Source of the DNA: a virus
Lineage: Duplodnaviria; Heunggongvirae; Uroviricota; Caudoviricetes
Reading direction: 5' to 3' (one strand)
Length of the DNA stretch: 64,000 nucleotides
IMG/VR virus record: IMGVR_UViG_3300044641_000519
Part shown: positions 1 to 64,000 of the stretch, one piece after another
Position numbering within the stretch: position 1 is the first letter of the stretch
Layout: each line of letters opens with the position of its first letter
Notes under the pieces: model-generated
Database searches by the model: none
Told to the model about the DNA's origin: nothing
What the model saw: the letters and a program-made list of their open reading frames with translations, nothing else
Program-made: the position numbers and the translations under genes

Positions 1-7
1 CCTAGAT

Positions 8-481
8 GTGTTTCAACCTCCACTAGATGTAAATGAATGGTTACGCATACCTATGGGCTATACACTAGAGCTATCCTTCTACGAACAGTTTAGCAAACAC
101 GAAGACCAGTTTCTATTAGTACACGATCATAGCTCTAACATATTCACAGACAGTGATGTCAATGTGCTTAGATATGGGTTGTTTAACTGTGAGCTATTAT
201 ATAATGATGTTGTTCCAGAAGAGCCTGTTCTATTTATAATGAACGCATTGATATTAGAGGAATGGAAACATGTTGATGTTTATAAGAACAATGAACTAAC
301 ACAAACACAAATCTTAGGCAAAGGACACTATTGGTTCAATAGTTACAAATTAGATGGAGAAGAAATACGTGTAGAAGTATATGACATTGATAAAAAATAC
401 TTATTTTTGTCTAAGAAATTTACATTAACCAAAGAGAACCTACCTCTGTTCAAAGAAAAAGGAATAATTAAATCAAAATAA
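8..481 (+). CDS. hypothetical protein. It has a GTG start, and the frame is open to the window edge, so the N-terminus may lie upstream.
   Basis: 157-codon ORF packed immediately upstream of the methyltransferase/glycosyltransferase cassette; no recognisable motifs. Confidence 0.35.
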   Translation: MFQPPLDVNEWLRIPMGYTLELSFYEQFSKHEDQFLLVHDHSSNIFTDSDVNVLRYGLFNCELLYNDVVPEEPVLFIMNALILEEWKHVDVYKNNELTQTQILGKGHYWFNSYKLDGEEIRVEVYDIDKKYLFLSKKFTLTKENLPLFKEKGIIKSK

Positions 482-482
482 A

Positions 483-1034
483 ATGGCACATCAAGCAGAA
501 CAAGCATTTTGCAGACTTGTAAAACAAGTTTTTCCTGAGTATTTTAAGAATGTAAATGTCTGTGATATAGGTTCACTAGACTTAAATGGTAACAACCACT
601 ATCTATTTGAAGACTATTCTTACATTGGTGTAGATATTGGTAAGGGTAAGAATGTAAATGTTGTAAGTAAAGGACATGAATACAGACCTATAGATGGTAA
701 GAAATATGACACTGTTATAAGCACAGAAGTGTTTGAACATGATATGTATTGGAAAGAAACTATAATGAATGTTATAGAAAACCTATTAAGACCAGGAGGA
801 TTGTTTCTATTTACATGTGCTACAACAGGAAGACCAACTCATGGAACTAGTATATTTGATCCACAAGATAGTCCATTTACAATACAGGATGATGAGTGGG
901 CTGGATATTACATGAACGTTACAGAACTAGATGTAAGAGAAGCAATAAACTTAGATAAGTATTTTTCTGCACATCACTTCTATGTAGATGACAACAGCTG
1001 TGATTTATATTTCTGGGGACTATTAAAAAAATAA
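483..1034 (+). CDS. class I SAM-dependent methyltransferase (putative)
   Basis: Gly-rich motif-I-like VCDIGSLDLNGN and the post-II-like LRPGGLFLFTCATTGRP typical of Rossmann-fold methyltransferases; overlaps the upstream stop and is translationally coupled to the downstream GT. Confidence 0.5.
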   Translation: MAHQAEQAFCRLVKQVFPEYFKNVNVCDIGSLDLNGNNHYLFEDYSYIGVDIGKGKNVNVVSKGHEYRPIDGKKYDTVISTEVFEHDMYWKETIMNVIENLLRPGGLFLFTCATTGRPTHGTSIFDPQDSPFTIQDDEWAGYYMNVTELDVREAINLDKYFSAHHFYVDDNSCDLYFWGLLKK

Positions 1035-1035
1035 T

Positions 1036-1728
1036 ATGCAAACAATAGATGTAATCATACTTACAAATACTAAGACTGAAAAGAGTCTTAGAATGACTTT
1101 AAGAACTATATACACCTTACGTGATAGTGAGGTGGGGTATAAGTTCAATGTGCATTTAGTGGAGTCAGGAAACGATCATACAAAGGACTATCTTGAAACA
1201 AAGATGGTAGCCAATTACATTAAGCCCAATGAACCATTTAACTATAACAAGTTCATCAATATAGCTATGAACTATGTAACATCAGAGTGGGTTATTATAT
1301 CCAACAATGATGTAGGTTATGAGAAGAATTGGTTAACTGAGATGATGGTTGTTAGTAAAGAAAGACCAGACATACATTCTTTCTCTCCAAAAGATCCTGC
1401 ATTATACATCAAGTACTTTGATTGGCATTTTATAGATAGTCCATCTAAATATTTTGAAAGTTATATTGTACATGAAGCACTGATGGGTTGGTGTTTAGTT
1501 GTTAAGAAGGAAGCACTAGATAAGATAGGTCCTTTTGATGAACAGTTTGATATGTATTACCAAGACAATGACTATGCAAGAATGTTAATTAAACATGGTA
1601 TCAAGCATGCGTTAGTGAGAGATTCTATTGTCTGCCATTTGAGAACAGTAAATATAACCAAGCTCACTCCTGAAAGCATTAAGAAAATGGAAGAAGACAA
1701 AATTAAATTTGAAAGAAAATGGGAATAG
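1036..1728 (+). CDS. glycosyltransferase, family 2-like (GT-A fold), putative
   Basis: N-terminal IDVIILTNTK segment resembling the GT2 'SVIIPTYN' start, an acidic NND/QDNDY DxD-like motif, size ~230 aa; sits in the GT cassette. Confidence 0.45.
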   Translation: MQTIDVIILTNTKTEKSLRMTLRTIYTLRDSEVGYKFNVHLVESGNDHTKDYLETKMVANYIKPNEPFNYNKFINIAMNYVTSEWVIISNNDVGYEKNWLTEMMVVSKERPDIHSFSPKDPALYIKYFDWHFIDSPSKYFESYIVHEALMGWCLVVKKEALDKIGPFDEQFDMYYQDNDYARMLIKHGIKHALVRDSIVCHLRTVNITKLTPESIKKMEEDKIKFERKWE

Positions 1729-2726
1729 TACAAGTAGCCACAGGATTAATTACCATCCCACCAAATGGTTGGGGTGCTGTAGAAAGACTTATATGGGCAT
1801 ATAAACAAGGACTAGAACAGTTAGATGAAACTGTAGATATACAATACATCAATCATGTAGAGAACAAACCTGATCAGATTGTACATACACATCTAGCAAA
1901 CCTAGCTATTGACTGCAGAGATAGAAACATTCCTTATATATACTCATTACATGACCACCATACAGAATGGTATGGTAAGGATAGTTGGGTGTATAACCAG
2001 AATGTAGAAGCTATGAAAGGAAGTATTATATCCCTTACGCATGCAGAATACTTGGTTGATTACTTTGATACAGTGGATAAGCTATTCTATCTGCCACATG
2101 GTGCTGATATTGAATTCTTTACACCAGACCATAGTCCAAAATCACATGCATTATTAATGATAGCTAATAATGGACTTGGTGGTGATTCAGGGTTTGATAG
2201 AAAAGGATTTAGATATGGCATTGAAGCAGCTAAAGAATTAGGATTACCTATCACTATAGCTGGTCATCCTGATAATAATAAGTTCTTTGAGATACATTCT
2301 GATCTATTAGACTATCCAAAGTTAACTTTAAAGTTAACAAATCCTACAGACGAAGAGATGAGAGAACTCTATCACACCCATACTATATTCTTACATCCCT
2401 CCATGCTAGAAGCAGGACATCCTAATCTAACATTGATGGAAGCCACAGCATGTGCAGTTCCTATTGTAGGAACATATAAAGGAAGTAGACACATGGATGG
2501 TATGTGGGTGATTCCTAGTATTAGTACAGAACAAATGATTACAGGTATAAAAGAAACTATCAAAACCTACGAGCACAGAAGAAATGAGATGTTGAAAGCA
2601 CGTGACAGTAGAAGCTGGTTAGAAGTGTGCAAGATATTAAAGAAGTACTACGATAACGTTCGTAAGATAAATAAAGAGTACACATCAGACATAACAAAAC
2701 AATTATACATAGAAGCATATGTTTAA
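1719..2726 (+). CDS. glycosyltransferase, family 1/GT4-like (GT-B fold)
   Basis: C-terminal FLHPSMLEAGHPNLTLMEATACAVPIVGT matches the GT4 signature (...E-A-x-A-c-G-x-P-V-I...); overlaps the upstream gene by 10 nt. Confidence 0.65.
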   Translation: MGIVQVATGLITIPPNGWGAVERLIWAYKQGLEQLDETVDIQYINHVENKPDQIVHTHLANLAIDCRDRNIPYIYSLHDHHTEWYGKDSWVYNQNVEAMKGSIISLTHAEYLVDYFDTVDKLFYLPHGADIEFFTPDHSPKSHALLMIANNGLGGDSGFDRKGFRYGIEAAKELGLPITIAGHPDNNKFFEIHSDLLDYPKLTLKLTNPTDEEMRELYHTHTIFLHPSMLEAGHPNLTLMEATACAVPIVGTYKGSRHMDGMWVIPSISTEQMITGIKETIKTYEHRRNEMLKARDSRSWLEVCKILKKYYDNVRKINKEYTSDITKQLYIEAYV

Positions 2727-3780
2727 ATATAACTTGAATCTAGTTAATGAATTATTCTTTGAACTTACACACACTCCTGAGAACAAAGAGTATAAGATAG
2801 TATTTTTAGATAAGAAGAAAGAACTATACAGCACCATCCTTAAGAAAGGAATGTGGGCTAAGTATCCTCAAAGATATCTTACTAATTACTTTGTAGAGAT
2901 ATGGGATGGGGAGATATTGAAAGAAAGAATTAGCTTCATAGATCACATGAAAGATAAGCGTGTGTTTATATCTTTTGAATCTAGTTCATTAGGAGATAGC
3001 ATTGCTTGGATACCATACTGTCTAGAGTTCAAGAACATGTACCAATGCGATGTCATAGTATCTACATTTAAGAATGAACTGTTTGAATCTGTATATCCAG
3101 AACTTAAGTTTGTAGGCAGAGGTGTAACAGTAGATAACATTATAGCAATGCTTGAGCTAGGATGGTTTTGGGATAAGCTAAAAGAGCCTACACATCCTGC
3201 CACTATACCATTACAACAAGCAGCATCTAATATATTAAACCTAAAGCACAGAGAGATACAACCTAGGATAGCTTTCACTCCTAAAGAAAGACCTATACTA
3301 AATAAATACATCTGTATCTCTACTAGATCTACAGCTCAGTGTAAGCATTGGTATTATTGGAAAGAGTTAATTAGAGAGTTACAAGAGATGGGATATGCTG
3401 TATTTGAGATGTCACAAGAAGCTGATGACTTGGGTGCTGATAAACTAGAAGATAAATCACTAGAGAATGTGATGAACTATCTACACCATGCAGACCACTA
3501 CATTGGTTTGTCAAGTGGTATAAGCTGGCTCAATTGGGGAATAGAAAAGAAAGGAACAATGATTTCTAACTTCACAGAAGAAGGTCATGAGTTTCAAAGC
3601 AATTGTATACGTATAACTAATAAGAATGTATGTAATGGCTGTTGGAACAATCCTCTGTTTAAATTCAATAAGGGTGATTGGAACTGGTGTCCTGAAAATG
3701 AAAATAGCCCTAGACAGTTTGAATGTCATAAGGCTATTTCAATGGAAGATGTTTTACTTAGTTTTAAATCTCTTCTGTAG
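2719..3780 (+). CDS. putative glycosyltransferase (GT9/heptosyltransferase-like) with C-terminal Cys-rich tail
   Basis: HHADHYIGLSSGISWLNWGIEKKGTMISNF resembles the GT9 donor-binding 'G-x-D-S-G-x-x-H-l-A' region; C-terminus CNGCWNNPLFKFNKGDWNWCPENENSPRQFECH is Cys-rich. Confidence 0.35.
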   Translation: MFKYNLNLVNELFFELTHTPENKEYKIVFLDKKKELYSTILKKGMWAKYPQRYLTNYFVEIWDGEILKERISFIDHMKDKRVFISFESSSLGDSIAWIPYCLEFKNMYQCDVIVSTFKNELFESVYPELKFVGRGVTVDNIIAMLELGWFWDKLKEPTHPATIPLQQAASNILNLKHREIQPRIAFTPKERPILNKYICISTRSTAQCKHWYYWKELIRELQEMGYAVFEMSQEADDLGADKLEDKSLENVMNYLHHADHYIGLSSGISWLNWGIEKKGTMISNFTEEGHEFQSNCIRITNKNVCNGCWNNPLFKFNKGDWNWCPENENSPRQFECHKAISMEDVLLSFKSLL

Positions 3781-3952
3781 GAACTTCTATTGCTCCTTGA
3801 GACTTAGCTAGTTCTAATGCTACAGCTTCAATAAACTTCAATATATCATTGCCATACATTGTAGGCAATTTCTCATTAGCATAGTTCATTAATAGTTGAA
3901 CCTTTTCTGCAGTCAAAGAAGGAACTGGTAGTTGTTTTGTTTCTTGATTCAT
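3764..3952 (-). CDS. small hypothetical protein (last gene of the minus-strand fibre operon)
   Basis: 62-codon ORF whose 3' end overlaps the convergent GT gene by 17 nt. Confidence 0.3.
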   Translation of the reverse strand: MNQETKQLPVPSLTAEKVQLLMNYANEKLPTMYGNDILKFIEAVALELAKSQGAIEVPTEEI

Positions 3953-4006
3953 AATATATGATTTTTAACAAAGGTAAGTTAACTAAATTAATTACCAAAA
4001 TTTACT

Positions 4007-4405
4007 TTATTCAATAATTGTAGTTGTTGTTGTAGTGGTAGTAGGTTCTATAGGTGCCTCAGTTGTTGTAGTTGTAGTTGTAGGTTCTATAGGAGCTTCA
4101 GTTGTAGTGGTAGTTGTAATTGGAACAGGAGGCACATAATCACCTGTGATTGTTAGGTTAAGTTGAGCAGCTACCCAGTCCCAAGCATAAGAATCCACTT
4201 CCCATTGTGCGTAGGCTTCACCTGTCATATTAAGGTTGCCTTGAGCCACTTGAATACCTTGTGTGCCATCTTCATTCTCTGTAAATAAAGCATAGTAGAA
4301 TGTAGCACTTGTTCCTAAAGTTACATTTATGGCATAAGCATTTAATATCTTAGCCTCTAAGTTTTGTCCGTTGTCCCATATTGAGACTGGTTGAATTGTC
4401 TTCAT
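4007..4405 (-). CDS. hypothetical virion protein with tandem Thr-rich linker repeats
   Basis: C-terminus contains two copies of TTTTTT(T)EAPIEP encoded by a ~42-nt tandem DNA repeat. Confidence 0.45.
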   Translation of the reverse strand: MKTIQPVSIWDNGQNLEAKILNAYAINVTLGTSATFYYALFTENEDGTQGIQVAQGNLNMTGEAYAQWEVDSYAWDWVAAQLNLTITGDYVPPVPITTTTTTEAPIEPTTTTTTTEAPIEPTTTTTTTTIIE

Positions 4406-4432
4406 TTTTATTTGTTTTTATTTTTATTTTTA

Positions 4433-6115
4433 TTAGCATGTTCCGTCAAACATTTGAATAGAAACTGTACCTCCACCAGTTACAACTTGCCCAGCAAATG
4501 ATCTACTTGTTCCAGTTGCACTTACGCAAGTAAGATTAGAAGAAGTGTCTATAACCTCCACAGAGTCATTGCTTATATTTGTATAAGATACAACTATTGT
4601 TCTTGATGCCCCAGTTTGCGTTGTTGTTCCAGATGCACCATTACCAGCTGTTATTGGGAATACAACACCACTTACTTGCACACTATTAATGGTTATATCT
4701 GTAATTGATGTACCAGCAGTATTATTAGTAATATCAACAAAAGCAGGACCTGCCGCAGTTGTAGTGGTGGTAGTTGTTGGAGTGTTTAATAATGCTTTTC
4801 TATATATTTGGCTCCAAGCACGAGCTGTTGTAGCACTGACTAAAAAACCAGATCCTCCATTTATACTATAGTTAAACTGCCCTATATTGTTTAACATCAT
4901 GGCAATATAATTGTTTGTAATACCTGTAGTGATAGCTGTACCACCAGCTATAGCAACATTATTAGTATACCCATCACTTTGTGCAAAAGAAGTACCTGAA
5001 TTAAATGATGCTATAACTAAAGGTGAAAATGATGAAGGAGAGTAGAATGCTGTAGTTGTAACCTCATTTGTAGCCCCCACCATAACTTGCCCATTATCTG
5101 ATATAGTTGCAGAGGTAAATCCTACACGTCTTGTGCTAGCAAAATAACTAACTGTATTTGAATACCTTTCAGTAAAGCTAGAACCAAAATTGTTTGTAAC
5201 AAATGCTTTTACTCCTTGTGTTCCACCAAGACCTGGTTCAAGATAGTCAGTTGTTAAAAACTGATTTTGACCTGTTCCATCTAAGGCAATATCAAAAAAT
5301 CTTGAAAACTCGCTACCACCACTTCTTGTCCAAGTAGATCCATAGTTAGTTGAGTAAATTCTAAATGACCAAGGTCTTGGAGTATTAATCCCTCCTGGAT
5401 CTACTTCATAAGAATAAACAGCAGTCATATATTGACCATTACCTGATACAGATATTTTAAATGGATAATTGTTATACATATTAACATTCATAGAATCTGT
5501 ATATATAGTACCAAATGAAACACCATAATCTGATGATGCTACAAGTAAAGCCTGTTTGAGACCTCCTGCACTCAAAGTGTTTGTTAGACCTGCTATACCT
5601 ATATATTGTCCATTATTAGACATAGCTACACCTGTTGGATAAAGGGTGCCACCAAAAACTCCACTTATTAATTTTGCTGTGAATGTAGCTCCTCCATCAC
5701 TAGATAGATAAACTGTAAGACTTAATGAATTAGTAACAACAGCAATGTATGTTCCTGTACTATCTCCTGCTATTGCTGTCCAAGTATAAGCAGATGTTAA
5801 ACCTGATAAAGCTGTAAAAGTGTTTCCCCCATCTGTAGATTTATAAGCAGCTGTTCCTGCCACCCCATACATTACATATGGAGAGGTACTAGTAATTCCT
5901 GATAAATCTTCTCTAGTTACTAATTGATTTGATGCTTTGGCAGCATATGTAGGAAGTGCTGTATTTATATTTACATAAGTGTTAGCTTCAGTTTTTGTGA
6001 TTTGCTTAAGACTGCTTGGTATAGTTGTCTTAGCTGTAAAAAAACCTTGAGTAACACCACTTTGTAAGTTATTAAAACTAATGGTCTGATTTTGTTGTAA
6101 ATCACTATATGCCAT
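4433..6115 (-). CDS. BNR/Asp-box repeat protein (sialidase-like beta-propeller); putative glycan-binding or glycan-cleaving tail appendage
   Basis: Four S-x-D-x-G-x-T-W/F Asp-box matches (STDGGNTF, SSDGGATF, SSDYGVSF, STNYGSTW); poly-Thr linker (PTTTTTTTAAG) before a C-terminal domain; immediately downstream of the fibre genes. Confidence 0.55.
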   Translation of the reverse strand: MAYSDLQQNQTISFNNLQSGVTQGFFTAKTTIPSSLKQITKTEANTYVNINTALPTYAAKASNQLVTREDLSGITSTSPYVMYGVAGTAAYKSTDGGNTFTALSGLTSAYTWTAIAGDSTGTYIAVVTNSLSLTVYLSSDGGATFTAKLISGVFGGTLYPTGVAMSNNGQYIGIAGLTNTLSAGGLKQALLVASSDYGVSFGTIYTDSMNVNMYNNYPFKISVSGNGQYMTAVYSYEVDPGGINTPRPWSFRIYSTNYGSTWTRSGGSEFSRFFDIALDGTGQNQFLTTDYLEPGLGGTQGVKAFVTNNFGSSFTERYSNTVSYFASTRRVGFTSATISDNGQVMVGATNEVTTTAFYSPSSFSPLVIASFNSGTSFAQSDGYTNNVAIAGGTAITTGITNNYIAMMLNNIGQFNYSINGGSGFLVSATTARAWSQIYRKALLNTPTTTTTTTAAGPAFVDITNNTAGTSITDITINSVQVSGVVFPITAGNGASGTTTQTGASRTIVVSYTNISNDSVEVIDTSSNLTCVSATGTSRSFAGQVVTGGGTVSIQMFDGTC

Positions 6116-6116
6116 A

Positions 6117-6380
6117 TTATTTTAATTTAGCTTCTAATTCTTCAATACGTTTTTCCAAACTAGCAACCTTTGCCACTAACACTTGTGCGTAAGACAAAGA
6201 TAAGAAACCATCTTCACTTTCTATCACTGCACTTGGTAATATTTCTTGTAAGTCCTGTGCGTAGTAACCTAATTCTTCTTTACCATCTTTAATGTATAGC
6301 TTAGGCTTTACAGCTTCTATTCCACTAATTATAGGGTTATCACTTATCTCTTTCTTTAAACGCTTATCTGAACTTTCAAA
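6117..6380 (-). other. peptidase S74 / intramolecular chaperone domain of the 1972-aa fibre (predicted autocleavage at S|DKRLK)
   Basis: SDKRLK motif encoded near 6366-6385, followed by a coiled-coil C-terminus. Confidence 0.6.
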
Positions 6381-9300
6381 GAATGATGTAGCTGTGACTG
6401 ATGAACTAAATGTAGCAGCACCTGTTGAATAATTTAAGATTAATGGAAACCCATTTGTTCCAACTGAATAAAATCCAAAATTATCTGAATTTTCATAAAT
6501 TCCTGTAAACCATCTTTGTACATTTACGCTACTATAATTTACTCCAGCTGAAGCAACTGATGTTCCTCTATTTGAATTTAAAGTTGCGTAAGTAGTACCA
6601 TTTATATTAACTCCATTATTAGTACCATAAGCACCACTAAATGAAGCAATACCACTTACTTGTAACTTTTGACCTGTGTCTGTTGCAGTTCCTATTAATA
6701 CATTACCACCGCTTGTGATACGCATACGTTCTGCGCTATTCGTTCCTAATACTAAAGGAATTGCTTGTGTTGTAACCATACCCATTGAGGTACTATCGGT
6801 AGCTATATAACCATATCTTGTACTTTGAGCATTATTCCAAAACTCCATTTGTCCTACACTATCAGCTGCTCTACCTCTTAATCTTAAATTTATTGCAGTA
6901 CTATTGTCGGCAACTACATCTAAAGGTGAACTTGGACTACTCGTTCCTATCCCTACATTTCCAGCATTAGTAATTGTAACCTTAACAGTATCATTAGTAG
7001 TAAATACAACATCTTTTGCACCAATACTACCAAAGTAAACTTTGTCTGCTAAAGCATCGCCTGTACTTGCATTTGCAAAACCAAAATGTGCAACAAGCGT
7101 CCCTGCATTATTTAGCAAATGTGTGCCTGAGTAACCACTTGCAGACTGATTGTATAATGACAATACTGCTGCTGCACTAGCATTTCTTACTACTGATAAT
7201 TTATATGAACCAACAGATGTAGTTCCAATTCCTACATTTGTGCCATCATCATAAATAACACTATTACCTAAAGATGTAGAACCTGTCCATTTTGAAATAT
7301 AATTGGTAGTACCACTACCTGTTACACCACTTCCACCACCTCCTCCAATAGTTACACCATTAATTTGGAATACACCATTAATGTTTACGTTACCATTAAC
7401 TTGTAAAGCTCCTCCACCTGTAATACCTGCAGTATTAATTAATACTTGGCTAGCTTGATTAATAGTCATTACAGTAGTTAAAATACTACTTTGTAATGTC
7501 TTAAAATATAAAACTCCACCAGTTCCTGCAAATTTACTTCCTTGTATTTGTGCTTTTGTTTGACCAATATCAGCCTTAAAGTTTAAAAAAGTATCACCTG
7601 CACTATTATCACCAGAGATGCTTAATGTAGCATTTGTTGTAGGTCCACCTACTATTACTTCACCACCGCTTGTGATTCTCATTCGTTCGGTAGGTCCAGT
7701 GTTGTTAGTTGCAGAAGTTGAAAATGTTAAATATCCATTACCTGATTCACTATATAAACTAATTACACTTGCCGCCTTTCCTGTATTGCTAAATGTTCCG
7801 TTAATTGGATTTCTTACATTTGATATTACCATTACATCAGCAGTAGCAATTGTAGCTACATAACCACCATAAGCAGAAGTTCCTGTTCTAAGCATTGCTC
7901 CACTTGTTCCATCAACTTGAAGTGTATTAAAGTTTGATACTGATTCTGGACTACTCGTTCCTATTCCAACGTTACCACCATTTGTAATACGCATTCTTTC
8001 GTTAAAAGATATAGCTGAACCTGCAGTTCCAGAAGCAGCAGTGAACCATCTAAATATACCTTCACCAGCATCGTAATTAGTAGACGCACCTGTTCTTGCA
8101 TAAATCCAACCTGATGCTCCATAATATGCGTTCGCACTTATAACTGGACCTCCACCACTACCAGAAAATAAAGCATCACCAACTCTACCAATTTCAATTG
8201 AAGTATATATACCACCACTAATCCAAGCACTTGGTACTACTCCGATTCCAACGTTACCACCGCTTGTGATAACAAGTTCATCATTACCAGAACCATTATA
8301 GTTCATTCTGTAACTATTGTCGCTATTAGTATAAATATCCCATCTATTTGTATTAGTTGAAATATCATATAAAGCTAAATAACCTCCTGCTCTTGCATTA
8401 ATAGCACCATTTGCCGTTACACTACTTGAGAATGTAGCAGCACCACCATTACCAATAGTCACTAAATCAGTTCCACCTGTACCTGTAATATTTATTGAAG
8501 CATCTGATGCTTTGTAATATATTGTTCTTGGACTACCACTTGCATTAGTTGCTAATGTTAATATGGCATTACTACCAGAACCTAAACTACCAATAGTTAA
8601 TCCATTTACTGCCGTTACACTACCACCAAATGTTCCATTTCCACTTGCAGCAAAATCACCATTACTACCACCTGTAGCTGATATATTAACTCCTGGTGTA
8701 CAAACGTGAGTTAATGTAGAACCTGTTTGAGCTGACCCTCCAAATGTAACTGTTTCATTGTTTAAAGGATACACCTCAACATTCATTGTACAGACATTAG
8801 GAGAATTGCTAGTTGCTGAAACTGAAAAGTTTTCATCATTATTACTTATAACTCTTAAAGTTAATAATGTGTAAATACCTGCTTGAGAGGTGATTAAAAT
8901 ATCTTGAAAATGATTAACTAATATATCAGCTGTTACGTTGATAACTACACTTCCAGTAGTGCCTTGTAATGTCATTCTAACAGCAGATGCTAAAGAATTA
9001 CCTGTTACATTACAAACCACTGTATATCCTGCATTACTTACATTAGCTGTAGAAACATATCTTTTAACAGCTCTTTCAAGTGAGCTTGAATTAAAGTAAT
9101 AATCTGTAGCACTTACAGTGCTTGAGAATGTAGCAGATCTATCAGTAGCAATAGATAATGCAGTTGTAAATGTATTAGAAGTGGCTATGTCAGCCCCACC
9201 TGAAACTCTTATAGTAAAAGGGACTGATGCAAATCCTAAAAAAGGATTCTGTCCTCCTATTTTTACAAACCCTAATCTTGGAACTGCTTGTGCATCTGTT

Positions 9301-12035
9301 CCAATATAAGTGGATTCTCCATTTACACTAATGGTACCAGTAGGTGAAAAGATTATATTATTAGTCCAAGTTCCTCCATTTAAATGCCAAAAAGCTAAAT
9401 CATAAGTAGCATCTTGTTGTAAAATCCAACCTCTATTATTTGTACTATCTAATATTGTAAATCTTGAACTACCTCCTACTGTATTTGAACTACCTGCTCC
9501 ATTTGCTATTATTTCAGCAGTAGCTCCTGTAGTTCTAATGTTACCAGTAAATGTAGCAGTTGTGCCATTTAAAGCTCCTGTCAACGTACCACCTGCTAAA
9601 GGTAAGTAAGTAGAAGATGCACTACTTGTAGTTAAATATGTATTTGAATCTATACTTCCATCTGCTTTTAAAAACTGAGTTGATGTACCACCGCTTTTTA
9701 TTAAACTATTTGCTGTTACAGAAGATGAGAATGTAGCTGTACCAGTTACCTGGAAAGTTGCACCATTACTTGCTTGAGTTCCTATTAATACGTAACCATC
9801 AGATGTGATACGCATACGTTCAACAACACTTGTAGCAGATGCACCAAATCCTGTTCCAAATGAAACACCTGCATTGTTATTGCCATTAAATTGAAGGTAA
9901 CCCAGCCATGTAGTATCTACCTTTTGTTGTATTCTGAAACCTGCACTTGTCCAAGTAGTACCATTAACAACACGAGTATTTGTTATTTCTAAATAATCAT
10001 CATTATCACCTGTATCAACTTGCAATCTTTGAACTAATGATTGGTTTCCTAATGTTGTCCCAAGGTTAGTCCCTACAACATTTAATTTGAATGATGCGTC
10101 AGCATTTCCTCCAATACCTATATTCTTATTACCATTCCAATCATAAGGAAACTCTATTTCACTACCAAGACCCTGATCTCCCCATCTTGATGTTAGTAAA
10201 CGAATAGATGATATTCTTACTGATGCAGCGTTGGTAGTAGTTATAGTTAGTCTAGCATAGGTATCTCCACCAAAGGGACTAATATAAAACCAAATAGGGA
10301 TAGCCTGATTACTATTTGATGATGTATGTCTAACTGTCCAACTGACATTGTCTGTAGAAGTTTCAAATACAATTGTTTTTGTTGATGTTACTCCTATATA
10401 TGTAAATCCAATAACTAACCAACTTGCATCGTTAAAAGAAACTCCTGTCCAAATCCATCTTGCAGAAATTATAGTTGTACCATTAATAATCTCAATATTT
10501 TGAGCTTGTTTTTGTGCAAATAATGCATTATTTAATGTTGCAGCATTATAAGTGGTACCATTAGCTGATGTTTGATATTGAGGTGAGTATAATCCAAATG
10601 AAAATACATCATGCCATAAGTATGGAGAAATAGGAGATTGTGCAATCTGTGAAGTATCAGATGTTATCACTGTATTTGTTAATGATCCATTCTGCTTAAA
10701 ACTCTGTAAACCATATCCAAAAATACCTCCAGTAGATGATACGTTTACTAAATTAGTTCCATCAAATGTTAAGTTAGCTTCAGCGTTTGCTGTATTAGTA
10801 GTTCCTAATGATGTAAGAATTCTATTATCTACTGCATTTGTAATAGTACTAAATCCAGTACCAGACGTACCAGAAGAACCAGCAGCACCATTGGCACCTG
10901 ATGTGCCAGATGTTCCTGTAGTACCACTAGTTCCCTTTGTACCACTAGTACCACTAGATCCTGCTACACCACTAGCTCCACTAGTACCAGAAGAACCAGC
11001 AGCACCTGATATACCAGAAGTTCCTGTAGTTCCACTTGTACCATTTATACCACTAGTACCACTTGTTCCTTTAGTGCCGCTTGTACCACTAGATCCTGCT
11101 ACACCATTTATACCAGATGTACCAGAAGAACCACTTGTAGCAGAAGTACCACTTGACCCACTTGTTGCAGAGGTACCAGACGATCCATTAGTACCTGATG
11201 TACCACTTGAACCACTGGTTCCACTAGTTGCAGAGGTTCCGCTTGACCCTGAGGTGGCAGAAGTTCCAGAGCTTCCAGACGTACCACTTGTACCAGACGA
11301 ACCACTAGTGCCACTAGTTGCAGAAGAACCTGAAGACCCACTGGTTCCTGAAGTTGCTGATGTACCACTAGTACCTCTTGTTCCTGCAATCCCTGAGCTA
11401 CCTGAAGTTCCTGCAGTACCATTACCTCCAGACGCACCATCCAAGTTTACTGTCCATGCTGTGAATGTACCAGATCCCACTGTTCTAGTTGGGGCTCCAA
11501 ATTGAAGAGCTCCTGTAGATGGGTTGTATGAAATAACCTCACACTCTTGAAAGTTTGTAATGCTATTAACTATTATTATAGATTGAGCCACTGTATAAGC
11601 CAACCCTGTTCCTACAGTGATTGTCCCAGCATTGCCTAAAGTGAAAGATGTTGTAGATGTAGTGGCATATCTATCTCCAGATAAACCTCCAGTACCACTG
11701 CTTCCAGAAGTACCAGTAGAACCAGACGTACCTGATGTTGCTGAAGTTCCAGACGTACCCTTAGTACCACTTGTACCACTTGATCCAGAGCTTGCAGATG
11801 TACCTGAAGAACCACTAGTCCCTGAAGTAGCTGAACTACCAGACGAACCAGATGTTGCAGATGTACCTGAGCTACCACTAGTACCAGATGTTCCAGATGA
11901 GCCACTACTACCAGAAGTAGCTGATGTACCTGATGAGCCATTTGTACCAGAAGTTCCACCAGTTCCTGAAGTAGAATAACTGATTGGTACTCCACTATCA
12001 GTCAAAAGATTATTAGTAATTAAAGCTATTCCCAT
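6117..12035 (-). CDS. giant tail fibre with collagen-like G-X-Y repeats, ERMRITSGGNVGIGT-type fibre repeats and a C-terminal S74 intramolecular chaperone (self-cleaving) domain
   Basis: Long (GTS/GSS/ATS)n triplet tracts; repeated ERMRIT[ST][GD]G.V.IG motif (5 copies); C-terminal SDKRLKKEIS...LEKRIEELEAKLK matches the endosialidase-chaperone/peptidase S74 signature. Confidence 0.8.
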   Translation of the reverse strand: MGIALITNNLLTDSGVPISYSTSGTGGTSGTNGSSGTSATSGSSGSSGTSGTSGSSGTSATSGSSGSSATSGTSGSSGTSASSGSSGTSGTKGTSGTSATSGTSGSTGTSGSSGTGGLSGDRYATTSTTSFTLGNAGTITVGTGLAYTVAQSIIIVNSITNFQECEVISYNPSTGALQFGAPTRTVGSGTFTAWTVNLDGASGGNGTAGTSGSSGIAGTRGTSGTSATSGTSGSSGSSATSGTSGSSGTSGTSGSSGTSATSGSSGTSATSGTSGSSGTSGTNGSSGTSATSGSSGTSATSGSSGTSGINGVAGSSGTSGTKGTSGTSGINGTSGTTGTSGISGAAGSSGTSGASGVAGSSGTSGTKGTSGTTGTSGTSGANGAAGSSGTSGTGFSTITNAVDNRILTSLGTTNTANAEANLTFDGTNLVNVSSTGGIFGYGLQSFKQNGSLTNTVITSDTSQIAQSPISPYLWHDVFSFGLYSPQYQTSANGTTYNAATLNNALFAQKQAQNIEIINGTTIISARWIWTGVSFNDASWLVIGFTYIGVTSTKTIVFETSTDNVSWTVRHTSSNSNQAIPIWFYISPFGGDTYARLTITTTNAASVRISSIRLLTSRWGDQGLGSEIEFPYDWNGNKNIGIGGNADASFKLNVVGTNLGTTLGNQSLVQRLQVDTGDNDDYLEITNTRVVNGTTWTSAGFRIQQKVDTTWLGYLQFNGNNNAGVSFGTGFGASATSVVERMRITSDGYVLIGTQASNGATFQVTGTATFSSSVTANSLIKSGGTSTQFLKADGSIDSNTYLTTSSASSTYLPLAGGTLTGALNGTTATFTGNIRTTGATAEIIANGAGSSNTVGGSSRFTILDSTNNRGWILQQDATYDLAFWHLNGGTWTNNIIFSPTGTISVNGESTYIGTDAQAVPRLGFVKIGGQNPFLGFASVPFTIRVSGGADIATSNTFTTALSIATDRSATFSSTVSATDYYFNSSSLERAVKRYVSTANVSNAGYTVVCNVTGNSLASAVRMTLQGTTGSVVINVTADILVNHFQDILITSQAGIYTLLTLRVISNNDENFSVSATSNSPNVCTMNVEVYPLNNETVTFGGSAQTGSTLTHVCTPGVNISATGGSNGDFAASGNGTFGGSVTAVNGLTIGSLGSGSNAILTLATNASGSPRTIYYKASDASINITGTGGTDLVTIGNGGAATFSSSVTANGAINARAGGYLALYDISTNTNRWDIYTNSDNSYRMNYNGSGNDELVITSGGNVGIGVVPSAWISGGIYTSIEIGRVGDALFSGSGGGPVISANAYYGASGWIYARTGASTNYDAGEGIFRWFTAASGTAGSAISFNERMRITNGGNVGIGTSSPESVSNFNTLQVDGTSGAMLRTGTSAYGGYVATIATADVMVISNVRNPINGTFSNTGKAASVISLYSESGNGYLTFSTSATNNTGPTERMRITSGGEVIVGGPTTNATLSISGDNSAGDTFLNFKADIGQTKAQIQGSKFAGTGGVLYFKTLQSSILTTVMTINQASQVLINTAGITGGGALQVNGNVNINGVFQINGVTIGGGGGSGVTGSGTTNYISKWTGSTSLGNSVIYDDGTNVGIGTTSVGSYKLSVVRNASAAAVLSLYNQSASGYSGTHLLNNAGTLVAHFGFANASTGDALADKVYFGSIGAKDVVFTTNDTVKVTITNAGNVGIGTSSPSSPLDVVADNSTAINLRLRGRAADSVGQMEFWNNAQSTRYGYIATDSTSMGMVTTQAIPLVLGTNSAERMRITSGGNVLIGTATDTGQKLQVSGIASFSGAYGTNNGVNINGTTYATLNSNRGTSVASAGVNYSSVNVQRWFTGIYENSDNFGFYSVGTNGFPLILNYSTGAATFSSSVTATSFFESSDKRLKKEISDNPIISGIEAVKPKLYIKDGKEELGYYAQDLQEILPSAVIESEDGFLSLSYAQVLVAKVASLEKRIEELEAKLK
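10775..11965 (-). repeat. coding collagen-like (Gly-Ser/Thr-Ser) triplet repeat tracts in the 1972-aa fibre gene
   Basis: degenerate 9-nt/18-nt periodic DNA encoding GTSGSSGTSATSGSS... Confidence 0.8.
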
Positions 12036-12058
12036 TATTCAAAGTTAGTTTATTTCTA

Positions 12059-15000
12059 TTATATAAATGTAAATTCTCTCCATGATGTACTTGTTTTAAC
12101 CCATAATCCTTCAACTCCATCAGTTTGATATACTATTAATCCTGTTTCAGGAGAAGCTATTGCTAATCTTTGAGCAGCTGTCATTCTTGGAGGTAAGAAA
12201 CCTTGTGTAGTTGAATTTACTGCAAGTCTTGCTGAAGGAATTTCTGTATAAGTTCCGCCATTTTGGATAAGTAGATTACCTGTTGTTTCAAACCATTGCG
12301 ACCATCTTGTTCCTCCATTGCTTAATATTGAAACACCTGCAGCTGTATCACTATATATACCTCTAGTATAAATAGATGGCACAACTATAACTGCTGAATA
12401 TATATTATTCCATCTAAAATTTGATAACCCTAATGTTCTTGTATTATCTGTTGATGGTATAATATTCCCTGCAACTCTTATTGCTGTATTTGTAACACCT
12501 GTAAACGCACCATTTGTAAATGTTGGGTTAATGTCTAAACCTACAAGTGTATCATTGTTTGCTGTTGCTACCAAAGTAGGATTAAAAAATACTCCTCTTG
12601 CTGTTCCACTTGTAGGACGTACAGTTGTACTTACTTGGAAAGGAGCAGTAGGGGTGGTAGTTCCAATACCCATTCTTGGTACAGGGAAAGCTCTAAAAGC
12701 CCATCTATCTCCTGCAAGCTGACCACTTACTGATAATCTAACTTGAACACCAGAGTCTAATGTTTGGAATGCTCCAGTTATAGTAACGTTAGTCCCTGAT
12801 GGTGTTCCAGTCCAACTACCAAGTCCCCAGTTAAATGTTGTTGATGAAGTAATAGTTACCCAATAAATTCTATTTGAGCTTCCTGTAAATCCAGTTACAT
12901 CCACATTTAATGTTCCTGTACCTGAACCATTATCTTTTACTAAATTGTATGTTGTACTTGTATATGGGTCTCCCTTTATTGTAGCATTTGCTAAGTTATC
13001 AGGATTTGTTGTGAAATATGGAGTACTTGCTGGTAAGCTAAATGAACTCCAAAAGTTACTATTTTGTCCAACAAATTGACTTGTAAACCCTGCAAACTTA
13101 AGTGGTTTCCATCCTGAACTTGCATTTTGCCAGTCACCAACAAACCAATGGAAAAAGTCTTGAACAGTGTCTGGATTGTCTGTCAATTTAAACTCATACA
13201 TTGTTTGGTCATTAGCATACTCCACAACGTTCATTGAAGCACCATCTGTTGATTTTTCAAATGTTAATGAGGCTACTTGACCTATCCCATTATTAACTAA
13301 TGTAATATTGTTTGTTCTAAGCCTAGTTGAATCAAAAAGTCCATAAGAAGAATTGTTTACTGCTGGTATAGTACCAGAAGTTACTGCTTGGTTTGTATCA
13401 GTAAGAGTTGTTGTGTTAACTCCAAATACTGAAATGTATGAACTATATGAATTTGAAACATTGCTTTTATATACTCTATATCCAGTTGCACCTTGAACTA
13501 ATGACCAAGATAAAGCTACAGAACTTGTTGAACCAGTTGTAACCACTGAAAGCTCATTGCTACCAGTAGTTAATAATCCCTCAGTATCATAGGCTACTAT
13601 TCTATAGAAATATGTGGCAGCAGGTAGTGTTCCACCAGAAGCAGAACCTACAGCAGAATTCAAAGTTGGAACTGTTAAAGAACCAATTAATAATTTACTA
13701 AATTTAGCTGCATGGTTTAATGACCTTATAGCAACGTTTAGATTATTAGCAAATGCACCATTGGTGAAAGTTGGATTTATATCCAAGCCCACCAACGCAT
13801 CGTTATTAGCAGATGCTACCAATGTAGAAGTTACTATTGTTCCTATTGCTAAACCACTTGCAGCAGTTGTAGAACCTGTTATTGTTGCTTGTCCATTTAA
13901 ACGAGTAGTACCTGTAACATCTAATCTAAATCCAGCATCTGTGAATGTACCTCCGTTTTGTAAAAGTAAATTTCCTGTTGTAAACCATTGACCTGATTTA
14001 GTTGCAAAAGCAGGATAAAATTCAAATCCAGATGTTCCTGAAGATAAGAATTGTCTAATGTGTCCTTGTATAAAATTAAAAGAAGGATTTCCTAAAGAAA
14101 ATAAAGCTGATGAGGATGGAACAATAGTTCCTGCTACTCTAATAGCATATAAATTGACACCTGTAAATGCACCAACTGAAAATGTAGGAGCAATATCTAA
14201 ACCAACTAAATTATCTCCATTCGCAGAAGCTACTAAAGTAGTATTAATTAATTGACCTCTACTTATTGCACTAACCGCAGTTTCAGTACCACCAACTGTT
14301 AATTGTGTTGCAGTACCTAAAGTAGTTGTTCCTATGCCTGTATCACCTGCTAAATAGTTAGCAGCAGTTCCATTCATATACAAGTTCCATCTATTAGTAC
14401 CACTTGGTATTTGTCCTTGAAAAGCTATATTAGTACCTGCTCCTGTCATAGAAGAACTAATAGCAAATCCTACTTGGGTAGTTATATTTGAACCAGCACC
14501 TATTGTCCCTTGAGTAGCAAAATAATGGAAATAAGTACCTAAAGTAAATGATGCAGCTTGTGTATTTAATTGACTAAGATTACTAAATACATTAGTAGTT
14601 ACATCACTTAATACAAAACCTGCTTGTGCAATTCCATAAGCAGTAGAAGCACCTGTAATGTTTTTAGCAACAAATAAACTATATCCTGTTAAACTTGTAG
14701 TACCTATGCCCAAAGCACCTGCTAAATAATTATCAGCTGTACCACCTGCATAAATATTAAACTTACCTGTTCCTGCTGAAAGGTTTAAATTTACTGCTCT
14801 TGATATAGTTGTAGCTGTATGGTCATTTATATTTAAACCATAAAAGTTAGCAATGTTTTGTGGTAAAAATGCTGTTTCAAATCCAATATAATTTGTATAT
14901 GTACCTGTATTTGTTGGGGGGCCTGTTGAACCAGTCTTATATCCAACCACTGTACCAAAGTTTCCATTACCTTGTGTAACTGCTATAAAAATACCATATT

Positions 15001-18000
15001 GTGCGCCTTGTGTAGCAGTTCCACTATTATTAATTAATCCTTGAAAAGCAACATATCCATTACCACTTGTTGTACTTCTATTTACTATAATCCTTGTATC
15101 ATTAGCAGTTAAACCATTATAGGTAAAAGCATCATCATTAATATTCCAAGTTTGTCTACTAATTATATTCCAACCATTTGCACTACCTGTAAAATTTCCA
15201 CTTGCACCATTTTCAAGTGAACCAAAATTATTACCTGCTGGTAAAACTTTTGTAACAGTACCACTTGTAAAACCATTTATAGCAGTATCACTACCTAAAG
15301 TAATCAAAGTACCATTATCAGTAATATTACTATTACCTATTGTAGTTGCACTTGTAAACTTAGCCACTGTATTAGTAGTACCAGAAACTGCCACTGATGT
15401 ACCAGATGATCCACTAGTGCCAGCTGTACCACTAGATCCTGCTGTCCCACTAGAACCAGAGGTTCCAGAAGTTCCACTTGAACCACTCGTACCACTAGTA
15501 CCACTAGACCCTGAAGATCCTGATGTTGCACTTGTTCCACTAGAACCAGAAGTACCACTAGATCCAGATGAACCATTAGTACCAGCTGTTCCAGAACTTC
15601 CACTTGTTCCACTTGTACCTGAAGAACCACTTGATGCACTTGTACCACTAGTGCCACTTGTTCCACTAGTTCCTTTTGTACCACTCGTTCCACTTGATCC
15701 AGACGTACCAGTTGAACCAGATGTACCACTTGATCCACTTGATCCATTTGTACCAGCTGTACCACTAGAACCTGAGGTGCCAGATGTACCAGAAGATCCA
15801 CTTGATCCACTCGTAGCAGAAGTACCAGAAGTTCCTGATGTTCCTTTTGTTCCACTAGTGCCACTTGAACCAGATGTACCAGTAGAACCACTAGTTCCAC
15901 TGCTTGCACTTGTACCACTTGTGCCACTTGAACCATTAGTACCAGAAGATCCATTAGTTCCAGATGAACCAGAGCTTCCACTAGTTGCAGAAGTTCCTGA
16001 GCTGCCTGATGTGCCAGAAGTTGCAGATGAACCACTAGATCCAGATGTGCCTGCTGTTCCACTAGAACCACTCGTAGCACTTGTACCACTAGATCCGCTC
16101 GTACCACTTGTAGCACTGGTTCCAGAAGAACCACTCGTTCCACTAGTGCCAGAACTACCACTTGTTCCAGAGGTGGCAGAAGTACCTGATGTACCCTTAG
16201 TTCCACTCGTACCACTTGAGCCTGATGAACCACTTGAAGCTGATGTACCAGAAGAACCAGATGTTCCAGAGGTGCCAGATGTACCATTAGCTCCTGACGT
16301 ACCAGAGGTACCAGAAGGAGGGTTGAATGTGGTTTGTGCGTAAGAATAATTGCTTGTGCCCTCTGTGTAGAAAGTTATTGTATTAGCAGAGCCGCCATTG
16401 TGTTGTGCATAGATTTGACAATATAGTCTGTCTGTTGCGTTCAATGCAGTTTGACCTAAGAAAAGATCAGTGAAAAACTCTTTGATGACACCGCTACTCA
16501 AAGATTCTGTGTCTAAGTTTGTAACACCTAGAAGAGTAGATGTTCCTCCTGTTGTATATTTATATAGCTCTATATCAACTGCTACATTTACATTTGCGTT
16601 GATAGAAAAGTGAGTGACCCAAGCCCAGTTTCCTGAAGGTAGATTTGTAGCATTTGGTACACCTGAATCTGTAGCATAAGTTGCTATTAGTGTACGAACA
16701 TTTTGTGTAACACTTAGTACTACAGTTTGTTCAGCAGCACCTGTTCCAATAGGTGACCACTCTTTATATGTAGGTGTGCCAAAAGCACTATTTGTATTTA
16801 CAGATTGATTTAAGTAGTATAAGAGACCTCCAGCTACACCACTTACACCAGAACTTCCTGCTGTACCAGATGTACCTGAACTGCCTGATGTTCCACTTGT
16901 TCCAGAAGTTCCTGAGCTACCACTTGTACCACTTGATGCACTTGTGCCAGAGGTTCCACTAGAACCATTTGTACCTGATGTTCCACTAGATCCACTAGTT
17001 GCTGATGTACCGCTTGAACCAGAAGTTGCAGATGTTCCACTTGTTGCACTGCTTCCACTTGTTGCACTTGTACCAGAAGATCCTGAGGTTGCACTAGTTC
17101 CAGAGCTACCATTAGTACCAGATGTACCGCTAGAGCCTGATGTACCACTTGTACCTGTAGAACCACTTGTACCACTAGTTGCACTGGTTCCAGATGTACC
17201 TTTTGTACCACTTGTACCAGAACTACCACTAGTAGCAGATGTACCAGAAGAACCAGATGTAGCACTTGTACCAGAACTTCCATTGGTACCTGACGTTCCA
17301 CTAGAACCAGATGTTCCACTTGATCCACTAGAACCACTTGTTGCTGATGTTCCAGAGCTTCCACTTGTTCCAGATGTTCCACTAGATCCTGAGGTACCAC
17401 TAGACGCAGATGTACCTGATGTAGCAGAAGTACCAGACGTGCCTGTAGAACCACTAGTTCCACTAGAACCATTAGTGCCAGATGAGCCTGAACTTCCAGA
17501 CGTACCACTAGTTGCAGATGTTCCAGAACTTCCACTAGTACCAGTAGTTCCAGAAGACCCACTTGTGCCTGAAGAAGCTGAAGTACCAGAAGACCCACTA
17601 GTTGCAGAGGTACCACTAGAACCTGCTGTTGCACTTGTACCTGATGAACCAGATGTTCCAGAGGTACCAGAAGATCCACTAGTACCAGAGGTAGCAGAAG
17701 TTCCACTTGTAGCAGACGTACCTGCAGTGGCAGATGTACCAGAACTACCAGCAGTGCCAGAAGTTCCTGAGGTGCCAACTGTTCCACTAGAACCAGATGT
17801 GCCTGATGTACCAGAGGTGCCAGAAGATCCATTTGTTCCACTAGTACCACCAGTACCTGATGAGCCAGAAGTTCCAGATGTTCCACTTGTTGCAGATGTT
17901 CCACTGGTTCCTGTAGTTCCACTAGAACCATTTGTTCCACTAGATCCAGAAGTGCCACTTGTTCCACTTGTTCCACTTGAACCATCTGTACCACTAGTTC

Positions 18001-20290
18001 CACTAGATCCACTTGTTGCACTTGTGCCACTAGTTCCTGCTGTACCACTAGATCCAGATGTAGCTGATGTACCAGATGTAGCAGATGAACCTGACGTACC
18101 TGACGTACCAGAACTTCCATTTGTTCCACTAGTTCCACTTGATCCACTAGTTCCAGAAGAAGCAGAGGTTCCACTTGATCCACTAGTACCAGAAGTGCCA
18201 GATGATCCAGATGTTGCTGAAGTACCACTAGATCCACTTGTTCCAGCTGTACCTGATGATCCACTAGTACCACTAGTACCGCTTGATCCATTAGTACCAG
18301 AAGTTCCAGACGTGCCAGAACTACCACTGGTAGCACTTGTTCCACTGGTGCCTGTTGTACCAGACGTACCAGAAGAGCCAGAGCTTCCACTTGTACCAGA
18401 GCTAGCTGACGTACCACTTGATCCATTAGTGCCAGCTGTACCAGCACTTCCAGATGTACCTGCTGTACCATCTCCACCAGATGCACCATCTAGATTGACA
18501 GTCCATGTACTATATGTACCAGAGCCTACAGTTCTGCTAGGAGCACCAAACTGAAGGGCTCCTGTATTAATATCATAAGAAATTACCTCACATTCTTGGA
18601 AATTTGCACTATCATACACTATGATGATAGACTGTGCTACTGTGTAGGCTAGTCCTGTACCAACTATGAGTGTCCCAGCGTTTCCTAATGTAAAAGATGT
18701 ATTTGATGTTGTTGCATATCTATCACCACTTAAACCAGCAGTTCCAGATGATCCAGAAGAACCAGATGTTCCTGAAGAAGCTGACGTACCTGAAGAAGCA
18801 GATGTACCACTAGTGGCACTTGTACCACTAGAACCTGATGTACCAGAGGTTGCACTTGTACCACTTGAGCCTGACGTTCCACTAGACCCAGATGTACCTG
18901 AAGATGCAGATGTACCACTGCTACCACTAGTTCCACTTGTACCACTACTACCACTTGTTCCAGAAGTTGCACTTGTTCCTGAACTTCCAGAAGTGGCTGA
19001 AGTTCCACTTGATCCACTGGTAGCACTAGTTCCACTAGAACCACTTGTTCCAGATGTTCCACTAGAGCCAGAAGATCCAGACGTAGCTGATGTACCACTA
19101 GACCCAGAGCTAGCACTTGTTCCACTTGTTCCAGAAGATCCACTTGTTGCAGACGTTCCAGAAGTTCCTGTTGTACCAGAAGACCCATCTGTACCAGATG
19201 TGCCACTAGTTCCAGTTGTACCTGATGACCCTGATGTACCAGAACTTCCATCAGTTCCTGAGGAACCTGATGTACCTGCTGTACCAAAATAGTTTCCTAA
19301 ACTACCATCACCTCTTATATATTGAGCAGTTGTACCATTTGCTATGACGTTGATTGTACCATTTGTTCCTGTTGCAGGGGCTCCCACTGTAAATGCTGAA
19401 GGCATAGTTAATCCTACAGAAACAAGAGTACCTACTGACCAACCTCTGTTAGCAGATAAATTATATGTAACATTATTAATTGTAAGTGTTCTAGTACTAG
19501 GAACAGGTACATATCCTAATACAGATTCAATATCAAGATTTGTAATAGGAGCAGCTGATGTAACTAATCCTTTTCCATTTACACCAAACTTTAAGAAAGT
19601 ATTACTTCCATAAATATTACTATTAACTGGTGCCAAAGTAAGAGTTACAGGAGATCCTGTCGTACCAGAACCTGTTACATCTCCTACAAAAGATAAAGAT
19701 GCAGAAGGAACAGATATAGTTACAGGAGTTATATTTGTAACACGTCCTTTACCATCCACAGTTACTCTAGGAACTTGTGTAGAAGAACCATATGTACCAG
19801 GAGCAGTATTAACTGTTGCTAATGTTAGCACAGCAGATCCAGGACCTGTTGCTGTACCATCTCCTGTTAAAGCAGAAATATAGTTTCCAGCAGGTTGATA
19901 TGGTGTATTATCTAAGCTACCATCACCCTTAACAAAATCTGAAGACGTACCACCAATTGTAACATGTTTACCAGCATATAAATCTCCTGTATATGTTAAA
20001 TCAAAACCTGCTGCTGTAATAATTGTATCATTATTCATAGTGCCACCAAGACCTACAGGTAATCCTGGTCCAGATTGAAAAACACCATTATTAAATAAAT
20101 ATCCTATTGCAGCTTCCTGAAACTTAGCATCTATTTTTTGTAGAGCAGTTTGGATGCTATCATTAGTATTGATGCCAGTGTATACTAAGTTAGCACCTTC
20201 GTAAAATACGCAAGTGGAATTCAGTATGACTGGACATGGTTCAGGGGAACAAAATACTGGAACTGATTCAGAAGAGCAAGATGGATCCAT
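12059..20290 (-). CDS. giant tail fibre (2743 aa) with N-terminal Cys-rich adaptor module, phage tail-fibre repeats, three collagen-like blocks, FN3-like segment
   Basis: N-terminus MDPSCSSESVPVFCSPEPCP...YTGINTNDSIQTALQKID shared with two other proteins; ...TAPGTYGSSTQVPRVTVDGKGRVTNITPVTI matches the classical phage tail fibre repeat (G.Y..VTVD.KGRVT); GATGYRVYKSN is FN3-like; ~900 residues of GTS/GSS triplets. Confidence 0.8.
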   Translation of the reverse strand: MDPSCSSESVPVFCSPEPCPVILNSTCVFYEGANLVYTGINTNDSIQTALQKIDAKFQEAAIGYLFNNGVFQSGPGLPVGLGGTMNNDTIITAAGFDLTYTGDLYAGKHVTIGGTSSDFVKGDGSLDNTPYQPAGNYISALTGDGTATGPGSAVLTLATVNTAPGTYGSSTQVPRVTVDGKGRVTNITPVTISVPSASLSFVGDVTGSGTTGSPVTLTLAPVNSNIYGSNTFLKFGVNGKGLVTSAAPITNLDIESVLGYVPVPSTRTLTINNVTYNLSANRGWSVGTLVSVGLTMPSAFTVGAPATGTNGTINVIANGTTAQYIRGDGSLGNYFGTAGTSGSSGTDGSSGTSGSSGTTGTSGTSGTDGSSGTTGTSGTSATSGSSGTSGTSASSGSSGTSATSGSSGSSGTSGTSGSSGTSATSGSSGTSATSGSSGTSATSGTSGSSGTSGTSGSSGTSASSGTSGSSGTSGSSGTSATSGTSGSSGTSATSGTSASSGTSASSGTSGSSGSSGTAGLSGDRYATTSNTSFTLGNAGTLIVGTGLAYTVAQSIIIVYDSANFQECEVISYDINTGALQFGAPSRTVGSGTYSTWTVNLDGASGGDGTAGTSGSAGTAGTNGSSGTSASSGTSGSSGSSGTSGTTGTSGTSATSGSSGTSGTSGTNGSSGTSGTSGSSGTAGTSGSSGTSATSGSSGTSGTSGSSGTSASSGTSGSSGTSGTNGSSGTSGTSGSSATSGTSATSGSSGTAGTSGTSATSGSSGTSGTDGSSGTSGTSGTSGSSGTNGSSGTTGTSGTSATSGTSGTSGSSGTGGTSGTNGSSGTSGTSGTSGSSGTVGTSGTSGTAGSSGTSATAGTSATSGTSATSGTSGSSGTSGTSGSSGTSATAGSSGTSATSGSSGTSASSGTSGSSGTTGTSGSSGTSATSGTSGSSGSSGTNGSSGTSGSTGTSGTSATSGTSASSGTSGSSGTSGTSGSSGTSATSGSSGSSGTSGSSGTSGTNGSSGTSATSGSSGTSATSGSSGTSGTKGTSGTSATSGTSGSTGTSGTSGSSGTSGTNGSSGTSATSGSSGTSATSGSSATSGTSATSGSSGTSATSGSSGTSGTNGSSGTSGTSASSGTSGSSGTSGTSGTSGSSGTSGTAGSSGVSGVAGGLLYYLNQSVNTNSAFGTPTYKEWSPIGTGAAEQTVVLSVTQNVRTLIATYATDSGVPNATNLPSGNWAWVTHFSINANVNVAVDIELYKYTTGGTSTLLGVTNLDTESLSSGVIKEFFTDLFLGQTALNATDRLYCQIYAQHNGGSANTITFYTEGTSNYSYAQTTFNPPSGTSGTSGANGTSGTSGTSGSSGTSASSGSSGSSGTSGTKGTSGTSATSGTSGSSGTSGTSGSSGTSATSGTSGSSGTSATSGSSGTAGTSGSSGSSATSGTSGSSGTSATSGSSGSSGTNGSSGTNGSSGTSGTSASSGTSGSTGTSGSSGTSGTKGTSGTSGTSATSGSSGSSGTSGTSGSSGTAGTNGSSGSSGTSGSTGTSGSSGTSGTKGTSGTSGTSGTSASSGSSGTSGTSGSSGTAGTNGSSGSSGTSGSSGTSATSGSSGSSGTSGTSGSSGTSGTSGSSGTAGSSGTAGTSGSSGTSVAVSGTTNTVAKFTSATTIGNSNITDNGTLITLGSDTAINGFTSGTVTKVLPAGNNFGSLENGASGNFTGSANGWNIISRQTWNINDDAFTYNGLTANDTRIIVNRSTTSGNGYVAFQGLINNSGTATQGAQYGIFIAVTQGNGNFGTVVGYKTGSTGPPTNTGTYTNYIGFETAFLPQNIANFYGLNINDHTATTISRAVNLNLSAGTGKFNIYAGGTADNYLAGALGIGTTSLTGYSLFVAKNITGASTAYGIAQAGFVLSDVTTNVFSNLSQLNTQAASFTLGTYFHYFATQGTIGAGSNITTQVGFAISSSMTGAGTNIAFQGQIPSGTNRWNLYMNGTAANYLAGDTGIGTTTLGTATQLTVGGTETAVSAISRGQLINTTLVASANGDNLVGLDIAPTFSVGAFTGVNLYAIRVAGTIVPSSSALFSLGNPSFNFIQGHIRQFLSSGTSGFEFYPAFATKSGQWFTTGNLLLQNGGTFTDAGFRLDVTGTTRLNGQATITGSTTAASGLAIGTIVTSTLVASANNDALVGLDINPTFTNGAFANNLNVAIRSLNHAAKFSKLLIGSLTVPTLNSAVGSASGGTLPAATYFYRIVAYDTEGLLTTGSNELSVVTTGSTSSVALSWSLVQGATGYRVYKSNVSNSYSSYISVFGVNTTTLTDTNQAVTSGTIPAVNNSSYGLFDSTRLRTNNITLVNNGIGQVASLTFEKSTDGASMNVVEYANDQTMYEFKLTDNPDTVQDFFHWFVGDWQNASSGWKPLKFAGFTSQFVGQNSNFWSSFSLPASTPYFTTNPDNLANATIKGDPYTSTTYNLVKDNGSGTGTLNVDVTGFTGSSNRIYWVTITSSTTFNWGLGSWTGTPSGTNVTITGAFQTLDSGVQVRLSVSGQLAGDRWAFRAFPVPRMGIGTTTPTAPFQVSTTVRPTSGTARGVFFNPTLVATANNDTLVGLDINPTFTNGAFTGVTNTAIRVAGNIIPSTDNTRTLGLSNFRWNNIYSAVIVVPSIYTRGIYSDTAAGVSILSNGGTRWSQWFETTGNLLIQNGGTYTEIPSARLAVNSTTQGFLPPRMTAAQRLAIASPETGLIVYQTDGVEGLWVKTSTSWREFTFI
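15340..19290 (-). repeat. coding collagen-like triplet repeat tracts (three blocks) in the 2743-aa fibre gene
   Basis: same periodic repeat family as 10775-11965; generates long antisense shadow ORFs (PLVPLVP...). Confidence 0.8.
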
Positions 20291-20442
20291 ATATTAATAA
20301 TAATAATGTATAAGTAATTGATATACAAATAGGTGTACACTCTAGTAAAATGTACACCTATATACGCAAAAATAGCGAATTTAATTTAGTTTCAATGAGT
20401 TAGGATAATTATTCCTACATAATATAGCAATAACTATGCTAT
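20291..20442 (-). promoter_or_regulatory. intergenic region upstream of the fibre operon: small post-stop hairpin (20424-20442), Bacteroidota-style -7-like box (TATTTTTG, minus strand) and an inverted repeat GGTGTACA-N11-TGTACACC (20332-20358) in the leader
   Basis: only 152-nt gap between the cargo-protein block and the fibre genes; AT-rich; TAnnTTTG-type motif read on the minus strand; perfect 8-bp inverted repeat between the box and the ATG. Confidence 0.35.
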
Positions 20443-23400
20443 TTATTTACCAAATGGTTTAGCCTCAGATTGTGCTTTCATACCAAGATCTTTAGCTATA
20501 TCTGGATAGAACATTAACAGAACAGCATCTACTTGTGAAGCTATAGGGAATCCTTTTAATAAGTATTTAACCACTTGAGTTTTCTTTGCTAACTCTTCAT
20601 CTCCTACACCTAGAGCATACATCTCTGTACCAAAGTTTACAAATAGCTTCTTAAAGTTTTCTAAGTAACTTATTGCTGGGAAGATACCTGAGGTGGTTAG
20701 GCCTAAGAAGGATGTTGGATTGTAGAAATAAGCAACCTCATCTCGTATTTTATCCATCACTCTAAGCATATACTTATATCTATTCTTTGTGGCTTTATCA
20801 TCATCATCTCCTGGTTCTACTGCTTTGGCTCCTATGATTAGTGTAGACAATGTAAGATAGAACATGAAGTCTGTCATTTGGTTACGTATGTTATTACTTA
20901 CCAATTCTACAAACTCTCCTTCTGTCATCCTTAGTTCTTTACCTGTGTCCTTCTCATAGTCAGATCTTTTAGATTCATAAAGCTTCTTTATTTGATCGAC
21001 AAACTTTTGGTCATCTCCTTTTATAGAACTAATTAAGCTATCAACAGAACCCATAAAGTCTTCTGTTAGAAGTCTGAACATGTTTCTAGTTCTACCCCAC
21101 TCATACGCTTCTGTAGCTGAGTTATATTTTAAGTTACCAAATCTTACATCCACAAGTCTTGGTATCCAGTTTTTGAATACCATGAATGACTTACCATATA
21201 TATTTAAGTTAATCTTTCTAAGGTCATCCTCAGATAGATTACCTAACGCATCTTTAGTAATAGCCTGTACCTTTCTTCTAAGCTCAATTACACTATCAGA
21301 CTTTCTATTCAAGCCCTCCACTACAAGCTCATTATTTTCTACCTTAGCTAGTTTCAAAAAGCCTTTCTCATCAATTAGTCTTTTTACCTCTGACTCAAAC
21401 TTCTCTTTTAATTGACTTCTTTCTTGAACTGTGCCTGTAAACATATTAGCAAACTCTGGCTGTTTCTTAAGATATTCTCTTACATTAAATACCTTACCAT
21501 CTTCTACAATAGAGTTTTCTAAGTAGCTAAAGAAGTTAATAGACTGTACATATTGATCTCCAGTTCTCATCAAGATCATTAAGAAGTCTTGTATCCCTTC
21601 TTGGCTAAATTTACTAACAGACAACTCTTTAGCAAGGATGCTATTATAGTTTTCTGTCAAAGGTTGGAAGTATTGTAACGCTCCCATATATTTCTTAGAA
21701 TCTACACCATTCATTTTACCTGCCATCATAAATTCATTACGTACAAAGTCTGCCTTTGTAAAGAACTTACCAGCATTAATATAACTCTGGAAGCTACCAC
21801 CTAAGAAGTTTGATAGGGCTGAGATAGGATTCAATCCTAACGTCTTCATTTGGAATACAGTATTTAACTGTGTGATTGTTTTGTTCAAAGATATCTGAGC
21901 ATCATCATAGTCTTCAGTAAATATCTTTCTACCTAACACCTTATTTGCTCTTTTACCAAAGTTGCTTATGCCTCCTAATAGTTGGTCAAAGTTTTCACTC
22001 TCTACATACTTCTGACCATACACAATAGCTGCCATCATATCTCTTACAAGCTTAGTGTTATCAGAGTTATCTGATGTAGTCTCAAGTGTACCATCAGGTC
22101 TATACTTAGTTTTACCAAAGTAAGATGTCTTGATAGCCTCTTTGTTTCCTTCAGTCTTTACAATTAGGTTCAATTGGTTCTCAATATTGCTTAGATATTC
22201 ATAACGAATAGCCATATTGTTTAATAGGGTCATGTTTCTAAACAAGTCTTCACTTGCTTCTTCTACAGTTTCTCTAGTAAAGTATTTAGGAATAGAATAC
22301 ACTGGCTCTTTAGTAATAGGATCTATTTGACCATATCCCACATCACCTTCTGTAATAGTAATATTTCTTAAGAAAGATTCTCCCAATCTAAAATCACCAC
22401 CCATTACAATCTTCTCTGTAAGACTCTTTCTTATGAAAGGTAAAAACACCCTAGCATCAGCTTTATTAATATAACCAATTTGATCTAGGTATTCATTTCT
22501 TTTTCTGATATAATCAAAGAATGCTTTAGCTGGTATATTCTCATCTTTAGTAAGATTCTTCCATTCCTCTGATTCCCAAGTATCTCTTTTAGGATACTTC
22601 TTAACAAAGTCATAAAGTAGCCAACCAGGAGAATCAGAAGTAGATGTATTGTACAATGCATTTGTATCAGCTATTTCTCTTTTCTTATCTTTATTAATTG
22701 TTTCCTCGTCACCAAATCTAGTCTTATCTTCTATTCTCTTAAGTTCTTTTTCTTTTTGTTCACCCAAGAATTTATTGTACTCAGCTACATCAATGTTATC
22801 TCTAACCCATTGTGTATCTTTCTCAGCAATCTTACTCTTCAAAGTTTTATAGAACTCAGAATCAAACTCATTTATTAATTCATTACTTCCTTTCTTCTTG
22901 ATGATATCAAAGTAATTTTTATTTGTAAGTCCTTTACCTTTAGCCCACTTATCATACTTTTCTTTAATCTTTAATAACTCAGCACCTTGTTCTGATGTTT
23001 CAATAGATGCAAGACCAAACGCTCTGTTAGCCATCTTATATAAAATCTCAGTAGACTTAAGCTGAATGATAGATGTAGAGTTGAATAACTTACTAAACCC
23101 TTTAATAACCTTTTCAGGTTTTAAATAGTCCAAAACATTTGCATCCTTAGCAATAACATTCTCAGCAAAGTCTTTTCTCACTTCTTCAAGATCAGCCTCA
23201 AGTTCATTTGCACTTTCTGCAGTGTCTCTAATGTCTTGCCATATTGCTTGATCCTTCTCAGACATATCTTTTTTAAACACACTCTTTAAGTCTGTTGCCA
23301 AAGATGTATAAACCATTAGAGACGTTTCATAAGATAGGATTCTATCAGATAGTTCACTCTTTTGTTTATCTGTAAATGATCCAGCATCTTTACCTTTCCA

Positions 23401-25446
23401 CTCATTGTTATATGTATCTATAACTCTTTGAACATCAGCATTTAATAACTTAGCTTGTCTAACAAGAGGTTCAACGTTCTGTCTGATTTGTAATTGTCTA
23501 ATAGACTCATACAATGCATTTAACAACTCAGCCTTATTTCTTTTCTCTTCAGGAGTAGCTTTCTTAGAAGATATAGTATCATATATCTTATTTAACTTCT
23601 CAATCAAAGTATCTACCTTCTTATTACCAGTCTTCTCAGTTTCTAATCCTACAGGTAGTAAGTATGCTAGTTCCTCTTTCTTTAAATCTACATCTCCTAT
23701 TTGAACACCTGTTAATTGTGGTAGCACTCCTTCTTTAGGAATAGCTCCAGAATATATTGCTCTGATAGGAATCATTCTTGTCTGTTCAAAGTCTTCTGGC
23801 TTAACACCATATCCTTTTTCTACAATAGATTTGTATTGTTTCATCTGTTGTCTCCAACCACTAACCTTATACCAAGGAACATCTTTATATCTTTGAACAT
23901 TAAGGTCCATAAACTTCCAGTCTAAGATGCTTACCTTTCCTTCAGGAGTAACAGCAATAAAGTCTATAGTACCAGCTACATCACGTGATGCATCATATAC
24001 AGTCATCTCAGCAAGAAACTTTGTATTAGCAGGGAAGGTTTCCAAACGAGCTGCCATGTTTCTTTTAAGAATGTTATACATATCCTTGTTCTTAGGATTC
24101 AACTCAGATACATATCCATTATCATCAGGTCTTTCATTCTCAGGTCTTAATGTACCATCTTCATTTAAGAAATAGTTCTTAAGCATGTGCTCAATATCAG
24201 CATGTCCTGCTGTACCTTTTTCTTTCTTAAGATCATCTACAGCTTGGTCATACTCAGACTTAGTCAAATCTTTGTTAGCAAATCTTGTGCTATACCAATC
24301 CTTAACAAAGTCAGTAACTCTTCTTTTAATTCTATTGCCATTGATTAAATAGCCAGTGTCATCTTTTGTAATCTGATCACTAGTAAATCTTAGCTTATCA
24401 ATTATAACCTGTTGAGAATTAATGTTTTGTTGAAAATACACACCCTCAGCGTTTCTAATATCATCTACAGTTCCAATTTCTTCACCACCCAACACCATCA
24501 TTGCAGCTTGATCAAAGCCAGACTTAACAAATAATCCTTTGATAAATTCAACTATTTGATTCCACCAACCTTCTACACTAGCCAATAGTTCTGGCTTCTC
24601 TGTAGAACCTTCATTCTTTTTAATGATAGTCTCAGCTAATATTTTACCAATAGCTTCCACCTTTAACTTTCTGATGTTAGGTTTGCCATCAGCAGTTTGA
24701 TATTGTTTATACTTACCATATGTAGCTAGGACATCAGAGTACATTTTGTAACTGTTGATTTCTCCTAGTAACTTATTAAATAACTGAGGGTTCTTTTGCT
24801 CTAGTATTTCTACAACAAAGTGCATAGCTTCTTCTGTAAGAGCTACATCTTCTTTACCTTGAGTTACCTTTACAAGCTTTTGCATGATATCAGCAACACC
24901 ATTTACATCTTGCTTAACACCATCCACCTCTATGGCTTGTAGTGTTTTAATATCTACACCTATTCTATTTAAAAGATCTTTAACAAGACTTACAGTTTGA
25001 GGGGCTGCTTTAGAAGCAGGTATCTCTCCTGTTTGTAATAACACTGTGCTATCTCCATCAGAGTTAACACCAAATGTAGTGTCATTCTCAAGATCTAATC
25101 TATTAGCCTCAGGTATCTCAAGATCTAATTCAGCCAAAGCTTGGTCAAGCTCAGCTGCATCTTTTGCATTCAAAGCATCCAACTGCTTTACTGTAGGAGC
25201 AATAATAACTCCCATCTTATCTGAATATGCTTTGGGATAGAATACTTTCCCTAGGGCAATTTCAGAATTGATTGCTTTGTTAAGAGTATCTGCCACAGAA
25301 CGTGCCACTCCATAGTAGTTCTCAGGATTAACTTTCTCTCTAGGAGATGTCCTAACTTCTATAAAGTCCTTACCATCAAAGTTCAAGTAAGGCTTGTTCT
25401 GTACATATTTCTCAACTGCAGTTTTTATACCTGTTTGACAACTCAT
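20443..25446 (-). CDS. large (1667 aa) internal virion/cargo protein, Lys/Glu-rich
   Basis: translationally coupled (ATGA overlap) to the 3677-aa gene; position and size typical of ejected cargo proteins of crAss-like phages; weak PD-(D/E)xK-like IDFIAVTPEGKVSILDWK segment. Confidence 0.45.
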   Translation of the reverse strand: MSCQTGIKTAVEKYVQNKPYLNFDGKDFIEVRTSPREKVNPENYYGVARSVADTLNKAINSEIALGKVFYPKAYSDKMGVIIAPTVKQLDALNAKDAAELDQALAELDLEIPEANRLDLENDTTFGVNSDGDSTVLLQTGEIPASKAAPQTVSLVKDLLNRIGVDIKTLQAIEVDGVKQDVNGVADIMQKLVKVTQGKEDVALTEEAMHFVVEILEQKNPQLFNKLLGEINSYKMYSDVLATYGKYKQYQTADGKPNIRKLKVEAIGKILAETIIKKNEGSTEKPELLASVEGWWNQIVEFIKGLFVKSGFDQAAMMVLGGEEIGTVDDIRNAEGVYFQQNINSQQVIIDKLRFTSDQITKDDTGYLINGNRIKRRVTDFVKDWYSTRFANKDLTKSEYDQAVDDLKKEKGTAGHADIEHMLKNYFLNEDGTLRPENERPDDNGYVSELNPKNKDMYNILKRNMAARLETFPANTKFLAEMTVYDASRDVAGTIDFIAVTPEGKVSILDWKFMDLNVQRYKDVPWYKVSGWRQQMKQYKSIVEKGYGVKPEDFEQTRMIPIRAIYSGAIPKEGVLPQLTGVQIGDVDLKKEELAYLLPVGLETEKTGNKKVDTLIEKLNKIYDTISSKKATPEEKRNKAELLNALYESIRQLQIRQNVEPLVRQAKLLNADVQRVIDTYNNEWKGKDAGSFTDKQKSELSDRILSYETSLMVYTSLATDLKSVFKKDMSEKDQAIWQDIRDTAESANELEADLEEVRKDFAENVIAKDANVLDYLKPEKVIKGFSKLFNSTSIIQLKSTEILYKMANRAFGLASIETSEQGAELLKIKEKYDKWAKGKGLTNKNYFDIIKKKGSNELINEFDSEFYKTLKSKIAEKDTQWVRDNIDVAEYNKFLGEQKEKELKRIEDKTRFGDEETINKDKKREIADTNALYNTSTSDSPGWLLYDFVKKYPKRDTWESEEWKNLTKDENIPAKAFFDYIRKRNEYLDQIGYINKADARVFLPFIRKSLTEKIVMGGDFRLGESFLRNITITEGDVGYGQIDPITKEPVYSIPKYFTRETVEEASEDLFRNMTLLNNMAIRYEYLSNIENQLNLIVKTEGNKEAIKTSYFGKTKYRPDGTLETTSDNSDNTKLVRDMMAAIVYGQKYVESENFDQLLGGISNFGKRANKVLGRKIFTEDYDDAQISLNKTITQLNTVFQMKTLGLNPISALSNFLGGSFQSYINAGKFFTKADFVRNEFMMAGKMNGVDSKKYMGALQYFQPLTENYNSILAKELSVSKFSQEGIQDFLMILMRTGDQYVQSINFFSYLENSIVEDGKVFNVREYLKKQPEFANMFTGTVQERSQLKEKFESEVKRLIDEKGFLKLAKVENNELVVEGLNRKSDSVIELRRKVQAITKDALGNLSEDDLRKINLNIYGKSFMVFKNWIPRLVDVRFGNLKYNSATEAYEWGRTRNMFRLLTEDFMGSVDSLISSIKGDDQKFVDQIKKLYESKRSDYEKDTGKELRMTEGEFVELVSNNIRNQMTDFMFYLTLSTLIIGAKAVEPGDDDDKATKNRYKYMLRVMDKIRDEVAYFYNPTSFLGLTTSGIFPAISYLENFKKLFVNFGTEMYALGVGDEELAKKTQVVKYLLKGFPIASQVDAVLLMFYPDIAKDLGMKAQSEAKPFGK

Positions 25447-28400
25447 TAGAATTTACATTTAAAGTCTTTAGTACTTAGATCTGTTTCTGTTTCAGGTTGC
25501 GAATTTAATTCATTTTCAACAATACCTGTAAAGTATTTTATGATTTCTGAATTAGGGATTTCATTGTTCACCTTACCTGTATTATTATCTAGCTCAGAAG
25601 GTTTGTTGAATTTATAATACTCAGAAGTGAATTGTCCATCTCCATATAAGTTTACCATCTTGAATACAAACTTTCCTTTATATGTTCTCAACGCTTCACC
25701 ACTTACAAACTTAACTTTCTGATAACCAAACATTTGTCCAATCATAGGATCACCTTTGGCTTTTAGTTCTGCATATCCTGCTCTTGTAATAGTCTTGCCA
25801 GTCATGAAGTCAATCATCTCACCATACTTAGTAGTGATGATGCGTGGAATAGTTACCATATCATAGCCAGCAGCTTTAGACTTTTCTCCTACAGTGATTA
25901 CAAGTTTATCATTCTCACCAATTCCAATCTCTGGGATTTCTACAAATCCTGTAAACTTGTATTGAGAAATTATTTCATTCTTAAACTCACCAATCTCTGT
26001 TACAGACTCTTCGTCAATATAAGGAGCAATAGCAGGAGTGATATCTGGGTTTTTCCAATTGTTTCTTTGGAACCAATTGTTGTTAGCAAACTCTTGAACG
26101 TTTGTATCTACTACAGCTGTGTTTACAATATTCTTCACTTCTGCAGAATAGTCTTCAATAGGAATGATGTTCTTAATAGATACAGCAGATTGATATGTAC
26201 CTTGTATGATAGCTACTTTGATAAGATCTTTGTATAGTTGGTTAGTATCTGGATTGTCTCTCAACTCTCTCATCATACCAATATACATGTTCTCATCATA
26301 AGCTTCTTTGATATTAGCCTTAAGCTTAATAGTCTTAGGACTGTTTGGTCTTTCTGCAGACACTACAACTAAGTCTTGTAGTATTTGTACATTAGGATAT
26401 TTTTGTTTATCTTCTTCTAACTTCACTGCTACAGACTCTGGACCAAAAGATAACTCACTGATATTCAATGGGGTCTTTCTACCTGTTTGAATAATATAAT
26501 CAAGCAAGCTTGCTGTAGCTTTCTCAGCCACTCTATTAAATGTATCTTTAGCCATGTAAAACTTCTCAGCATATTGTTGAATAGTATTCTCAAGTACTCC
26601 TCTGAATTCAGATTGGTTAAACTTAAGGATAGCACCCAACGCTGTATTAGATTGATCTAACACAGTTTTTTCTGTACCTAAGAAAGAACTGTCTAATACT
26701 TTCTCTGGAGAACTAATGGCACCTTTAGTTTGTGCACGATCAGTCATCATTTCTTTTCTATAGAAGTCATCAGCATTTCTAAACGTAGTAGTATCATAAT
26801 TGATAGCCTGTGTGAAGTTAAAGTTCTCATCAGCTAGAGTAACATAAGATAAGAACTCATTCAGTATCTTGTGTTGTTCAGCATTCTGAGCTTCAGTCAT
26901 TGCATTCTTAGTATAAGAAGATATATTATCTTCAAAGTTGCCTTCAGCAATTGTAGCTGCTTGGATAGCTTTTGGATTTGCAGGGAAGTTTATCTTAGCT
27001 TGTTTAATGTAATCAGGATTGCTTATTGCATATCTAGGAGCACCATTAGCATCTAAGTTCTTAATGTGTTCTCTTATGATAGGCTGATTCATGAACATAG
27101 CCACTGTCTTCATAGGAACACCTGCACGCTCTAACAACATGAATGTACCCACAACTCTATTGCTGTAAATAATCTTCATGATGTATGGGTCTTTAGCAAT
27201 ATCTACGAAAGCATTCGCATACATTGATAACTTATCAGAGATGTATTTACCAGCCTGGTCTAACATACCAGAAAGTGATATATGCTCAAAGCCACCATCA
27301 GTAAACTTATTATGTTGTAAAGCCATTTCTGTTTGTGGATTCTCTACAAACACATCTGTCTTTTGTGCAAGGGAATTACCTGTAATATTTACAGCAGCAA
27401 TACCAATCCATCTCTTACCAGTCAAGAACGCATGTCTTTGATTAGTCATGTAGTTTCTATCTAGCAATCTATTCTTGATATCACCTTCATCTTCTCCTCT
27501 CAATGTATCTAAATCACCAGCAATCTCTTTAAGAGTCTTATCTGTATTAGGAGAAGTTAATCTATCAAAGTTCTCTGGTAGAGTTAATAACTCTTCAATA
27601 GATCTAAAGTATTCATTCTCAAGAGATTGTTTGTAAAGCTTATCTGCTAATGTACCATAGTCATCAACTCTGCTTCCAGAGATTTCACTATTGATATCTA
27701 ACATTGCTTTGATGTCTTCTTCAAGAATAAACTTCTTAATAGCCTCTTTAGCTTGGTCTCCATATCCAAAGAATGGTACAGACTTAATCTCTCCAGAAGG
27801 AGTTACATATACATTCTTTAAGTATAGATTTAATTTATCTATATCAAAGTCAGATCCAGCCTTTGTAGTGATCTCAGAAGGAACTACAATTGTCTTACCC
27901 ATAAACTCAGGTAAGAAACCTTTTATTTTAAATACCTCTATAGAGTTTAAACCCTGTGTTGGAATACGAAATCCTATACCTTTTAATATTTCTGAATCTT
28001 TTAGTAACTCAATTAACTCTTCATCAGTCTTACCTTTAGGTAATTGTTTCTTGAACCATGCAGGAAGATATACCTCCATATATGGATCTTCTTTACTGTA
28101 GAACTTAAGAGCAGACTTCTTCAATCCTTCTCCTCTAGACTCACCAGCTTTCTCCCACATTGTTACAGGAACCTGTACTGCAGGGAAGCCATTCACCTTA
28201 GGAGATACAATAGACTTATCTACAATTGAATACAAGATGTTCTTAATCTGAATGTAGTTTGTAGATGCTTCGAATGGCATATAAAACTCTCCAGTTTCAG
28301 GATCAATAGATATACTATCAATACCATTCTCAGACATTTCTCTCTTAAGCATCTCTTGTCTTAATGTATCAGCTACAACAGTTTTGTCTTTAACAACAAA

Positions 28401-31400
28401 GTTGTCACCTAGATCTTCGATACCAAGCTTTCTTAATAACTCTTGATATCCATTAAGTAACATCTCTTTTAACACCTCAGTGTTCTTTTCTACTGCCTTT
28501 CTAGCAGCTTCATTATTAGCCTTACCATTATTATATAAGTCAACAGTAGACAACTTAGTTAACTGAGAACCAAGAGTTTGTTTGCTATCTTTGTCATAGC
28601 TGTTCTCTACTTGAATACCATAAGTATCCCAACCAACATTGATTGTATTGTTAAATGCTTCTTCATTAAAGCTACCATCTTCATTGTATAATTTGTGTAA
28701 CTTCTCAGCACCCACCTTTCTACCAGAAACTACAATAGCATAATCATATCCTTCTTTGAACATTTTCTCATAAAGCTTACCTAAATTAGTTCCTTTGATA
28801 GCCTTATAATACAAAGGCATTTGAGAGAACTTATCTAACACTAGATCAAAGTTTACTTTACCAAATTTGTTACCAGACACAATAGGTTTTAATTCCTCTA
28901 TAAAATTCTTAGGCTCAGGTTGTTCTACTAATGCTTCATCATGTTTACGTAATACTTCACTTCTATATGTGTAGCTAGGAACATTTTGTCTTGTGTAAGC
29001 CATTTGCCATTGATGCCAATCTTCAGCTTCATCAGACCATTGACCATTCTTTAACTTCACTTCTTTAAACGCACCATCCATAATCCAAGAAGCAGCATCT
29101 GCCTCTTTTGATTTAGGATAGAAACTATCTATCATTTCTACTTCAGCAGCTGTGAATGTCTTAGCAAAGTTTTTATGCTCATGATATCCATAATCATTAG
29201 GTGTTAATTGAACACCAGCCACTGTGTTGTATTCACTATTGAATAAGTTGTTAAACTCATCAGAGTTTACAGTGATTCTTCTTGGAGATAAGAAAGACTT
29301 AATACGCTTAGTCTCATCTAATTGATTGTCCTTAATCTCAAACTGATATGGATCACCAAACAAGATCTTATGGAACTCCACGTTGTTAATCATGTAGTTA
29401 GCATTAGCAAACTTGATAACATTATTAACATCTTGATCTGTCAAAGCTAACTTATTCAAGCCAGCCTTTTCAGTGAATCTATTCTCTAGTTCAGGCATTA
29501 GGAAACTACCTGCTTCTTTACCAGCAATAACCTTTTGTGTTTCCACTAAGTTTTGTCTAGTCTTGATAACAGTGTTATCTAATGACTTTAAAATACTTGA
29601 ATCTAAACCAGGTTGTTCGTCTTTATCCTCACGATTCTTAGCAATGAAATCATTAATCTCTACTTCTGATGCTCTCTTCTCAATAAGAGTATTTATCTCC
29701 TTTAACAAGTTAGCAGGAAGCATATCCTTTAAGAATCTAAGTTCTGTAGCTTTATCTCCTACGTTTCTAAGCTTAGTTCTATTGGTGCTATCTTGAGCTA
29801 ACTTAATCTCATCTTTTAAATATCCTAGGAATGTGTCAGTGAATAGCGTATCTATATTACCAGCAGCTACATCTGTATAGGCAATTGTATTACCTAAGTC
29901 CATCATCCATTCTCTAGAACTATCTGCAGGGATTAATACATAATATCTACCATCTAGGTTTTGGTTCATTTCTGTAATGTACCTATCACCTATGCTTAGA
30001 GAAGATGTTGTTTGTCCTGCGTTATCTACAACATCCTTAACTCCCTGTATGTATTGTAACTTGATCTCAGCAATTCTATTACCTTCTTCATCAAAGAACT
30101 TACCACCTAGCTTTAACACTTGGCTGTTTGTAGAGAATACATCATTTAACTGAGGCATGTTCTGCTTCAATTCTTCTAATGTGTCAGAAGAGTTAAATAC
30201 GTATTCTAATAAAGAAGGATAGTTTGCATCTGTGTCAGATTGTATTCTATTACCATCTACACCAAAGTATGTGCTGTCTTCTGCAGGAGAAGCAGCCACT
30301 GTATATAACTTAGCTAACTCATTTAACTGTGTACGAATACCAAGTTTTCTACCACCAAAGCTCATCAACTCATCTGTCTTACTAAGACCTAACTTAATAC
30401 CACTTACAGCGTCAGAGAAAGCTTTCTTGTTCTTCACCTTATTGTATACAGCCATTGGGAACTCGATACCCAACTCTCCTAAGAACTCTATCTTATCTTG
30501 AGGAGTCTTAATGTTGTAATCCTCTTTCTTAACTGTATAAATCTTTCTCTTCTCATTGTAGCTAATGATAGAACCAGGCTGTTCAGCCTTAGTCTTCATA
30601 TTCTCTATCCACTCAGATCTTGTTGCAGCAATAGCAGAAGCTTGATTAGCAGGAGCAGTGTATATGTTATTACCATCCATGAACATAGCTAACGCATCAG
30701 GTCTTTGTTTTGTAAACACCTGATAGAAGTTAGTAAACAATCTAATGTCATGAGGTTTATAAGAATTAAAGTCAATCTTACCAGTGGTTAGATTACCACC
30801 TAAACGCTCAAACAATCTAACGTAGTCACTGTTTTGTTTAGCTAATTCATGTAGCTTAGATACAAACTCAGGGATGTTTCTTGTGTTAGAAAGTCTATTC
30901 ATCAAAGTTGTGAACGCTTGATTAAAAGGCAATAACTTAAGTCCACCAATACTAGATGTATCAGCTTCAGGACGTTTAAGTACTGCACTTGCTTCTTGGT
31001 TCAAACCTTTTGTCTTAATCAAAGTACCAATCAATAACTTAACAGCGTATGGAGAAGACTTTTTGAAATTAACAGTGAATGCTTCAGCTGCATAGTCTTT
31101 TCTATTAGCACCATCATCATTAACTGTAACTCTACTATCTTCATCAAACTCAATTCTGTATGTCTTCAAGAACTCTTTAGTTCTTTCAACTAACTTAACG
31201 TATTGATTCTCAGTGATTTGTGTTGCAGGGTTATCACCTATAACATTGTTCTGTATGTATTTCTCCTTGATTCTATTAAATAAATCAGAAGCTGTAATAT
31301 CTTCTACATTAAACAAAGAGCTATTGTTGGCAAATATTTCACCAAATACTCTAGCTGTAATGTCTTGTACAAACTCATTAGTTTGTTTAGCATTTATACC

Positions 31401-34400
31401 TTCAATCTTTCTATACTCAGCAGCTTCATTCTTAATAGTTTCAGGAAGTGTTCTATCTGCAAACTCACCTGTATTTATAGCTTTGAATAAATCTTCTTTC
31501 AATGTAGGTTTATTTACAAATGATTTGAAGAAATCCATAATAGCTTTGAAGAAGTTCTTGATTTTTTCTGTAAGGTTTCTAGCAGGTAACTTACCAAGTC
31601 TGAACTCAGCAAAGTCATCAGCTATTCTTTCCTTAGCTTGTTGATCTGTAGCATTTGCATAATCTATTCTTCTACCAGACTCTCTATCTAAGAAAGAACC
31701 TGTTTGAGCTTTGAACTCATCAAGGATAGATTGTTGTTCTCCTTGAGATAAGAACCCTTTCCAAATACCTTCAAATATCTCATGGTACTCTGTACCTCTC
31801 TGAGATCCCTTAAAGAACTTAGCTACACCATTCTCAAATGCTCCCCATGCTTTCTCTGTGCTATTGATATTAATAACATTCTCTAACACTTCGTAAGGAA
31901 TATTAGGAGTGTTCTGAGCGTGCCATTCTTTAAACAATGCAAGCTCAGCATCACTTATTCTATCTACATCTGTTCTACCTATTCTTCTGTATTCAGCATC
32001 ACCAATATTGATGTTCTTAGGTTGTTCTGTTTGTTCAGGTTTTTCTTCAATAGGAGCTACTTCTGCTTTATCTCTTTTAAGCTTAGCTGTGATGAACGCA
32101 GCAGCAAACTTAGCAGCAGTCTCAATAGGTTGGTCTAACTCTTCATACTTACCTTCATCTTTAAGTTTTTGTGTAGCTACAGCCATTAACTCTGGACTAT
32201 CAACAATCTTCTGAATGTTTGGATTCTCACCAACTAACTCTACAGTGAAGTCACCTTTACTATCTGTTGTAACTTTATATGTAACATCTCCTACATTAGA
32301 CTTATATGTCTCCACTCCAGCTTCTGCAGGTTTAACTACAGATTGTTTTGGAAGTTCTAAGCCATTTAGAATAATATACTTTTGCTTATGTGTATAAGGA
32401 ACAGCTACTGTAGGTTTAACTACATTGGTTGTCAAAGGAGCTATACGTCCAGATCCATCAGGGTTCTTACTTGCTAACAAATAAGACTGATAGTTCTTCC
32501 AGCTTCTTTGTGCTAACTTACCAGCAGCATCTACATAGAATTCTACAAATGGTTCACCTAGTCCTAAGTTAACTGTGAAGCTATTTACATTATGAAACAC
32601 TCCTTGTAAATCACTTACAATAGGAATCTCTTGTTTCTCTATATTAGCAAAGTCATATGTATTAGTTCCAATGTGTAATACAGATCCTTCTATATAAATA
32701 CGATTGCTACTTCCTTCACCCACACCTTTTGCTACAGCATCTGCGTTGGTATAGAATGTAACACCTTGTAAAAATCTCTTATATATCTCATTAAACTTAA
32801 CTGGCTTCTTAGCAGCAATTTGTTGCTTAGCTTCATTAGACATAGCTTTGAGTACATTATAAATTGCACTTGCTTGGTCTTTAGTTAAGTTAGAATTGTT
32901 TAAGTATTCTAATGTATCTTGGTCTTGGAATACAGGTCTTCCATTAGGAAAGTTATAAGTTATACCATCTACATGGTCAATACCTTTTTTAGTTACAACA
33001 GTCAATACTTGTTGCGTAGCAATTTGATTCTCAGGAATAAGAACACCACCTACAGATTTCTTAACGTCATCTGTAATAGCAATACCTCTAGATGGAGTGA
33101 AGTTAAATATTGGATATTCTTCTTCAGCAGCTTCTCTTAAGTCTTTACGATATACTTCGTATGCAGCTAACTCTAATGCAGCTTGTTCTTCTTGACCAGT
33201 TCTATTTCTAGATTCACCTTTGCTATTAGTTAATTTAGCAGCAGGCATGCTTGTAAATACCACCTTATTCAAGTCTACTTGCTCACCCACCTTACCAATA
33301 GGATTGCCATTCTTATCTACAAATTGTCTTTCTCCTTTCTTATCTTCTACAAATACAAGACCAACGAATCCTTCAATAGGATCATTTAATAAACCTGTAT
33401 CAAAGTTACCTTCTCTAAAAGATAGTTCACCAAGACCAGCTAATCCTAATGCAGCTTCTTGCTTCTGAGTGACAATGATGGTTTTGATGTTCTTCTTATT
33501 CTTAAAGGTCTTTACCTTGTTTATAAACTCATTATAACGTGTAACGTTAGGAGCTAATACTTTTTCCCAGTCAATAGAAGCAGACGTAGAAGATGTAAAC
33601 AATATACCTGCATCTTTCTTAGGAGTTTCTTTAGGACTAGGACTGTTCATTAAGTCTTCATCATTGTTGCCTGTTGGGACAACTCCAGATGTAGCAGCAA
33701 TATCAGTTTGTGCAGATTTAATCTTATCTGCTACAGCATTCATCTTCTCTCTATTAGCTTGAAGATCAGCTTGTTCTTTTAAATACGTTTCTGAAAGTGC
33801 ATTGAATTCAGTCTCAACAGCATCAATTAATTGTGCATTGTTTAAAGAGTTAAGAGATGCTAACTTATCTTCTCCCTCAGGAAGTGTTACACCTGCAAAC
33901 TCAGGAGTAGATAATACATTATCAATAGCAGCATCCATGATGTCTCTCAACTCTGGTGATTCTGCACCCTCATCTGCTAAGTCTATTGTTGCAAAATCTT
34001 CAGGAGTCAAGAAGCTTACATTACCTCTAGGTAACTGCACTTCAAACTCACCACCAAGTGTTTGAGATAACACCTTAATCTTAGGTGCTAGGGTAAGTGT
34101 ATTGTCTTCCTTTTTAACAGGTTGTTTCAAGAAGTACTCTTTACCAACCTCTAGTTTTCTTTCTTTCTTTGTAGGGAACAATTCAATTTGTCCTTCTGGA
34201 GTAACTTGTTCTTCTTCTTCTGTAACTGTTACAGGCACTTCTTCTGTGGTACCAAACTCTACATCAGGCTTGAATTGGAATTCTGTAGGATTAGTCTTGA
34301 TAGCATCATACTCATCAATAAACATTTTCCTACGTAAGCCTAACTCAATGATATCAGACAATGCTGTCTTTAAATCATCCTTGGTCTCAGAAGTTACATC

Positions 34401-36479
34401 CATCTCATTGATTTGTTTCAATGATTCTTCTACAGCTTCCTTGTTAGGTTTGTTTTCTTTGATGATACTTTGTAATATGTCCTGTGTATTTACACCTGCT
34501 GTGAACAATAGATTGTTTACTTCAGGAATACGCAAGTCATAGCTACCCACCTTAGCTAAAGAATACACCATCTTATCTAAGATCTCTGATGTATAGCCAG
34601 GTTGATTACTATATTTTCTACCTAATGAATCATATAGGTCATCAATATTTTTAGTAATTCTTGTAATGTTTGTAAGTCTCTTTAAGAAGTCTTCTCTACT
34701 TTCACCAGCATTTACAATACCATTTGTAATTAACTCTTGGAATCCTTCTTCTGTAGATGATTGTTGAGAATAATAAGATAACTCTTCTCCAACAGATCCC
34801 ACCTTACCATACTTAACTCTTGGCATAATGTAAGATAGAGTGAAATCATTCTCAAAATCTTTCTCAGAAACCTTATCATTATTTACAATAGCTTGTTGTC
34901 TAGCTTTTTGAGAACCAATACCAATACCAATGTATCTAGCATAATCTCCAAGTACAGTTTCAATATTACTTTGATTCAAAGCACCTAGAGCAATATCTGT
35001 GTTAGCTTTTCTTACTCCACCAGTACCTAATATTCCTTGTTCTTTGATAGTTTGTCTAGCTTGTTGTAGTCCACCAGAAAGACCACCAATTAAGATGCTC
35101 TCTAAACCTTCTTTAGTAGATATAGCATCTTCTACACCTTTACCAAGAACGTTACCCATAACACCACTTAAGCTAGTTAAGAAGTCTTGAGTTCCTTGTC
35201 TGTTTCTAAATGCTCTGTTGAAGTAATCATTTGTACCTACTTGGATGGCAAACTGTGCACCTTCTTCAAATGCTTCTGTTGGAGCAAAGAATAGTTTTGA
35301 AACATCCTTTGATCTTTGTAACACCTTTCCAAACTTAGTAGATGGAACTACCTCTGTAAAGGCAGCACCTTGTCCCTTCTTTTCAATCTGATTAAGTAAC
35401 ATCTTATCAGCTCTATTAGAAGAACCTAATATCTTTGGAAGTTGAATATAGTTTGTGCCAGTTAACAATAAAGTATTCATTCCCCAAGTGAAGTTACCTA
35501 CATTGTTTGAGTAATCATCAATCTCATCTAAGTCAGCACCTGTAGGATTCTTACCATATTTTTGAACATATTGTTCTATTGCCTTTTGTCTAAAGTCATT
35601 TGTATTTTGTAAAGCCTCCAATGAAGCTTCACCAAACGTACCCATTGTAGAAGCAATGATTCTATCAGGATCACTTAGTATTTTAGCTACAGGAGTCTTT
35701 AAATATTTCTGTGTTACAGAATTAACTGCACCATCAAATGCAGCAAATTGATTTACCTTTGGTACAGCTACCATTGCTTCCTCAGCAGCAGTAACTGCTT
35801 CTAGCCCACGACCTGCTCTAACAAGAGCATTTGTCTTACCCATTACATTTAGTAACTTAGTCCAAGCCACACCACCACCTATAGCACCCACTGTATATCC
35901 TAAGTTTTTTATCAACTTGTCTGAGAAGAAGTTAGCAGTCCAGATATTATCAGAAGACCACCAGTCAGCATCTCTTTCTTTAGCTGTGTAATAGTTAGGA
36001 GCAACATCTTCCAATCCTGTAATAAACGTTTCATCCATGTCTCTAGTAACATCATTGTTATAGAGATTAGAAAACTTACCATTCTTTATAGCAGAACCAG
36101 CACCATATAAAAACCCAGCAGTACCAGCAACAAAAGAAGCTGCAGCAGTGCCTGCCATTTTAATAGCACCATTCTTAAACTTATCTACACTAGACTGTTG
36201 TTGACCATACATTTCTTCAAGGTTTTCACCAGATCTAACAGCAGCATATCTCTCACCACTATAAATATTTGCTGATGGAATAGCTTCTCTACCTTTTGGT
36301 TTATCACCTGCATAAGCAGCTTGTAAAAACAAATCAGTTACAGAAGGAGTAGGTAGTTTAGCTGTCTTTACAGCACCCCCACCACCAAGTACAGGTGTAG
36401 TTGGAAAACCTTCAATTGTACCACCAAGGTTGACAATCTTTGGCTTTGGTCCAAATGTATCTAATGTATTATCTTCCAT
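25446..36479 (-). CDS. giant (3677 aa) virion protein with RNA-polymerase-like double-psi beta-barrel catalytic motif (putative virion-packaged RNAP)
   Basis: AGSDFDIDKLNLY (aa ~2875, DNA 27837-27851) parallels the universal NADFDGDEMNLH Mg-binding motif of beta'/Rpb1 and the DxDxD of the crAss-like phi14:2 gp66 virion RNAP; single uninterrupted ORF. Confidence 0.55.
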   Translation of the reverse strand: MEDNTLDTFGPKPKIVNLGGTIEGFPTTPVLGGGGAVKTAKLPTPSVTDLFLQAAYAGDKPKGREAIPSANIYSGERYAAVRSGENLEEMYGQQQSSVDKFKNGAIKMAGTAAASFVAGTAGFLYGAGSAIKNGKFSNLYNNDVTRDMDETFITGLEDVAPNYYTAKERDADWWSSDNIWTANFFSDKLIKNLGYTVGAIGGGVAWTKLLNVMGKTNALVRAGRGLEAVTAAEEAMVAVPKVNQFAAFDGAVNSVTQKYLKTPVAKILSDPDRIIASTMGTFGEASLEALQNTNDFRQKAIEQYVQKYGKNPTGADLDEIDDYSNNVGNFTWGMNTLLLTGTNYIQLPKILGSSNRADKMLLNQIEKKGQGAAFTEVVPSTKFGKVLQRSKDVSKLFFAPTEAFEEGAQFAIQVGTNDYFNRAFRNRQGTQDFLTSLSGVMGNVLGKGVEDAISTKEGLESILIGGLSGGLQQARQTIKEQGILGTGGVRKANTDIALGALNQSNIETVLGDYARYIGIGIGSQKARQQAIVNNDKVSEKDFENDFTLSYIMPRVKYGKVGSVGEELSYYSQQSSTEEGFQELITNGIVNAGESREDFLKRLTNITRITKNIDDLYDSLGRKYSNQPGYTSEILDKMVYSLAKVGSYDLRIPEVNNLLFTAGVNTQDILQSIIKENKPNKEAVEESLKQINEMDVTSETKDDLKTALSDIIELGLRRKMFIDEYDAIKTNPTEFQFKPDVEFGTTEEVPVTVTEEEEQVTPEGQIELFPTKKERKLEVGKEYFLKQPVKKEDNTLTLAPKIKVLSQTLGGEFEVQLPRGNVSFLTPEDFATIDLADEGAESPELRDIMDAAIDNVLSTPEFAGVTLPEGEDKLASLNSLNNAQLIDAVETEFNALSETYLKEQADLQANREKMNAVADKIKSAQTDIAATSGVVPTGNNDEDLMNSPSPKETPKKDAGILFTSSTSASIDWEKVLAPNVTRYNEFINKVKTFKNKKNIKTIIVTQKQEAALGLAGLGELSFREGNFDTGLLNDPIEGFVGLVFVEDKKGERQFVDKNGNPIGKVGEQVDLNKVVFTSMPAAKLTNSKGESRNRTGQEEQAALELAAYEVYRKDLREAAEEEYPIFNFTPSRGIAITDDVKKSVGGVLIPENQIATQQVLTVVTKKGIDHVDGITYNFPNGRPVFQDQDTLEYLNNSNLTKDQASAIYNVLKAMSNEAKQQIAAKKPVKFNEIYKRFLQGVTFYTNADAVAKGVGEGSSNRIYIEGSVLHIGTNTYDFANIEKQEIPIVSDLQGVFHNVNSFTVNLGLGEPFVEFYVDAAGKLAQRSWKNYQSYLLASKNPDGSGRIAPLTTNVVKPTVAVPYTHKQKYIILNGLELPKQSVVKPAEAGVETYKSNVGDVTYKVTTDSKGDFTVELVGENPNIQKIVDSPELMAVATQKLKDEGKYEELDQPIETAAKFAAAFITAKLKRDKAEVAPIEEKPEQTEQPKNINIGDAEYRRIGRTDVDRISDAELALFKEWHAQNTPNIPYEVLENVININSTEKAWGAFENGVAKFFKGSQRGTEYHEIFEGIWKGFLSQGEQQSILDEFKAQTGSFLDRESGRRIDYANATDQQAKERIADDFAEFRLGKLPARNLTEKIKNFFKAIMDFFKSFVNKPTLKEDLFKAINTGEFADRTLPETIKNEAAEYRKIEGINAKQTNEFVQDITARVFGEIFANNSSLFNVEDITASDLFNRIKEKYIQNNVIGDNPATQITENQYVKLVERTKEFLKTYRIEFDEDSRVTVNDDGANRKDYAAEAFTVNFKKSSPYAVKLLIGTLIKTKGLNQEASAVLKRPEADTSSIGGLKLLPFNQAFTTLMNRLSNTRNIPEFVSKLHELAKQNSDYVRLFERLGGNLTTGKIDFNSYKPHDIRLFTNFYQVFTKQRPDALAMFMDGNNIYTAPANQASAIAATRSEWIENMKTKAEQPGSIISYNEKRKIYTVKKEDYNIKTPQDKIEFLGELGIEFPMAVYNKVKNKKAFSDAVSGIKLGLSKTDELMSFGGRKLGIRTQLNELAKLYTVAASPAEDSTYFGVDGNRIQSDTDANYPSLLEYVFNSSDTLEELKQNMPQLNDVFSTNSQVLKLGGKFFDEEGNRIAEIKLQYIQGVKDVVDNAGQTTSSLSIGDRYITEMNQNLDGRYYVLIPADSSREWMMDLGNTIAYTDVAAGNIDTLFTDTFLGYLKDEIKLAQDSTNRTKLRNVGDKATELRFLKDMLPANLLKEINTLIEKRASEVEINDFIAKNREDKDEQPGLDSSILKSLDNTVIKTRQNLVETQKVIAGKEAGSFLMPELENRFTEKAGLNKLALTDQDVNNVIKFANANYMINNVEFHKILFGDPYQFEIKDNQLDETKRIKSFLSPRRITVNSDEFNNLFNSEYNTVAGVQLTPNDYGYHEHKNFAKTFTAAEVEMIDSFYPKSKEADAASWIMDGAFKEVKLKNGQWSDEAEDWHQWQMAYTRQNVPSYTYRSEVLRKHDEALVEQPEPKNFIEELKPIVSGNKFGKVNFDLVLDKFSQMPLYYKAIKGTNLGKLYEKMFKEGYDYAIVVSGRKVGAEKLHKLYNEDGSFNEEAFNNTINVGWDTYGIQVENSYDKDSKQTLGSQLTKLSTVDLYNNGKANNEAARKAVEKNTEVLKEMLLNGYQELLRKLGIEDLGDNFVVKDKTVVADTLRQEMLKREMSENGIDSISIDPETGEFYMPFEASTNYIQIKNILYSIVDKSIVSPKVNGFPAVQVPVTMWEKAGESRGEGLKKSALKFYSKEDPYMEVYLPAWFKKQLPKGKTDEELIELLKDSEILKGIGFRIPTQGLNSIEVFKIKGFLPEFMGKTIVVPSEITTKAGSDFDIDKLNLYLKNVYVTPSGEIKSVPFFGYGDQAKEAIKKFILEEDIKAMLDINSEISGSRVDDYGTLADKLYKQSLENEYFRSIEELLTLPENFDRLTSPNTDKTLKEIAGDLDTLRGEDEGDIKNRLLDRNYMTNQRHAFLTGKRWIGIAAVNITGNSLAQKTDVFVENPQTEMALQHNKFTDGGFEHISLSGMLDQAGKYISDKLSMYANAFVDIAKDPYIMKIIYSNRVVGTFMLLERAGVPMKTVAMFMNQPIIREHIKNLDANGAPRYAISNPDYIKQAKINFPANPKAIQAATIAEGNFEDNISSYTKNAMTEAQNAEQHKILNEFLSYVTLADENFNFTQAINYDTTTFRNADDFYRKEMMTDRAQTKGAISSPEKVLDSSFLGTEKTVLDQSNTALGAILKFNQSEFRGVLENTIQQYAEKFYMAKDTFNRVAEKATASLLDYIIQTGRKTPLNISELSFGPESVAVKLEEDKQKYPNVQILQDLVVVSAERPNSPKTIKLKANIKEAYDENMYIGMMRELRDNPDTNQLYKDLIKVAIIQGTYQSAVSIKNIIPIEDYSAEVKNIVNTAVVDTNVQEFANNNWFQRNNWKNPDITPAIAPYIDEESVTEIGEFKNEIISQYKFTGFVEIPEIGIGENDKLVITVGEKSKAAGYDMVTIPRIITTKYGEMIDFMTGKTITRAGYAELKAKGDPMIGQMFGYQKVKFVSGEALRTYKGKFVFKMVNLYGDGQFTSEYYKFNKPSELDNNTGKVNNEIPNSEIIKYFTGIVENELNSQPETETDLSTKDFKCKF

Positions 36480-36484
36480 TTATA

Positions 36485-39256
36485 TTATTGTTGAGTTAAA
36501 AGAGCTTGGATAAACTGTGGATTTACACCATTAAATCCATTGATAATTGTTCTTATATCTGGTATACCAGGTAAGTTCTTTACACCTGAGTTTACACCAT
36601 CAGTAACAAAAATGTGTGGATAGTACAATCCATTTTTATATGAGATGTTAGCTTTTGCATCATACACACTATTCTTACTTAAATTTTTAAAACTATTTTT
36701 TTCAAAGTAAGCATCACCATTTAAGTATGTTTGCTTTTCTTTAGGATCACCAATAGAAGTTTTATCACCAGTTGCTTGAATATACATTTTAAGATTTGTA
36801 ACATCTTGTGGTTCAAATAAAGTAGAATAGTCAATGTTAAGTCTATTTGCTTCATTTTGAGATACAACCATACCTCCTAGTCTACTTACACCATCTCCAC
36901 CATACGCTACAATTTCTACCATAGGTTTGTCTCCTGACATTGGACTAATTTGTGCTTCATAGGTAACATCTTTACCACCAACATTCTTAACGAACCCACT
37001 AAAGTCAGCAGAAGAGTTTTTTCCCTTTGTATTATAATCACCAGCAAATCTTACTAAATTATCCACTGTAACTTTATCATCACCAGCATCTCCAGTTATT
37101 AATCCTTTCTTAAGACTTGGTCTTTCATAGTAATACTTTTTAAGAGCGTCTGCTTGTAACTTTAATGTTGAACCATAATCATCTCCAAATTTCTTAACTA
37201 TCTTATTTACTTGAGACAAATCAATTTTTGGTATTGCACCAACTCCTGGTACTCCACCAACTGAGTTAAATACTAAGTTTGCATATGCTTTTGCAGATCT
37301 TGTAAGACCAGTAATTAAACCACCAGTATCTTGTCCATATTGTAACAATGCTTGAGATAGTAACTCACCCTTACCTTTTTCATTTAACCTAGCCTCAGCT
37401 CTCTTAGCTGCATCTCTTGAAGACTTATCATTTAAGAAACCAAGTGATTCAGCATTACCTTTTAAATAAACTGCTATGTCATAAAGATCATCTGGAGTGG
37501 CTACAACTGATTTACCATTAACAATACCACCAACAGGTTTTATACCATCTAACAGAAACTCTTGATTTATATTTTTGTCAGGTGACTTAGCTTGTGCATC
37601 TTGAAGAGCTTTTGATTTTACAGCATTCAATACACCATAATTTGTCTTTGTAGCTTTATATAATTCATATGCATCTTGAAGATCAGGATTATTTTCCCTT
37701 TCTTTAGCATTCATATTATTATAAGCAATGTCAGTTTTGTTACCAAATCTAGCTCTAAAAGCTTCAGGAGTTTCTTTAGTTTTGGCTGCTAAAGTATCAA
37801 TTATAGTTTTAATAGCTTCATCTGGATTACGACCCTCTGCTAACATTGAATTGTAAGTAGCTTGATTTACAGGTACTTTAGATAGAGCTGCACTCCAAAT
37901 AAAGTTATCAGATGCATTTATATAGTTATTTGCAGCATTACCTAACTCTGATTCAAAGCCATAAACTATATCACGATCTCCTGGTTTATCAGCTTCTTCA
38001 AATCCATCATCTGTAATAACAGTTCCATCACTGCTCACTCTTGTACCTTTGCCACCTTTTGATTGACTAAGAAGAACTTGTAAAGCTCTATCTTTTGCCT
38101 TCTCCTCAACACTTGTTCTTAATGATGTCATTTTAAAGTTCATCTCAGTAACAAAGTTTCTTTGATCTTGAGCTTCTTGTTGAAGTTTAAAATTATATTC
38201 AGCACCTGGATTGGCCATTGATAGTTCCTTAGTTTTCATCTCACCAAACATTGTGGTGAATCTACTCTTAACATCATCCTTATATAAAAGAGATCTAATA
38301 GCATCTGGGTTTTCTTGAGCTACAGTCATTATATCATCATACTGACTTCTAATATTATTCTTTTTTAATTCAAGTTGATCTATCTGATTTTGGACATTCT
38401 TACCCATACCTTTTTGTAAAGCTAGTTCCTCAATTGCATTATCATACTTAGAAATAATATTTTCTTTTTGTAAGTTGATTTTTTGAGTTAACATCTCTGG
38501 AGAATATCCTCTGTATTCATATTGACCTGATATATCTAATTGCTGACTCACTCTAGAGTCAGAAAAGATTTGTTCTATAGTTTGCTTTACCTTCTCTGGG
38601 AATCTACCTTCTTGTTCCAATCTTTTCATTGTTGGAGAATAAATAGGTTTTCCTGTTGCTTTATCAATTTTAGGTAAGCCATTAGCATCTGTTTCATAAA
38701 CCATATCTGTTGTATAACCATCAGGCTTTACAGCATCAAATGTTTCTTTAGCAAACTTCTGTACATCAAAGTAAGGAATATAACTTGCTGAAAACTTTTG
38801 ACCAGCTTTGTCAGAAGACAACCAACTGTTAGCTCTTTTGTTAAAGAACTCAATATTAGCTGGACTAGACTTTCCTTCTTCTACATCTTTCTGTAATCTA
38901 GCTAACTCTTTTCTATAATTGGCTGTAGAGTATACAGCATTCTGAACTGTAGGATCTTTAATAATCTGAGTAGCCATACCACCTACAGAGTTAACTAGTT
39001 GTTGATTAGAGAAGTCTCCTGCTGCGACAGTCTTTAACTTACTACCCAAATCATTTAGCTTGGACTGTAAGTACTTTTTGTCAGCATCATTGACAACATC
39101 CATACCAGCAATGTTATCTACATACCCTTGAATCTTTTGCACACCTTGGTCATACTGTTGTTGCTTTTGAGTGCCAACAGTGACCATTGCTTCTACCAAA
39201 GGGGCCTTTGATACGTAAGGGTTAAATGTTTGTATTTGATCTGTAAACGATGCCAT
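36485..39256 (-). CDS. large (923 aa) internal virion/cargo protein
   Basis: charged, coiled-coil-rich; tightly packed between the 1042-aa and 3677-aa genes. Confidence 0.4.
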   Translation of the reverse strand: MASFTDQIQTFNPYVSKAPLVEAMVTVGTQKQQQYDQGVQKIQGYVDNIAGMDVVNDADKKYLQSKLNDLGSKLKTVAAGDFSNQQLVNSVGGMATQIIKDPTVQNAVYSTANYRKELARLQKDVEEGKSSPANIEFFNKRANSWLSSDKAGQKFSASYIPYFDVQKFAKETFDAVKPDGYTTDMVYETDANGLPKIDKATGKPIYSPTMKRLEQEGRFPEKVKQTIEQIFSDSRVSQQLDISGQYEYRGYSPEMLTQKINLQKENIISKYDNAIEELALQKGMGKNVQNQIDQLELKKNNIRSQYDDIMTVAQENPDAIRSLLYKDDVKSRFTTMFGEMKTKELSMANPGAEYNFKLQQEAQDQRNFVTEMNFKMTSLRTSVEEKAKDRALQVLLSQSKGGKGTRVSSDGTVITDDGFEEADKPGDRDIVYGFESELGNAANNYINASDNFIWSAALSKVPVNQATYNSMLAEGRNPDEAIKTIIDTLAAKTKETPEAFRARFGNKTDIAYNNMNAKERENNPDLQDAYELYKATKTNYGVLNAVKSKALQDAQAKSPDKNINQEFLLDGIKPVGGIVNGKSVVATPDDLYDIAVYLKGNAESLGFLNDKSSRDAAKRAEARLNEKGKGELLSQALLQYGQDTGGLITGLTRSAKAYANLVFNSVGGVPGVGAIPKIDLSQVNKIVKKFGDDYGSTLKLQADALKKYYYERPSLKKGLITGDAGDDKVTVDNLVRFAGDYNTKGKNSSADFSGFVKNVGGKDVTYEAQISPMSGDKPMVEIVAYGGDGVSRLGGMVVSQNEANRLNIDYSTLFEPQDVTNLKMYIQATGDKTSIGDPKEKQTYLNGDAYFEKNSFKNLSKNSVYDAKANISYKNGLYYPHIFVTDGVNSGVKNLPGIPDIRTIINGFNGVNPQFIQALLTQQ

Positions 39257-39342
39257 GATATTATAATTAGCAAATTTAATTTAAAATATTAGAATTACCA
39301 AGAGGTATAACATTTTTTGGTAAATCACTATAACTTAATTAG

Positions 39343-42300
39343 TTATAGATTTTTTAGAGCTTGAACAATTGCACCATTTCTGCTCTGTTTTGTAATACGA
39401 GTTTTCTCTTTACTTCCTGTAATAATACCAGCCTTGTCTTTACTAACTGATTTTTCAAAAACTTCTCTTAGTTTAGATACATCATCAGGAGACATAGATT
39501 GAACAGCTGAAACAAGAGGATTGTTAAATTGAGCAGGAGCATTGACATTAAACGCTCTACCACTTGGAGAGAATCTGTAGTTATACATGTTCTCATAAAC
39601 GTTAAGTGTTTGATTCTCAAGCTTATTCTGAGCAGTCTTAGCAGCAATAGATTTAAGAGCTTCAAGAGTCTGAGCCTTAGTATTAGATCTAGCTTGTGCT
39701 TGTCTAACGTATTGTTGATCAAGGATTTGTAAGTTTTTAAGCTTAGCATCATTTAACAACGCTCTATTTTTATCATAAGTCTGCATCTTATTTGCAGCAT
39801 TGATTCTTGTTTGTTCTCCTAATACTTTGTTCTTAGCTTCTAAGCTTTGAGACATAATCATTGCTTGGGCAGCTGGATTTGAACCTGCTGCTCTGATGGC
39901 TGCTCTAGACTGAGAATCAATAGCATTAAGCTGATCATTCAAAGAGATGTCCATAGGAGTATCTAACATTGGCTGGAATGTCTGAGCCTGTACAGGTTCT
40001 AACTGATTGGTAGCCATAGCAAAGTATTCAGGATATAGTTCTTCAGGATCAAGACCTATATTAGTTCTAGGTCTTAAGTATGGAGCCAAGTTAGATAGAG
40101 CCATTTGACCTAATCCTTTCCAATCAAATTTACCTTTACCTGATGTAGCAATATCTGATATAGGAGATAAGTTAGCTGTGCTGCTTAACTTATCATTAGT
40201 TACAGTAACCTCAGGTAATACACTAGTTGAACCAAATCCTGGTTGATAAGGTATTTGAGTGTACTCTTGCGTAGGAGGAACTCCCTTTAATGCATCAGAT
40301 ACAATATTAGTTACTAGTTCTCTAGGGGTAGGACCAGGATATAACTGAGGTGCATCTAAAAATGGAGTACCACTATAAGGAACATTAGTACCTGTTTCTG
40401 CCATCATACGAGGATCTTTTTCTTTTACTAACTTACCTTGAGCTAACTCATCACTCTTTACACCTAATTCACTAGCTGTATCAAGAATAGCATTTTGAAC
40501 AGCCCCTAGGTTTTGTTTTAAAATAGCTGCGTTTCTTAATTTCATATTAGCTCCCATAAGTTGGGCCTCACTTGTATTCATTTTCAATTGATCAAAACCA
40601 CTACTTCCTGTAGTCATGTCTGCTCTTTCTGTAGCTTGATCTATTAGCTTGTTTTGTTTTTTCTCCACTTTACTTATTTCATTAGCAACATGTTTAAACT
40701 TCTTACCTTTTGCATCTGGGATACCAAACTCATCAGCAGCCATCTTTGATAGTTTCATATTACCAAAGACAACCATATTACTTTCATTTCCACCATCTCT
40801 TAACTTAACTGCTGGTTCGCCACCCTCAACCTCTACACCATTCTCACCAAAGTTAATAGGGATACCTCCATTGTCATGAGATCTTCCCTTAAACATAACT
40901 GTCTCACCACCATCTGGTAGGAAAGGATTATAAGAGATAGTTTCTGCCTTACCACCATCTAAGATTTCTAAATCACCACCCATAGCAAATTTTCCACCAT
41001 GCTCCATAGTCAAAGGTTTTAACTCAGGTCTGCCAGTAAACATTGCTGCTGCACTAGGAGGTGTATAATACTCATCTTTTAAATGACCACCACTTCTTAG
41101 CATGTCTGCATCATGAGGAGGTTTTAATAAGTCTTTAACATTATACTCACCAAACTTAGTAATTGTTTGTGGTTGCCATGTATGACTAACCCACTTATAT
41201 TCATCTCCTACATCTACCTTACCACCTTGCTCCATATATGCACCAAACTGATTTTGTTGAGCTTGTGTAAATGCAGCCTGTTGTGTATTCATAGAAGTTT
41301 TATCTTTCTCTGCCTGTAACTTTCTTGCTTGTTTAGCACCACCTAATAGGTTACCAGCTGCTGTACCAACAAGTCCACCCACCAGACCACCCAATGGTCC
41401 ACCTATAAGAGTACCAGCTGCTGTACCTACAGCACTGCCAATCTGTGCTTGACCTGAGTCTTGAAAATATTCTCCAAACTCTGCTTCAGGAAGATTACCA
41501 CCTTGTTTATATTGTTTTAACTTCTGAGACTCTATTGGTTCATATCCAGCATCTGTATAGATGTCACCAGGATTGTACATGTTCTGAATCTCTGTAGGAT
41601 TACCACCTATCATTGTACCATTCTTAGCTAAGAAGTTTGTACCTGATCCATAAGGGTTACCCATTTGTCCAGGTTGTAAAATCATATCTTCTGGTCTAAC
41701 ATATTTACGTTTAGCTTTTTCTGTAGTTTGTTGAGCTTGTAAAGCTAGTCCTGATAACTGAGTAGCTTGTTCTGCTTTCTTCTTAGCTTTCTTCTGTGCA
41801 CCTATTGCTTCGACACCTGCTATGATTCCTGGCACTGCTCCTAGAGCAGCCATACCTGCACCTGCTGCATCAAATCCACCTTTAGGTTGTATTGATTCTA
41901 CTTGTTGAATAGCTTGTTGTTGAAACCCTGGATCAGATAACTTACCACTTAAAGCACTCATGTTAGGCATACCTACAGGTTGATACGAACTTATTATACT
42001 TGTATCAAGTGGGCCTCCATTATAATATTTAGGAACTCCTTCCCATTCTGTAAGTTGATGTAACTGCTTATTTACCATAGCCTTACCCATGGCAGCCTTA
42101 CTTAACTTTTTACCATTTTTACTAATTGTCTTAGGTTTGAAGTCTAATCCTTCTTGATAGTATTTCATTTCTTGTCCATTTTGAGCAGAAGCTTTTGTCT
42201 TCTTTGTATATTTACCATTAGCAGGAGCTGAGCCAGCTACACGTGCGTATGTGAATCCTACAGCACCTGGTAGAGATCCACCCATTTGCATAGTGCCTCC

Positions 42301-42471
42301 CCATGCTCCATTATAATTAAATCCTCTATTAGTTGTTCCTTCTCCTATCCAACCTGGGCCAGCAGTAGAATATCCTGCATTGGCATTCTCTTTTTTACCA
42401 TAGTTATCCTTAGTCTTCTTCTTTAAGATTAGTCCTCCTTGTTCGTATTTATTTAAAGATTTATTCTTCAT
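39343..42471 (-). CDS. 1042-aa internal virion protein with glycine-zipper hydrophobic segments (putative ejection/channel protein)
   Basis: GTAAGTLIGGPLGGLVGGLVGTAAGNLLGG (DNA ~41350-41440) is a Gly-zipper typical of membrane-inserting ejection/tape-measure-like proteins; N-terminal PGAVGFTYARVAG motif shared with the capsid protein. Confidence 0.45.
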   Translation of the reverse strand: MKNKSLNKYEQGGLILKKKTKDNYGKKENANAGYSTAGPGWIGEGTTNRGFNYNGAWGGTMQMGGSLPGAVGFTYARVAGSAPANGKYTKKTKASAQNGQEMKYYQEGLDFKPKTISKNGKKLSKAAMGKAMVNKQLHQLTEWEGVPKYYNGGPLDTSIISSYQPVGMPNMSALSGKLSDPGFQQQAIQQVESIQPKGGFDAAGAGMAALGAVPGIIAGVEAIGAQKKAKKKAEQATQLSGLALQAQQTTEKAKRKYVRPEDMILQPGQMGNPYGSGTNFLAKNGTMIGGNPTEIQNMYNPGDIYTDAGYEPIESQKLKQYKQGGNLPEAEFGEYFQDSGQAQIGSAVGTAAGTLIGGPLGGLVGGLVGTAAGNLLGGAKQARKLQAEKDKTSMNTQQAAFTQAQQNQFGAYMEQGGKVDVGDEYKWVSHTWQPQTITKFGEYNVKDLLKPPHDADMLRSGGHLKDEYYTPPSAAAMFTGRPELKPLTMEHGGKFAMGGDLEILDGGKAETISYNPFLPDGGETVMFKGRSHDNGGIPINFGENGVEVEGGEPAVKLRDGGNESNMVVFGNMKLSKMAADEFGIPDAKGKKFKHVANEISKVEKKQNKLIDQATERADMTTGSSGFDQLKMNTSEAQLMGANMKLRNAAILKQNLGAVQNAILDTASELGVKSDELAQGKLVKEKDPRMMAETGTNVPYSGTPFLDAPQLYPGPTPRELVTNIVSDALKGVPPTQEYTQIPYQPGFGSTSVLPEVTVTNDKLSSTANLSPISDIATSGKGKFDWKGLGQMALSNLAPYLRPRTNIGLDPEELYPEYFAMATNQLEPVQAQTFQPMLDTPMDISLNDQLNAIDSQSRAAIRAAGSNPAAQAMIMSQSLEAKNKVLGEQTRINAANKMQTYDKNRALLNDAKLKNLQILDQQYVRQAQARSNTKAQTLEALKSIAAKTAQNKLENQTLNVYENMYNYRFSPSGRAFNVNAPAQFNNPLVSAVQSMSPDDVSKLREVFEKSVSKDKAGIITGSKEKTRITKQSRNGAIVQALKNL

Positions 42472-43337
42472 TATTTATAAGATATTTGAGATGGTGCAAT
42501 AATAAATTGGCTAACTATATGTGCTTCAGAGCTATTGTCAAGGATGTGTCTCACCTTAAGATCCTTAGCTCTTAATGGTTCTTTCTTGAATGATCTTTTT
42601 CCATAATCCATATTCACTTGATTTACAAGTTTATCTATTGATAAAGTTTCACAACTTACTGTAAACAAAGGTAATGCTTTATTCTTAACTAACCCCCAGA
42701 ATGTATTGTATTGATAGAAGTTATCTGACTTAGTATAAGTGATAGTCTTGCTAAACTCATTGTATATAGGATAGGTTAAGTACTGACTTAGGTTATTGAT
42801 TGGCTTTGGTACAAGTTCTAATATACCTGTGGACTGTTGTCCATTGTATAGAACAGCTTTGTTAAACCATTGATTATCAACCTGTATCTGAGCATTGTCA
42901 TTAAACACACCATCTGGAATAGGTAAGTAATTAAACACCTTACTATAGTCTTTAACATTCTGAAGTATCTCATCATATGTTTGGTAAGCAAATGGATATT
43001 CAATTATGTATGGTTCTATATTACCATAGTATTTATTATAGTTAACCACATCTGTTAGATGTCTCCACATAGATCCTGTATTACATACAGTGTATTGTAA
43101 TGCAGCAAGTTGTTCTTTAGTAGCTGTACCAATTGTAACATTAATACTAGTAGAACATTTACCTTGAGATTGTATAACTATTGTAGTAACAGCATCAGCA
43201 ACACTTACAGTGTAACCATCAATAAGGTTTTGCTTAGTAATGTCAGTGCCCAAGACTGTCCCTAAGTTATCAGAGATATCAAAGGGTCCTGTTCTCCCAC
43301 CTGAACATGTCAATCTTATTATTACTGTTTTAGCCAT
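42471..43337 (-). CDS. hypothetical virion structural protein (288 aa)
   Basis: ORF coupled to its neighbours (ATGA overlap with the 1042-aa gene). Confidence 0.4.
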   Translation of the reverse strand: MAKTVIIRLTCSGGRTGPFDISDNLGTVLGTDITKQNLIDGYTVSVADAVTTIVIQSQGKCSTSINVTIGTATKEQLAALQYTVCNTGSMWRHLTDVVNYNKYYGNIEPYIIEYPFAYQTYDEILQNVKDYSKVFNYLPIPDGVFNDNAQIQVDNQWFNKAVLYNGQQSTGILELVPKPINNLSQYLTYPIYNEFSKTITYTKSDNFYQYNTFWGLVKNKALPLFTVSCETLSIDKLVNQVNMDYGKRSFKKEPLRAKDLKVRHILDNSSEAHIVSQFIIAPSQISYK

Positions 43338-43347
43338 TTATATTATT

Positions 43348-46300
43348 TTAACATTCAAACCCAGTGAAAACTACATTTACATTATCACAAGCTGCAATAC
43401 ATTGACCTGATACTGATGGAAGACTTCCCATTCCAACAGAAGTTGAACCATTACCTGAAGAGTTACCATTAAGTATTGTAACGTATACAGTGACATCACC
43501 ATATGTGCTAGTAGATACAACTACTTCTACTATAGTATCTACAGTTACATTACCATCAAGAATCACTGTTGCGTCTATATAAATTTCTCCTAATATATCA
43601 GAAGCATTTCCAAAAACACTAGTTACATTTATTGTAGAATTTGTAGTGGTAGTTGTTGTAGTAGTAGGTGTTATAGTGGTAGTAGTAGTTGTGGTTGTTG
43701 TTGTAGGTTCAGTAGTAGTAGTGGTTGTAGTGGTAGGAGTATCTGTAGTTGTGGTAGTAGTAGTTGTTGGGGTATCTGTAGTTGTTGTAGTTGTTGTAGT
43801 TGGAGGAGCAGTTGTAGTTGTAGTTGTAGTACTACTTGTACTAGTACTAGTCGTGGTAGTTGTAGTTTCTTCTATAACTGTTCCTTCTAAAAGACAAGAA
43901 GGATATCCTGTTACGACAGCTGTACCAGTTAAATTACAATATATAATTCTTGTAGTTGTTGTAGTTGTGGTTGGAGAAGGTATTTCTGTGACTGCTATTG
44001 CTGTGACATCACAACCTTCATTTAAGCCAGAATAGAAGAAGTTGTTTTCTCCTATGTAGAAGTTAGGTAGGTACGTATGGAAACTCACCCAGCTCTTTGT
44101 ATTCAAGTTAAATGATGCAGTCCATGATTTGTTACAGAAGTATTCAAGGTCTGTCACCTCAACATATTTCTTAACTTCAATATCACCAGCTACAGGTTGG
44201 TTAACATAAAACTCTTTAGCCACCTCATCATAGAATACATCCTTAGTTGGCTGAGGAATGTAGTCTAACTTAGTGATAATAATTCTTTCAAACTTACTAT
44301 CAAACACACCATGTAATCCAATGTTTTTGAAATGGTTATCTGTATTAACTGTTGGGAAGTATCTCAAGATCTCAAATGCCAAATGGTCTGTAAAGAACCT
44401 GTTAAGACCAGAACCAAACCCTGAAATTTCTTGTGCCTGTGTTCCTTGAATTAAAAAAACTTGACCTCTCTTAGCATCAATAGTTACTTGTCCTTGAGGT
44501 ATCTTAAGTAACATCTTATTTTGACAACCAACAAATCCAAGATCTGTCTCAGCAAAATCAATAGGAGGAGCACTACCAGCACCACCAAATAAATTAGGAT
44601 TTCCTAAATATGCAGCCTGAGGATTACTTGTATCAATAGTTAACAAGTTACCATATAATAAAGTCTTGTTCTCAAATCTAGCTAATGTAGCTCTATTCTG
44701 AATACCATCTAATGATATAAGATTACCATAGTTTTGAGGGAAGTCAAAGAAGCTCACTGGACGATATATCAACCAGCTATTTATTCTATTATCAGAATAG
44801 CTTTCCTGTCTGTCAGAATATATTGCTCTGAATGGAAAATATGTATAACACAACTGTTGTTTCCAATCTATTGGTAAATGAGAGAAGAAGTTTTCTGTAT
44901 TCTGTTTAGAGAAGGTTGTATTGTAATAATAAGTATTATCAAATGCAATAGGAACTCTACTTTCTTGGAACCAAGTATCAGGGATACCTGAACTTACATG
45001 TGGATAGAAATCACCTTCTAAGTTATTGAATGCTTGACGTAAGTCTACATTAATAGAACTCTCTACATAATAGTAAGGAATACCATAAGCAAACAAATAC
45101 ATCTTACCACTATATACATAATTCAAAGAACCAGCCACTACTGTTCCAGGAGGAGGTGTAGTTGATGTAGTTGTTGTACTTGTAGAAGTATTGTCAACAA
45201 TACTATCATCAGGACAGTCAAGATAGTTTGCTTTGGTGGATATGATGTTCTTCATCAAGGTGCTTCCTACATAGTAATCAGACAAGATAGATCTAGCTGA
45301 ATACCAATACTGCGGATAGGCCACATTACCAATCTCATCATAGTATATATCAGAATCATCAGGAGCATTAACTCTATTGTCAATAAAGAAAGGAAGCTTT
45401 GTTTTAAATCCAAATCTACCAATGTATGTATCACCCCCAAACACTACCTCAGGATCATTGGCAGATAGTGCACTAAATATTCTTTGGAATCCTGTATCAA
45501 TTGTTTGATATGAATATATCTGTCCCCATTGAGCATTATTGATAGTCTTTATAGAACCATAATAAGATACCACTTTGATATCTCTCTGAGCTTCAGGGCT
45601 AGCGCAGTTTTCTGCTTCTGAAATTGTGAATCTTGAATTGTCACTAATCTGACTTACACCTGCTACAACAAGAGAAGAAGTTTGATTAGGGAATGGTAGA
45701 GGTGCGACAAACGTACCCTCTCTATCATCAATAGTTTTAAGATAAACTGAAGATTCTCTATTCCAGTTATTAAGATCATAAGTATCACCTACATTCTGTA
45801 CACCTGGGAATACATATTGAGATAGATCAAGTTGTCTTTGTTTAATCCCTTGATCATTAGGAACATCTGCACTATAGTCATAACTAGATCTAGAGTTAAA
45901 TGAATATGCAAAGTTTTGTCTACTAATTCCATTGATATAAATCTGTAAGTAAGTTTGATATGCTGTGAAGAATGCTACAGCACTAAATCCTCCAAGATCA
46001 GCTATTCTCTTACTAGAGTTCAAAGCATCAATTTGTGTTTGTTTAGTGATAAGTTTATACATAGCATGCTTCTGCACTTCAACAAAATGAGCTCTTCCTC
46101 CACCAAACAATACACTTTCTAACTTAAGAACATTGCCTAATGTAGGCTGTCCAAAAGATGTCTCTGGAGAATTAAATACTTGTCTGTAAGCAGACTCAGG
46201 ATTATTAAATCCATCTAATTGTGCAGGGTAGCATTCATTGTTTTGACCACTATTGCTAGCAACCATTGTGAAATTAGTGCTTCCACTTGTACGTACAGGA

Positions 46301-48570
46301 ACAGTTATAGAGTTTATAGACTGTGGACTTCCTGAAACAATAGTAATAGTTTGTAAAGCACTTGTAACTGGATTTGTATAATTAAATGTAGTGCTACTAG
46401 AATTTACAGTGATTGTATATGAAGTGGCTGTAACATTAACAAATGTAGCTGCTCCACTATTTACAACAGGAAGTGTAATAGAACATATTTCAGTAGTGCT
46501 ACCATCAAATGCTAATGTATCTGGTTCTCCTGTATTACAGTTTGTATATTGTAATTCACCAGCAGTTGTTACTGTTACTAAGAATGTATCACATTGAGAA
46601 TTGTATGCATTGTTTTCTTCAAGTAAGAATGGATCTTTACTTAAGTCATTATAAGGATAGTTAGGATAGTAGTAGTATGTAGCATCTGGATCAGTAGGAT
46701 CTTCTCTAGTATATTTACCTACGTTTCTAAGGATACCTTTAGCAATAATAGATTTGTTTGTACTTCTATTACCTCTTACTATTTTAAATCCAACAATGGA
46801 TGCCTTTTCTGCACTTGTTAAACTAGAGCTTTGAATGATAAAAGCTACTTGTTGTACATCTATCTTCACACCTATTGGATAGATAGCATTAGCAGTTTGC
46901 ATCACAGGGTCTATCTGACCTCCAGAATATACAATGCTTGGACTCTCAAAGTAAGGGCTTACAAGAACATCAGGAAACTTATGGTGTCTAATAGGTTGAT
47001 CAGCTAAGTCTCCCCACACATCTACATTACATGGATATCTATCAGTAGACTCCCAATATGCAAAGTCTCCAGATTGATAAGGATATGCATCTCCTATCTT
47101 CCTAGCATCAGTTGTAGGAACAGGATATGTAGTAGATACACTAGCAGTGTTATATATTTTCCAATAAGGTTGAGGAAGTCCATCTCCAATATAATCAGCA
47201 TTAGTTGTTGTTACATCTGGCTCAGAAAACTCATTAAAGTTCTTTGCTCTACCAGGAATATGGAAACCATCTGTTTGTTTACCATTTGCTAATAAAAATA
47301 CTATTTCAAAAGCATACACCTCATCTCTCAAATATCCTCTTAAATTAGCAGTGTAGAAACCATCAGCATATGTATTGTTAGCTGGTAGTTTATACGTCTC
47401 CCATTGAAGTTGTATTTGATTAGCAATGCTTTGATAGTTGATTCTATCAATAGAAGTAAGATTGTCCCAAACTATAACATCTTGTACATTTGTTACGTCT
47501 TGAGCAATCTCATAATAAGGGAACTTTTCAAGAACATCACCAAGACTCAAAGGAATTTGAGTTGCATTCTGTCCTGTATAAGTAATGAGTGTTTCTCTTT
47601 CTTGAATGTTATATGTTCCCACTAATTCTACAGTTGTACCATTATTGATGGTCTTTATAACAGCCAAGTTAAAGTATTGGAAGTATCCTGTAATATCTAA
47701 ATTAGTAATATTTAATACAATAGATTCACCTACAGAATATTGAAAATCAGGAGTGGTCACTTCTGTATTTGCAATAGATGTAGGATTAGTTACAGAATAG
47801 TAAGATGTATAAGCATCTCCTGAAGCATTACCATATTGAATAGCAAACTGATAAGTACCTGCTTTTAAATCTCCTCCTACAACAATATCAGAAACTTCTA
47901 TATTAGGAATTTGAAAGTTAGGTTGTACATTTAACTTATTACAATCTAATGTTGCTTGGATTTGGGGATCACAAGTCTGATCATTTAGGTAGTTGGTAAT
48001 GTAAGGAACCTGTTCAATGTTGATAAATCTTCTTGGATTTAACCCATCAGTCCAATATACTTCTGTAGTACAGTTAGTTATCTTATGTACAGCTTTGTGT
48101 ATTGGGTAGTTTATATCAAAGTTTAAGCATGGAGAATTAGCACAAACTGTTAGTTCTGTATCAGGAATAGGAGTACAAAGTGTGTGGTATACACAGTCAT
48201 TGTTATCCATATATCCTATCTCACTTCCTCCTGTTTCAGGATTTGCTAAGAAGAATATATGTTTGTTTTTCTCTTGAATGAAATGTGTTCCAATAAGTTG
48301 GTATCCTTCAGGGAACTCTAGACAAGCTTCATTACTTGGCTCATTCTGATAACTTACAGAATTGGAGTCAAAGTTTTCTAATGCTGCGTTTAGAGCATAG
48401 GAAAGCTTACCCTTCTGTACTTGATTTACAGAAGAGTCCATATCTAATCCAACTCTGCCAAGATTGTATTCTTGTCTTATGTTGGAAGGTCCTTGATTAT
48501 CTATTCCATCCACTGCCATATCTTGAGCTTCTATTTGGTAATTCATATTGTGCAAAGCGTTGTAAGTCAT
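43348..48570 (-). CDS. large (1740 aa) tail structural protein (putative tail hub/muzzle/spike-like) with C-terminal poly-Thr/Pro linker and small C-terminal domain; true start probably an internal Met
   Basis: Ig-like repeats in the middle; ...TTTTTTTTDTPTTTTTTTTDTPTTTTTTTTEPTTTTTTTTTT... linker; 5' end overlaps the upstream gene by 74 nt, so M9 or M18 may be the real start. Confidence 0.5.
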   Translation of the reverse strand: MTYNALHNMNYQIEAQDMAVDGIDNQGPSNIRQEYNLGRVGLDMDSSVNQVQKGKLSYALNAALENFDSNSVSYQNEPSNEACLEFPEGYQLIGTHFIQEKNKHIFFLANPETGGSEIGYMDNNDCVYHTLCTPIPDTELTVCANSPCLNFDINYPIHKAVHKITNCTTEVYWTDGLNPRRFINIEQVPYITNYLNDQTCDPQIQATLDCNKLNVQPNFQIPNIEVSDIVVGGDLKAGTYQFAIQYGNASGDAYTSYYSVTNPTSIANTEVTTPDFQYSVGESIVLNITNLDITGYFQYFNLAVIKTINNGTTVELVGTYNIQERETLITYTGQNATQIPLSLGDVLEKFPYYEIAQDVTNVQDVIVWDNLTSIDRINYQSIANQIQLQWETYKLPANNTYADGFYTANLRGYLRDEVYAFEIVFLLANGKQTDGFHIPGRAKNFNEFSEPDVTTTNADYIGDGLPQPYWKIYNTASVSTTYPVPTTDARKIGDAYPYQSGDFAYWESTDRYPCNVDVWGDLADQPIRHHKFPDVLVSPYFESPSIVYSGGQIDPVMQTANAIYPIGVKIDVQQVAFIIQSSSLTSAEKASIVGFKIVRGNRSTNKSIIAKGILRNVGKYTREDPTDPDATYYYYPNYPYNDLSKDPFLLEENNAYNSQCDTFLVTVTTAGELQYTNCNTGEPDTLAFDGSTTEICSITLPVVNSGAATFVNVTATSYTITVNSSSTTFNYTNPVTSALQTITIVSGSPQSINSITVPVRTSGSTNFTMVASNSGQNNECYPAQLDGFNNPESAYRQVFNSPETSFGQPTLGNVLKLESVLFGGGRAHFVEVQKHAMYKLITKQTQIDALNSSKRIADLGGFSAVAFFTAYQTYLQIYINGISRQNFAYSFNSRSSYDYSADVPNDQGIKQRQLDLSQYVFPGVQNVGDTYDLNNWNRESSVYLKTIDDREGTFVAPLPFPNQTSSLVVAGVSQISDNSRFTISEAENCASPEAQRDIKVVSYYGSIKTINNAQWGQIYSYQTIDTGFQRIFSALSANDPEVVFGGDTYIGRFGFKTKLPFFIDNRVNAPDDSDIYYDEIGNVAYPQYWYSARSILSDYYVGSTLMKNIISTKANYLDCPDDSIVDNTSTSTTTTSTTPPPGTVVAGSLNYVYSGKMYLFAYGIPYYYVESSINVDLRQAFNNLEGDFYPHVSSGIPDTWFQESRVPIAFDNTYYYNTTFSKQNTENFFSHLPIDWKQQLCYTYFPFRAIYSDRQESYSDNRINSWLIYRPVSFFDFPQNYGNLISLDGIQNRATLARFENKTLLYGNLLTIDTSNPQAAYLGNPNLFGGAGSAPPIDFAETDLGFVGCQNKMLLKIPQGQVTIDAKRGQVFLIQGTQAQEISGFGSGLNRFFTDHLAFEILRYFPTVNTDNHFKNIGLHGVFDSKFERIIITKLDYIPQPTKDVFYDEVAKEFYVNQPVAGDIEVKKYVEVTDLEYFCNKSWTASFNLNTKSWVSFHTYLPNFYIGENNFFYSGLNEGCDVTAIAVTEIPSPTTTTTTTRIIYCNLTGTAVVTGYPSCLLEGTVIEETTTTTTSTSTSSTTTTTTTAPPTTTTTTTTDTPTTTTTTTTDTPTTTTTTTTEPTTTTTTTTTTITPTTTTTTTTNSTINVTSVFGNASDILGEIYIDATVILDGNVTVDTIVEVVVSTSTYGDVTVYVTILNGNSSGNGSTSVGMGSLPSVSGQCIAACDNVNVVFTGFEC
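43640..43900 (-). repeat. poly-Thr-encoding (ACN)n microsatellite-like coding repeat
   Basis: runs of gtt/ggt/agt on the plus strand = Thr codons on the minus strand; produces a poly-Val shadow ORF 43646-44035. Confidence 0.8.
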
Positions 48571-49471
48571 TTCTTACTCTTCTTTGCTTAGTCCATGCGT
48601 CTTGCTTCTTAATCTCAATGTTAGCCATGATGAACGCTTCATCATGTAGCTGTTTGTAGTATACTAACTTCTGCTGTATTTGATTGAAAGTTTCATCATT
48701 GATTTGATTAGACAATGTTTCAAACACCTTGTATTTAATAAAGGCTTCTACAAACTCTCTAATACGATAGTTATCAGGAATTAACTGATTACCTACAGCA
48801 TCGTAGTCTGTAGCATAGAATATCATATGAACAACACCAGAACTAAAGTTAGTGACAAACTTATTATCTCTAATATCAAAGCTATCATAACCAGCACTTC
48901 CTGGAGTGAACTCACGTACAGGAGGTACACTTGAATAGAATTGCCAAGCATCTGTATAACTTACATCACATCTGTTTTGACAAGAAATATTACCTGGTTT
49001 TAATAGATATTCTTTTCTTATCCCTCTAGCAATCTGTTGATTAGTTTTGTATACAGTTTGTATAATCTCAGGCATACAGCTACCATCACATCCTACATTA
49101 CCACAACATGGACTAGGAATAGTACAGTCTGTTACAATAGGACTCACTTGAATAGTTGTTTGTGTAGCAGCTTGAGAATAGAATGAGTTAGCTGTTTGAT
49201 ATGGATAGTTAGATGGTATCTCTGTACACATCCAAGCTTCTCTAACAGCAAAGAAGTTGTCAGGAAGTCTAGCTTCATAACCAGAAATATCTAATGTTTG
49301 TTCAGCAATAACATAACTTGATCTGCCCAACTTTTGTAGACATTTGTCTAAGTAAGTAGGGAACATCAAATCATCCACTGCTCCTGTGTCAAAATAAGAT
49401 TTTAACTCTTCTTTAACAGTTGAATAAACTGGTTCAGGTGAGACAAAATTGTACTTGTAGTAGTATGCCAT
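48497..49471 (-). CDS. hypothetical Cys-containing structural protein (324 aa)
   Basis: ORF in operon; CCGNVGCDGSCMPE Cys cluster. Confidence 0.4.
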   Translation of the reverse strand: MAYYYKYNFVSPEPVYSTVKEELKSYFDTGAVDDLMFPTYLDKCLQKLGRSSYVIAEQTLDISGYEARLPDNFFAVREAWMCTEIPSNYPYQTANSFYSQAATQTTIQVSPIVTDCTIPSPCCGNVGCDGSCMPEIIQTVYKTNQQIARGIRKEYLLKPGNISCQNRCDVSYTDAWQFYSSVPPVREFTPGSAGYDSFDIRDNKFVTNFSSGVVHMIFYATDYDAVGNQLIPDNYRIREFVEAFIKYKVFETLSNQINDETFNQIQQKLVYYKQLHDEAFIMANIEIKKQDAWTKQRRVRNDLQRFAQYELPNRSSRYGSGWNR

Positions 49472-49477
49472 GTTCTT

Positions 49478-49954
49478 TTATTTTTTCCACTCACAATAAA
49501 TGTGTTGGTATTTATCATCTGTTTTTATGTAATGTGACAGCAATCTAGAAGTAGTACGAGAAGGTTTGAAATACCAAAGATTTATATTACGAATCCTAGT
49601 GGACTCTTTAAACCACATCCAACCAAAGAAGAACCCCTCTGTATGGAAGTTGAAGTTGTAAATGATTTTTCCCTTTTGTTTTGTCTTCTGCCAATCAACT
49701 GGTAGATTGACCATCTCCTTTCCATCAACTGTCTTTGTTTTCTTTCTCTTCTTTTTATTGATAGAGAACTCACCAAAGCCAAAAGGAAGCCTTGCTTTCT
49801 CTCCTGTTTCTAGAATGTAGTTTTTAAAATTGTCATTATATAAATATATAATGTTTCGCCACTCATCAAATGTAATTTTAATAGTGGGATGTTTCTTACA
49901 AAAGTTACTGTAGTTTTCTTTACTAGAGCTTCTCCAGTCTATCTTAGTACGCAT
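49478..49954 (-). CDS. hypothetical protein (158 aa), basic
   Basis: ORF in operon, overlapping start/stop with the upstream gene. Confidence 0.35.
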   Translation of the reverse strand: MRTKIDWRSSSKENYSNFCKKHPTIKITFDEWRNIIYLYNDNFKNYILETGEKARLPFGFGEFSINKKKRKKTKTVDGKEMVNLPVDWQKTKQKGKIIYNFNFHTEGFFFGWMWFKESTRIRNINLWYFKPSRTTSRLLSHYIKTDDKYQHIYCEWKK

Positions 49955-50691
49955 TAGCTTGTTGGTTTTGCATTGGGAGCTTGTCCATCAATGCCATCAA
50001 ATGTTTGGTCTGTTTTAATGCTAAAGTATGTCGATAATAGTTTTTGAGAAGTAAGTTGTAACACTTGTGTTATTAAGTAACCAGGACATCCATATTCCTT
50101 GTCTAATGGATTTATACAATAATCTTCATCACTAACTTGAGGTATATTCCCACAAGCACAACCATCAGGATATAAAATGCTATTTGGAACATCTTCTTCA
50201 AAGAATGCAGATATTCTAACTGATTGTAAATTAGGATTGTTGATATATAAGTACCCACCATTTGCTATCCAATAGTATTGTTCAGCTTTGATAATAGGTA
50301 GTTTTAATAGATTTAAGTATCTATTGATTGTAATCTCTTTGAATCTTTTACCATTACCTCCCATAGCGTTTATAGAATAAACACCTTGGATTAAGTATTG
50401 ATAGTTTCCCTCACTGATGCGAGGAAGTTTATATCTGCTTCTTGCAACTTGACATGGTTCCACATATTCACAACAATCAGAGATGGGCACCTCTATCATT
50501 TCCAAACAAGGAAGTGTTTGGAATACAGTGTCAGTAGCCCAAAGCTTTCTGAGATTGGTCTCACGTTTGATTAGTAAAAGTGTGTTGTTCTTGATTTCAG
50601 ACGCAACTACTCTATCAGTAATTAGATTATCTGTAGTGAGCAATTTATGTACTGAACGTACATCTGAAACCATTTGTCTTAATGTTGCCAT
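49954..50691 (-). CDS. hypothetical Cys-rich protein (245 aa)
   Basis: ORF in operon; CCEYVEPC and DGCACGNIP Cys clusters. Confidence 0.35.
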   Translation of the reverse strand: MATLRQMVSDVRSVHKLLTTDNLITDRVVASEIKNNTLLLIKRETNLRKLWATDTVFQTLPCLEMIEVPISDCCEYVEPCQVARSRYKLPRISEGNYQYLIQGVYSINAMGGNGKRFKEITINRYLNLLKLPIIKAEQYYWIANGGYLYINNPNLQSVRISAFFEEDVPNSILYPDGCACGNIPQVSDEDYCINPLDKEYGCPGYLITQVLQLTSQKLLSTYFSIKTDQTFDGIDGQAPNAKPTS

Positions 50692-51941
50692 TATAAATAC
50701 TGTTTGAATATATTTGTCATTCCATCACAGTCATCTATTAAAAATCCTGTTACTTCTGCCTTGGACATTGTGTGACCCATCTTGTCGTCCCAAAGACTTT
50801 TAGCATTTGAAAATGCTGGAATTTGATAAAACTTTATACCATTAAAATCATGACTCACCTCATGGTGTTTGTCTCCTGTGAAGATGTAGAACTTGCTATG
50901 ACTAGACCAATGTTCTCTGAACTCTATTGGAAACAAGGCTGCAAGCTTAGCTGGTTTGATAGCATCTCCATGGTTAAACATCAATGCTGAATCACCATAG
51001 CTTACGTACTTTCTATACTTAGGAGAACAATCAAATGTTAATCTGTCTACGTTCCTGAAGTAGGTTTGTAACCAGTTAACCATATGCCATCCTACAAACT
51101 CATCATGATTACCTGCTACATAGACTACATTAACAGTCTGAGCATATTGTAATAACATTGTAATCATTAACACCTCATGTCCACAGATGTATTCAAAAGA
51201 TGTATGATATGTATGTGTGTTCTGTTGAGGAGTTCCTTTTGTAGTGGCATTGGTATACTCACTATTAAACTCATCAGATCCTATTATGTAAGTTATGTTT
51301 TCTAAGTTGTTGGATAACTGAGCTTGATTAGCTATCAGTTCCACCTTGTACATAATGTTAGCTAGTCTGTCTGCTACATTATTGTTACCATCTATGTCCC
51401 ATTTGTTTAAGTGAGAGTCTTGTTTGTTAATAAGTAACATACCATTTGGTTTGTTAAAATCAACCTTAGGGCTCATAACTTCTTGAGACACAGGCTTATA
51501 TGAAGCTAAAAAGTCTACAAACACATCTTGAAAAACTTGCTCTGTAGACTTCTTCCCTAACCATGCTTTGACTTGCCAATGAGGATTGTTTCCATTTCCC
51601 CAGAAGTTTTGGACATATTTAGTTATCTCCCACTTCTCTGTATCTATCTTACATTTCTCAATGAGTTCATCAAGACTTTTAACTTCTTCACTAAAATTAG
51701 CTACAACCTCTCCTGTACCCTTAGCCAAATCTTCTGTAAACTTAATCACTGCATTTTCTAACTCAGCAACGTAGTTTCCTATCTCAGCAGCTTCTTCACT
51801 TTGTTCTTGATTTCTTAATTCTTTTAATAGCTCATCCACCTCAAACTCTGTAATTCCAAGCTTATCAGCATAGAACTTTTTACTTTTTTTCCAGTGTAGA
51901 ATCTCTTCTAGCTGTTGTAGCAAGGATTGATTTTCAGGCAT
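50691..51941 (-). CDS. calcineurin-like metallophosphoesterase (phosphatase/nuclease superfamily)
   Basis: DSH (motif I), GSDEF (II-like), VAGNHDE (motif III GNH[DE]), GDKHHEVSHD (GH..H-like) in canonical order; first gene after the terminator/promoter junction. Confidence 0.55.
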   Translation of the reverse strand: MPENQSLLQQLEEILHWKKSKKFYADKLGITEFEVDELLKELRNQEQSEEAAEIGNYVAELENAVIKFTEDLAKGTGEVVANFSEEVKSLDELIEKCKIDTEKWEITKYVQNFWGNGNNPHWQVKAWLGKKSTEQVFQDVFVDFLASYKPVSQEVMSPKVDFNKPNGMLLINKQDSHLNKWDIDGNNNVADRLANIMYKVELIANQAQLSNNLENITYIIGSDEFNSEYTNATTKGTPQQNTHTYHTSFEYICGHEVLMITMLLQYAQTVNVVYVAGNHDEFVGWHMVNWLQTYFRNVDRLTFDCSPKYRKYVSYGDSALMFNHGDAIKPAKLAALFPIEFREHWSSHSKFYIFTGDKHHEVSHDFNGIKFYQIPAFSNAKSLWDDKMGHTMSKAEVTGFLIDDCDGMTNIFKQYL

Positions 51942-52051
51942 ATGTAGTTTAGTTTAGTTAAAATTACTGTAAAGGTAAGAACTATTTCTGACATTTTCAA
52001 AATTTTACTAACTAATTTAATTATATAGAATAACTTTTTTAGTTAGAGTTT
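51942..52051 (-). promoter_or_regulatory. AT-rich putative promoter region for the metallophosphoesterase-to-cargo transcription unit
   Basis: intergenic, >80% AT, follows a terminator; contains a near-match AAATTTTG to the Bacteroidota -7 consensus (TAnnTTTG), no exact match. Confidence 0.3.
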
Positions 52052-52084
52052 AAACAAAAACCCCCAGGGTAGAAACCCTAGGGG
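52052..52084 (-). terminator. rho-independent terminator after the fibre/adaptor gene set
   Basis: minus-strand hairpin CCCCTAGGGT-TTCT-ACCCTGGGG (plus coordinates 52062-52084) immediately followed by TTTTTGTTT; 40 nt downstream of the stop at 52124; followed by a 110-nt AT-rich region leading to the next ATG at 51941. Confidence 0.6.
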
Positions 52085-52123
52085 AGACCTTCTGTAAACC
52101 AACAAACAGAGGTTTTTAACTAT

Positions 52124-52777
52124 TTATGAACTACAGCTAGCATTTAGACTAAATGAACCAGAGCTAGTGAAACAGTTCACTGTGTCTGTTCTTAAGCGAT
52201 AGCTACCTGCAGATAATGTGTTAAGAGCTAAATCAGATGTCCAACTGCCTGGAGCAGAGCCTACCTGAGTATAGTTGAATGTGTACAACACTGTATCATT
52301 AGCAGCATTCATAATGTATGCTGTATAAGTTCTTGTACCACTTCCAGAGTAGTAATATCCACCAGGAGTGATTAGAGCTGTATTTCCTGCAGTCACTGTG
52401 AACAGAGCTGATTCTCCACCTGCACATGATGCCACAGCACTTGTATCACCAGTTAAACATGCTGGAACTGGTGTAGTTGATGTACTTGTTGTAGAAGTAG
52501 AAGAAGTACTAGTAGTTGTAGTGGTTGTTGCACCACTTAAAAGCATATCTAGATAATTTGTACAAGTGCCTGTAGATTGTGCTCTGATGATAGATGCTAT
52601 ATCTGGTACACCTGCAAGACTGTATCCTGCTATTAATGCAGCTCTAGATACTCCTGTTGCTAATGGTGTAGTATATCCATCTACATTTGAAAAAAGATTG
52701 AAGGGGCCTACATCTGTCCCTGCTAAAGTTAATGTTACTAATACTGTCATAATTTTTTTTATTTTATGGACACTCAC
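52124..52777 (-). CDS. two-domain fibre-tip-like protein with central poly-Thr/Ser linker (GTG start at 52777 or ATG at 52750)
   Basis: N-domain + TTTTTTSTSSTSTTSTSTT linker + C-terminal Cys-containing beta-rich domain; the GTG start overlaps the upstream 86-aa gene, the ATG alternative does not. Confidence 0.45.
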   Translation of the reverse strand: MSVHKIKKIMTVLVTLTLAGTDVGPFNLFSNVDGYTTPLATGVSRAALIAGYSLAGVPDIASIIRAQSTGTCTNYLDMLLSGATTTTTTSTSSTSTTSTSTTPVPACLTGDTSAVASCAGGESALFTVTAGNTALITPGGYYYSGSGTRTYTAYIMNAANDTVLYTFNYTQVGSAPGSWTSDLALNTLSAGSYRLRTDTVNCFTSSGSFSLNASCSS

Positions 52778-53024
52778 TCAATAGGTTACAAAGAATACTT
52801 TTTAACTGTACGTTATTTCCAATAGCAGTTAAAATTGCTTGTGCTAGTGCTGTTGGGTCCAGTTCACTATCTATTTTTTCAATAGCAACTGTTAGACAAT
52901 CATGTGTTTGAATGCCTGAATAAGGTAAGTTAGGTCCGCTATAATATACGCAATTTGAATTAATCTCAGAACAGCAATCATTTGATTGATATCCTCCACA
53001 GTTCATTCCTGGTAAACAAGCCAT
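52764..53024 (-). CDS. stand-alone Cys-rich fibre N-terminal adaptor module (86 aa)
   Basis: MACLPGMNCGG..CCSEINSNCVYYSGPNLPYSGIQTHDCLTVAIEKID is homologous to the N-termini of the 2743-aa and 376-aa fibre proteins. Confidence 0.5.
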   Translation of the reverse strand: MACLPGMNCGGYQSNDCCSEINSNCVYYSGPNLPYSGIQTHDCLTVAIEKIDSELDPTALAQAILTAIGNNVQLKSILCNLLSECP

Positions 53025-53043
53025 TTATTGTTGGTTTAATATA

Positions 53044-54174
53044 TTAAGGAATATACATAATGTAATATGCACCTATCACAGGTTGGATATTTGCATGTGC
53101 TGCTCCGCTACCTGTAGATTCTACTGTAACAGATGTACTTGTAGAAGCCACTGTAATACCTGTTGTACTAGTTACAGCTTGGATATCTTTAGGAGATGTA
53201 TTACCAACAGCAATTGTTCCACCACCACCAGTTACACCACTCTGTCCAATAGCATGTGTATGACCTGGGTCATTTAATGTAACAGTTGTATTTGCTACAG
53301 CATTGTGGGCATGTGCAGGTAGTTGTGGTGTAGTTAAAGTTATAGTATTTGATCCTGCTGTGGTGTACAAAGAATAGTTTGGGTTGCCAGCATTAGCTGG
53401 ATTTACCGCAGCATCTAAAGGAGCACCTGGTACATTGTTAATAGCACCAACTGCTACACGTCCTCTTTTATCAGGAGTGCCATTTAATCCATTACACAAA
53501 TACACTTTAAAGAAACCATTGGCTGGGATACCAATGCCTGATCCATCAAAGTTAGCTAGTGTTCCATAGTATTCATAGGCTACATAAGGAACCATTTTTA
53601 AATACTGTTGGTTAGAGTTACCACTACCTTGACCAGCTATATAAGCTGCAATTAAAGCATCTAAGTCTGCAAGTTTAACATAGTTTGTATCTACATCAAG
53701 TTCAAGAGCAGCTAGGTCAGCTACTGTTGTACAAAGCTTATTTATAATAGCTTGGACAATAGCATGTGTATCTGAGCTAGATGTTACTCCTGTTAAACAA
53801 CCAATTGTATAGTCAGCATTTAATGTAGTTATATCAGCAGCAACTGCAGTTATTTGAGTTTGTAAGTCACAAACTACTTTAACTAATGTTTGGAACAATT
53901 GTTCAGAAGTCCACTGATTTGTACCTACAGGAGTAGGTAAGTAACCATTTACAATTGCACAACGTATAACTGATGCAATAGTAATTTTGTCACCTGTTCC
54001 ACTTAACAAAGGAACTAGTTTATCAATTATATTTTCTATAACTAATTGAAGATTATCTCCAGATGTTATATCTAAAGGTACACTATCAAGACCTGTATAT
54101 GTAACACATTGATCAGATACAACTTGTACGCATCCATTATAACAAGGTTCAGGAGGGCAATTTGAACAAGACAT
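53044..54174 (-). CDS. tail fibre/receptor-binding protein with N-terminal Cys-rich adaptor module and C-terminal HxH motifs
   Basis: N-terminus MSCSNCPPEPCYNGC..VTYTGLDSVPL.. ; C-terminal PAHAHNAV, GHTHAIG, AAHANIQ HxH repeats reminiscent of metal-binding tips of T4 gp37/gp12-type fibres. Confidence 0.55.
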   Translation of the reverse strand: MSCSNCPPEPCYNGCVQVVSDQCVTYTGLDSVPLDITSGDNLQLVIENIIDKLVPLLSGTGDKITIASVIRCAIVNGYLPTPVGTNQWTSEQLFQTLVKVVCDLQTQITAVAADITTLNADYTIGCLTGVTSSSDTHAIVQAIINKLCTTVADLAALELDVDTNYVKLADLDALIAAYIAGQGSGNSNQQYLKMVPYVAYEYYGTLANFDGSGIGIPANGFFKVYLCNGLNGTPDKRGRVAVGAINNVPGAPLDAAVNPANAGNPNYSLYTTAGSNTITLTTPQLPAHAHNAVANTTVTLNDPGHTHAIGQSGVTGGGGTIAVGNTSPKDIQAVTSTTGITVASTSTSVTVESTGSGAAHANIQPVIGAYYIMYIP

Positions 54175-54181
54175 TTTTAAT

Positions 54182-54448
54182 TTATTTATGAATTAACACT
54201 TTAACTCTACTAGCTATTTGGGACACAGTGAATCTTATGGCATAATCTGGATTACAATATTTATAGGTTAATATCCTTTTGTAATTCAAAAGATCACCAA
54301 TCACAGGACCAGGCAGATAGTTAGTCATGGAGAAGATGATATTGTTGTATTCTTGTTTAGCTAGATCTGTAAGTTTACAATCAATATCAGTAAGTAAAGC
54401 AGGAATGCTAGCACATTCTATACAGTTAGTTAATCTTGGCTGTAACAT
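54182..54448 (-). CDS. hypothetical small protein (88 aa)
   Basis: ORF in operon. Confidence 0.35.
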   Translation of the reverse strand: MLQPRLTNCIECASIPALLTDIDCKLTDLAKQEYNNIIFSMTNYLPGPVIGDLLNYKRILTYKYCNPDYAIRFTVSQIASRVKVLIHK

Positions 54449-54560
54449 ATTTAATCAGATTTGTAGCTTGTTTTGCAGCATAATTACATGCTGAACATAA
54501 GCCATTAATTAATTGACATCCACAGCCCACTTTGGTTCCACAATTTCTACAGTTTGCCAT
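54426..54560 (-). CDS. unlisted 44-aa Cys-rich small protein (MANCRNCGTKVGCGCQLINGLCSACNYAAKQATNLIKYVTAKIN)
   Basis: hand-translated from the minus strand; ATG lies 1 nt after the stop of the upstream 201-aa gene (TAAgATG coupling); 7 Cys in 24 residues; fills an otherwise empty 113-nt gap; overlaps the start of the 88-aa ORF out of frame. Confidence 0.4.
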   Translation of the reverse strand: MANCRNCGTKVGCGCQLINGLCSACNYAAKQATNLIKYVTAKIN

Positions 54561-54561
54561 C

Positions 54562-55167
54562 TTAATAAAAATTTATAATATAATTATTTCCTGTGCAACC
54601 ACAGTTATTTCTAATAAAGTTATTTAACATGCGATCTGCTTGCATGTATAGTTTGTTTGCTGTATCTACAGCACAGTTATTTGCAGCAGCTATTGATCCT
54701 GAAATCATGTAGTAAATACTATTTAAGTTTACCTTTGCTTGTGTTCTAATAGCTGAATCACACTCCATTAAGTCAAGTTTCATAAATGCATTATCAAACT
54801 TCTCTTGTATCAATTCAGTACGCATAATGTTCTTTTCTACATTATAAGTTAGAGCAGGAGCAACTGTATATTTTAAATAGTAAATACCATCTGGTAAAGG
54901 AATCAAAGGTTCACCAACAGCAGACAGTCCTAAAGATGTAGAATTGAATATATTAAACTCATTAGGAGTGAAAGGTAAAGAAACCACCCCAAAGTTAGGA
55001 ACAGTGATTTCTATTGTAGGGGCAGTTACAACAGGAGGATTTGTATCATATGTTGATGCATCAGCAACACCCAAAGTTAAAGTGTTGTAAGTTGGTATTA
55101 CTAGTATATCTAAGACCATGTTATTTAAAATAATAATGCCAGAGGATTTGAGAATTAATCCTCTCAC
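54562..55167 (-). CDS. hypothetical virion structural protein (201 aa)
   Basis: ORF in operon. Confidence 0.4.
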   Translation of the reverse strand: MRGLILKSSGIIILNNMVLDILVIPTYNTLTLGVADASTYDTNPPVVTAPTIEITVPNFGVVSLPFTPNEFNIFNSTSLGLSAVGEPLIPLPDGIYYLKYTVAPALTYNVEKNIMRTELIQEKFDNAFMKLDLMECDSAIRTQAKVNLNSIYYMISGSIAAANNCAVDTANKLYMQADRMLNNFIRNNCGCTGNNYIINFY

Positions 55168-55202
55168 CCTCTGGCATAGGTTAATATGATGCTACCTTTT
55201 TC

Positions 55203-56363
55203 TTAAGGGATCAAAGTAGTTGTTGTTGATGTAGAAGGCCATACAGTAGTTGTAGTGCTAGTTGTAGTGATACAAGCTGTGTCACCTGCAACAGCTCCTA
55301 AAGCAGCTACTAAGACAGCTTCAATCGCACTTGTTTGATTCTCAGGAACAGCAATGATTACCATGCTATCTTCCATGATATAGTCACCCCATTGGTAAGC
55401 ACTCTTATCATACTCATTGAATTTGATATAGTACAAATCATAGATCTGACCATCAGTTACCCAAGACTCAAAGTTCTCGTTGTAACCATTCATTCTGTAT
55501 AAATGTTTTAAGTAACCAGCTTGGTAGCTATAGAAGTTCTTCTCTAATTGTTGAACTTCAGCAGAAGTACCAACAGCATAGTTAGATCTTTGACGAATGA
55601 TTGGCTCAGCAACTCTGTTACAAGGATCATCAACAATGAAGTCAGCAGTTGTAGCTGGACCAGCAAAGATGAAAGTTCTGAAGTAGAATCTGTCATACTC
55701 AAAAGGGAATGCAGCAACATCACAAGGCTGACCATATTTAGTTAATGGCTTACCAGTAATACGTAAGAATGCACTTTGATTGTTACCAAGTCTTTGGAAT
55801 TGATAGAAATCACTCAAATAGATATTGTCTGGGTTGTCACCAGGAGCTCTAGATTCTAACTTAAGAATCAAAGCATCAATCAATGCAGGCACATCTACAT
55901 CTGTACAAGGATCACCACCACATTCTAAACATGGAGCGTTTACTGTTACAGAACGAGTGAAACCATTGAAGTACAATGTGTTCAAGTAGCTAGAGAAACC
56001 ACGTAAAGTTAAGGTGATAATTTCACCTGGTTTTACTGTGAAATCAACTACGTCAGTTACTTGATTCACTGGAGTAGGACAGCCTAAAGACTTGTACCAC
56101 TCAGTTACGTTTGAAGTACATCCAGATCCACTAGGACATCCTTTGATCTTGTCAGATCTTTTAGAGCCTTGTAAATACGTGTTTGTTCTACCTTGAGCAA
56201 CATAGAAATAAGGGGCAGCAGCAATGTTACCAGATGTGGCAACAGTGTAGTCATTTAGGAAAATACCTACTTGACCAGCTGTTAAATTCTGTGTAGATCC
56301 AGAGCTAGGTAATGTGTTTCCTACTGGTACTACAAAGAGGGTGGTTAGTGAAAAATCCGCCAT
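55203..56363 (-). CDS. virion structural protein (386 aa) with C-terminal Thr-rich tail
   Basis: ends ...TTTSTTTTVWPSTSTTTTLIP. Confidence 0.4.
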   Translation of the reverse strand: MADFSLTTLFVVPVGNTLPSSGSTQNLTAGQVGIFLNDYTVATSGNIAAAPYFYVAQGRTNTYLQGSKRSDKIKGCPSGSGCTSNVTEWYKSLGCPTPVNQVTDVVDFTVKPGEIITLTLRGFSSYLNTLYFNGFTRSVTVNAPCLECGGDPCTDVDVPALIDALILKLESRAPGDNPDNIYLSDFYQFQRLGNNQSAFLRITGKPLTKYGQPCDVAAFPFEYDRFYFRTFIFAGPATTADFIVDDPCNRVAEPIIRQRSNYAVGTSAEVQQLEKNFYSYQAGYLKHLYRMNGYNENFESWVTDGQIYDLYYIKFNEYDKSAYQWGDYIMEDSMVIIAVPENQTSAIEAVLVAALGAVAGDTACITTTSTTTTVWPSTSTTTTLIP

Positions 56364-56390
56364 TTTGTTTTATATTTAAATTGTAAAAAA

Positions 56391-57122
56391 TTATTCGTTT
56401 GTTTGTATCCTATAGATTGAGCTTTGAACAGCACTTTGGTTTTCTGTATACATTGCCAAGTTCTGTACTGTCAAATCTAATAACTCATCTTCTAAGTAAG
56501 TCTCAAGTTCACAGTTTTGATCAGTAGAAGGTAATCCATCTAACATGATATATCCTGTCTTGTTAATGTACACTGGATATCTCATATATGATATGTAAAT
56601 ATCTTTTGGTGTAAACGTACCATCTGTAAATACAGATATCTCATCAGAAGATAAAAAGTTAAATGTCTCTTGATATTCAAAAGAAGGCTTGTAGTTATCA
56701 TTAGTTAATATGAACTGAATGTCACCATGCTTAGCCAAATCTCTATTTATCCATATCTTTCTATCTGTACATCTTCCTTTGTCTGCTAATATATAACTAT
56801 CAAGATAGAACATATATTTTGGAGTCAAAGTATTAAGACTTGCAAAGTATTGATTTAACTCATCATTCTTTAACACTAATGGCAAAGGTTGATGGTTATA
56901 GGTGATAACTAAACTTTGAAGGTCTTCATAGCGTTTTTTAAACGCATCCAACCCATAACCAGAGTTTGTACTAGTACCATCAACCTTTTGCTTTATTAGC
57001 TTTATCTGAGCTTCGTTAAGTGCTAGAATCTTATCTTCTAGGTTAATTTGTTGATGCTCGTTTGTTGATAGTTTATTTAGTTTCTGATCAATCTTATATA
57101 ATAAACTATCTACTGGGATCAT
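56391..57122 (-). CDS. hypothetical virion structural protein (243 aa)
   Basis: ORF in operon, 4-nt overlap with the upstream gene. Confidence 0.4.
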   Translation of the reverse strand: MIPVDSLLYKIDQKLNKLSTNEHQQINLEDKILALNEAQIKLIKQKVDGTSTNSGYGLDAFKKRYEDLQSLVITYNHQPLPLVLKNDELNQYFASLNTLTPKYMFYLDSYILADKGRCTDRKIWINRDLAKHGDIQFILTNDNYKPSFEYQETFNFLSSDEISVFTDGTFTPKDIYISYMRYPVYINKTGYIMLDGLPSTDQNCELETYLEDELLDLTVQNLAMYTENQSAVQSSIYRIQTNE

Positions 57123-58084
57123 AATGAGGCTATTTTTTTTCCTTTCAATTTGCCTTCCAAAGTCAATAACTGATCTTGGTTGTCTTCATCTGCAAGGAAT
57201 TTAACTAAATCATCTTCGTCAACTGCTATTTCAAATTCACCTTCGAAAACTCTACCATTAGGTCTCACTCTATAAATTGAATGAGCAACAGCTTGTTTTA
57301 CTAGGTCTTTAATATGGAGCAAGTTTTCTTTCATATCTGCAAATCTGTTGAACACTTCTATTGGATTCAAACCTTGATATTTGCCATTCTTGAATTCTGT
57401 TTGTTTTAGGAGGTTATCCACCTGATTGTAAACTGCTTCTTCTTTAGAATCATCAGATACTGGAAGACCAAGTAGACGAGCCACTTTCTTCTTCTTCTCA
57501 GGAGTCATAGAATCAAACTTAATAATAGCTTTATTAATAAGTTGCTTCTTTTTAAACATCACCTTGTTTTCAATCTCATCATCTGCAACATAATATTGAA
57601 TGTCTGCAGGATATTCACCACGCTCCCAAGCTTGATAGCTAGAAGCAATTGTTGGATGAACTCTTAACCATGAGAATGCTAGCTCTTGCAATGGCATTGA
57701 CAAATCATAAAAATTGTCGCCATCCATAAGCTTAACAGGTTGTACGTGTAATGAATCATCAGTAGACGTTGATAAGCCATAGTTCCAGAAAGTAGAACGA
57801 GGACTTAAGTCAACATTTAATGCTGCTTCAAGTTTATCTCTTAATTCTGTTACTCTTTCAACCTCCATCTCTCTTTCAAGAGGATCAGAGATTCTTCTGA
57901 TGTAAGCAGCCTTTGGATCTAAGCCTGTTCTGTACTGACCATCCAATTCTTTATAAGGATATTTGAAAACTCCTGTACCAGGAATTCTTGTGTACCCTCT
58001 TGATGCAAGTCCACCTTGCATTGTTTGTAATTGAGAATTGTTGTAATCTTTTTTAATAGTAGAGATTTTTCCTATCTTGCCCAT
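57119..58084 (-). CDS. hypothetical virion structural protein (321 aa), first gene after the capsid-gene hairpin region
   Basis: ORF in operon. Confidence 0.4.
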   Translation of the reverse strand: MGKIGKISTIKKDYNNSQLQTMQGGLASRGYTRIPGTGVFKYPYKELDGQYRTGLDPKAAYIRRISDPLEREMEVERVTELRDKLEAALNVDLSPRSTFWNYGLSTSTDDSLHVQPVKLMDGDNFYDLSMPLQELAFSWLRVHPTIASSYQAWERGEYPADIQYYVADDEIENKVMFKKKQLINKAIIKFDSMTPEKKKKVARLLGLPVSDDSKEEAVYNQVDNLLKQTEFKNGKYQGLNPIEVFNRFADMKENLLHIKDLVKQAVAHSIYRVRPNGRVFEGEFEIAVDEDDLVKFLADEDNQDQLLTLEGKLKGKKIASL

Positions 58085-58173
58085 ATGTAGTTGTTTTTAT
58101 TTGGTTTATTTGCAGATGGTCCCCATCGAAGGGAACACTGTACAGAATTTACTTGTACCTGTCCATCTGTGTT

Positions 58174-58222
58174 AGAAGACTCCCCCACTGGGATGTGGGG
58201 GGAAAGTCTTCTGATTTTTTTA
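58174..58222 (+). terminator. strong hairpin GAAGACTCCCCCAC-TGGGAT-GTGGGGG(G)AAAGTCTTC followed by T7 on the plus strand; terminator-like structure just downstream of the putative capsid gene (plus-strand orientation is odd in a minus-strand operon)
   Basis: 13-14 bp GC-rich stem then TGATTTTTTTAT on the plus strand; on the minus strand the same hairpin lacks a U-tract. Confidence 0.4.
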
Positions 58223-58274
58223 TGCGAAACACCAAGGGTGTCAGTCTAAGAATACTATCCTTAGAGGGGCATTA

Positions 58275-59828
58275 TTAGAATTGAGGAATCTCTTCAATCA
58301 ATACTGTTCTAGATAAATCTTCAATGAATACATCACAACGATCTTTCATCCAGATTTCATATCCTGGGAATTTGTTCGCAGAACTCATACCTTGAGACTT
58401 AGCAAAGCCTAAGTGGTGACGAGTACCATCGATATAACCCCAAGTCATAGAAGGAGCACCCTTCATACGTACTTCACGAATGTTATTGATCATAGAACCA
58501 TCAGACATTGGAGATACATCAAACACCATAAATACTGGAGTTGACTTCTTGTTTTGTCCAAATTCTAAATTTGTTTGAGGTAAGTCTAATTCTTTCAAGT
58601 GAATTAATTCAACACGACCAGTCTCACGAGTTACCATTGCATCGAATGCAAAGTTGTAAGTGATGTGTTGTCCTTCTCCTTGCATGTATCTGTTACCAGA
58701 ATCAGCCATGAAAGTTAAACCAGAGTTCAAAGCGTCATTCTTCAAAGCTTGTTGGAACACGTCAAAACCAGCTTCGTTAGTGTACATTTTAACTCTTCTA
58801 TCTTTAACATCAACACGTCTGTAGAATAAGTCACCAAACACTGAACGAATCAAGTTTGCAGTGAACTCACCACGATTGTATTGAACTAAGTTACCATTGT
58901 TACGCATTCTGTGGTAAACACCAGCAGATGTACGCTTTAATTCTTGCTTAGAACCATTAGTCTTCACAGTTCCAGGACGAGCCCAGATCATACGCTTAAC
59001 TTTTAATTCTAACATAGACTTACGCATCCAGAACTCAATAAATGGTTCCCACTTAACATCATTACGAGTTAAAGGTAATTGGTTACGTCTTTGAGGAGCA
59101 TATACTAAGATATCTAAAGGTTTGCCAGAAGCATCTCTCATCATCTTGTCATCAGCCCACTCTGTAATTTTGTGCTCATAACCATATGCAGAACCTAAAG
59201 ATTCAAACATTGTGATTTGCTCACCTAAACGAGGAAGACCTAATAAGTCTTGATCAAACTCACCAATTGCAGCATCAACTAATTCTAGTTCGATACCAAC
59301 TTGTAAGAATGTACCACTTACGAAATCAACTGTAGGATTGTCACTCACCAAAGTGAAAGTGTACAAGAAGCCCATATTCCAAGGAACAGGATCTTTTACT
59401 ACATAGAAACGAGGACCATACTGACGAGTACCTACAGAAATGATAGCGTTCTTAGAGAACTCATTAGTGTCGATAATCAATTGGAACTCTTGACCATCAA
59501 TACCAGGCTTGGATAACTCCAAAGTGCTAGTAGGAACGTCAATGATTTTTGGGAACTTGTAAGGAACTTGTACTTGCCATTTCCAAGCATCACTGTTATT
59601 ATCGATATAGTAAGGAGTAGACTTGTTAATCATGTCTAAGAAGTCATTACTATAAAGAGAACTCTGAGTGTACAAACTGATAATCTTCTTATCATAGTCT
59701 GCAGGCTCTGTAGAGTGAAAGCTCTCTAAGTGGTTTGAGTCAGTCAACTTACCTACTGCACGCTTATCCATAGAAGCGACACGAGCATAAGTAAATCCAG
59801 TTAAACCTGGAATTGTTTGAATTGCCAT
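58275..59828 (-). CDS. putative major capsid protein (517 aa)
   Basis: size, position directly after an acidic scaffold-like gene and before a strong hairpin; no direct family match is possible from sequence alone. Confidence 0.45.
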   Translation of the reverse strand: MAIQTIPGLTGFTYARVASMDKRAVGKLTDSNHLESFHSTEPADYDKKIISLYTQSSLYSNDFLDMINKSTPYYIDNNSDAWKWQVQVPYKFPKIIDVPTSTLELSKPGIDGQEFQLIIDTNEFSKNAIISVGTRQYGPRFYVVKDPVPWNMGFLYTFTLVSDNPTVDFVSGTFLQVGIELELVDAAIGEFDQDLLGLPRLGEQITMFESLGSAYGYEHKITEWADDKMMRDASGKPLDILVYAPQRRNQLPLTRNDVKWEPFIEFWMRKSMLELKVKRMIWARPGTVKTNGSKQELKRTSAGVYHRMRNNGNLVQYNRGEFTANLIRSVFGDLFYRRVDVKDRRVKMYTNEAGFDVFQQALKNDALNSGLTFMADSGNRYMQGEGQHITYNFAFDAMVTRETGRVELIHLKELDLPQTNLEFGQNKKSTPVFMVFDVSPMSDGSMINNIREVRMKGAPSMTWGYIDGTRHHLGFAKSQGMSSANKFPGYEIWMKDRCDVFIEDLSRTVLIEEIPQF

Positions 59829-59863
59829 TGTTATACTTTTTTAATTTTTGTTATATAAATTGT

Positions 59864-61138
59864 TTATTGAAACCAAGAAGTGGATCTAGCTGACTGTTTA
59901 GATTTCACTGAACTCTTCTGGGCTTGTCTGGCAACCTCACCAAATAACTCATTTGATTTTTTGGTGATACCTGTCTTTTGAATAGTAGATAATGTAGGGT
60001 CTTTTTCTAAGATCTTCATTATCAATGCAAGCTTTACTTTTGTTGCATGATTCTCAGGACGTTTCAGCTCCAGTATAGTACGATCAAAATCTGTGAGGGT
60101 TTCTCCAGATGCTGTCTTGTACTTGTCTGTTACTAGGAAATCTTGTAGTTCACCAGCTAATTTAGGGTTAATTGGTATGCCATCAAATTCTTTAGCTTTA
60201 ATCTTATCCTGTAAAACTTGGTTTACATTTTGTAAGTATTGTTGCTTGATGGCTTGTTGCTCTTGCAATTGAGCTTGTTTATCTTGCTCTAATTGTTGAA
60301 GCTTTGATGCTTCTTTCTTTATTAAGACTTTATGATGTTTAGCAGCAACAGTTTCTAAATCACCATAGTTTTTAAGTCTTTCAACCTCTGTTGTAACATC
60401 TTCAGGATCAAACCCTTGATCTGTCAATGCTTGTTTGATGATAGCAACTTGATTACTCTCATTGCTTAAATCCATCTCAGAGAAAGATTGGATTTGATTA
60501 AATGCACTAAAGTAGTCTTTTGGACTAACTCCTTTTACAAATATGGCATCAAATGCTTCTTGATAATCTTCTCCAAACTGACCAATGAAGTTGTTTACTA
60601 TTTCAATAGCTCCCTTCTTCTTCTCTGCTTGGAACTTCTCCAAGAAAGCTTCAGGGCTATCAATTGCTGTTTCTTCTTCATCCTCATCTTGTGAAAAGAC
60701 ACCTAGTTTTAAAAGATCTTTTGATAAAGCTTCGAATTGGTTAGGAACTCCTTCTTCACCATCTTCGTCATCTTCATTACTATCTTCTTGATTATCAGCA
60801 CTTTTTGCAACTGGTTTCTTATCTGTTGCAGGAGCTTCATCATCTTCTTCAGCATCTTCGTCTTCTCCATATAAGAAACTTTGAATGTCCTTTTCAGGAG
60901 CTTCGTCTTTCTTATCATCTTCTGGAGCAGGAGTAGATGCAGCTGTTTGTTTAGAAGTAGTTTTCTTTGTTGGAGCAGGAGCAGGTTCATCTTTAATGTC
61001 CTGAATGTCATCAGGATTAGATGTAGCACTTTCAGGAGATAACAAGTCATTTAATAACTCTTGATTTCCCATTCCCATATCCATAGTATCTTGAATACTA
61101 AAGTTGCCCATTTGGGGCATATCTAGATTTTCAGCCAT
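59864..61138 (-). CDS. acidic coiled-coil protein (putative scaffolding/head-assembly protein)
   Basis: Asp/Glu-rich N-terminal half (EDEDAEEDDEAPATDKK...), C-terminal coiled coil (QLEQDKQAQLQEQQAIKQQYLQ), located immediately upstream of the putative capsid gene. Confidence 0.4.
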   Translation of the reverse strand: MAENLDMPQMGNFSIQDTMDMGMGNQELLNDLLSPESATSNPDDIQDIKDEPAPAPTKKTTSKQTAASTPAPEDDKKDEAPEKDIQSFLYGEDEDAEEDDEAPATDKKPVAKSADNQEDSNEDDEDGEEGVPNQFEALSKDLLKLGVFSQDEDEEETAIDSPEAFLEKFQAEKKKGAIEIVNNFIGQFGEDYQEAFDAIFVKGVSPKDYFSAFNQIQSFSEMDLSNESNQVAIIKQALTDQGFDPEDVTTEVERLKNYGDLETVAAKHHKVLIKKEASKLQQLEQDKQAQLQEQQAIKQQYLQNVNQVLQDKIKAKEFDGIPINPKLAGELQDFLVTDKYKTASGETLTDFDRTILELKRPENHATKVKLALIMKILEKDPTLSTIQKTGITKKSNELFGEVARQAQKSSVKSKQSARSTSWFQ

Positions 61139-61257
61139 ATGTAGTTGAGTTTTAATTGGTTTTGTATGTAAAAGTAAATTAACTTAAGTTACTAGCAAAG
61201 AGAGGAGCCTTTATATTGATCATTATTCAGTATAATATAGCATTAATATTTTTTACT

Positions 61258-61788
61258 CTAATCTAATTTGTTAAGAAAATTGTCATTTATAAGTCTATAA
61301 CTTCTGATTGGGGCAAGGTCTGTTAGTGTAACTTGTTGAACATCAACCCCCCACTTCCTAGCTTCCACCCTAACTTTCTTTGTCAAAGTGTTATCTAATT
61401 CAGAATCTGTACATTCCTCCATGGTCATTGACATAATAACGTTTTTTATTATGCTTTGAGACATGTCTGACAATGCATCTTGTGCATCAAACACTTCAAG
61501 TAGAAATATCTTTACATCTGATATCTTGTATTTTACAACTCCCTTGACAACAATGTTTTGTTTATCTAGGGTATACAAAGACTGAGCGTCTAAGCTAAGT
61601 GTTGTAACTACTACATGCTGATCTATCACTTCGTCAAAGAAAGGAACTTTAAAATGTATGCCTGGAAGCAAAACTTGATTAAACTTTCCAAATCTTAGAA
61701 GTACAGCCTGTTCATAGTCTCTGATGATGATGAATGGTAGAATATGATTCCACCATTCAATCAATACATCAATTAGTTTATCAAACAT
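61258..61788 (-). CDS. hypothetical protein (176 aa)
   Basis: ORF between portal-like and scaffold-like genes. Confidence 0.35.
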   Translation of the reverse strand: MFDKLIDVLIEWWNHILPFIIIRDYEQAVLLRFGKFNQVLLPGIHFKVPFFDEVIDQHVVVTTLSLDAQSLYTLDKQNIVVKGVVKYKISDVKIFLLEVFDAQDALSDMSQSIIKNVIMSMTMEECTDSELDNTLTKKVRVEARKWGVDVQQVTLTDLAPIRSYRLINDNFLNKLD

Positions 61789-61790
61789 AT

Positions 61791-64000
61791 TTATTTGGTT
61801 TTCTTAGCTCTACCCTTAGCGTTCTCTTTAGCTACAGCAAGATCATTAGCTTGATTCTCCCTAGCTATCTTTAACTTCTCTCTTTCTATCTCTAGCTTCT
61901 GAGAAGCAAGTTGGTTCTTGCTTTGTACATCCATCATCTTAGCTTGGTAATCTCTTTCAGCCTTTGACTGAGCCAAAGCCAGTTTGTCAATTTCTAGCAC
62001 ATCAGGAGTACCACTGGTATCAATATCTGATAAAGGACCACTCTTAGATTCAGCTGCAATAAGAGCAATTTCTTTCTTATTGATTCTATCAAGCTCAGCT
62101 TGGTAGTTTTCATTAGCTAGTTTTTCTTCTGCTTGTATTTGAGCCGCTTCAATCTGAGCCTGAGCAATTTGTTGTGTTTGTTCAATTTCTTGTTGCTTTT
62201 GTTGTAACTGAGCGTTCTGCATAGACTCTTGTCTATCCTTCAATTTCTTAAACACCTGCTTCATTTGTCTCATTGAGTTGGTGCTATATAGTTCAATTAC
62301 ATCATGTAAAGATCCACCATTTTGTATAACAGCTTGAGACAACCCTCTAATCTCATTAAACATTTGTCTATCTTCAGGTCTGTTAGTTAAGAATACTTTT
62401 AAGTCTCTAAAACGTAAGTCTGTACCATTTACAGATACAAATGCAGATTCTCCCTCAGACGTAATATAAGATATAGTAGACTGTGGTTTCTTACTCTCAA
62501 CGTATAAAGCTGCATCAATAATTGATTGATATAGCTGACCTAATACATATTCATGTGCTACAAACAAAGGTTCTGTCTGAGCATAAGATTGTGTAATAGC
62601 TGCGTTAGTACCTGTTGCTGATTCACTAGCTTGTACAGATCCTAGTCTTTGTCTTGACATACCTATTAATTCCCAACACTCATTCTTAAGTTGTTGTGCT
62701 AGAGTATATCTTGCTTGGATCTCCTGCGTACGTGTAAGGTCAAGACTAGTATATTGGTTAAATGAACTTGGGCTCTTTAAGTTTTCAGGGCTATCATCTA
62801 CAAATACCACACCTCTGTTACGAGCTTCCATTTCCCAAATATCAAGAGCATCTTGAGCATCTCCATCTTTAGGAATAGGAATGTGTCTAATAGACATTAA
62901 TTGCACCTTACCCACTTCTTTCTCAAGTAACTTATATAACTGGTTCATACACACATTATACAAAACTTGGAAAGGCTTCATCATATCTACAAGGCTCTTA
63001 GCCTCTGTATTCTTAACCTCAAATACTTGACCAATGATTGGACAGTAAGGTAATAAGTTATAAGGTTTAATATGGTAGATGTCTGGACCAATCTTAGTAC
63101 CTTGATACCATTGGTTAATCCATCCCCATTCTAATGACTGTTCTGTAGGGATTGTTTTAGATTTGTAATCTTCATCTACTAACATAGATTGTTCATTACC
63201 CATCTCATCTGTATATATCAACTTTCCTATCTTCTTTTTAGAAATCCAATAGGATCTTACCACTACATACTTGTAACCAAAAGAGCTTACATTAGATGTA
63301 AGTCCTAAGAAATCCTGAAGACCATCATTGTTCTCTTTCATCTCAGACTCAATAATCATTCTAGTCTGTAAGACTAGTGGATCGTACGTATCATACTGAA
63401 TAGAGTCATTACCAGGAATAGCATTAGGGTTACCTAAGTTAGATTCACGTACGTTGATAAGACCATAGTCTTGTAATGAACTACGTAAGTGGTCAATCTC
63501 ATCTTTAGTTAAGTCTGGAATAGACTCAATGATTTCAGACAATTCCATAACTTGTACAGTACCAGCAGCATATGCTCCTTGACTTCTACCAGTTGTATCT
63601 GATATATACTTTCTATCTGGAGTGGTTAAGAACCAAGTGTTCTTAGGATTAGCTACTTCTACATTAAATCCTGTCTTTGAGTTGTCCTCATAGATATGGA
63701 AGAATTCTCTAGAAGAAATCAAAAGATCTCTAAAAGCATCTTCAGACTTTTCCTTTAATACAAACTCAGCTTTCTCAGCAGTTAATATATGGTTTGCCCA
63801 TTTCTCTGCTATAGATGTATAACTATCAAGTTCATCTTTTACTTGTTCTAATGTTTTCTCCTGTAACTCCTCATCTGAAATCTCTACACCATCAAATGCT
63901 GCTTTCTCTAATATCTTTCTTTGTGCTTGAGAAACAACATAGTCTTGTAATAGTTGGGTTTTAAACTCAAGCTCTTCAGCTTTACTATCATCATCAAATG
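61791..64000 (-). CDS. putative portal protein, partial (N-terminus beyond window edge)
   Basis: the reading frame stays open from 63722 to the window edge (hand-translated ...FDDDSKAEELEFKTQLLQDYVVSQAQRKILEKAAFDGVEISDEELQEKTLEQVKDELDSYTSIAEKWANHILTAEKAEFVLKEKSEDAFRDLLISSREFF), so the TTG at 63722 reported in the ORF track is internal; >730 aa with C-terminal coiled coil, upstream of scaffold/capsid genes. Confidence 0.35.
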   Translation of the reverse strand, partial: FDDDSKAEELEFKTQLLQDYVVSQAQRKILEKAAFDGVEISDEELQEKTLEQVKDELDSYTSIAEKWANHILTAEKAEFVLKEKSEDAFRDLLISSREFFHIYEDNSKTGFNVEVANPKNTWFLTTPDRKYISDTTGRSQGAYAAGTVQVMELSEIIESIPDLTKDEIDHLRSSLQDYGLINVRESNLGNPNAIPGNDSIQYDTYDPLVLQTRMIIESEMKENNDGLQDFLGLTSNVSSFGYKYVVVRSYWISKKKIGKLIYTDEMGNEQSMLVDEDYKSKTIPTEQSLEWGWINQWYQGTKIGPDIYHIKPYNLLPYCPIIGQVFEVKNTEAKSLVDMMKPFQVLYNVCMNQLYKLLEKEVGKVQLMSIRHIPIPKDGDAQDALDIWEMEARNRGVVFVDDSPENLKSPSSFNQYTSLDLTRTQEIQARYTLAQQLKNECWELIGMSRQRLGSVQASESATGTNAAITQSYAQTEPLFVAHEYVLGQLYQSIIDAALYVESKKPQSTISYITSEGESAFVSVNGTDLRFRDLKVFLTNRPEDRQMFNEIRGLSQAVIQNGGSLHDVIELYSTNSMRQMKQVFKKLKDRQESMQNAQLQQKQQEIEQTQQIAQAQIEAAQIQAEEKLANENYQAELDRINKKEIALIAAESKSGPLSDIDTSGTPDVLEIDKLALAQSKAERDYQAKMMDVQSKNQLASQKLEIEREKLKIARENQANDLAVAKENAKGRAKKTK

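Follow-up and report, generated by a model that had tools for sequence, protein, structure and literature searches.

Experimental demonstrations of virion glycosylation in tailed phages are, to our knowledge, limited to very few systems (mycobacteriophages). A 64,000-nt stretch of phage DNA (the window) starts with a run of glycosyltransferase (GT) genes that meets the 3' end of an operon for giant Ser/Thr-rich tail fibres. The locus raises the question of what these enzymes glycosylate. The crAss-like affiliation proposed earlier for the phage holds at a distance: its portal shares 26-29 % identity with those of many Crassvirales and the ORF at 43348-48570 carries the crAss muzzle domain (PF25731, 112 bits). 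The best capsid match is to Leptolyngbya phage Lbo-JY46 (26 %).

An island of glycosyltransferase genes converges on the fibre operon

The first-pass annotation had described a compact four-gene cassette at 483-3780, consisting of SAM-MTase, GT2-, GT4- and GT9-like genes convergent on the fibre genes. The four plus-strand ORFs are present exactly as described, their family calls are borne out by profile scores and five minus-strand ORFs do face them. The genes are tightly packed, with overlaps of 10 nt (1036-1728 / 1719-2726) and 8 nt (2719-3780 with the gene before it). What was missed is the extent of the unit, as the window start cuts a larger island. On contig L046, which is 99.93 % identical, seven plus-strand island genes follow each other in the order GT9, 881-aa GT, 328-aa protein, MTase, GT2, GT4, BAHT; two further GT genes (GT9 and 881-aa GT) upstream of the window thus belong to the island. 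The features at the junction are the following.

8..481, plus strand: conserved island protein of 328 aa, cut at the window start so that its C-terminal 157 aa are inside the window
483..1034, plus strand: class-I SAM-dependent methyltransferase, 183 aa, accessory (PF13489, 33.1 bits, cut-off 27; phrog_32762, E 4.6e-46)
1036..1728, plus strand: GT2-like (GT-A) glycosyltransferase, 230 aa, accessory (PF00535, 24.1 bits; phrog_22332, E 2.2e-14)
1719..2726, plus strand: GT4-type (Glycos_transf_1) GT-B glycosyltransferase, 335 aa, BAHT partner (PF13692, 33.5 bits; PF00534, 30.9 bits)
2719..3780, plus strand: BAHT-family protein O-glycosyltransferase, 353 aa, TibC/Aah homologue of a 'thumbless' viral subtype (TIGR04414, 4rap, AF2 model)
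3764..3952, minus strand: 62-aa ORF ending the fibre operon (called as a gene in L046-L048)
4007..4405, minus strand: 132-aa protein with a C-terminal poly-Thr / EAPIEP tail
4433..6115, minus strand: 560-aa tail protein in which an S-x-D-G-G-x-T-F motif recurs, with a T7 linker
6117..12035, minus strand: 1972-aa tail fibre, proposed acceptor (PF01391, 93 bits; PF13884, 24.5 bits)
12059..20290, minus strand: 2743-aa tail fibre, proposed main acceptor (PF01391, 319.5 bits, 17 stretches)

Island content varies among related loci. A minority of the related islands carry an MTase gene; the GT2-like gene is of variable presence and its assignment is marginal, the PF00535 score being barely over the cut-off of 23.3. 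The 328-aa protein, which is full length in L046 and L002 and lies within the island of L001-L004, L015, L016, L028 and L030, had no match in Pfam, NCBIfam, PHROG or PDB sequences. The GT4-type gene adjoins the BAHT gene in nearly all loci of L001-L029, the two form one fused 701-aa protein in L031-L039, and Rosetta-stone fusions of BAHT with a Glycos_transf_1 domain are found in many phages. No hydrophobic or membrane segment was detected in any of the seven island proteins (maximum Kyte-Doolittle 19-residue mean 0.84-1.32), and family searches of the cassette returned no Gtr family match, integral-membrane GtrA/GtrB/GtrC-like proteins being absent. As judged by their sequences, the island enzymes are soluble.

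On the fibre side, the 3' end of the 62-aa ORF overlaps the BAHT 3' end by 17 nt, and this ORF had no match in family searches. Homologues of the 132-aa protein lie beside fibres in L010, L012, L019, L020 and L022. The 560-aa protein has no Pfam match; ORFs resembling it come after the fibres in L065, L107, L210 and L211.

The gene abutting the fibre operon encodes a TibC/Aah-family enzyme

The label GT9-like for the 2719-3780 product was right about the broad family and too generic. PF01075 (GT9) scores 21 bits, under its cut-off of 22, and TIGR04414, the NCBIfam equivalog for Aah/TibC O-heptosyltransferases, scores 226.7 bits for a cut-off of 200; LPS heptosyltransferase I (TIGR02193) reaches only 15.9 bits. 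The fusion homologues of L031, L045 and L043 score 304.6, 317.5 and 199.5 bits with TIGR04414. The TibC chain 4rap matches the protein over its full length (E 1.7e-39). The AF2 model (pLDDT 86.3) has strands over residues 3-72 followed by an alpha/beta domain, a predicted fold that matches the TibC architecture of an N-terminal flattened beta-barrel and a GT-B catalytic domain. Foldseek aligned this model to TibC with TM 0.83-0.84 (E 3e-27); outside TibC, WaaC gave TM 0.36-0.47 (next-best E 1.6e-7) and LPS heptosyltransferase II (1psw) TM 0.51. The profile PF21129 (TibC_1st) gave 20.5 bits with the homologue in phage Mel-JY01, under the Pfam cut-off of 27.

In TibC, Asp110 is the catalytic base and Thr226, Lys230 and Trp305 bind the donor (PMC4358343). 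The equivalent D93, T205, K209 and W270 do not vary among 45 phage copies, and neither do C305, C308, C324 and C336 (TibC Cys339, 342, 358 and 370) of the iron finger, for which iron binding is predicted. Combined, score, predicted fold and catalytic residues place the window enzyme in the TibC/Aah protein O-glycosyltransferase family. Two positions depart from TibC. The sugar-binding Arg286 is kept in the TibC and Trinickia copies and is Val251 in the window enzyme; all virus-type copies have V, T, A, I, S or C at this position. The beta-hairpin thumb, which is full in TibC and Trinickia and mediates the TibC ring dodecamer through Phe265/Val266, is a gap of 10-13 residues in the window enzyme and most phage copies. 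With thumb and Arg286 lost, donor and substrate handling may therefore differ from those of TibC. Ser265 of the window enzyme aligns with the Aah-type stereoselectivity residue. By homology the putative donor would be ADP-heptose; no heptose-nucleotide pathway gene was seen. Besides the BAHT gene, the island contains a second GT9 gene.

Characterised BAHTs all O-glycosylate Ser/Thr of a protein encoded by a neighbouring gene, in the cytoplasm (PMC4358343, PMC3835316). The classical arrangement, with an autotransporter passenger in the same operon, was found only in Trinickia L226 and L227, and the neighbours in the window are tail fibres. The BAHT acceptors known so far are not collagen-like; they consist of beta-helical strand-loop-strand motifs.

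The facing fibres carry proline-free collagen-like repeats

The Gly-Ser/Thr-Ser triplets that had been remarked on in the fibres are collagen-like G-X-Y repeats, which form long runs and match PF01391 in both fibres. The fibres are indeed rich in them, at a count somewhat below the 1500 residues first estimated (312 + 1080 = 1392). In the 1972-aa fibre, the G-S/T-S segments span aa 21-125 (nt 11661-11975) and aa 194-400 (nt 10836-11456); the protein also contains six 'ERMRITSGGNVGIGT' units (0.08 in shuffles) and its C-terminus is a Peptidase_S74 chaperone domain. The 1080 collagen-like residues of the 2743-aa fibre lie at nt 15377-16330, 16805-18505 and 18719-19312, with 151 GTS and 98 GSS triplets and no proline; at the DNA level its degenerate repeats have periods in multiples of 9 nt. 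The repeats consist of G (0.29), S (0.33-0.38), T (0.22) and A (0.06-0.07), with S+T at 0.55-0.60, D+E at most 0.006 and Pro at 0.000-0.002, and about one-sixth of the collagen-like triplets begin with Ala, not Gly. The usual collagen-like composition, with frequent Pro in X and charged residues, is not that of these fibres. As proline takes up 19-31 % of X positions in collagen-like proteins of bacteria (PMC8968730), against 0 % here, a stabiliser other than proline would be needed.

BAHT genes and proline-free collagen-like fibres occur together

Co-variation was scored in 30 groups of related phages, all with full view of the stretch between the p1667 gene and the conserved 198-aa gene. Both BAHT and a Pro-free S/T collagen-like fibre were present in 12 groups and neither in 18, with no discordant group (Fisher p 1.2e-8, uncorrected for relatedness). 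The trait switches at least 11 times on the neighbouring-gene tree, which recombination can blur. Relatives with proline-containing collagen-like ORFs lack BAHT. Three groups had the fibre type without a BAHT in view and one of them (L149/L151) was extended as a prospective test: the next 10 kb contained a GT-BAHT fusion, convergent on the fibre and at a different genomic position. The pairing recurs with other gene orders in independent lineages (L217, L220, L225, L229, L231), in the cultured Microcystis phage Mel-JY01 and in the 735-kb phage LR756501. No such fibre was found within 10-12 kb of the BAHT genes of L030-L045 and LR756504. As the island adjoins the fibres, co-inheritance could partly reflect linkage.

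Other possible targets of the island

The island could act on other phage proteins, instead of or besides the stalks, the candidates being the capsid and the poly-Thr linkers found in the muzzle and in further virion proteins. Runs of five or more Thr number 13 in five window proteins when residue shuffles give 0.62 (maximum 4) and, as quoted in PMC12619734, mycobacteriophage glycans are placed on Ser/Thr-rich C-termini of capsid and tail tube. Poly-Thr linkers had been offered by the first-pass annotation as evidence of glycosylation in at least six virion proteins; it listed five, and 55203-56363 has merely two TTTT runs. That evidence falls away, since such runs are equally frequent in relatives without the island (near fibres in 4 of 18 groups without BAHT and 3 of 12 with it; 0.75 and 0.67 runs per 10,000 aa, respectively), and it is the S/T collagen-like fibre gene whose presence follows that of BAHT. 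Such targets are unlikely. The argument from linkage, in which BAHT and fibre would be passengers of one recombination cassette with GTs that act elsewhere or are inactive, draws on the adjacency of the genes, on the blurring to which the tree is open and on fibre modules being known exchange hot spots. However, the pairing is kept in convergent, co-directional and embedded gene orders, at another genome position in L210 and where BAHTs are merely 31-40 % identical, and the catalytic residues are invariant, which makes mere co-transfer quite improbable.

Modification of the host surface (LPS core heptosylation, capsule or a host adhesin), resulting in a superinfection block or changed adsorption in the manner of serotype conversion, would agree with the weak matches of the upstream GT9 gene to LPS heptosyltransferases I, II and III, GT9 and GT4 families being typical of LPS-core loci. 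Phage GTs are frequently read in this way (PMC8008677). This role nevertheless appears very improbable here: the diagnostic enzyme scores as a protein O-heptosyltransferase and far lower as LPS heptosyltransferase I, and there would be no reason for the island to be gained and lost in step with one fibre repeat type. Gtr-type and O-antigen serotype-converting cassettes, which are likewise phage-borne GT genes, are found in temperate phages and encode membrane proteins whose substrates are undecaprenyl-linked sugars and O-antigen, whereas the island proteins are all predicted soluble and the key enzyme belongs to a protein glycosyltransferase family. Glycosylation of modified bases in phage DNA, of which phage GT clusters are capable as quoted in PMC12619734, is the least credible target and can almost be dismissed. 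No hydroxymethylase or other base-modifying gene lies in or beside the island in any locus examined, and the island lies where the fibre operon ends, not within a replication module. We know of no BAHT family member that acts on DNA.

A model for glycosylation of the fibre stalks

Because a BAHT-family enzyme adjoins Pro-free collagen-like fibre genes across many phages, glycosylation of the phage's own fibres, as first proposed for this locus, is very probable; family membership, the 12/18/0 co-variation, the prospective find and the unrelated lineages all support it in silico. We put at about 0.7 the probability that the cassette belongs, as its 3' part, to a seven-gene island for cytoplasmic glycosylation that decorates the phage's own tail fibres, a reading drawn from sequence comparison.

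Acceptor, step order, sugar and glycan role are inferred as follows. Late in infection, the BAHT-like enzyme would use a nucleotide sugar to place the first sugar on Ser/Thr hydroxyls in the collagen-like stalks, proline-free (Gly-Thr/Ser-Ser)n, of both giant fibres (6117-20290); strand-loop-strand units such as RIT-S-GG-NVGIG may offer further sites. The GT4-type partner, fused to BAHT in other phages, would add a second sugar, the accessory GT9, 881-aa GT and GT2 would lengthen or branch the glycan and the SAM methyltransferase would probably cap it. Since BAHT is usually paired or fused with Glycos_transf_1 inside a multi-GT island, an oligosaccharide is implied and not single heptoses. The outcome would be a densely glycosylated stalk with ~820 candidate Ser/Thr per pair of chains, in which sugars could stand in for the missing proline, lending the helix stiffness or stability, and could protect it against proteases.

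We give roughly even odds to a broader proposal, in which the virus-borne BAHT subfamily, thumbless, Arg286-less and usually GT4-fused, would be a dedicated hyper-O-glycosyltransferase of previously unrecognised proline-free (Gly-Ser/Thr-Ser/Thr)n stalks. The glycan would replace proline/hydroxyproline, and enzyme and substrate would travel together between crAss-like phages, cyanophages, huge phages and elements that were binned with archaeal genomes. We found no paper describing this variant.

Relation to known glycosylation systems

The phage enzyme shares with TibC/Aah (TIGR04414; PDB 4rap, 4rb4) its family by curated HMM cut-off, the predicted N-terminal beta-barrel, the GT-B domain, the four-Cys iron finger, the catalytic Asp and the Thr/Lys/Trp donor residues. 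Both are soluble cytoplasmic enzymes beside a very long repetitive Ser/Thr-rich surface fibre, the putative hyper-glycosylation substrate. In contrast to TibC/Aah, the enzyme is phage-encoded, its neighbour is a collagen-like tail fibre and not an autotransporter beta-helix, the dodecamer-building thumb is missing, Val, Thr, Ala, Ile, Ser or Cys occupies the place of Arg286, and the enzyme is usually paired or fused with Glycos_transf_1 inside a multi-GT island.

BclA and related exosporium glycoproteins of Bacillus and C. difficile are collagen-like Gly-X-Thr filaments that are O-glycosylated, as predicted here. BclA repeats are proline-rich (GPT) and bacterial, whereas the fibres here have 0 % Pro and are viral, and we know of no BAHT involvement in BclA. 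The BclA-type glycan ends in a methylated sugar as its cap, namely 2-O-methylated anthrose (PMC6222408), and glycosylation of exosporium collagen-like proteins is thought to aid hydration and stability (PMC8968730). Among giant viruses, Mimivirus has collagen-like proteins that it hydroxylates and glycosylates itself (PMC8968730). Mimivirus fibril and chlorovirus capsid glycans resemble the present case in their virus-encoded, host-independent machinery; they differ in belonging to eukaryotic viruses, in the hydroxylysine linkage of Mimivirus and in unrelated enzyme families. In mycobacteriophages, phage GTs attach glycans to Ser/Thr-rich segments of structural proteins of the same phage (Freeman et al. 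2023, quoted by PMC12619734). Phage-encoded GTs and own Ser/Thr-rich structural proteins as targets, predicted here, are common to both; the targets there are capsid and tail-tube C-termini, whereas here they would be a collagen-like stalk, with a BAHT initiator and another host clade.

Implications

As the cultured Microcystis phage Mel-JY01 has the same gene pair, the proposed reading is directly testable. If true, it would constitute a second, mechanistically different virion glycosylation system, seemingly widespread in freshwater crAss-like phages and beyond, and the BAHT family would gain a role outside virulence as well as a new class of substrates. It would also explain how a collagen-like stalk can do without proline. 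The host-recognition organelles of these phages are predicted to be coated with glycans, which would bear on adsorption, protease resistance, stickiness to mucus and polysaccharides, and antibody recognition.

A probable seven-gene glycosylation island cut by the window edge

The first-pass annotation had proposed that a methyltransferase and three glycosyltransferases modify the Ser/Thr-rich fibres of this phage. The four plus-strand ORFs concerned (483-1034, 1036-1728, 1719-2726 and 2719-3780) are all present and arranged like an operon, with gaps of 1 nt or overlaps of 8-10 nt. Pfam and PHROGs supported the family calls for the first three: a class-I SAM methyltransferase, a GT2-like protein, which clears its Pfam cut-off only marginally, and a Glycos_transf_1 (GT4-type) protein; against PDB sequences these three gave chance-level matches only. 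The left edge of the window falls inside the island. Seven plus-strand island genes are visible in contig L046, which is 99.93 % identical to the window DNA over 13.8 kb, and in the close relative L002.

Genes of the island in order, all on the plus strand
Gene 1: bona fide GT9 (PF01075, 56.8 bits)
Gene 2: 881/899-aa protein with a Glycos_transf_1 domain
Gene 3: 328-aa protein of no detectable family (L046 3668-4654; L002 6767-7753); window ORF 8-481 is its C-terminal half
Gene 4: methyltransferase, window 483-1034
Gene 5: GT2, window 1036-1728
Gene 6: GT4, window 1719-2726
Gene 7: BAHT (bacterial autotransporter O-heptosyltransferase family), window 2719-3780

The 328-aa protein is conserved within the island but found no match in Pfam, NCBIfam, PHROG or PDB sequences (chance-level only in the PDB), and its 157-aa window fragment returned four homologues, all partial; a glycosyltransferase or sugar-modifying enzyme of a kind not yet described is a possibility for it. 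No membrane-spanning segment was found in any of the seven proteins, and the base composition of the island does not differ from that of the remaining window. When positions 1-6200 were scanned, promoter and terminator sites were no commoner than in shuffles and the convergent junction had no terminator; megablast of the same segment against an annotated phage collection gave no nucleotide-level relative.

Among related islands the presence of the methyltransferase and GT2 is variable, and one lineage additionally carries FkbM methyltransferases, a DegT aminotransferase and a hexapeptide acetyltransferase. What stays constant is a core of BAHT and one Glycos_transf_1 domain, encoded side by side or fused into one polypeptide. 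BAHT is directly adjoined in 30 loci, spread over three unrelated phage lineages, by a ~130-aa DUF6165/DUF4254 protein, which seems to be an unrecognised accessory of BAHT. It lies just outside the window, and in L002 its gene is divergent from the first gene of the island.

DUF6165/DUF4254 protein in three comparison loci
L002 2758-3153, minus strand
L031 11005-11385, plus strand
L043 7758-8147, plus strand

Gene 2719-3780 encodes a BAHT-family member of a distinct subtype

The product of gene 2719-3780 had been called GT9-like. It falls below the Pfam GT9 cut-off (21 vs 22 bits) and belongs to a more specific family, scoring 226.7 bits on NCBIfam TIGR04414 ("autotransporter strand-loop-strand O-heptosyltransferase", Aah/TibC; equivalog cut-off 200) and only 15.9 bits on the LPS heptosyltransferase I model. 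Crystallised TibC aligns with it end to end (E 1.7e-39). An AlphaFold model built on 40 homologues (pLDDT 86.3) matched TibC with a TM of 0.83-0.84 (E 3e-27), compared to 0.36-0.47 (E 1.6e-7) for WaaC, the best LPS heptosyltransferase.

Residue roles were taken from the TibC structure paper (PMC4358343). The catalytic base Asp110 corresponds to D93, the donor-binding Thr226, Lys230 and Trp305 to T205, K209 and W270, and the iron-finger cysteines to C305, C308, C324 and C336; none of these residues varies among 45 phage homologues. Arg286 is replaced by Val in the window protein and by V, T, A, I, S or C across all viral copies, and the beta-hairpin thumb, through which TibC dimers assemble into a dodecameric ring, is deleted. 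In the classical bacterial copies of Trinickia both features are kept, and the ORF that comes next encodes 1620-1636 aa in each case. The product is thus a BAHT-family member of a distinct subtype. All BAHTs characterised so far are soluble enzymes that O-glycosylate proteins, acting on Ser/Thr of an adjacently encoded long repetitive surface protein, and they recognise the shape of the acceptor (strand-loop-strand), not its sequence (PMC3835316).

The island converges on collagen-like fibres

The ORF map confirmed that the cassette is convergent on a minus-strand block that includes the fibres; it comprises a 62-aa ORF, a 132-aa poly-Thr protein, a 560-aa protein and giants of 1972 aa (6117-12035) and 2743 aa (12059-20290). 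The C-terminus of the 1972-aa fibre is a Peptidase_S74 intramolecular chaperone, typical of tail fibres. Both giants match Pfam Collagen, and the Gly-Ser/Thr-Ser triplets noted in the first pass are thus real and are collagen-like G-X-Y repeats. In total 1392 residues lie in these repeats (G 0.29, S 0.33-0.38, T 0.22, A 0.06-0.07, proline essentially zero), including 188 GTS and 121 GSS triplets. At the DNA level the repeats are degenerate (60-80 % matches, with periods in multiples of 9 nt), so the repeat holds at the protein level and is not a product of recent slippage. GC is elevated over the repeat region (0.43-0.46). Long antisense or out-of-frame ORFs on both strands of 15337-19292 (e.g. 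16944-18554 and 15417-16343, plus strand) are by-products of the repeat codon pattern.

A strand-loop-strand-like unit, 'ERMRITSGGNVGIGT', occurs in 6 copies in the 1972-aa fibre (0.08 in shuffles) and also in L009, L011 and L012. As it is missing from most BAHT-linked loci, it was rejected as a shared feature of BAHT-linked fibres and is at best a secondary acceptor. In the relative L009, two minus-strand ORFs (13640-14473 and 15641-16537) starting MAY[VL]YRHIRLDKNEPFYIGIG resemble GIY-YIG homing endonucleases and are inserted between successive short fibre genes. The 560-aa protein (4433-6115, minus strand) contains about seven S-x-D-G-G-x-T-F/W-like units, resembling Asp-box/BNR beta-propellers (sialidase-like), then a T7 linker and a C-terminal domain; a Pfam search with it gave no match. 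Shorter ORFs of this kind lie 3' of the fibres in several BAHT-positive relatives.

The crAss-like affiliation of the phage was upheld as a distant one: its portal shares 26-29 % identity with many portals of Crassvirales, the crAss muzzle domain is present in 43348-48570, and the nearest capsid is that of Leptolyngbya phage Lbo-JY46 (26 %). An SbcD-like DNA-repair exonuclease (50691-51941, minus strand; phrog_704, E 3.6e-45) lies among the structural genes, and one stretch of the 1667-aa protein adjoining the fibres (20443-25446, minus strand; p1667) is weakly exonuclease-like. Taken with the 3677-aa ORF 25446-36479 (p3677), these recall the giant proteins that crAss-like phages eject.

BAHT and proline-free collagen-like fibres occur together

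Viral contigs were fetched via BAHT (45), via p1667, which lies upstream of the fibres (80), and via a conserved 198-aa gene that flanks the island on its other side (80), and overlapping loci were merged at ≥1200 shared 41-mers. An ORF was scored as Pro-free S/T collagen-like when it carried ≥20 G-X-Y triplets in runs of ≥6, with S+T ≥0.40 and Pro ≤0.02 of repeat residues. The whole interval from p1667 to the 198-aa gene was visible in 30 groups: such a fibre was present in 12/12 groups with BAHT and in 0/18 without (Fisher p 1.2e-8, not corrected for relatedness). BAHT-negative groups have the single-strand order p3677, p1667, a fibre without G-X-Y or nothing, and the 198-aa gene; ordinary proline-containing collagen-like ORFs are present in some of them. 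On a neighbour-joining tree of the p1667 C-terminus, BAHT-positive and BAHT-negative groups are intermixed, and the state changes ≥11 times. Three groups had a fibre and no visible BAHT, and in these the fibre extended past the locus edge; extension of one (L149/L151), in which the fibre has a different genome position, revealed a 679-aa GT-BAHT fusion convergent on the fibre end, as predicted beforehand.

Scanning bacterial and archaeal genome assemblies with a single BAHT protein gave no matches; an alignment-based scan gave 17 further BAHT loci. These include the classical Trinickia pairs and five contigs of different gene order with Pro-free S/T collagen-like ORFs ≤8 kb from BAHT, mostly metagenome bins (Bacteroides, Ignavibacteriaceae, Lentimicrobiaceae, Thermoplasmatales, Nitrosotalea). 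In L231 the BAHT gene is set among three such collagen-like genes. BAHT fusions are also found on contigs binned as archaeal, L221 (Pacearchaeota), L225 (Thermoplasmatales) and L229 (Nitrosotalea), adjoined by Pro-free S/T collagen-like ORFs in two of the three; in the L221 copy all four iron-finger cysteines are gone. These contigs represent either viruses of archaea or phage DNA assigned to the wrong bin.

The same pairing is seen in the 735-kb phage LR756501 and in the cultured Microcystis phage Mel-JY01 (L049, PP395634.1). In Mel-JY01 positions 2-3052 of the plus strand read as a fibre of >1000 aa that combines collagen-like Gly-Ser/Thr-Ser repeats with a globular C-terminus. Two genes downstream of this fibre is a 1226-aa GT4-BAHT fusion, which carries the annotation 'methyltransferase FkbM'; the fibre gene was missed, the deposited CDS 739-2298 (minus strand) being an antisense frame (PEVPRVPLVPELPP...). 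The pairing is not universal, as no Pro-free S/T collagen-like ORF was found ≤10-12 kb from BAHT in L030-L045 and LR756504. In the GT4-BAHT fusion lineage L031-L039, the fusion is nevertheless convergent on a tail-fibre gene. A 2OG-Fe(II) oxygenase (11376-11975, minus strand; phrog_61, E 9e-39) and the ORF for the tail-fibre C-terminus are both convergent on the island there, and the oxygenase may provide a further fibre modification, e.g. hydroxylation.

Poly-Thr linkers had been put forward as O-glycosylation substrates in at least six virion proteins. The linkers are real (13 runs of ≥5, compared to 0.62 in shuffles) and occur in five proteins, one of which has two TTTT runs only. As a feature tracking BAHT they were rejected: they are equally frequent near the fibres of relatives without BAHT (4/18 negative and 3/12 positive groups) and are therefore a general trait of these phages, not a pointer to the target of the island. 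In the muzzle-domain protein (43348-48570, minus strand) a terminal array of eight poly-Thr runs (T6-T10), with spacers of 2-5 residues, is followed by a Cys-containing C-terminal domain.

A proposed route to glycosylated fibres

We propose that the soluble island enzymes would act in the cytoplasm on freshly made fibre chains. BAHT would attach the first sugar to Ser/Thr within the G-S/T-S repeats, its GT4-type partner would add the second, the GT9, the 881-aa glycosyltransferase and the GT2 would extend the glycan, and a cap may come from the methyltransferase. By homology the default donor is heptose, and the Aah-like Ser at the stereoselectivity position of the window BAHT and the second GT9 in the island both fit it; with Arg286 lost, heptose is a tentative assignment, at somewhat less than even odds.

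Two other targets were considered and set aside. Modification of the host surface, as in serotype conversion, is at odds with the enzyme family, with the soluble nature of the island proteins and with the co-variation of BAHT and fibre, and glycosylation of DNA matches nothing observed. The most serious caveat to fibre glycosylation is pure linkage, as the BAHT and fibre genes are neighbours; this explanation is weakened by the recurrence of the pair in varied gene orders, positions and lineages.

In bacterial collagen-like proteins Pro occupies 19-31 % of X positions, and a few of these proteins, e.g. BclA, carry glycans that are believed to help with hydration (PMC8968730). The fibre stalk has zero proline and almost no charged residues and would need another stabiliser. 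In the vent worm Riftia, cuticle collagen is poor in proline and is stabilised by O-glycosylated threonine, and by analogy the same logic may carry over to the phage fibres.

Relation to known virion glycosylation

Automatic pipelines already name these phage proteins "autotransporter strand-loop-strand O-heptosyltransferase". Full-text literature searches found no paper linking TibC, Aah or O-heptosyltransferases to phages, crAss-like phages to fibre glycosylation, or phage collagen-like fibres to glycosylation. Phage virion glycosylation is known for mycobacteriophages, where, as quoted in PMC12619734, the targets are the C-termini of capsid and tail-tube proteins; the candidate target here is instead collagen-like fibres. 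Fibre glycosylation in this phage is a reading based wholly on sequence analysis, and the glycan itself is predicted. The enzyme family and the concept are thus known; what would be new are viruses as its host, the class of substrate and a recognisable structural subtype.

Follow-up and report, generated by a model that had tools for sequence, protein, structure and literature searches.

From our analysis of the window (the whole stretch of DNA that was analysed, 64,000 nt), two giant genes, here called F1 and F2, are paralogous virion fibre genes, an identity that rests on their PHROG tail-fibre families, an S74 chaperone domain and an anchor motif. The reading that we consider reasonably probable as a whole is that these crAss-like phage fibres combine an anchor, a proline-free collagen-like shaft with nodes and a variable distal end, that their shared module is an old paralogy, that they evolve by three routes, and that their shafts would be glycosylated trimeric helices. 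Going by gene content, the source is an uncultured crAss-like phage of the Crassvirales, as the crAss-type structural block is present, with the Pfam crAss capsid, muzzle and ring families (PF23898, 6.7e-28; PF25731, 3.3e-32; PF24228, 5e-9) and a P22-type portal (5.8e-13). The best match of the capsid to isolates is only 26% (Leptolyngbya phage Lbo-JY46), which places the phage at a distance from isolates, and no tRNA genes were found in the 64,000 nt. The fibre region is laid out as follows, L047, L072, L159 and L236 being the phages used for comparison.

6117-12035, minus strand: F1, giant fibre gene of 1972 aa (ORF; Pfam Collagen; PHROG tail-fibre families)
11670-11966, minus strand: F1 tract a, 33 triplets, aa 24-122 (triplet scan)
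11424-11678, minus strand: F1 copy of the 85-aa module (predicted beta-barrel), aa 120-204 (93% nt identity to L159 module C)
10854-11438, minus strand: F1 tract b, 65 triplets, aa 200-394 (one-triplet, 9-nt indel against L159)
6117-10853, minus strand: F1 distal non-repeat region, 1578 aa, with four ERMRITSGG-V-IGT repeats (mosaic identity to L159)
6225-6371, minus strand: F1 C-terminal Peptidase_S74 intramolecular chaperone domain, aa 1889-1937 (Pfam PF13884)
12059-20290, minus strand: F2, giant fibre gene of 2743 aa (ORF; Pfam Collagen; PHROG tail-fibre families)
19286-20290, minus strand: F2 N-terminal domain, aa 1-335, including an anchor of ~55 aa, CPVILNSTCVFYEG... (comparison with L047, L236, L072 and L159)
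18719-19285, minus strand: F2 tract a, 63 [G/A]XY triplets, aa 336-524 (triplet scan)
18473-18727, minus strand: F2 copy of the 85-aa module (predicted beta-barrel), aa 522-606 (93% nt identity to L159 module B)
16823-18487, minus strand: F2 tract b, 185 triplets without interruption, aa 602-1156 (aligned with the L159 orthologue, 85% nt identity)
16313-16822, minus strand: F2 internal 170-aa domain, predicted jelly-roll (structure prediction)
15395-16312, minus strand: F2 tract c, 102 triplets, aa 1327-1632 (triplet scan)
12059-15394, minus strand: F2 distal non-repeat region, 1111 aa (translation; comparison with L159)
4007-6115, minus strand: two small genes (560 aa and 132 aa) between the fibres and a glycosyltransferase cluster (98% and 89% aa identity in L159)

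Each fibre would run from a short conserved N-terminal anchor into a long (Gly/Ala)-Thr/Ser-Ser collagen-like shaft devoid of proline, which would be interrupted by small globular nodes (the 85-aa module and, in F2, also the jelly-roll domain) and lead to a large variable distal region, that of F1 probably terminating in S74 as a self-cleaving trimerisation chaperone. The S74 domain scored 24.5-25.1 bits with PF13884 (cut-off 22), carries the SDKRLK motif (Ser...Lys cleavage motif) at aa 1889, and is present in F1 only, F2 being without one. The F2 N-terminal domain is 70-94% identical in amino acids to those of L072 and L159, and its anchor is common to the fibres of other phages, being conserved in fibA of L047 and in L236. 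Both genes matched Pfam Collagen (9.7e-27 for F1 and 1.8e-97 for F2), with scores that are far above the cut-off yet mostly compositional. The internal domain of F2 is predicted to be a jelly-roll beta-sandwich resembling carbohydrate-binding modules, in a model that calls for caution as it was built on 5 sequences with a pLDDT of 69. The 85-aa module, the F2 internal and N-terminal domains and both distal regions fell into none of the families of Pfam, PHROGs or NCBIfam, S74 in the F1 distal region excepted, and matched no sequence in the PDB. In a nucleotide search of 50,697 phage records, the F1 distal region gave only matches of 60-93 nt, in Synechococcus phage fibre genes, and it therefore has no isolate relative there; a protein identical to F1 (1972 aa; P0026) occurs in the representative library. 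Protein homologue searches with the module, the module alignment and the internal domain returned short fragments only.

The fibres are adjoined by a convergent gene cluster, which is as follows.

2719-3780, plus strand: homologue of TibC/BAHT-type protein O-glycosyltransferases, convergent with the fibres (PDB 4rap_A, motifs, synteny)
1719-2726, plus strand: GT1/GT4-family glycosyltransferase (Pfam Glyco_trans_1_4, 5.8e-8)
1036-1728, plus strand: GT2-family glycosyltransferase (Pfam Glycos_transf_2, 3.9e-5)
483-1034, plus strand: methyltransferase of the same gene cluster (Pfam Methyltransf_23, 5.9e-8)

The TibC-like protein aligns with TibC (PDB 4rap_A; E 1.7e-39, aa 20-341 against 37-375), its sole PDB sequence match. 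With the key residues of TibC taken from PMC4358343, the catalytic base Asp (Asp110) was conserved in 49 of 49 distinct phage homologues, and all four cysteines of the Cys4 iron finger (Cys339, 342, 358 and 370) were aligned and equally invariant. Among the ADP-heptose residues, Thr226, Lys230 and Trp305 are kept and Arg286 is replaced by Val (Thr or Val in most phage homologues), so that the donor sugar may differ from ADP-heptose; no sugar-nucleotide synthesis genes were recognised beyond the glycosyltransferase cluster in L236, where they were looked for. The substrate of TibC itself is a repetitive adhesin, in which it adds heptose to Ser (PMC4358343). The TibC-like gene was present in 28 of 36 long module loci, in the reciprocal test 30 of 34 long TibC-like loci had a tract of 20 or more triplets, and 54 of 55 tract ORFs were convergent with the TibC-like gene, all of these counts coming from related, non-independent loci picked by fibre or glycosyltransferase queries. 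As many phages keep enzyme and fibre together, whichever of the two is searched for, the fibres are probably O-glycosylated, the exposed Ser/Thr of the tracts being sugar-coated by the neighbouring TibC-type enzyme together with the further glycosyltransferases. A tie of the TibC-like gene to the module instead of the tracts was also considered and was rejected, since 80 loci selected by TibC held tracts in 55 cases and the module in 17.

Conceivably, the glycosyltransferase cluster is unrelated to the fibres and modifies a host surface polysaccharide (e.g., in superinfection exclusion), DNA or another virion protein, the two being neighbours only through their shared place at the end of the structural module. 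Phage glycosyltransferases that act on DNA and host antigens are known (PMC12619734), LPS heptosyltransferases also belong to GT9, and ~470 kb separate the TibC-like gene from the module in the megaphage LR756501. Nevertheless, we regard this possibility as doubtful, because the only structural relative by sequence is TibC, the iron finger specific to BAHT is conserved, and convergent adjacency is found in both search directions across divergent backbones, as in L236, in which the fibre N-domain and the glycosyltransferase cluster are 72-93% identical in amino acids and the backbone proteins only 27-30%.

The preliminary description, made from the letters alone, had reported degenerate triplet tracts shared by the two genes and lacking Pro, and this is borne out: the ORFs are confirmed, and F1 and F2 together hold 448 [G/A]-X-Y triplets in perfect register, unbroken across tracts of 33-185 triplets, in which position 1 is G in 389 and A in 59 (13% Ala), X and Y are nearly all Thr and Ser, and Pro is absent. 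Across the family (39,205 triplets, with up to 956 in the largest single gene), position 1 is G in 93% and A in 7%, X is T in 58% and S in 29%, Y is S in 74%, and Pro is below 0.5%; Ser/Thr make up ~82% of the X and Y positions. Alanine at the Gly position at a frequency of 13% is unusual for a triple helix, and the stabilisation by imino acids (Pro/Hyp) or charge pairs that goes with PF01391 is not found in the tracts of F1 and F2. However, Ala triplets avoid one another: none were adjacent in F1 and F2 where 7.5 +/- 2.3 were expected, and 15 were adjacent family-wide where 297 +/- 15 were expected (~20-fold avoidance), which is more in keeping with an ordered triple helix than with a loose spacer. 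Together with the strict register and indels in units of 9 nt, this avoidance points to an ordered structure of three-residue periodicity. The sugar in the earlier idea of extended glyco-spacers gains support from the adjoining glycosyltransferases, and the same three features cast doubt on its view that the tracts are probably not canonical collagen helices.

The tracts might instead be disordered, mucin-like O-glycosylated spacers that hold globular domains apart and form no helix, for which the absence of Pro, the Ser/Thr content and the adjoining protein glycosyltransferases could be adduced, as could the finding that Thr-rich collagen peptides do not fold without sugar (PMC11923368). This we hold to be unlikely, as a spacer can do without Gly/Ala in the first position of every triplet through runs of 185 to 956, without indels of whole triplets and without avoidance of adjacent Ala triplets, relatives join the same module by a canonical GAPGKQGEKGD collagen sequence, and F1 bears the trimer-specific S74 chaperone. 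Under the helical reading, the tracts would form trimeric collagen-type helices with a predicted length of ~300 nm in F2 and 85 nm in F1 (at 0.286 nm per residue), in which sugars may take over from proline/hydroxyproline as the stabilising element, and the 85-aa module would probably be an in-line trimer node or a point of helix re-nucleation. A trimeric superhelix would fit the S74 trimer chaperone of F1 and the whole-triplet indels. A collagen helix can be stabilised by glycosylated Thr (PMC11923368). From the same source, (Gly-Pro-Thr)10 is a random coil when free of sugar, an observation that counts against a helix in tracts that do not have even Pro.

The shared non-repeat module, described at first as ~90 aa, proved to be of 85 aa and to lie near the positions first named for it, with 71 identical residues (84%) between the copies and a gap-free alignment of 187 of 255 nt (73%). 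The alignment agrees with the earlier view of the copies as direct DNA repeats; their longest colinear exact run of 11 nt and saturated dS (dN 0.10) do not, 41 of the 55 differing codons being synonymous and 14 non-synonymous. The F2 copy is orthologous to module B of L159 and the F1 copy to module C, which sits in L159's homologue of F2; orthologues are 93% identical in nucleotides and paralogues 67-73%, and as the paralogues have stayed distinct there has been no gene conversion. A tblastn search located the module in 179 IMG/VR contigs with E as low as 2e-42, a likeness far beyond chance, and it has at least 1051 clusters in public data; this widespread domain is missing from Pfam, PHROGs and NCBIfam and is previously undescribed. 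It is predicted to be a beta-barrel, from a model built on 19 sequences. Since synonymous sites are fully randomised in the module and the tracts, it would be an old duplicated protein domain under purifying selection and not a live DNA repeat.

We then compared the fibre loci with those of relatives. The gene upstream of the fibres is 90-94% identical in nucleotides among three relatives, yet it is followed by three different fibre sets; in L159 identity is also 97% downstream of the fibres. A tract-module-tract cassette of 317 codons lies in F1 here but in L159 belongs to the F2 homologue, and its junctions fall within tracts. L166 and L171 differ by a net 270 nt where a tract ends. Orthologous tracts differ by ~20 indels, every one a multiple of 9 nt (as in F2 tract b against L159), a pattern that sequence periodicity partly favours in alignment gaps. 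Homology to L047 (90% nt) ends ~130 nt into F2, only the first ~30 and last 67 aa of the F2 distal region are kept in the 240-aa equivalent of L159, and the F1 distal region is an identity mosaic against L159. A C1q-like domain was suspected in the extra globular insert of L159 and was dropped, as nothing was found in Pfam. As read from these alignments, the fibres have evolved in three ways: triplet units of 9 nt, one or several at a time, have been gained or lost; entire tract-module-tract cassettes, joined within tracts, have been inserted, deleted or moved; and all that follows the N-terminal anchor has been replaced. The reshuffling of modular fibres that had been envisaged is therefore seen between related phages, in their fibre sets, the cassette shift and the 9-nt indels, but mosaic breakpoints also lie outside the tracts, in non-repeat DNA. 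Such events separate genomes that are a few percent apart, and none was found between near-identical genomes of another family member: in independent assemblies its tracts are identical, with a gene of 355 triplets 100% identical in four assemblies and a gene of 470 triplets 99.8% identical and gap-free.

That the modules and triplet DNA are ideal, still active substrates of slippage and homologous exchange, so that populations would show frequent variants of fibre length and of distal domains, as at a contingency locus, is improbable, for although the 9-nt indels and tract-bounded cassette differences between relatives, the net 270-nt difference of L166 and L171, the proposal of collagen-like repeats as phage recombination hot spots (PMC7242381) and the loss of a collagen repeat by Guarani virophage during passage (PMC7242381) speak for it, the long exact or near-exact identity between copies that a hot spot would have is missing (exact matches reach 11 nt for the two modules, 20 nt for the repeat DNA of F1 against that of F2, and 26 nt in the 4 kb of tract DNA, where codon shuffling gives 26.9 +/- 2.7), the paralogous modules are not homogenised, near-identical genomes keep identical tracts and breakpoints fall in non-repeat DNA too.

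Both collagen-like stalks and the part that they play in the swapping of domains had been described before, and the central idea of the preliminary description therefore adds little by itself. Host range is set by phage fibres. We tentatively extend the reading to a family, in which hundreds of uncultured phages may carry a mobile host-recognition cassette of giant Pro-free collagen-like fibres, a TibC/BAHT-type enzyme that would hyper-glycosylate their exposed Ser/Thr, and more glycosyltransferases, with sugars and not Pro stabilising the triple helix and the 85-aa barrel as a new collagen-embedded node domain. Many of these contigs are probably from fresh water, going by sample names. Our literature search found no paper joining crAss-like phage, collagen and tail fibre, and nothing relevant on BAHT in bacteriophage. 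A large natural family with a simple rule (no Pro, Thr/Ser, isolated Gly-to-Ala replacements) lets collagen biophysicists ask what holds a Pro-free helix, and the reciprocally linked TibC-type enzyme offers a concrete answer, namely sugars. If true, the BAHT family would extend from bacterial adhesins to virions, with the first BAHT enzyme acting outside autotransporters, and this would be the first glycosylation-dependent collagen fibre in phage. Codon-randomised tracts could also be a way for a phage to keep kilobases of protein repeat genetically stable.

In BclA, the exosporium glycoprotein of Bacillus anthracis, a Thr-rich collagen-like region is O-glycosylated and the number of triplets varies between strains. 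Unlike F1 and F2, BclA has mostly Pro-containing GPT triplets, is a cellular spore protein and ends in a C1q-like domain, for which no Pfam match exists in the fibres here. The prophage side-tail-fibre proteins EPclA-D of E. coli O157:H7 (Ghosh et al. 2012, PMC3368898) resemble F1 and F2 in linking globular and trimerisation domains through a collagen-like stalk, and they were demonstrated experimentally to form trimeric triple helices without hydroxyproline. Their stalks, however, are short, Pro-rich in X and have many charged residues (PMC3368898), whereas those of F1 and F2 reach 185 triplets, are Pro-free and near-pure Gly-Thr-Ser with 13% Ala at the Gly position, and carry a different module, the predicted beta-barrel. 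In TibC/TibA and AAH/AIDA-I (BAHT, PMC4358343), as here, the enzyme gene stands beside that of a giant repetitive Ser-rich surface protein; the presumed acceptor here is a collagen-like phage fibre instead of a beta-helical autotransporter, and the putative enzyme is phage-encoded, has Arg286 replaced and is accompanied by GT1, GT2 and methyltransferase genes. Phage-encoded glycosyltransferases also decorate virion proteins in mycobacteriophages (Freeman et al. 2023, as related in PMC12619734), where, in that account, capsid and tail-tube subunits are modified on their C-terminal tails, by enzymes that are not of the BAHT type, and collagen-like fibres are not involved. Closest to the modular evolution described here is the antireceptor of Streptococcus thermophilus phages (Duplessis and Moineau 2001, as related in PMC5601072 and PMC7242381), in which collagen-like repeats separate the domains of a host-range protein, flank the variable region VR2 and were proposed as recombination hot spots, and related phages swap domains. 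As these sources describe them, those repeats are short, more exact and belong to siphovirus proteins, whereas the repeats of F1 and F2 have randomised codons, and only diverged genomes show exchange.

The window comes from an uncultured crAss-like phage, in which two giant neighbouring fibre genes, F2 and then F1, lie downstream of two further giant ORFs:

61791-63722, minus strand, P22-type portal (Pfam)
58275-59828, minus strand, crAss major capsid protein (Pfam)
48497-49471, minus strand, crAss ring protein 1 (Pfam)
43348-48570, minus strand, crAss muzzle protein (Pfam)
25446-36479, minus strand, giant ORF of 3677 aa, between muzzle region and fibres
20443-25446, minus strand, giant ORF of 1667 aa, between muzzle region and fibres
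12059-20290, minus strand, F2 (ORF, 2743 aa)
6117-12035, minus strand, F1 (ORF, 1972 aa)

No close isolate emerged: capsid protein identity to Leptolyngbya phage Lbo-JY46 is 26%, and a search of 50,697 phage records with the fibre DNA gave no match of substance. The 3677-aa and 1667-aa ORFs, which may encode crAss-type cargo or ejection proteins, belong to no Pfam family, and their sole match is a weak one of the 1667-aa protein to a PHROG exonuclease; their conservation is 93-99% in the related contigs L159 and L047 and drops to 27-30% in L236. The F1 and F2 translations hit the Pfam Collagen family as well as several tail-fibre families of PHROG; at its C-terminal end F1 carries a Peptidase_S74 intramolecular chaperone (motif SDKRLK), as is typical of phage fibres and spikes that form trimers. 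The distal region of F1 carries the motif ERMRITSGG-V-IGT four times (aa 740, 1347, 1451 and 1770), in DNA seen as a 92-nt direct repeat (6640-6731 and 9730-9821, 74% identical), which suggests a repeated structural unit in its non-collagen part.

Both fibres had been described as combining collagen-like tracts with a shared internal module. Using a script seeking runs of [G/A]-X-X in the translations, and pairwise alignment, we located both:

F1 aa 24-122 and 200-394, minus strand, triplet tracts (script)
F2 aa 336-524, 602-1156 and 1327-1632, minus strand, triplet tracts (script)
11424-11678, minus strand, module copy in F1, aa 120-204 (alignment)
18473-18727, minus strand, module copy in F2, aa 522-606 (alignment)

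The five tracts comprise 448 triplets without any register break, with Gly (389) or Ala (59, 13%) at position 1, mostly Thr or Ser at X, mostly Ser at Y and, as the preliminary description had it, no Pro. Long ORFs also run across the tracts on the plus strand (15417-16343, 16944-18554, 18666-19292 and 10891-11505) and out of frame on the minus strand (e.g., 15337-16287 and 16843-18489), and these are not likely to be genes but shadows of stop-free repeat codons. The two module copies align without gaps and share 71 of 85 residues.

The claim that these repeats are ideal substrates for recombination did not hold. The module copies are no more than 73% identical in DNA, and no colinear stretch of exact identity exceeds 11 nt; 55 codons differ (41 synonymously, 14 non-synonymously), with dN of 0.10 and dS saturated. 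In the tracts, TRF and a repeat finder detected only degenerate periodicity (60-80% matches). When synonymous codons were permuted 200 times among all tract positions, with the protein sequence kept, the longest exact repeat (26 nt observed vs 26.9 ± 2.7) and the repeated k-mer counts equalled the null, and repeats of at least 21 nt were, if anything, rarer than expected (16 vs 30 ± 13); the longest exact match between the repeat regions of F1 and F2 was 20 nt. RecA-type exchange requires about 23-27 bp of identity and its efficiency climbs steeply with length, so DNA with such short exact identity is a poor rather than an ideal substrate. The fibre repeats are protein-level and old, the module is a long-standing protein domain kept by selection rather than a live DNA repeat, and codon randomisation stabilises the tracts genetically.

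The comparison with related genomes that had been proposed revealed where change does occur. In L159, a 114.8-kb metagenome contig (DNA identity of 93.6% over window 26786-19239, 94.8% over 10979-8621 and 97% over 6427-3841), the F2 homologue of 2404 aa consists of an N-domain, module A, 71 triplets, module B, 38+114 triplets, the 170-aa internal mid domain of F2 (94% aa), 99 triplets, a 145-aa globular insert, 56 triplets, module C, 46 triplets and a short distal end of 240 aa, in which the opening ~30 aa and the closing 67 aa are all that is kept of the 1111-aa distal region of F2. The insert (L159 10.4-11.8 kb; aa 1638-1782), lying between two tracts, has no counterpart in the window F2; its resemblance by eye to C1q/TNF-like domains found no Pfam match. 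The F1 homologue of 1503 aa shares its N-terminal 24 aa and its distal region (92% aa) with F1, but its triplets number 17 and it carries no module; a tract-module-tract block of 317 codons is missing from it, and both junctions fall within tracts. L159 module B is 93% identical in nucleotides to the F2 module and module C is 93% identical to the F1 module, so the F1-type cassette resides in different genes of the two phages; all paralogous pairs are 67-73% identical, so no homogenisation of paralogues has taken place.

Other relatives show further exchange. L047 and L048 are 90% identical in nucleotides until ~130 nt into F2 and diverge completely thereafter, their own fibres measuring 457 and 1532 aa; the part of F2 they share is a CPVIL-STCVFYEG anchor, which is also found in L236. 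In L236 the backbone proteins reach an identity of only 27-30%, against 82% for the fibre N-domain and 72-93% for the genes clustered past the fibres. Mosaic boundaries also occur in non-repeat DNA (window 20160, 12215, 8621, 7692, 7219 and 6427). Over short evolutionary distances the tracts are stable: in another family member, four independent assemblies agree at 100% identity in a 355-triplet gene, and a 470-triplet gene is 99.8% identical, without gaps, between two; a relative at 97-98% shows a net difference of 270 nt at a tract end. The proposed reshuffling is borne out by cassette and distal differences between relatives, but near-identical genomes of that other family member keep their tracts and boundaries also fall outside tracts. 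The fibres are modular and reshuffled, partly at tracts, which mark many sites of difference between related phages, on a scale of a few percent divergence and not as a hypervariable locus. That collagen-like repeats serve as recombination sites in phage host-range genes is an idea already found in published work (PMC7242381, PMC5601072).

Neither Pfam, PHROGs and NCBIfam nor the PDB sequences gave a match for the module. HMMER, run over all 1.84 billion representatives, found it in at least 1051 clusters (E ≤ 1e-3), with as many as 11 copies in one protein. The only deposited phage records to contain it are uncultured megaphages of 735 kb, in which identity is 44%. With the module alone as query we retrieved 179 IMG/VR contigs; the 80 kept hold more than 100 ORFs with 1-6 copies, often 2-3 such genes per phage, with tracts on both sides of every module and 41-618 triplets per protein. 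AlphaFold2 models it confidently as a seven-strand beta-barrel (pLDDT 88.9). The triplet register runs on through its N-terminal GDR and triplets restart at its GASGG end; judged from position and fold, the module is probably an in-line trimer node and may re-nucleate the helix, for which interruptions in collagen helices (PMC11923368) offer a comparison. The mid domain, found between tracts in 93 metagenome contigs, is modelled with moderate confidence as a jelly-roll resembling carbohydrate-binding modules and cyanophage fibre binding domains. A library protein of 1512 aa (P0025) has an apparent signal peptide, five modules between collagen-like tracts and two copies of a GFLxPR...LLxYNT...W motif that also ends F2; the parts of these fibres may therefore be in use outside phage virions too, in prophages or in surface proteins of cells (possibly Bacteroidota-like).

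The tracts had been considered unlike canonical collagen helices, which the absence of Pro and the 13% Ala at position 1 uphold, but three features suggest a regular structure all the same. The register is unbroken for up to 185 triplets in the window and 956 in related loci. Adjacent Ala triplets are avoided both in the window (0 vs 7.5 ± 2.3 expected) and across the 39,212 triplets of the family (15 vs 297 ± 15). Orthologous tracts of the window and L159 (82-86% nt, below their flanks) differ by ~20 indels, each a multiple of 9 nt, as is also a separate indel of a single GAA triplet. Sequence periodicity itself favours such a spacing of alignment gaps, but the net length differences are real (185 vs 153 and 102 vs 99 triplets). 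Unbroken register, whole-triplet indels and non-adjacent Ala triplets together point to a regular three-residue-periodic structure. Considering also library protein P0027, whose eleven modules are joined via short canonical GAPGKQGEKGD linkers, we favour, as an inference from sequence, a trimeric collagen-type shaft for the tracts. A collagen-type helix rises 0.286 nm per residue, at which the helix would measure ~300 nm in F2 and ~85 nm in F1. Extreme lengths for proline-free tracts are the 956 triplets of one ORF among loci L240-L319 (those selected by the TibC-like gene described below) and the 470 and 355 triplets of two genes in L166-type phages.

Convergent with the fibre genes lies a cluster of four genes (483-3780):

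483-1034, plus strand, methyltransferase (Pfam)
1036-1728, plus strand, GT2 glycosyltransferase (Pfam)
1719-2726, plus strand, GT1 glycosyltransferase (Pfam)
2719-3780, plus strand, TibC/BAHT-like protein glycosyltransferase (weak GT9 Pfam hit; PDB match TibC)

The last protein strongly matches one PDB protein, TibC, over nearly its full length (E 1.7e-39). Homologues occur in 61 of 238 loci fetched via fibre queries, on the strand opposite to the fibres in 55 of the 61 and at a median of 1.5 kb past the last tract gene; of the 36 module loci that reach 18 kb, 28 have one, and each of the 61 loci holds a tract of 20 triplets or more. In the opposite direction, a relative is encoded by at least 571 contigs of IMG/VR. 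Among the best 80 of these (46-72% identity), a proline-free Ser/Thr tract gene lies within 10 kb in 55, convergently in 54 of the 55, and loci of at least 18 kb hold a tract in 30 of 34 cases; all these counts come from phylogenetically non-independent loci. The module occurs in only 17 of the same 80, which rules it out as the partner of the TibC-like gene and leaves the tract. In L236, the gene of a small DUF7936 protein (13570-13929, plus strand; 9e-24) separates the TibC-like gene from that of the fibre.

The glycosyltransferase cluster could have a target other than the fibres. Given the two-way linkage and the co-transfer in L236, O-glycosylation of fibre Ser/Thr is the most economical reading. 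Glycosylated Thr is known to stabilise collagen helices that otherwise fail to fold (PMC11923368 and references therein); sugars on the fibre would account for the existence of a proline-free helix. In all, the observations of the preliminary description stood and its interpretation was partly supported.

TibC, an autotransporter heptosyltransferase, acts on TibA, a repetitive adhesin whose serines it hyper-glycosylates (PMC4358343), and our literature search found no paper connecting BAHT (bacterial autotransporter heptosyltransferase) enzymes with phages. In Microcystis phage Mel-JY01 a TibC-like domain is fused into a 1226-aa protein annotated 'methyltransferase FkbM'; the uncultured 735-kb megaphages LR756501.1 and LR756503.1 encode homologues of the module (44%) and the TibC-like protein (37% identity) far apart, at ~107.8 kb and ~580.2 kb. 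The window protein retains the catalytic Asp110, Thr226, Lys230, Trp305 and all four iron-finger Cys of TibC, and the Asp, Lys and four Cys are invariant in 49 distinct phage homologues; it differs from TibC in having Val in place of Arg286, a position mostly occupied by Thr or Val among the same homologues. Collagen-like phage fibres are known as a class; the sequence rule of the tracts, the previously undescribed module and the conserved TibC-type neighbour give these fibres their added interest.

What the first reader, a model, noticed from the sequence alone, without database searches (positions are those of the whole stretch)
52764..53024. Conserved N-terminal Cys-rich adaptor domain used three times, once as a stand-alone 86-aa ORF
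The N-termini of the 2743-aa fibre (20290 side: MDPSCSSESVPVFCSPEPCPV..CVFYEGANLVYTGINTNDSIQTALQKID), the 376-aa HxH fibre (54174 side: MSCSNCPPEPCYNGC..CVTYTGLDSVPLDITSGDNLQLVIENIIDKL) and the free-standing 86-aa protein (MACLPGMNCGGYQSNDCCSEINSNCVYYSGPNLPYSGIQTHDCLTVAIEKID) share a C-x-x-C/PC...C..Y.G.NL.Y.GI.T.D.L..A..KID pattern. This looks like a common virion-docking module, possibly Zn-binding, onto which different distal fibres are grafted. The stand-alone copy sits directly upstream of a gene encoding only a linker plus a tip domain (52124-52777). This suggests a split fibre, either two-chain assembly or the remnant of a gene fission.
Basis: seen in the sequence. Interest (0 to 1): 0.6.

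Follow-up and report, generated by a model that had tools for sequence, protein, structure and literature searches.

The report
Anchor-only fibre stub in crAss-like phage
The 86-aa ORF is a real, conserved gene of an environmental crAss-like phage that encodes only the N-terminal module with which this phage group appears to mount its very variable fibres and adhesins on the virion; it is not half of a broken gene.

Summary
The window is the structural block of a crAss-like phage. The 86-aa protein shares a real N-terminal module with the 2743-aa collagen-like fibre. An HMM built without any window sequence gives E 7.7e-12. The link to the 376-aa tail-collar fibre is weaker (hhalign prob 86%, E 4.7e-6).

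The module belongs to a large family with no annotation. There are 1003 clusters at 50% identity and 501 IMG/VR loci, with no Pfam, PHROG or PDB match. It sits at residue 1 in 266 of 277 members.

About 40% of members are stand-alone proteins of 80-130 aa. The rest carry a poly-Thr/Ser linker plus lectin-like domains, or a collagen fibre with an S74 chaperone.

All of the roughly 80 related loci keep one hypervariable slot: 376-type fibre, then the module gene, before the phosphoesterase and ring-2 genes. Stand-alone copies evolve under purifying selection (dN/dS mostly 0.02-0.3).

The "split fibre" idea fails. The downstream protein starts at ATG 52750 and is 208 aa. It has its own conserved N-domain, shared with the 288-aa protein after the muzzle gene. 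It follows fused module genes as often as stand-alone ones.

The docking function is inferred, and the docking site (tail collar favoured) is untested.

The parts
52764..53024 (-). 86-aa 'anchor-only' gene, the finding itself. Cys-rich N-terminal arm aa 1-25 (52950-53024); core aa 26-55, CVYYSGPNLPYSGIQTHDCLTVAIEKID (52860-52949); helical hairpin closed by C79..C85, aa 56-86 (52767-52859); TAA stop 52764-52766.
   Evidence: ORF and sequence. Independent family HMM E 1.4e-26 over the full length. AF2 model (pLDDT 74): residues 1-16 disordered, short strands then helices 44-54, 57-70, 72-83. Orthologues are under purifying selection.
20111..20290 (-). Module core at the N-terminus (aa 1-60) of the 2743-aa collagen-like giant fibre (gene 12059-20290).
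   Evidence: blastp E ~1e-9. Independent HMM E 7.7e-12, matching HMM positions 20-73 only. Collagen Pfam hit E 1.2e-16 and tail-fibre PHROGs. Orthologous N-termini in L006, L007 and L008.
53935..54174 (-). Divergent copy of the module (aa 1-80, core plus a 'C..IV' helix) at the N-terminus of the 376-aa HxH / tail-collar-type fibre (gene 53044-54174).
   Evidence: blastp E 1e-3 to 1e-2. hhalign prob 86%, E 4.7e-6. C-terminal part: phrog_8469 tail fiber E 1e-15, Gp10_C weak at E 0.0026. BFVD relative named 'Phage tail collar domain-containing protein'.
52124..52750 (-). 208-aa downstream gene, an independent appendage protein. Conserved N-domain aa 1-73 (52532-52750); S/T linker aa 74-95 (52466-52531); variable beta-sandwich aa 96-208 (52127-52465).
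   Evidence: Start at ATG 52750, as in relatives. N-domain 63% identical to the L004 homologue while the C-domain is unrelated. AF2 model. Weak lectin/CBM-like fold matches, E ~1e-2, not significant.
43122..43337 (-). N-terminal ~72 aa of the 288-aa protein (gene 42471-43337, directly after the muzzle gene). This is a second copy of the 208-type N-domain ('module 2').
   Evidence: blastp 33% over 75 aa, E 1e-7. Alignment A7. A 208N-type protein after the muzzle gene recurs in many related loci.
52061..52084 (-). Intrinsic-terminator-like hairpin (10-bp stem, 7 GC pairs, T tract) closing the transcription unit after the 208-aa gene.
   Evidence: sequence.
54182..55119 (-). Context: a 185-aa protein (54562-55119), a 44-aa Cys-rich protein (54426-54560) and an 88-aa protein (54182-54448). 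They lie where crAss001 has its tail-hub genes gp38/gp39 and are candidate docking partners.
   Evidence: Synteny with crAss001: gp34, gp40, gp42 and gp43 equivalents found by blastp and Pfam Ring_1/Ring_2/MUZ in relatives. Direct similarity is weak only: 185-aa family vs gp38 hhalign P 0.0037; 88-aa family vs gp39 P 0.04. All three are present in essentially all ~80 related loci.

Best explanation
The 86-aa ORF is a genuine, selected gene. It encodes the minimal, anchor-only member of a large, so far unannotated family of N-terminal domains in environmental crAss-like phages.

The domain has three elements:
- a Cys-rich N-terminal arm (M-x-C-[LV]-P-G-x-P-C...);
- a short beta-hairpin plus helix core (Y-x-G-P-N-L-P-x-T-G-I-x-T-x-D-x-L-T-x-A-L-x-K-I-D);
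- a helical hairpin closed by C-x(4-7)-C.

It always sits at residue 1. It most likely plugs the protein into a fixed socket of the virion, while whatever follows it is exposed.

In related phages the same genomic slot holds this domain in three forms: alone; joined through a poly-Thr/Ser linker to lectin-like or adhesion domains; or, as core only, joined to a collagen-like fibre with a C-terminal S74 chaperone. The slot is therefore a hypervariable appendage or receptor-binding locus. In this phage the distal part is simply absent.

The stub probably fills its socket, most likely on the tail collar or hub, because the gene lies next to the hub-position genes and the tail-collar-type fibre. 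It may stabilise that site by disulfide or metal cross-links.

The 2743-aa fibre and, more distantly, the 376-aa fibre use paralogous versions of the module, each conserved as its own lineage. This suggests paralogue-specific sockets. The 208-aa protein downstream is a separate appendage protein with a second, unrelated N-terminal module that it shares with the 288-aa protein after the muzzle gene.

Shown: homology, family size, N-terminal position, variable C-termini, conserved slot, purifying selection, independence from the 208-type gene.

Inferred: the docking function, the site, and the role of the cysteines.
For: - The window is crAss-like: Crass_capsid, P22_portal, CrAss_Ring_1, CrAss_Ring_2 and crAss_MUZ in syntenic relatives. 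Ring, IHF and R2 equivalents match crAss001 by blastp.
- Homology of the copies.
- Family size: 1003 clusters at E<=1e-3 and 216 at <=1e-10 in 1.84 billion representatives; 62 of the best 150 are <=133 aa. There are 501 relatives in IMG/VR.
- Only one locus was found in the genomes of 185,579 bacterial and archaeal species, and that is a crAss-like contig apparently mis-binned into an archaeal MAG.
- N-terminal position: 266 of 277 members. Terminal Cys pair: 156 of 169. S/T linker directly after the domain: 37 of 44 long members.
- C-terminal parts: Lcl_C, Fib_succ_major, Laminin_G_3, and collagen plus Peptidase_S74.
- Slot conservation: the order 386aa-185aa-44aa-88aa-376 fibre-module gene-(0-2 208-type genes)-phosphoesterase-R2 holds in all of the roughly 80 loci. 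The slot holds 46 distinct module proteins of 80-809 aa.
- dN/dS of stand-alone genes is mostly 0.02-0.3.
- In crAss001 the first 26 residues of tail fibre gp22 dock into the hub, and the first 38-58 residues of the small head fibres gp21 and gp29 dock into hexon pockets. Disulfides stabilise the hub (PMC10172136). N-terminal plug-in of fibres is thus the established mode in this order.
- The AF2 model leaves the Cys-rich arm (aa 1-16) disordered, as expected for a segment that orders only on binding.
- A 100-aa truncated giant-fibre stub that keeps the module is found on at least 25 contigs.
Against: - No structure, proteomics or interaction data exist for any member.
- The fold has no match in PDB or BFVD beyond its own relatives, so 'docking' rests on architecture and analogy.
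- The hub identity of the neighbouring genes rests on synteny plus weak hhalign scores only.
- There is no sequence similarity to crAss001 gp21, gp22 or gp29, and no module copy in the crAss001 structural block.
- A protein made only of an anchor has no obvious benefit unless the anchor is structurally needed or serves as a base for something else.
- Some members (for example L005 / P0074) lack the terminal Cys pair, so the cysteines are not universally required.
Confidence: 0.6

Rival explanations
1. Two-chain fibre or adapter. The 86-aa protein is a stand-alone adapter, comparable to K1-5/SP6 gp37, an anchor that lost its own receptor-binding part. The 208-aa protein binds to it non-covalently through its conserved N-domain.
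For: The two genes are 13 nt apart in one transcription unit that ends at a terminator. 16 of 23 complete stand-alone loci have a 208-type gene 9-23 nt downstream. The 208-type proteins have a conserved N-domain and swapped C-domains, as attachable receptor-binding proteins do. There is precedent for adapters derived from truncated anchors (PMC6872550).
Against: 208-type genes follow 12 of 13 fused module genes too, including collagen forms that lack the helical hairpin. 7 of 23 stand-alone loci have no 208-type gene in the slot. Module-to-208N pairwise distances correlate poorly across loci (rho 0.17); the module gene correlates better with the 88-aa protein (0.49), and 208N with the 185-aa protein (0.55). 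The same N-domain also heads the 288-aa protein next to the muzzle gene, which suggests that module 2 has its own socket.
Confidence: 0.2
2. Same module, different site. It anchors capsid decoration or head fibres in hexon pockets, like crAss001 gp21/gp29, T4 Hoc or T5 pb10, rather than tail appendages.
For: The small size (80-130 aa) resembles crAss001 head fibres gp21 (97 aa) and gp29 (122 aa), which bind by their N-termini. The layout anchor + flexible S/T linker + small lectin/Ig-like display domain is typical of capsid decoration proteins (own knowledge of Hoc and pb10).
Against: The gene lies between the hub-position genes / tail-collar fibre and the ring genes. Slot variants include collagen fibres with an S74 intramolecular chaperone, and the module heads a tail-collar-type HxH fibre; both are classical tail-fibre features. 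There is no similarity to gp21 or gp29.
Confidence: 0.15
3. Tail-fibre assembly chaperone for the upstream 376-aa fibre. Small genes directly downstream of fibre genes often have this role.
For: Its position immediately after a tail-fibre gene, and its small size.
Against: It is homologous to the N-termini of structural fibres. In relatives it is fused to collagen fibres and adhesion domains. There is no hit to any chaperone family in Pfam or PHROGs.
Confidence: 0.04
4. Artefact or decaying remnant: either a frameshift error splitting one gene, or a dead stub of a deleted fibre gene.
For: Truncated stubs do occur in this family, for example the 100-aa L007 stub of the giant fibre and anchor + poly-Thr + stop mini-ORFs. 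The A8 run lies close to the junction.
Against: The identical 86-aa protein is on 8 contigs and a cluster mate on 9, from NCBI, JGI, ENA and Logan. The two-ORF layout persists in relatives with only about 50-70% protein identity, with different spacers and frame offsets. dN/dS is mostly 0.02-0.3. The A run lies after the stop codon. The downstream protein has its own conserved start, MTVL[VI]TLT.
Confidence: 0.02

Closest known systems
N-terminal hub-docking segment of crAss001 tail fibre gp22, and the N-terminal hexon-pocket anchors of head fibres gp21/gp29 (Bayfield et al. 2023, PMC10172136)
   Same: Same virus order. Appendages attach through their extreme N-terminus. The small (97-122 aa) fibre proteins exist as separate genes. 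The hub region is cross-linked by disulfides. The module gene here lies next to the genes that occupy the gp38/gp39 hub position.
   Different: No detectable sequence similarity. Here the anchor is a roughly 55-95 aa Cys-rich folded domain, not a 26-58 residue segment. It is re-used by three genes in one genome and combined with poly-Thr linkers. crAss001 has no gene between THB and R2.
Anchor / adapter / conserved-peptide architecture of podovirus receptor-binding proteins (T7 gp17 N-domain; K1-5/SP6 gp37 adapter; KP32-type 'anchor with truncated protein'; Latka et al. 2019, PMC6872550)
   Same: A conserved N-terminal attachment module with exchangeable distal domains. There is precedent for anchors that have lost their receptor-binding part and persist as short proteins. 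Several receptor-binding proteins occur per virion, each with a conserved N-terminal tag.
   Different: No homology to T7 gp17-N or to T4gp10-like docking domains (no Pfam hit). At 86 aa it is far smaller than gp37. There is no evidence that anything docks onto it.
Capsid decoration proteins with an anchor + linker + display domain (T4 Hoc, T5 pb10); comparison from own knowledge
   Same: A small anchor domain, a flexible linker and Ig/lectin-like display domains. The distal part is dispensable.
   Different: Genomic context and the collagen/S74 and tail-collar variants point to the tail. No sequence or fold similarity was found.
Uncharacterised proteins of Virus NIOZ-UU157 (UniProt A0A7S9XGT0 108 aa, A0A7S9XG85 368 aa 'Phage tail collar domain-containing protein', A0A7S9SU90)
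   Same: These are the only BFVD structure matches to the AF2 model. The same trio appears (small protein, tail-collar fibre, giant protein), so they are probably true relatives.
   Different: The matches are weak (E 0.05-0.35). The proteins carry no functional annotation, and no paper on them was found.

Membership tests
New family: crAss-like 'CPGxPC...YxGPNLPxTGI...QKID...CxxxxxC' N-terminal domain (unnamed) | Full-length match to a profile built from family members other than the query | tested here: met
   An HMM from 26 distant stand-alone members (no window sequence) matches the 86-aa protein at E 1.4e-26 over HMM positions 1-98.
New family: crAss-like 'CPGxPC...YxGPNLPxTGI...QKID...CxxxxxC' N-terminal domain (unnamed) | Domain located at the extreme N-terminus, in the conserved slot after the 376-type fibre | tested here: met
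   It starts at residue 1. The slot order is identical in all of the roughly 80 related loci.
K1-5/SP6 gp37-type adapter protein | T7 gp17-like N-terminal anchor followed by a T4gp10-like domain that offers docking sites | tested here: not met
   No Pfam or PHROG hit at E<=1 for the 86-aa protein. 86 aa leaves no room for a T4gp10-like domain.
K1-5/SP6 gp37-type adapter protein | Physically carries separately encoded receptor-binding proteins through their conserved N-termini | not testable with these tools
   No multimer prediction was available. The indirect test, co-variation of the module with the 208-type N-domain, gave rho 0.17, and 208-type genes also follow fused forms.
crAss001 gp22-type tail-fibre N-terminus (hub docking) | Sequence similarity to gp22 residues 1-26 | tested here: not met
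   blastp finds no N-terminal match. The family HMM finds nothing in the crAss001 structural block.
crAss001 gp22-type tail-fibre N-terminus (hub docking) | Binds a THA2-THB hub on rings R1/R2 | tested here: inconclusive
   The genes at the THA/THB position are conserved neighbours, but their homology to gp38/gp39 is weak (hhalign P 0.0037 and 0.04). Binding itself is not testable here.
crAss001 head fibres gp21 (HFT) / gp29 (HFD) | Sequence or fold similarity to gp21 or gp29 | tested here: not met
   No blastp hit. Foldseek against PDB, which should include any deposited crAss001 virion models, returns nothing at E<=0.001. The profile search of PDB sequences is negative.
Tail-fibre assembly chaperones (Tfa-type) | Match to a known chaperone family | tested here: not met
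   No Pfam or PHROG family for the 86-aa protein or for 24 family members.
Zinc-binding Cys4 mini-domain | Four conserved, suitably spaced Cys ligands; bound metal | tested here: inconclusive
   C3 and C9 are invariant, and C19, C80 and C86 are >=90% conserved in alignment A5. A terminal C-x(4-7)-C occurs in 156 of 169 members. The number of conserved Cys is odd, some members lack the terminal pair, and the N-terminal arm is not modelled confidently. Disulfides are equally possible. Metal content is not testable here.

The most novel reading that the evidence does not exclude
Environmental crAss-like phages may build their appendage set from two orthogonal plug-and-socket systems. Module 1 is used by the giant fibre, the tail-collar fibre and the slot gene. 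Module 2 is used by the 208- and 288-type proteins. On this reading, anchor-only proteins such as the 86-aa one are not passive stubs. They are selected 'socket fillers' or competitors that set how many sockets are occupied by long fibres or adhesins, a genetically encoded way of tuning appendage stoichiometry. Alternatively they co-assemble with fibre chains. The tandem of a stand-alone and a fused copy (L091), and the two extra mini-copies upstream of the giant fibre (L006), would fit this.
Probability: 0.12. Interest if true: 0.7.

Novelty: new member of a known kind. Interest (0 to 1): 0.45.

Why it matters
Receptor-binding and adhesion proteins of crAss-like phages are almost entirely unannotated, and for the environmental lineages no host-recognition gene is known. 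This module is a simple sequence tag: one HMM, always at residue 1. It flags the appendage genes of a whole lineage (at least 1000 protein clusters) and pinpoints a hypervariable locus. At that locus collagen fibres, lectin-like adhesins and bare anchors replace each other between conserved flanks.

That gives a handle for host-range prediction, for engineering by domain swapping behind the anchor, and for interpreting future cryo-EM maps of marine and freshwater crassviruses. It also corrects a tempting but wrong annotation ('split fibre'). The practical value is mainly for annotation; no new principle is shown.

Tried and rejected
- blastn (distant mode) of 50001-58000 and tblastn of the 86-aa protein against 50,697 GenBank phage records gave no match. 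The first 200 aa of the giant fibre hit only generic tail-fibre repeats at residues 130-200, not the module.
- Pfam, PHROGs, PDB sequence search (single sequence and profile), Foldseek against PDB and Foldseek against BFVD found no annotated relative.
- The 185-aa protein against PDB sequences gave nothing.
The THA identity could therefore not be tested by fold.
- hhalign of the 185-aa, 88-aa and 386-aa families against crAss001 gp38, gp39 and gp36 was weak or negative.
- Searching homologues of the 208-aa N-domain with the word-indexed search returned only 5 short proteins. Its distribution was recovered instead from the fetched loci.
- The genome-contig scan with the broad alignment failed for lack of a conserved stretch. 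It was repeated with a narrower alignment.
- Programmed frameshift or readthrough joining the 86- and 208-aa genes was considered and rejected. There is no slippery site before the stop, the A run lies after it, and the frame offsets differ among relatives.
- Recent duplication or recombination between the three copies was rejected, because they share no DNA similarity.
- P0235 (2353 aa, 10 'stretches') is a spurious repetitive match, not a family member.
- Literature searches found no paper describing this module.
Full report
**What the window is.** All large ORFs from about 4 kb to 64 kb lie on the minus strand. Relatives found through the 86-aa protein carry P22_portal, Crass_capsid, CrAss_Ring_1, CrAss_Ring_2 and crAss_MUZ Pfam domains in the same gene order. 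blastp links the window's 243-, 245-, 158- and 324-aa proteins to crAss001 gp34 (ring 4/5), gp40 (R2), gp42 (IHF-like) and gp43 (R1).

The window is therefore the structural block of an environmental crAss-like phage of about 35% GC. No GenBank phage record is close to it.

Reading downstream on the minus strand, the local gene order is:
- major capsid protein (58275-59828), then 321 aa, then 243 aa (ring-like), then 386 aa;
- 185 aa (54562-55119), 44 aa and 88 aa, which sit where crAss001 has its tail-hub genes gp38/gp39;
- the 376-aa fibre, the 86-aa gene and the 208-aa gene, followed by a terminator;
- a 416-aa phosphoesterase, then R2, IHF-like, R1 and the muzzle gene.

**Check of the observation.** The 86-aa ORF and the three quoted N-termini are as described.
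- Against all 738 stop-to-stop ORFs of the window, the 86-aa protein matches only the N-termini of the 2743-aa protein (43% identity over 44 aa, E about 1e-9) and the 376-aa protein (E 1e-3 to 1e-2). Both matches are in register.
- An HMM built from 26 distant stand-alone relatives, excluding every window sequence and its near relatives, scores the 2743-aa N-terminus at E 7.7e-12. It does not reach the window's 376-aa protein.
- A profile of four 376-type N-termini matches the small-protein profile with hhalign probability 86% and E 4.7e-6.
- 376-type proteins also keep a '...NP..YC.LV...' element that aligns with the C-terminal helix of the small family.
- The similarity is therefore homology, not composition. 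It is firm for 86 vs 2743 and probable but distant for 376.
- At DNA level the three copies share nothing, so they are old paralogues.

**The 86-aa gene is not an artefact.**
- The identical protein occurs on 8 contigs, and a cluster mate on 9, from four data sources.
- Relatives with about 50-85% identity are also 80-113 aa.
- In L001, L004 and L010 the small gene and the following gene are separated by 23, 11 and 12 nt, with frame offsets that differ from the window's.
- In the window the TAA (52766-52764) is followed by AATAAAAAAAATT and then ATG 52750. In every relative the downstream protein begins MTVL[VI]TLT. The true downstream gene is therefore 52124-52750 (208 aa), not the mechanical GTG ORF from 52777.
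- Pairwise dN/dS among 32 distinct stand-alone genes is mostly 0.02-0.3.

**The family.**
- The word-indexed search with a module alignment gave 173 hits, nearly all 60-105 aa.
- The exhaustive profile search of 1.84 billion representatives gave 1003 clusters at E<=1e-3 and 216 at <=1e-10.
- Of the best 150, 62 are <=133 aa. The others range up to 1460 aa, and the match almost always starts at residue 1.
- Among the 277 family proteins retrieved here, 266 start the domain within 10 residues of the N-terminus. 156 of 169 full-length domains end in C-x(4-7)-C. 37 of 44 long members continue directly with an S/T-rich linker.
- After the linker come small Cys-containing beta domains, Lcl_C (DUF1566)-like, Fib_succ_major and Laminin_G_3 domains.
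- A second architecture uses only the core (HMM positions 1-64). It is followed at once by collagen repeats and a Peptidase_S74 chaperone (573-809 aa) or by the giant fibre, as in the window.
- In P0250 and P0259 about 350 residues are inserted between the core and the terminal Cys-pair hairpin. The hairpin is thus a separable sub-element.
- Pfam, PHROGs and PDB have no family for the module, and every source name seen is 'hypothetical protein'.
- In the genomes of 185,579 bacterial and archaeal species, the two peptide patterns found a single locus. It is a crAss-like contig binned into a Woesearchaeota MAG. As far as this scan shows, the family is confined to phages.

**The slot.** IMG/VR holds 501 relatives. 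In the 80 loci fetched, together with the other slot loci (L001, L002, L004, L005, L009, L010), the order 386aa-185aa-44aa-88aa-376 fibre-module gene-(0-2 '208-type' genes)-phosphoesterase-R2 does not vary.

The module gene itself has 46 distinct versions from 80 to 809 aa: anchor-only, anchor + linker + domain(s), or core + collagen + S74. This is the signature of a hypervariable appendage or receptor-binding locus between conserved flanks. The window carries the minimal allele.

Module stubs also occur at the giant-fibre locus:
- L006 has 59-aa (module + poly-Thr) and 61-aa (module + coiled coil) genes directly upstream of a giant fibre that has its own module.
- L007 keeps only a 100-aa stub of the giant fibre, and that stub is seen on at least 25 contigs.

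**The 'split fibre' idea.**
- The 208-aa protein has a conserved N-domain (aa 1-73; 63% identical to the L004 homologue), an S/T linker, and a C-domain that is unrelated between relatives.
- AF2 gives a beta-rich N-domain (pLDDT 74-89), a disordered linker and a low-confidence beta-sandwich. Its lectin/CBM-like fold matches are weak and not significant.
- The same N-domain heads the 288-aa protein after the muzzle gene (E 1e-7), in the window and in many relatives.
- 208-type genes follow 16 of 23 complete anchor-only loci and 12 of 13 fused loci.
- L009 has a 477-aa fused module protein followed by a 159-aa 208-type gene. L091 has a 95-aa anchor-only gene, a 312-aa fused paralogue and a 198-aa 208-type gene in a row.
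- The 208-aa gene is therefore not the detached C-terminal half of the 86-aa gene.
- A non-covalent complex cannot be excluded, but it gains no support. Across 21 non-redundant loci the pairwise distances of the module and the 208-type N-domain correlate at rho 0.17. The module correlates at 0.49 with the 88-aa protein, and 208N at 0.55 with the 185-aa protein. This is a crude analysis confounded by phylogeny and gives a lead only.

**Structure.** AF2 with a 38-sequence alignment gives pLDDT 74. Residues 1-16 (the Cys arm) are disordered. Short strands lie around residues 26-43, followed by helices 44-54, 57-70 and 72-83. Foldseek finds nothing in PDB. In BFVD it finds only weak hits, to three proteins of Virus NIOZ-UU157: a 108-aa protein, a 368-aa 'tail collar domain' protein and a giant one, which is the same trio as in the window.

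**Most likely mechanism.** In crAss001, appendages attach by their N-termini:
- gp22 residues 1-26 dock into the THA2-THB hub on rings R1/R2;
- gp21 residues 1-38 and gp29 residues 1-58 dock into hexon pockets;
- the hub is disulfide-linked (PMC10172136).

By analogy, and given the invariant N-terminal position, the exchangeable C-termini and the neighbourhood, I take the module to be a virion-attachment plug. The tail collar is favoured as the site for two reasons. The gene lies between the hub-position genes and the ring genes. Its allelic and paralogous forms are classical tail fibres (collagen + S74 chaperone; HxH tail-collar domain). The capsid alternative (Hoc- or pb10-like decoration) remains open.

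The three paralogues are each conserved as separate lineages across phages. This suggests paralogue-specific sockets rather than competition for one socket.

The conserved cysteines may form disulfides or bind metal. These are C3 and C9, one in the variable loop, and the terminal pair. Neither possibility could be tested.

An anchor-only protein under purifying selection implies one of two things. Either occupancy of the socket matters in itself, for stability or assembly, or the stub serves as a base for another component.

**Comparison with known systems.** The concept is established: T7 gp17-type anchors, K1-5/SP6 adapters that are anchors without a receptor-binding domain, and KP32-group 'anchor with truncated protein' (PMC6872550). 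The window's protein is not a member of any of those families. It lacks T7-like and T4gp10-like domains and has no similarity to crAss001 gp21, gp22 or gp29. It is a sequence-novel domain family that fits a known kind of system.

**Verdict.** The docking-module interpretation is supported by comparative evidence, although it is still an inference. The fission and frameshift interpretation is rejected. The two-chain assembly is unsupported but not excluded. Interest is moderate: this is a useful marker for the unannotated appendage and host-recognition genes of environmental crassviruses, and it points to a second re-used N-terminal module.

Noticed in passing
window 54426-54560 (-): A 44-aa ORF with 7 Cys (MANCRNCGTKVGCGCQLINGLCSACNY..., pattern CxxC..CxC..CxxC). 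It overlaps the start of the 88-aa gene. A 40-52 aa homologue is present in nearly all of the roughly 80 related loci, between the two hub-position genes. It may be a zinc-ribbon-like mini-protein of the tail hub region. No Pfam hit.
   Followed up: partly
window 42471-43337 (-) and 52532-52750 (-): A second re-used N-terminal module. The first ~72 aa of the 288-aa protein (directly after the muzzle gene) and of the 208-aa protein are homologous (33% identity, E 1e-7). 208N-type proteins of 82-832 aa occur once or twice per slot and again after the muzzle gene in relatives.
   Followed up: partly
window 50691-51941 (-): A 416-aa metallophosphoesterase-like protein (phrog_704 'DNA repair exonuclease', E 3.6e-45) is conserved inside the tail gene block of every relative. 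It is preceded by a terminator (52084-52061) and a spacer of about 180 nt. This is an odd place for a nuclease-like enzyme.
   Followed up: no
window 12059-20290 (-), especially 15300-19300: The collagen-like, GC-richer part (GC 0.43-0.46) of the 2743-aa fibre carries long antisense ORFs of 208-536 aa. These are almost certainly mechanical by-products of GXY-repeat coding.
   Followed up: no
L006 7805-8200 onward: Three consecutive genes all start with the module: 59 aa (module + poly-Thr), 61 aa (module + short coiled coil), and a giant fibre of more than 2663 aa. The 61-aa protein is recorded in 38 blocks of the collection, and 24 contigs carrying it were read.
   Followed up: partly
L005 7445-7999: A 184-aa HNH-endonuclease-like gene is inserted between the 376-type fibre and the anchor-only gene. 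That locus has no 208-type gene, and its anchor lacks the terminal Cys pair.
   Followed up: no
L091 (CAYGYN010000003.1): A 13-kb contig labelled 'Candidatus Woesearchaeota archaeon' MAG is a crAss-like phage fragment and is probably mis-binned. It carries a 95-aa anchor-only gene and a 312-aa fused paralogue in tandem.
   Followed up: partly
P0023, P0114, P0122, P0264, P0265; L006 7805-7984; L008 1627-1875: Many mini-ORFs consist of an anchor domain (module 1 or module 2) plus a poly-Thr tail and then a stop. They could be real 'tail-only' proteins or products of slippage or assembly error in ACN repeats. This remains unexplained.
   Followed up: no
L007 8373-11325: Where the giant fibre is truncated to a 100-aa stub, the following genes encode sulfotransferases, a methyltransferase and an APS kinase. 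This is a sulfation gene cluster in a crAss-like phage.
   Followed up: no
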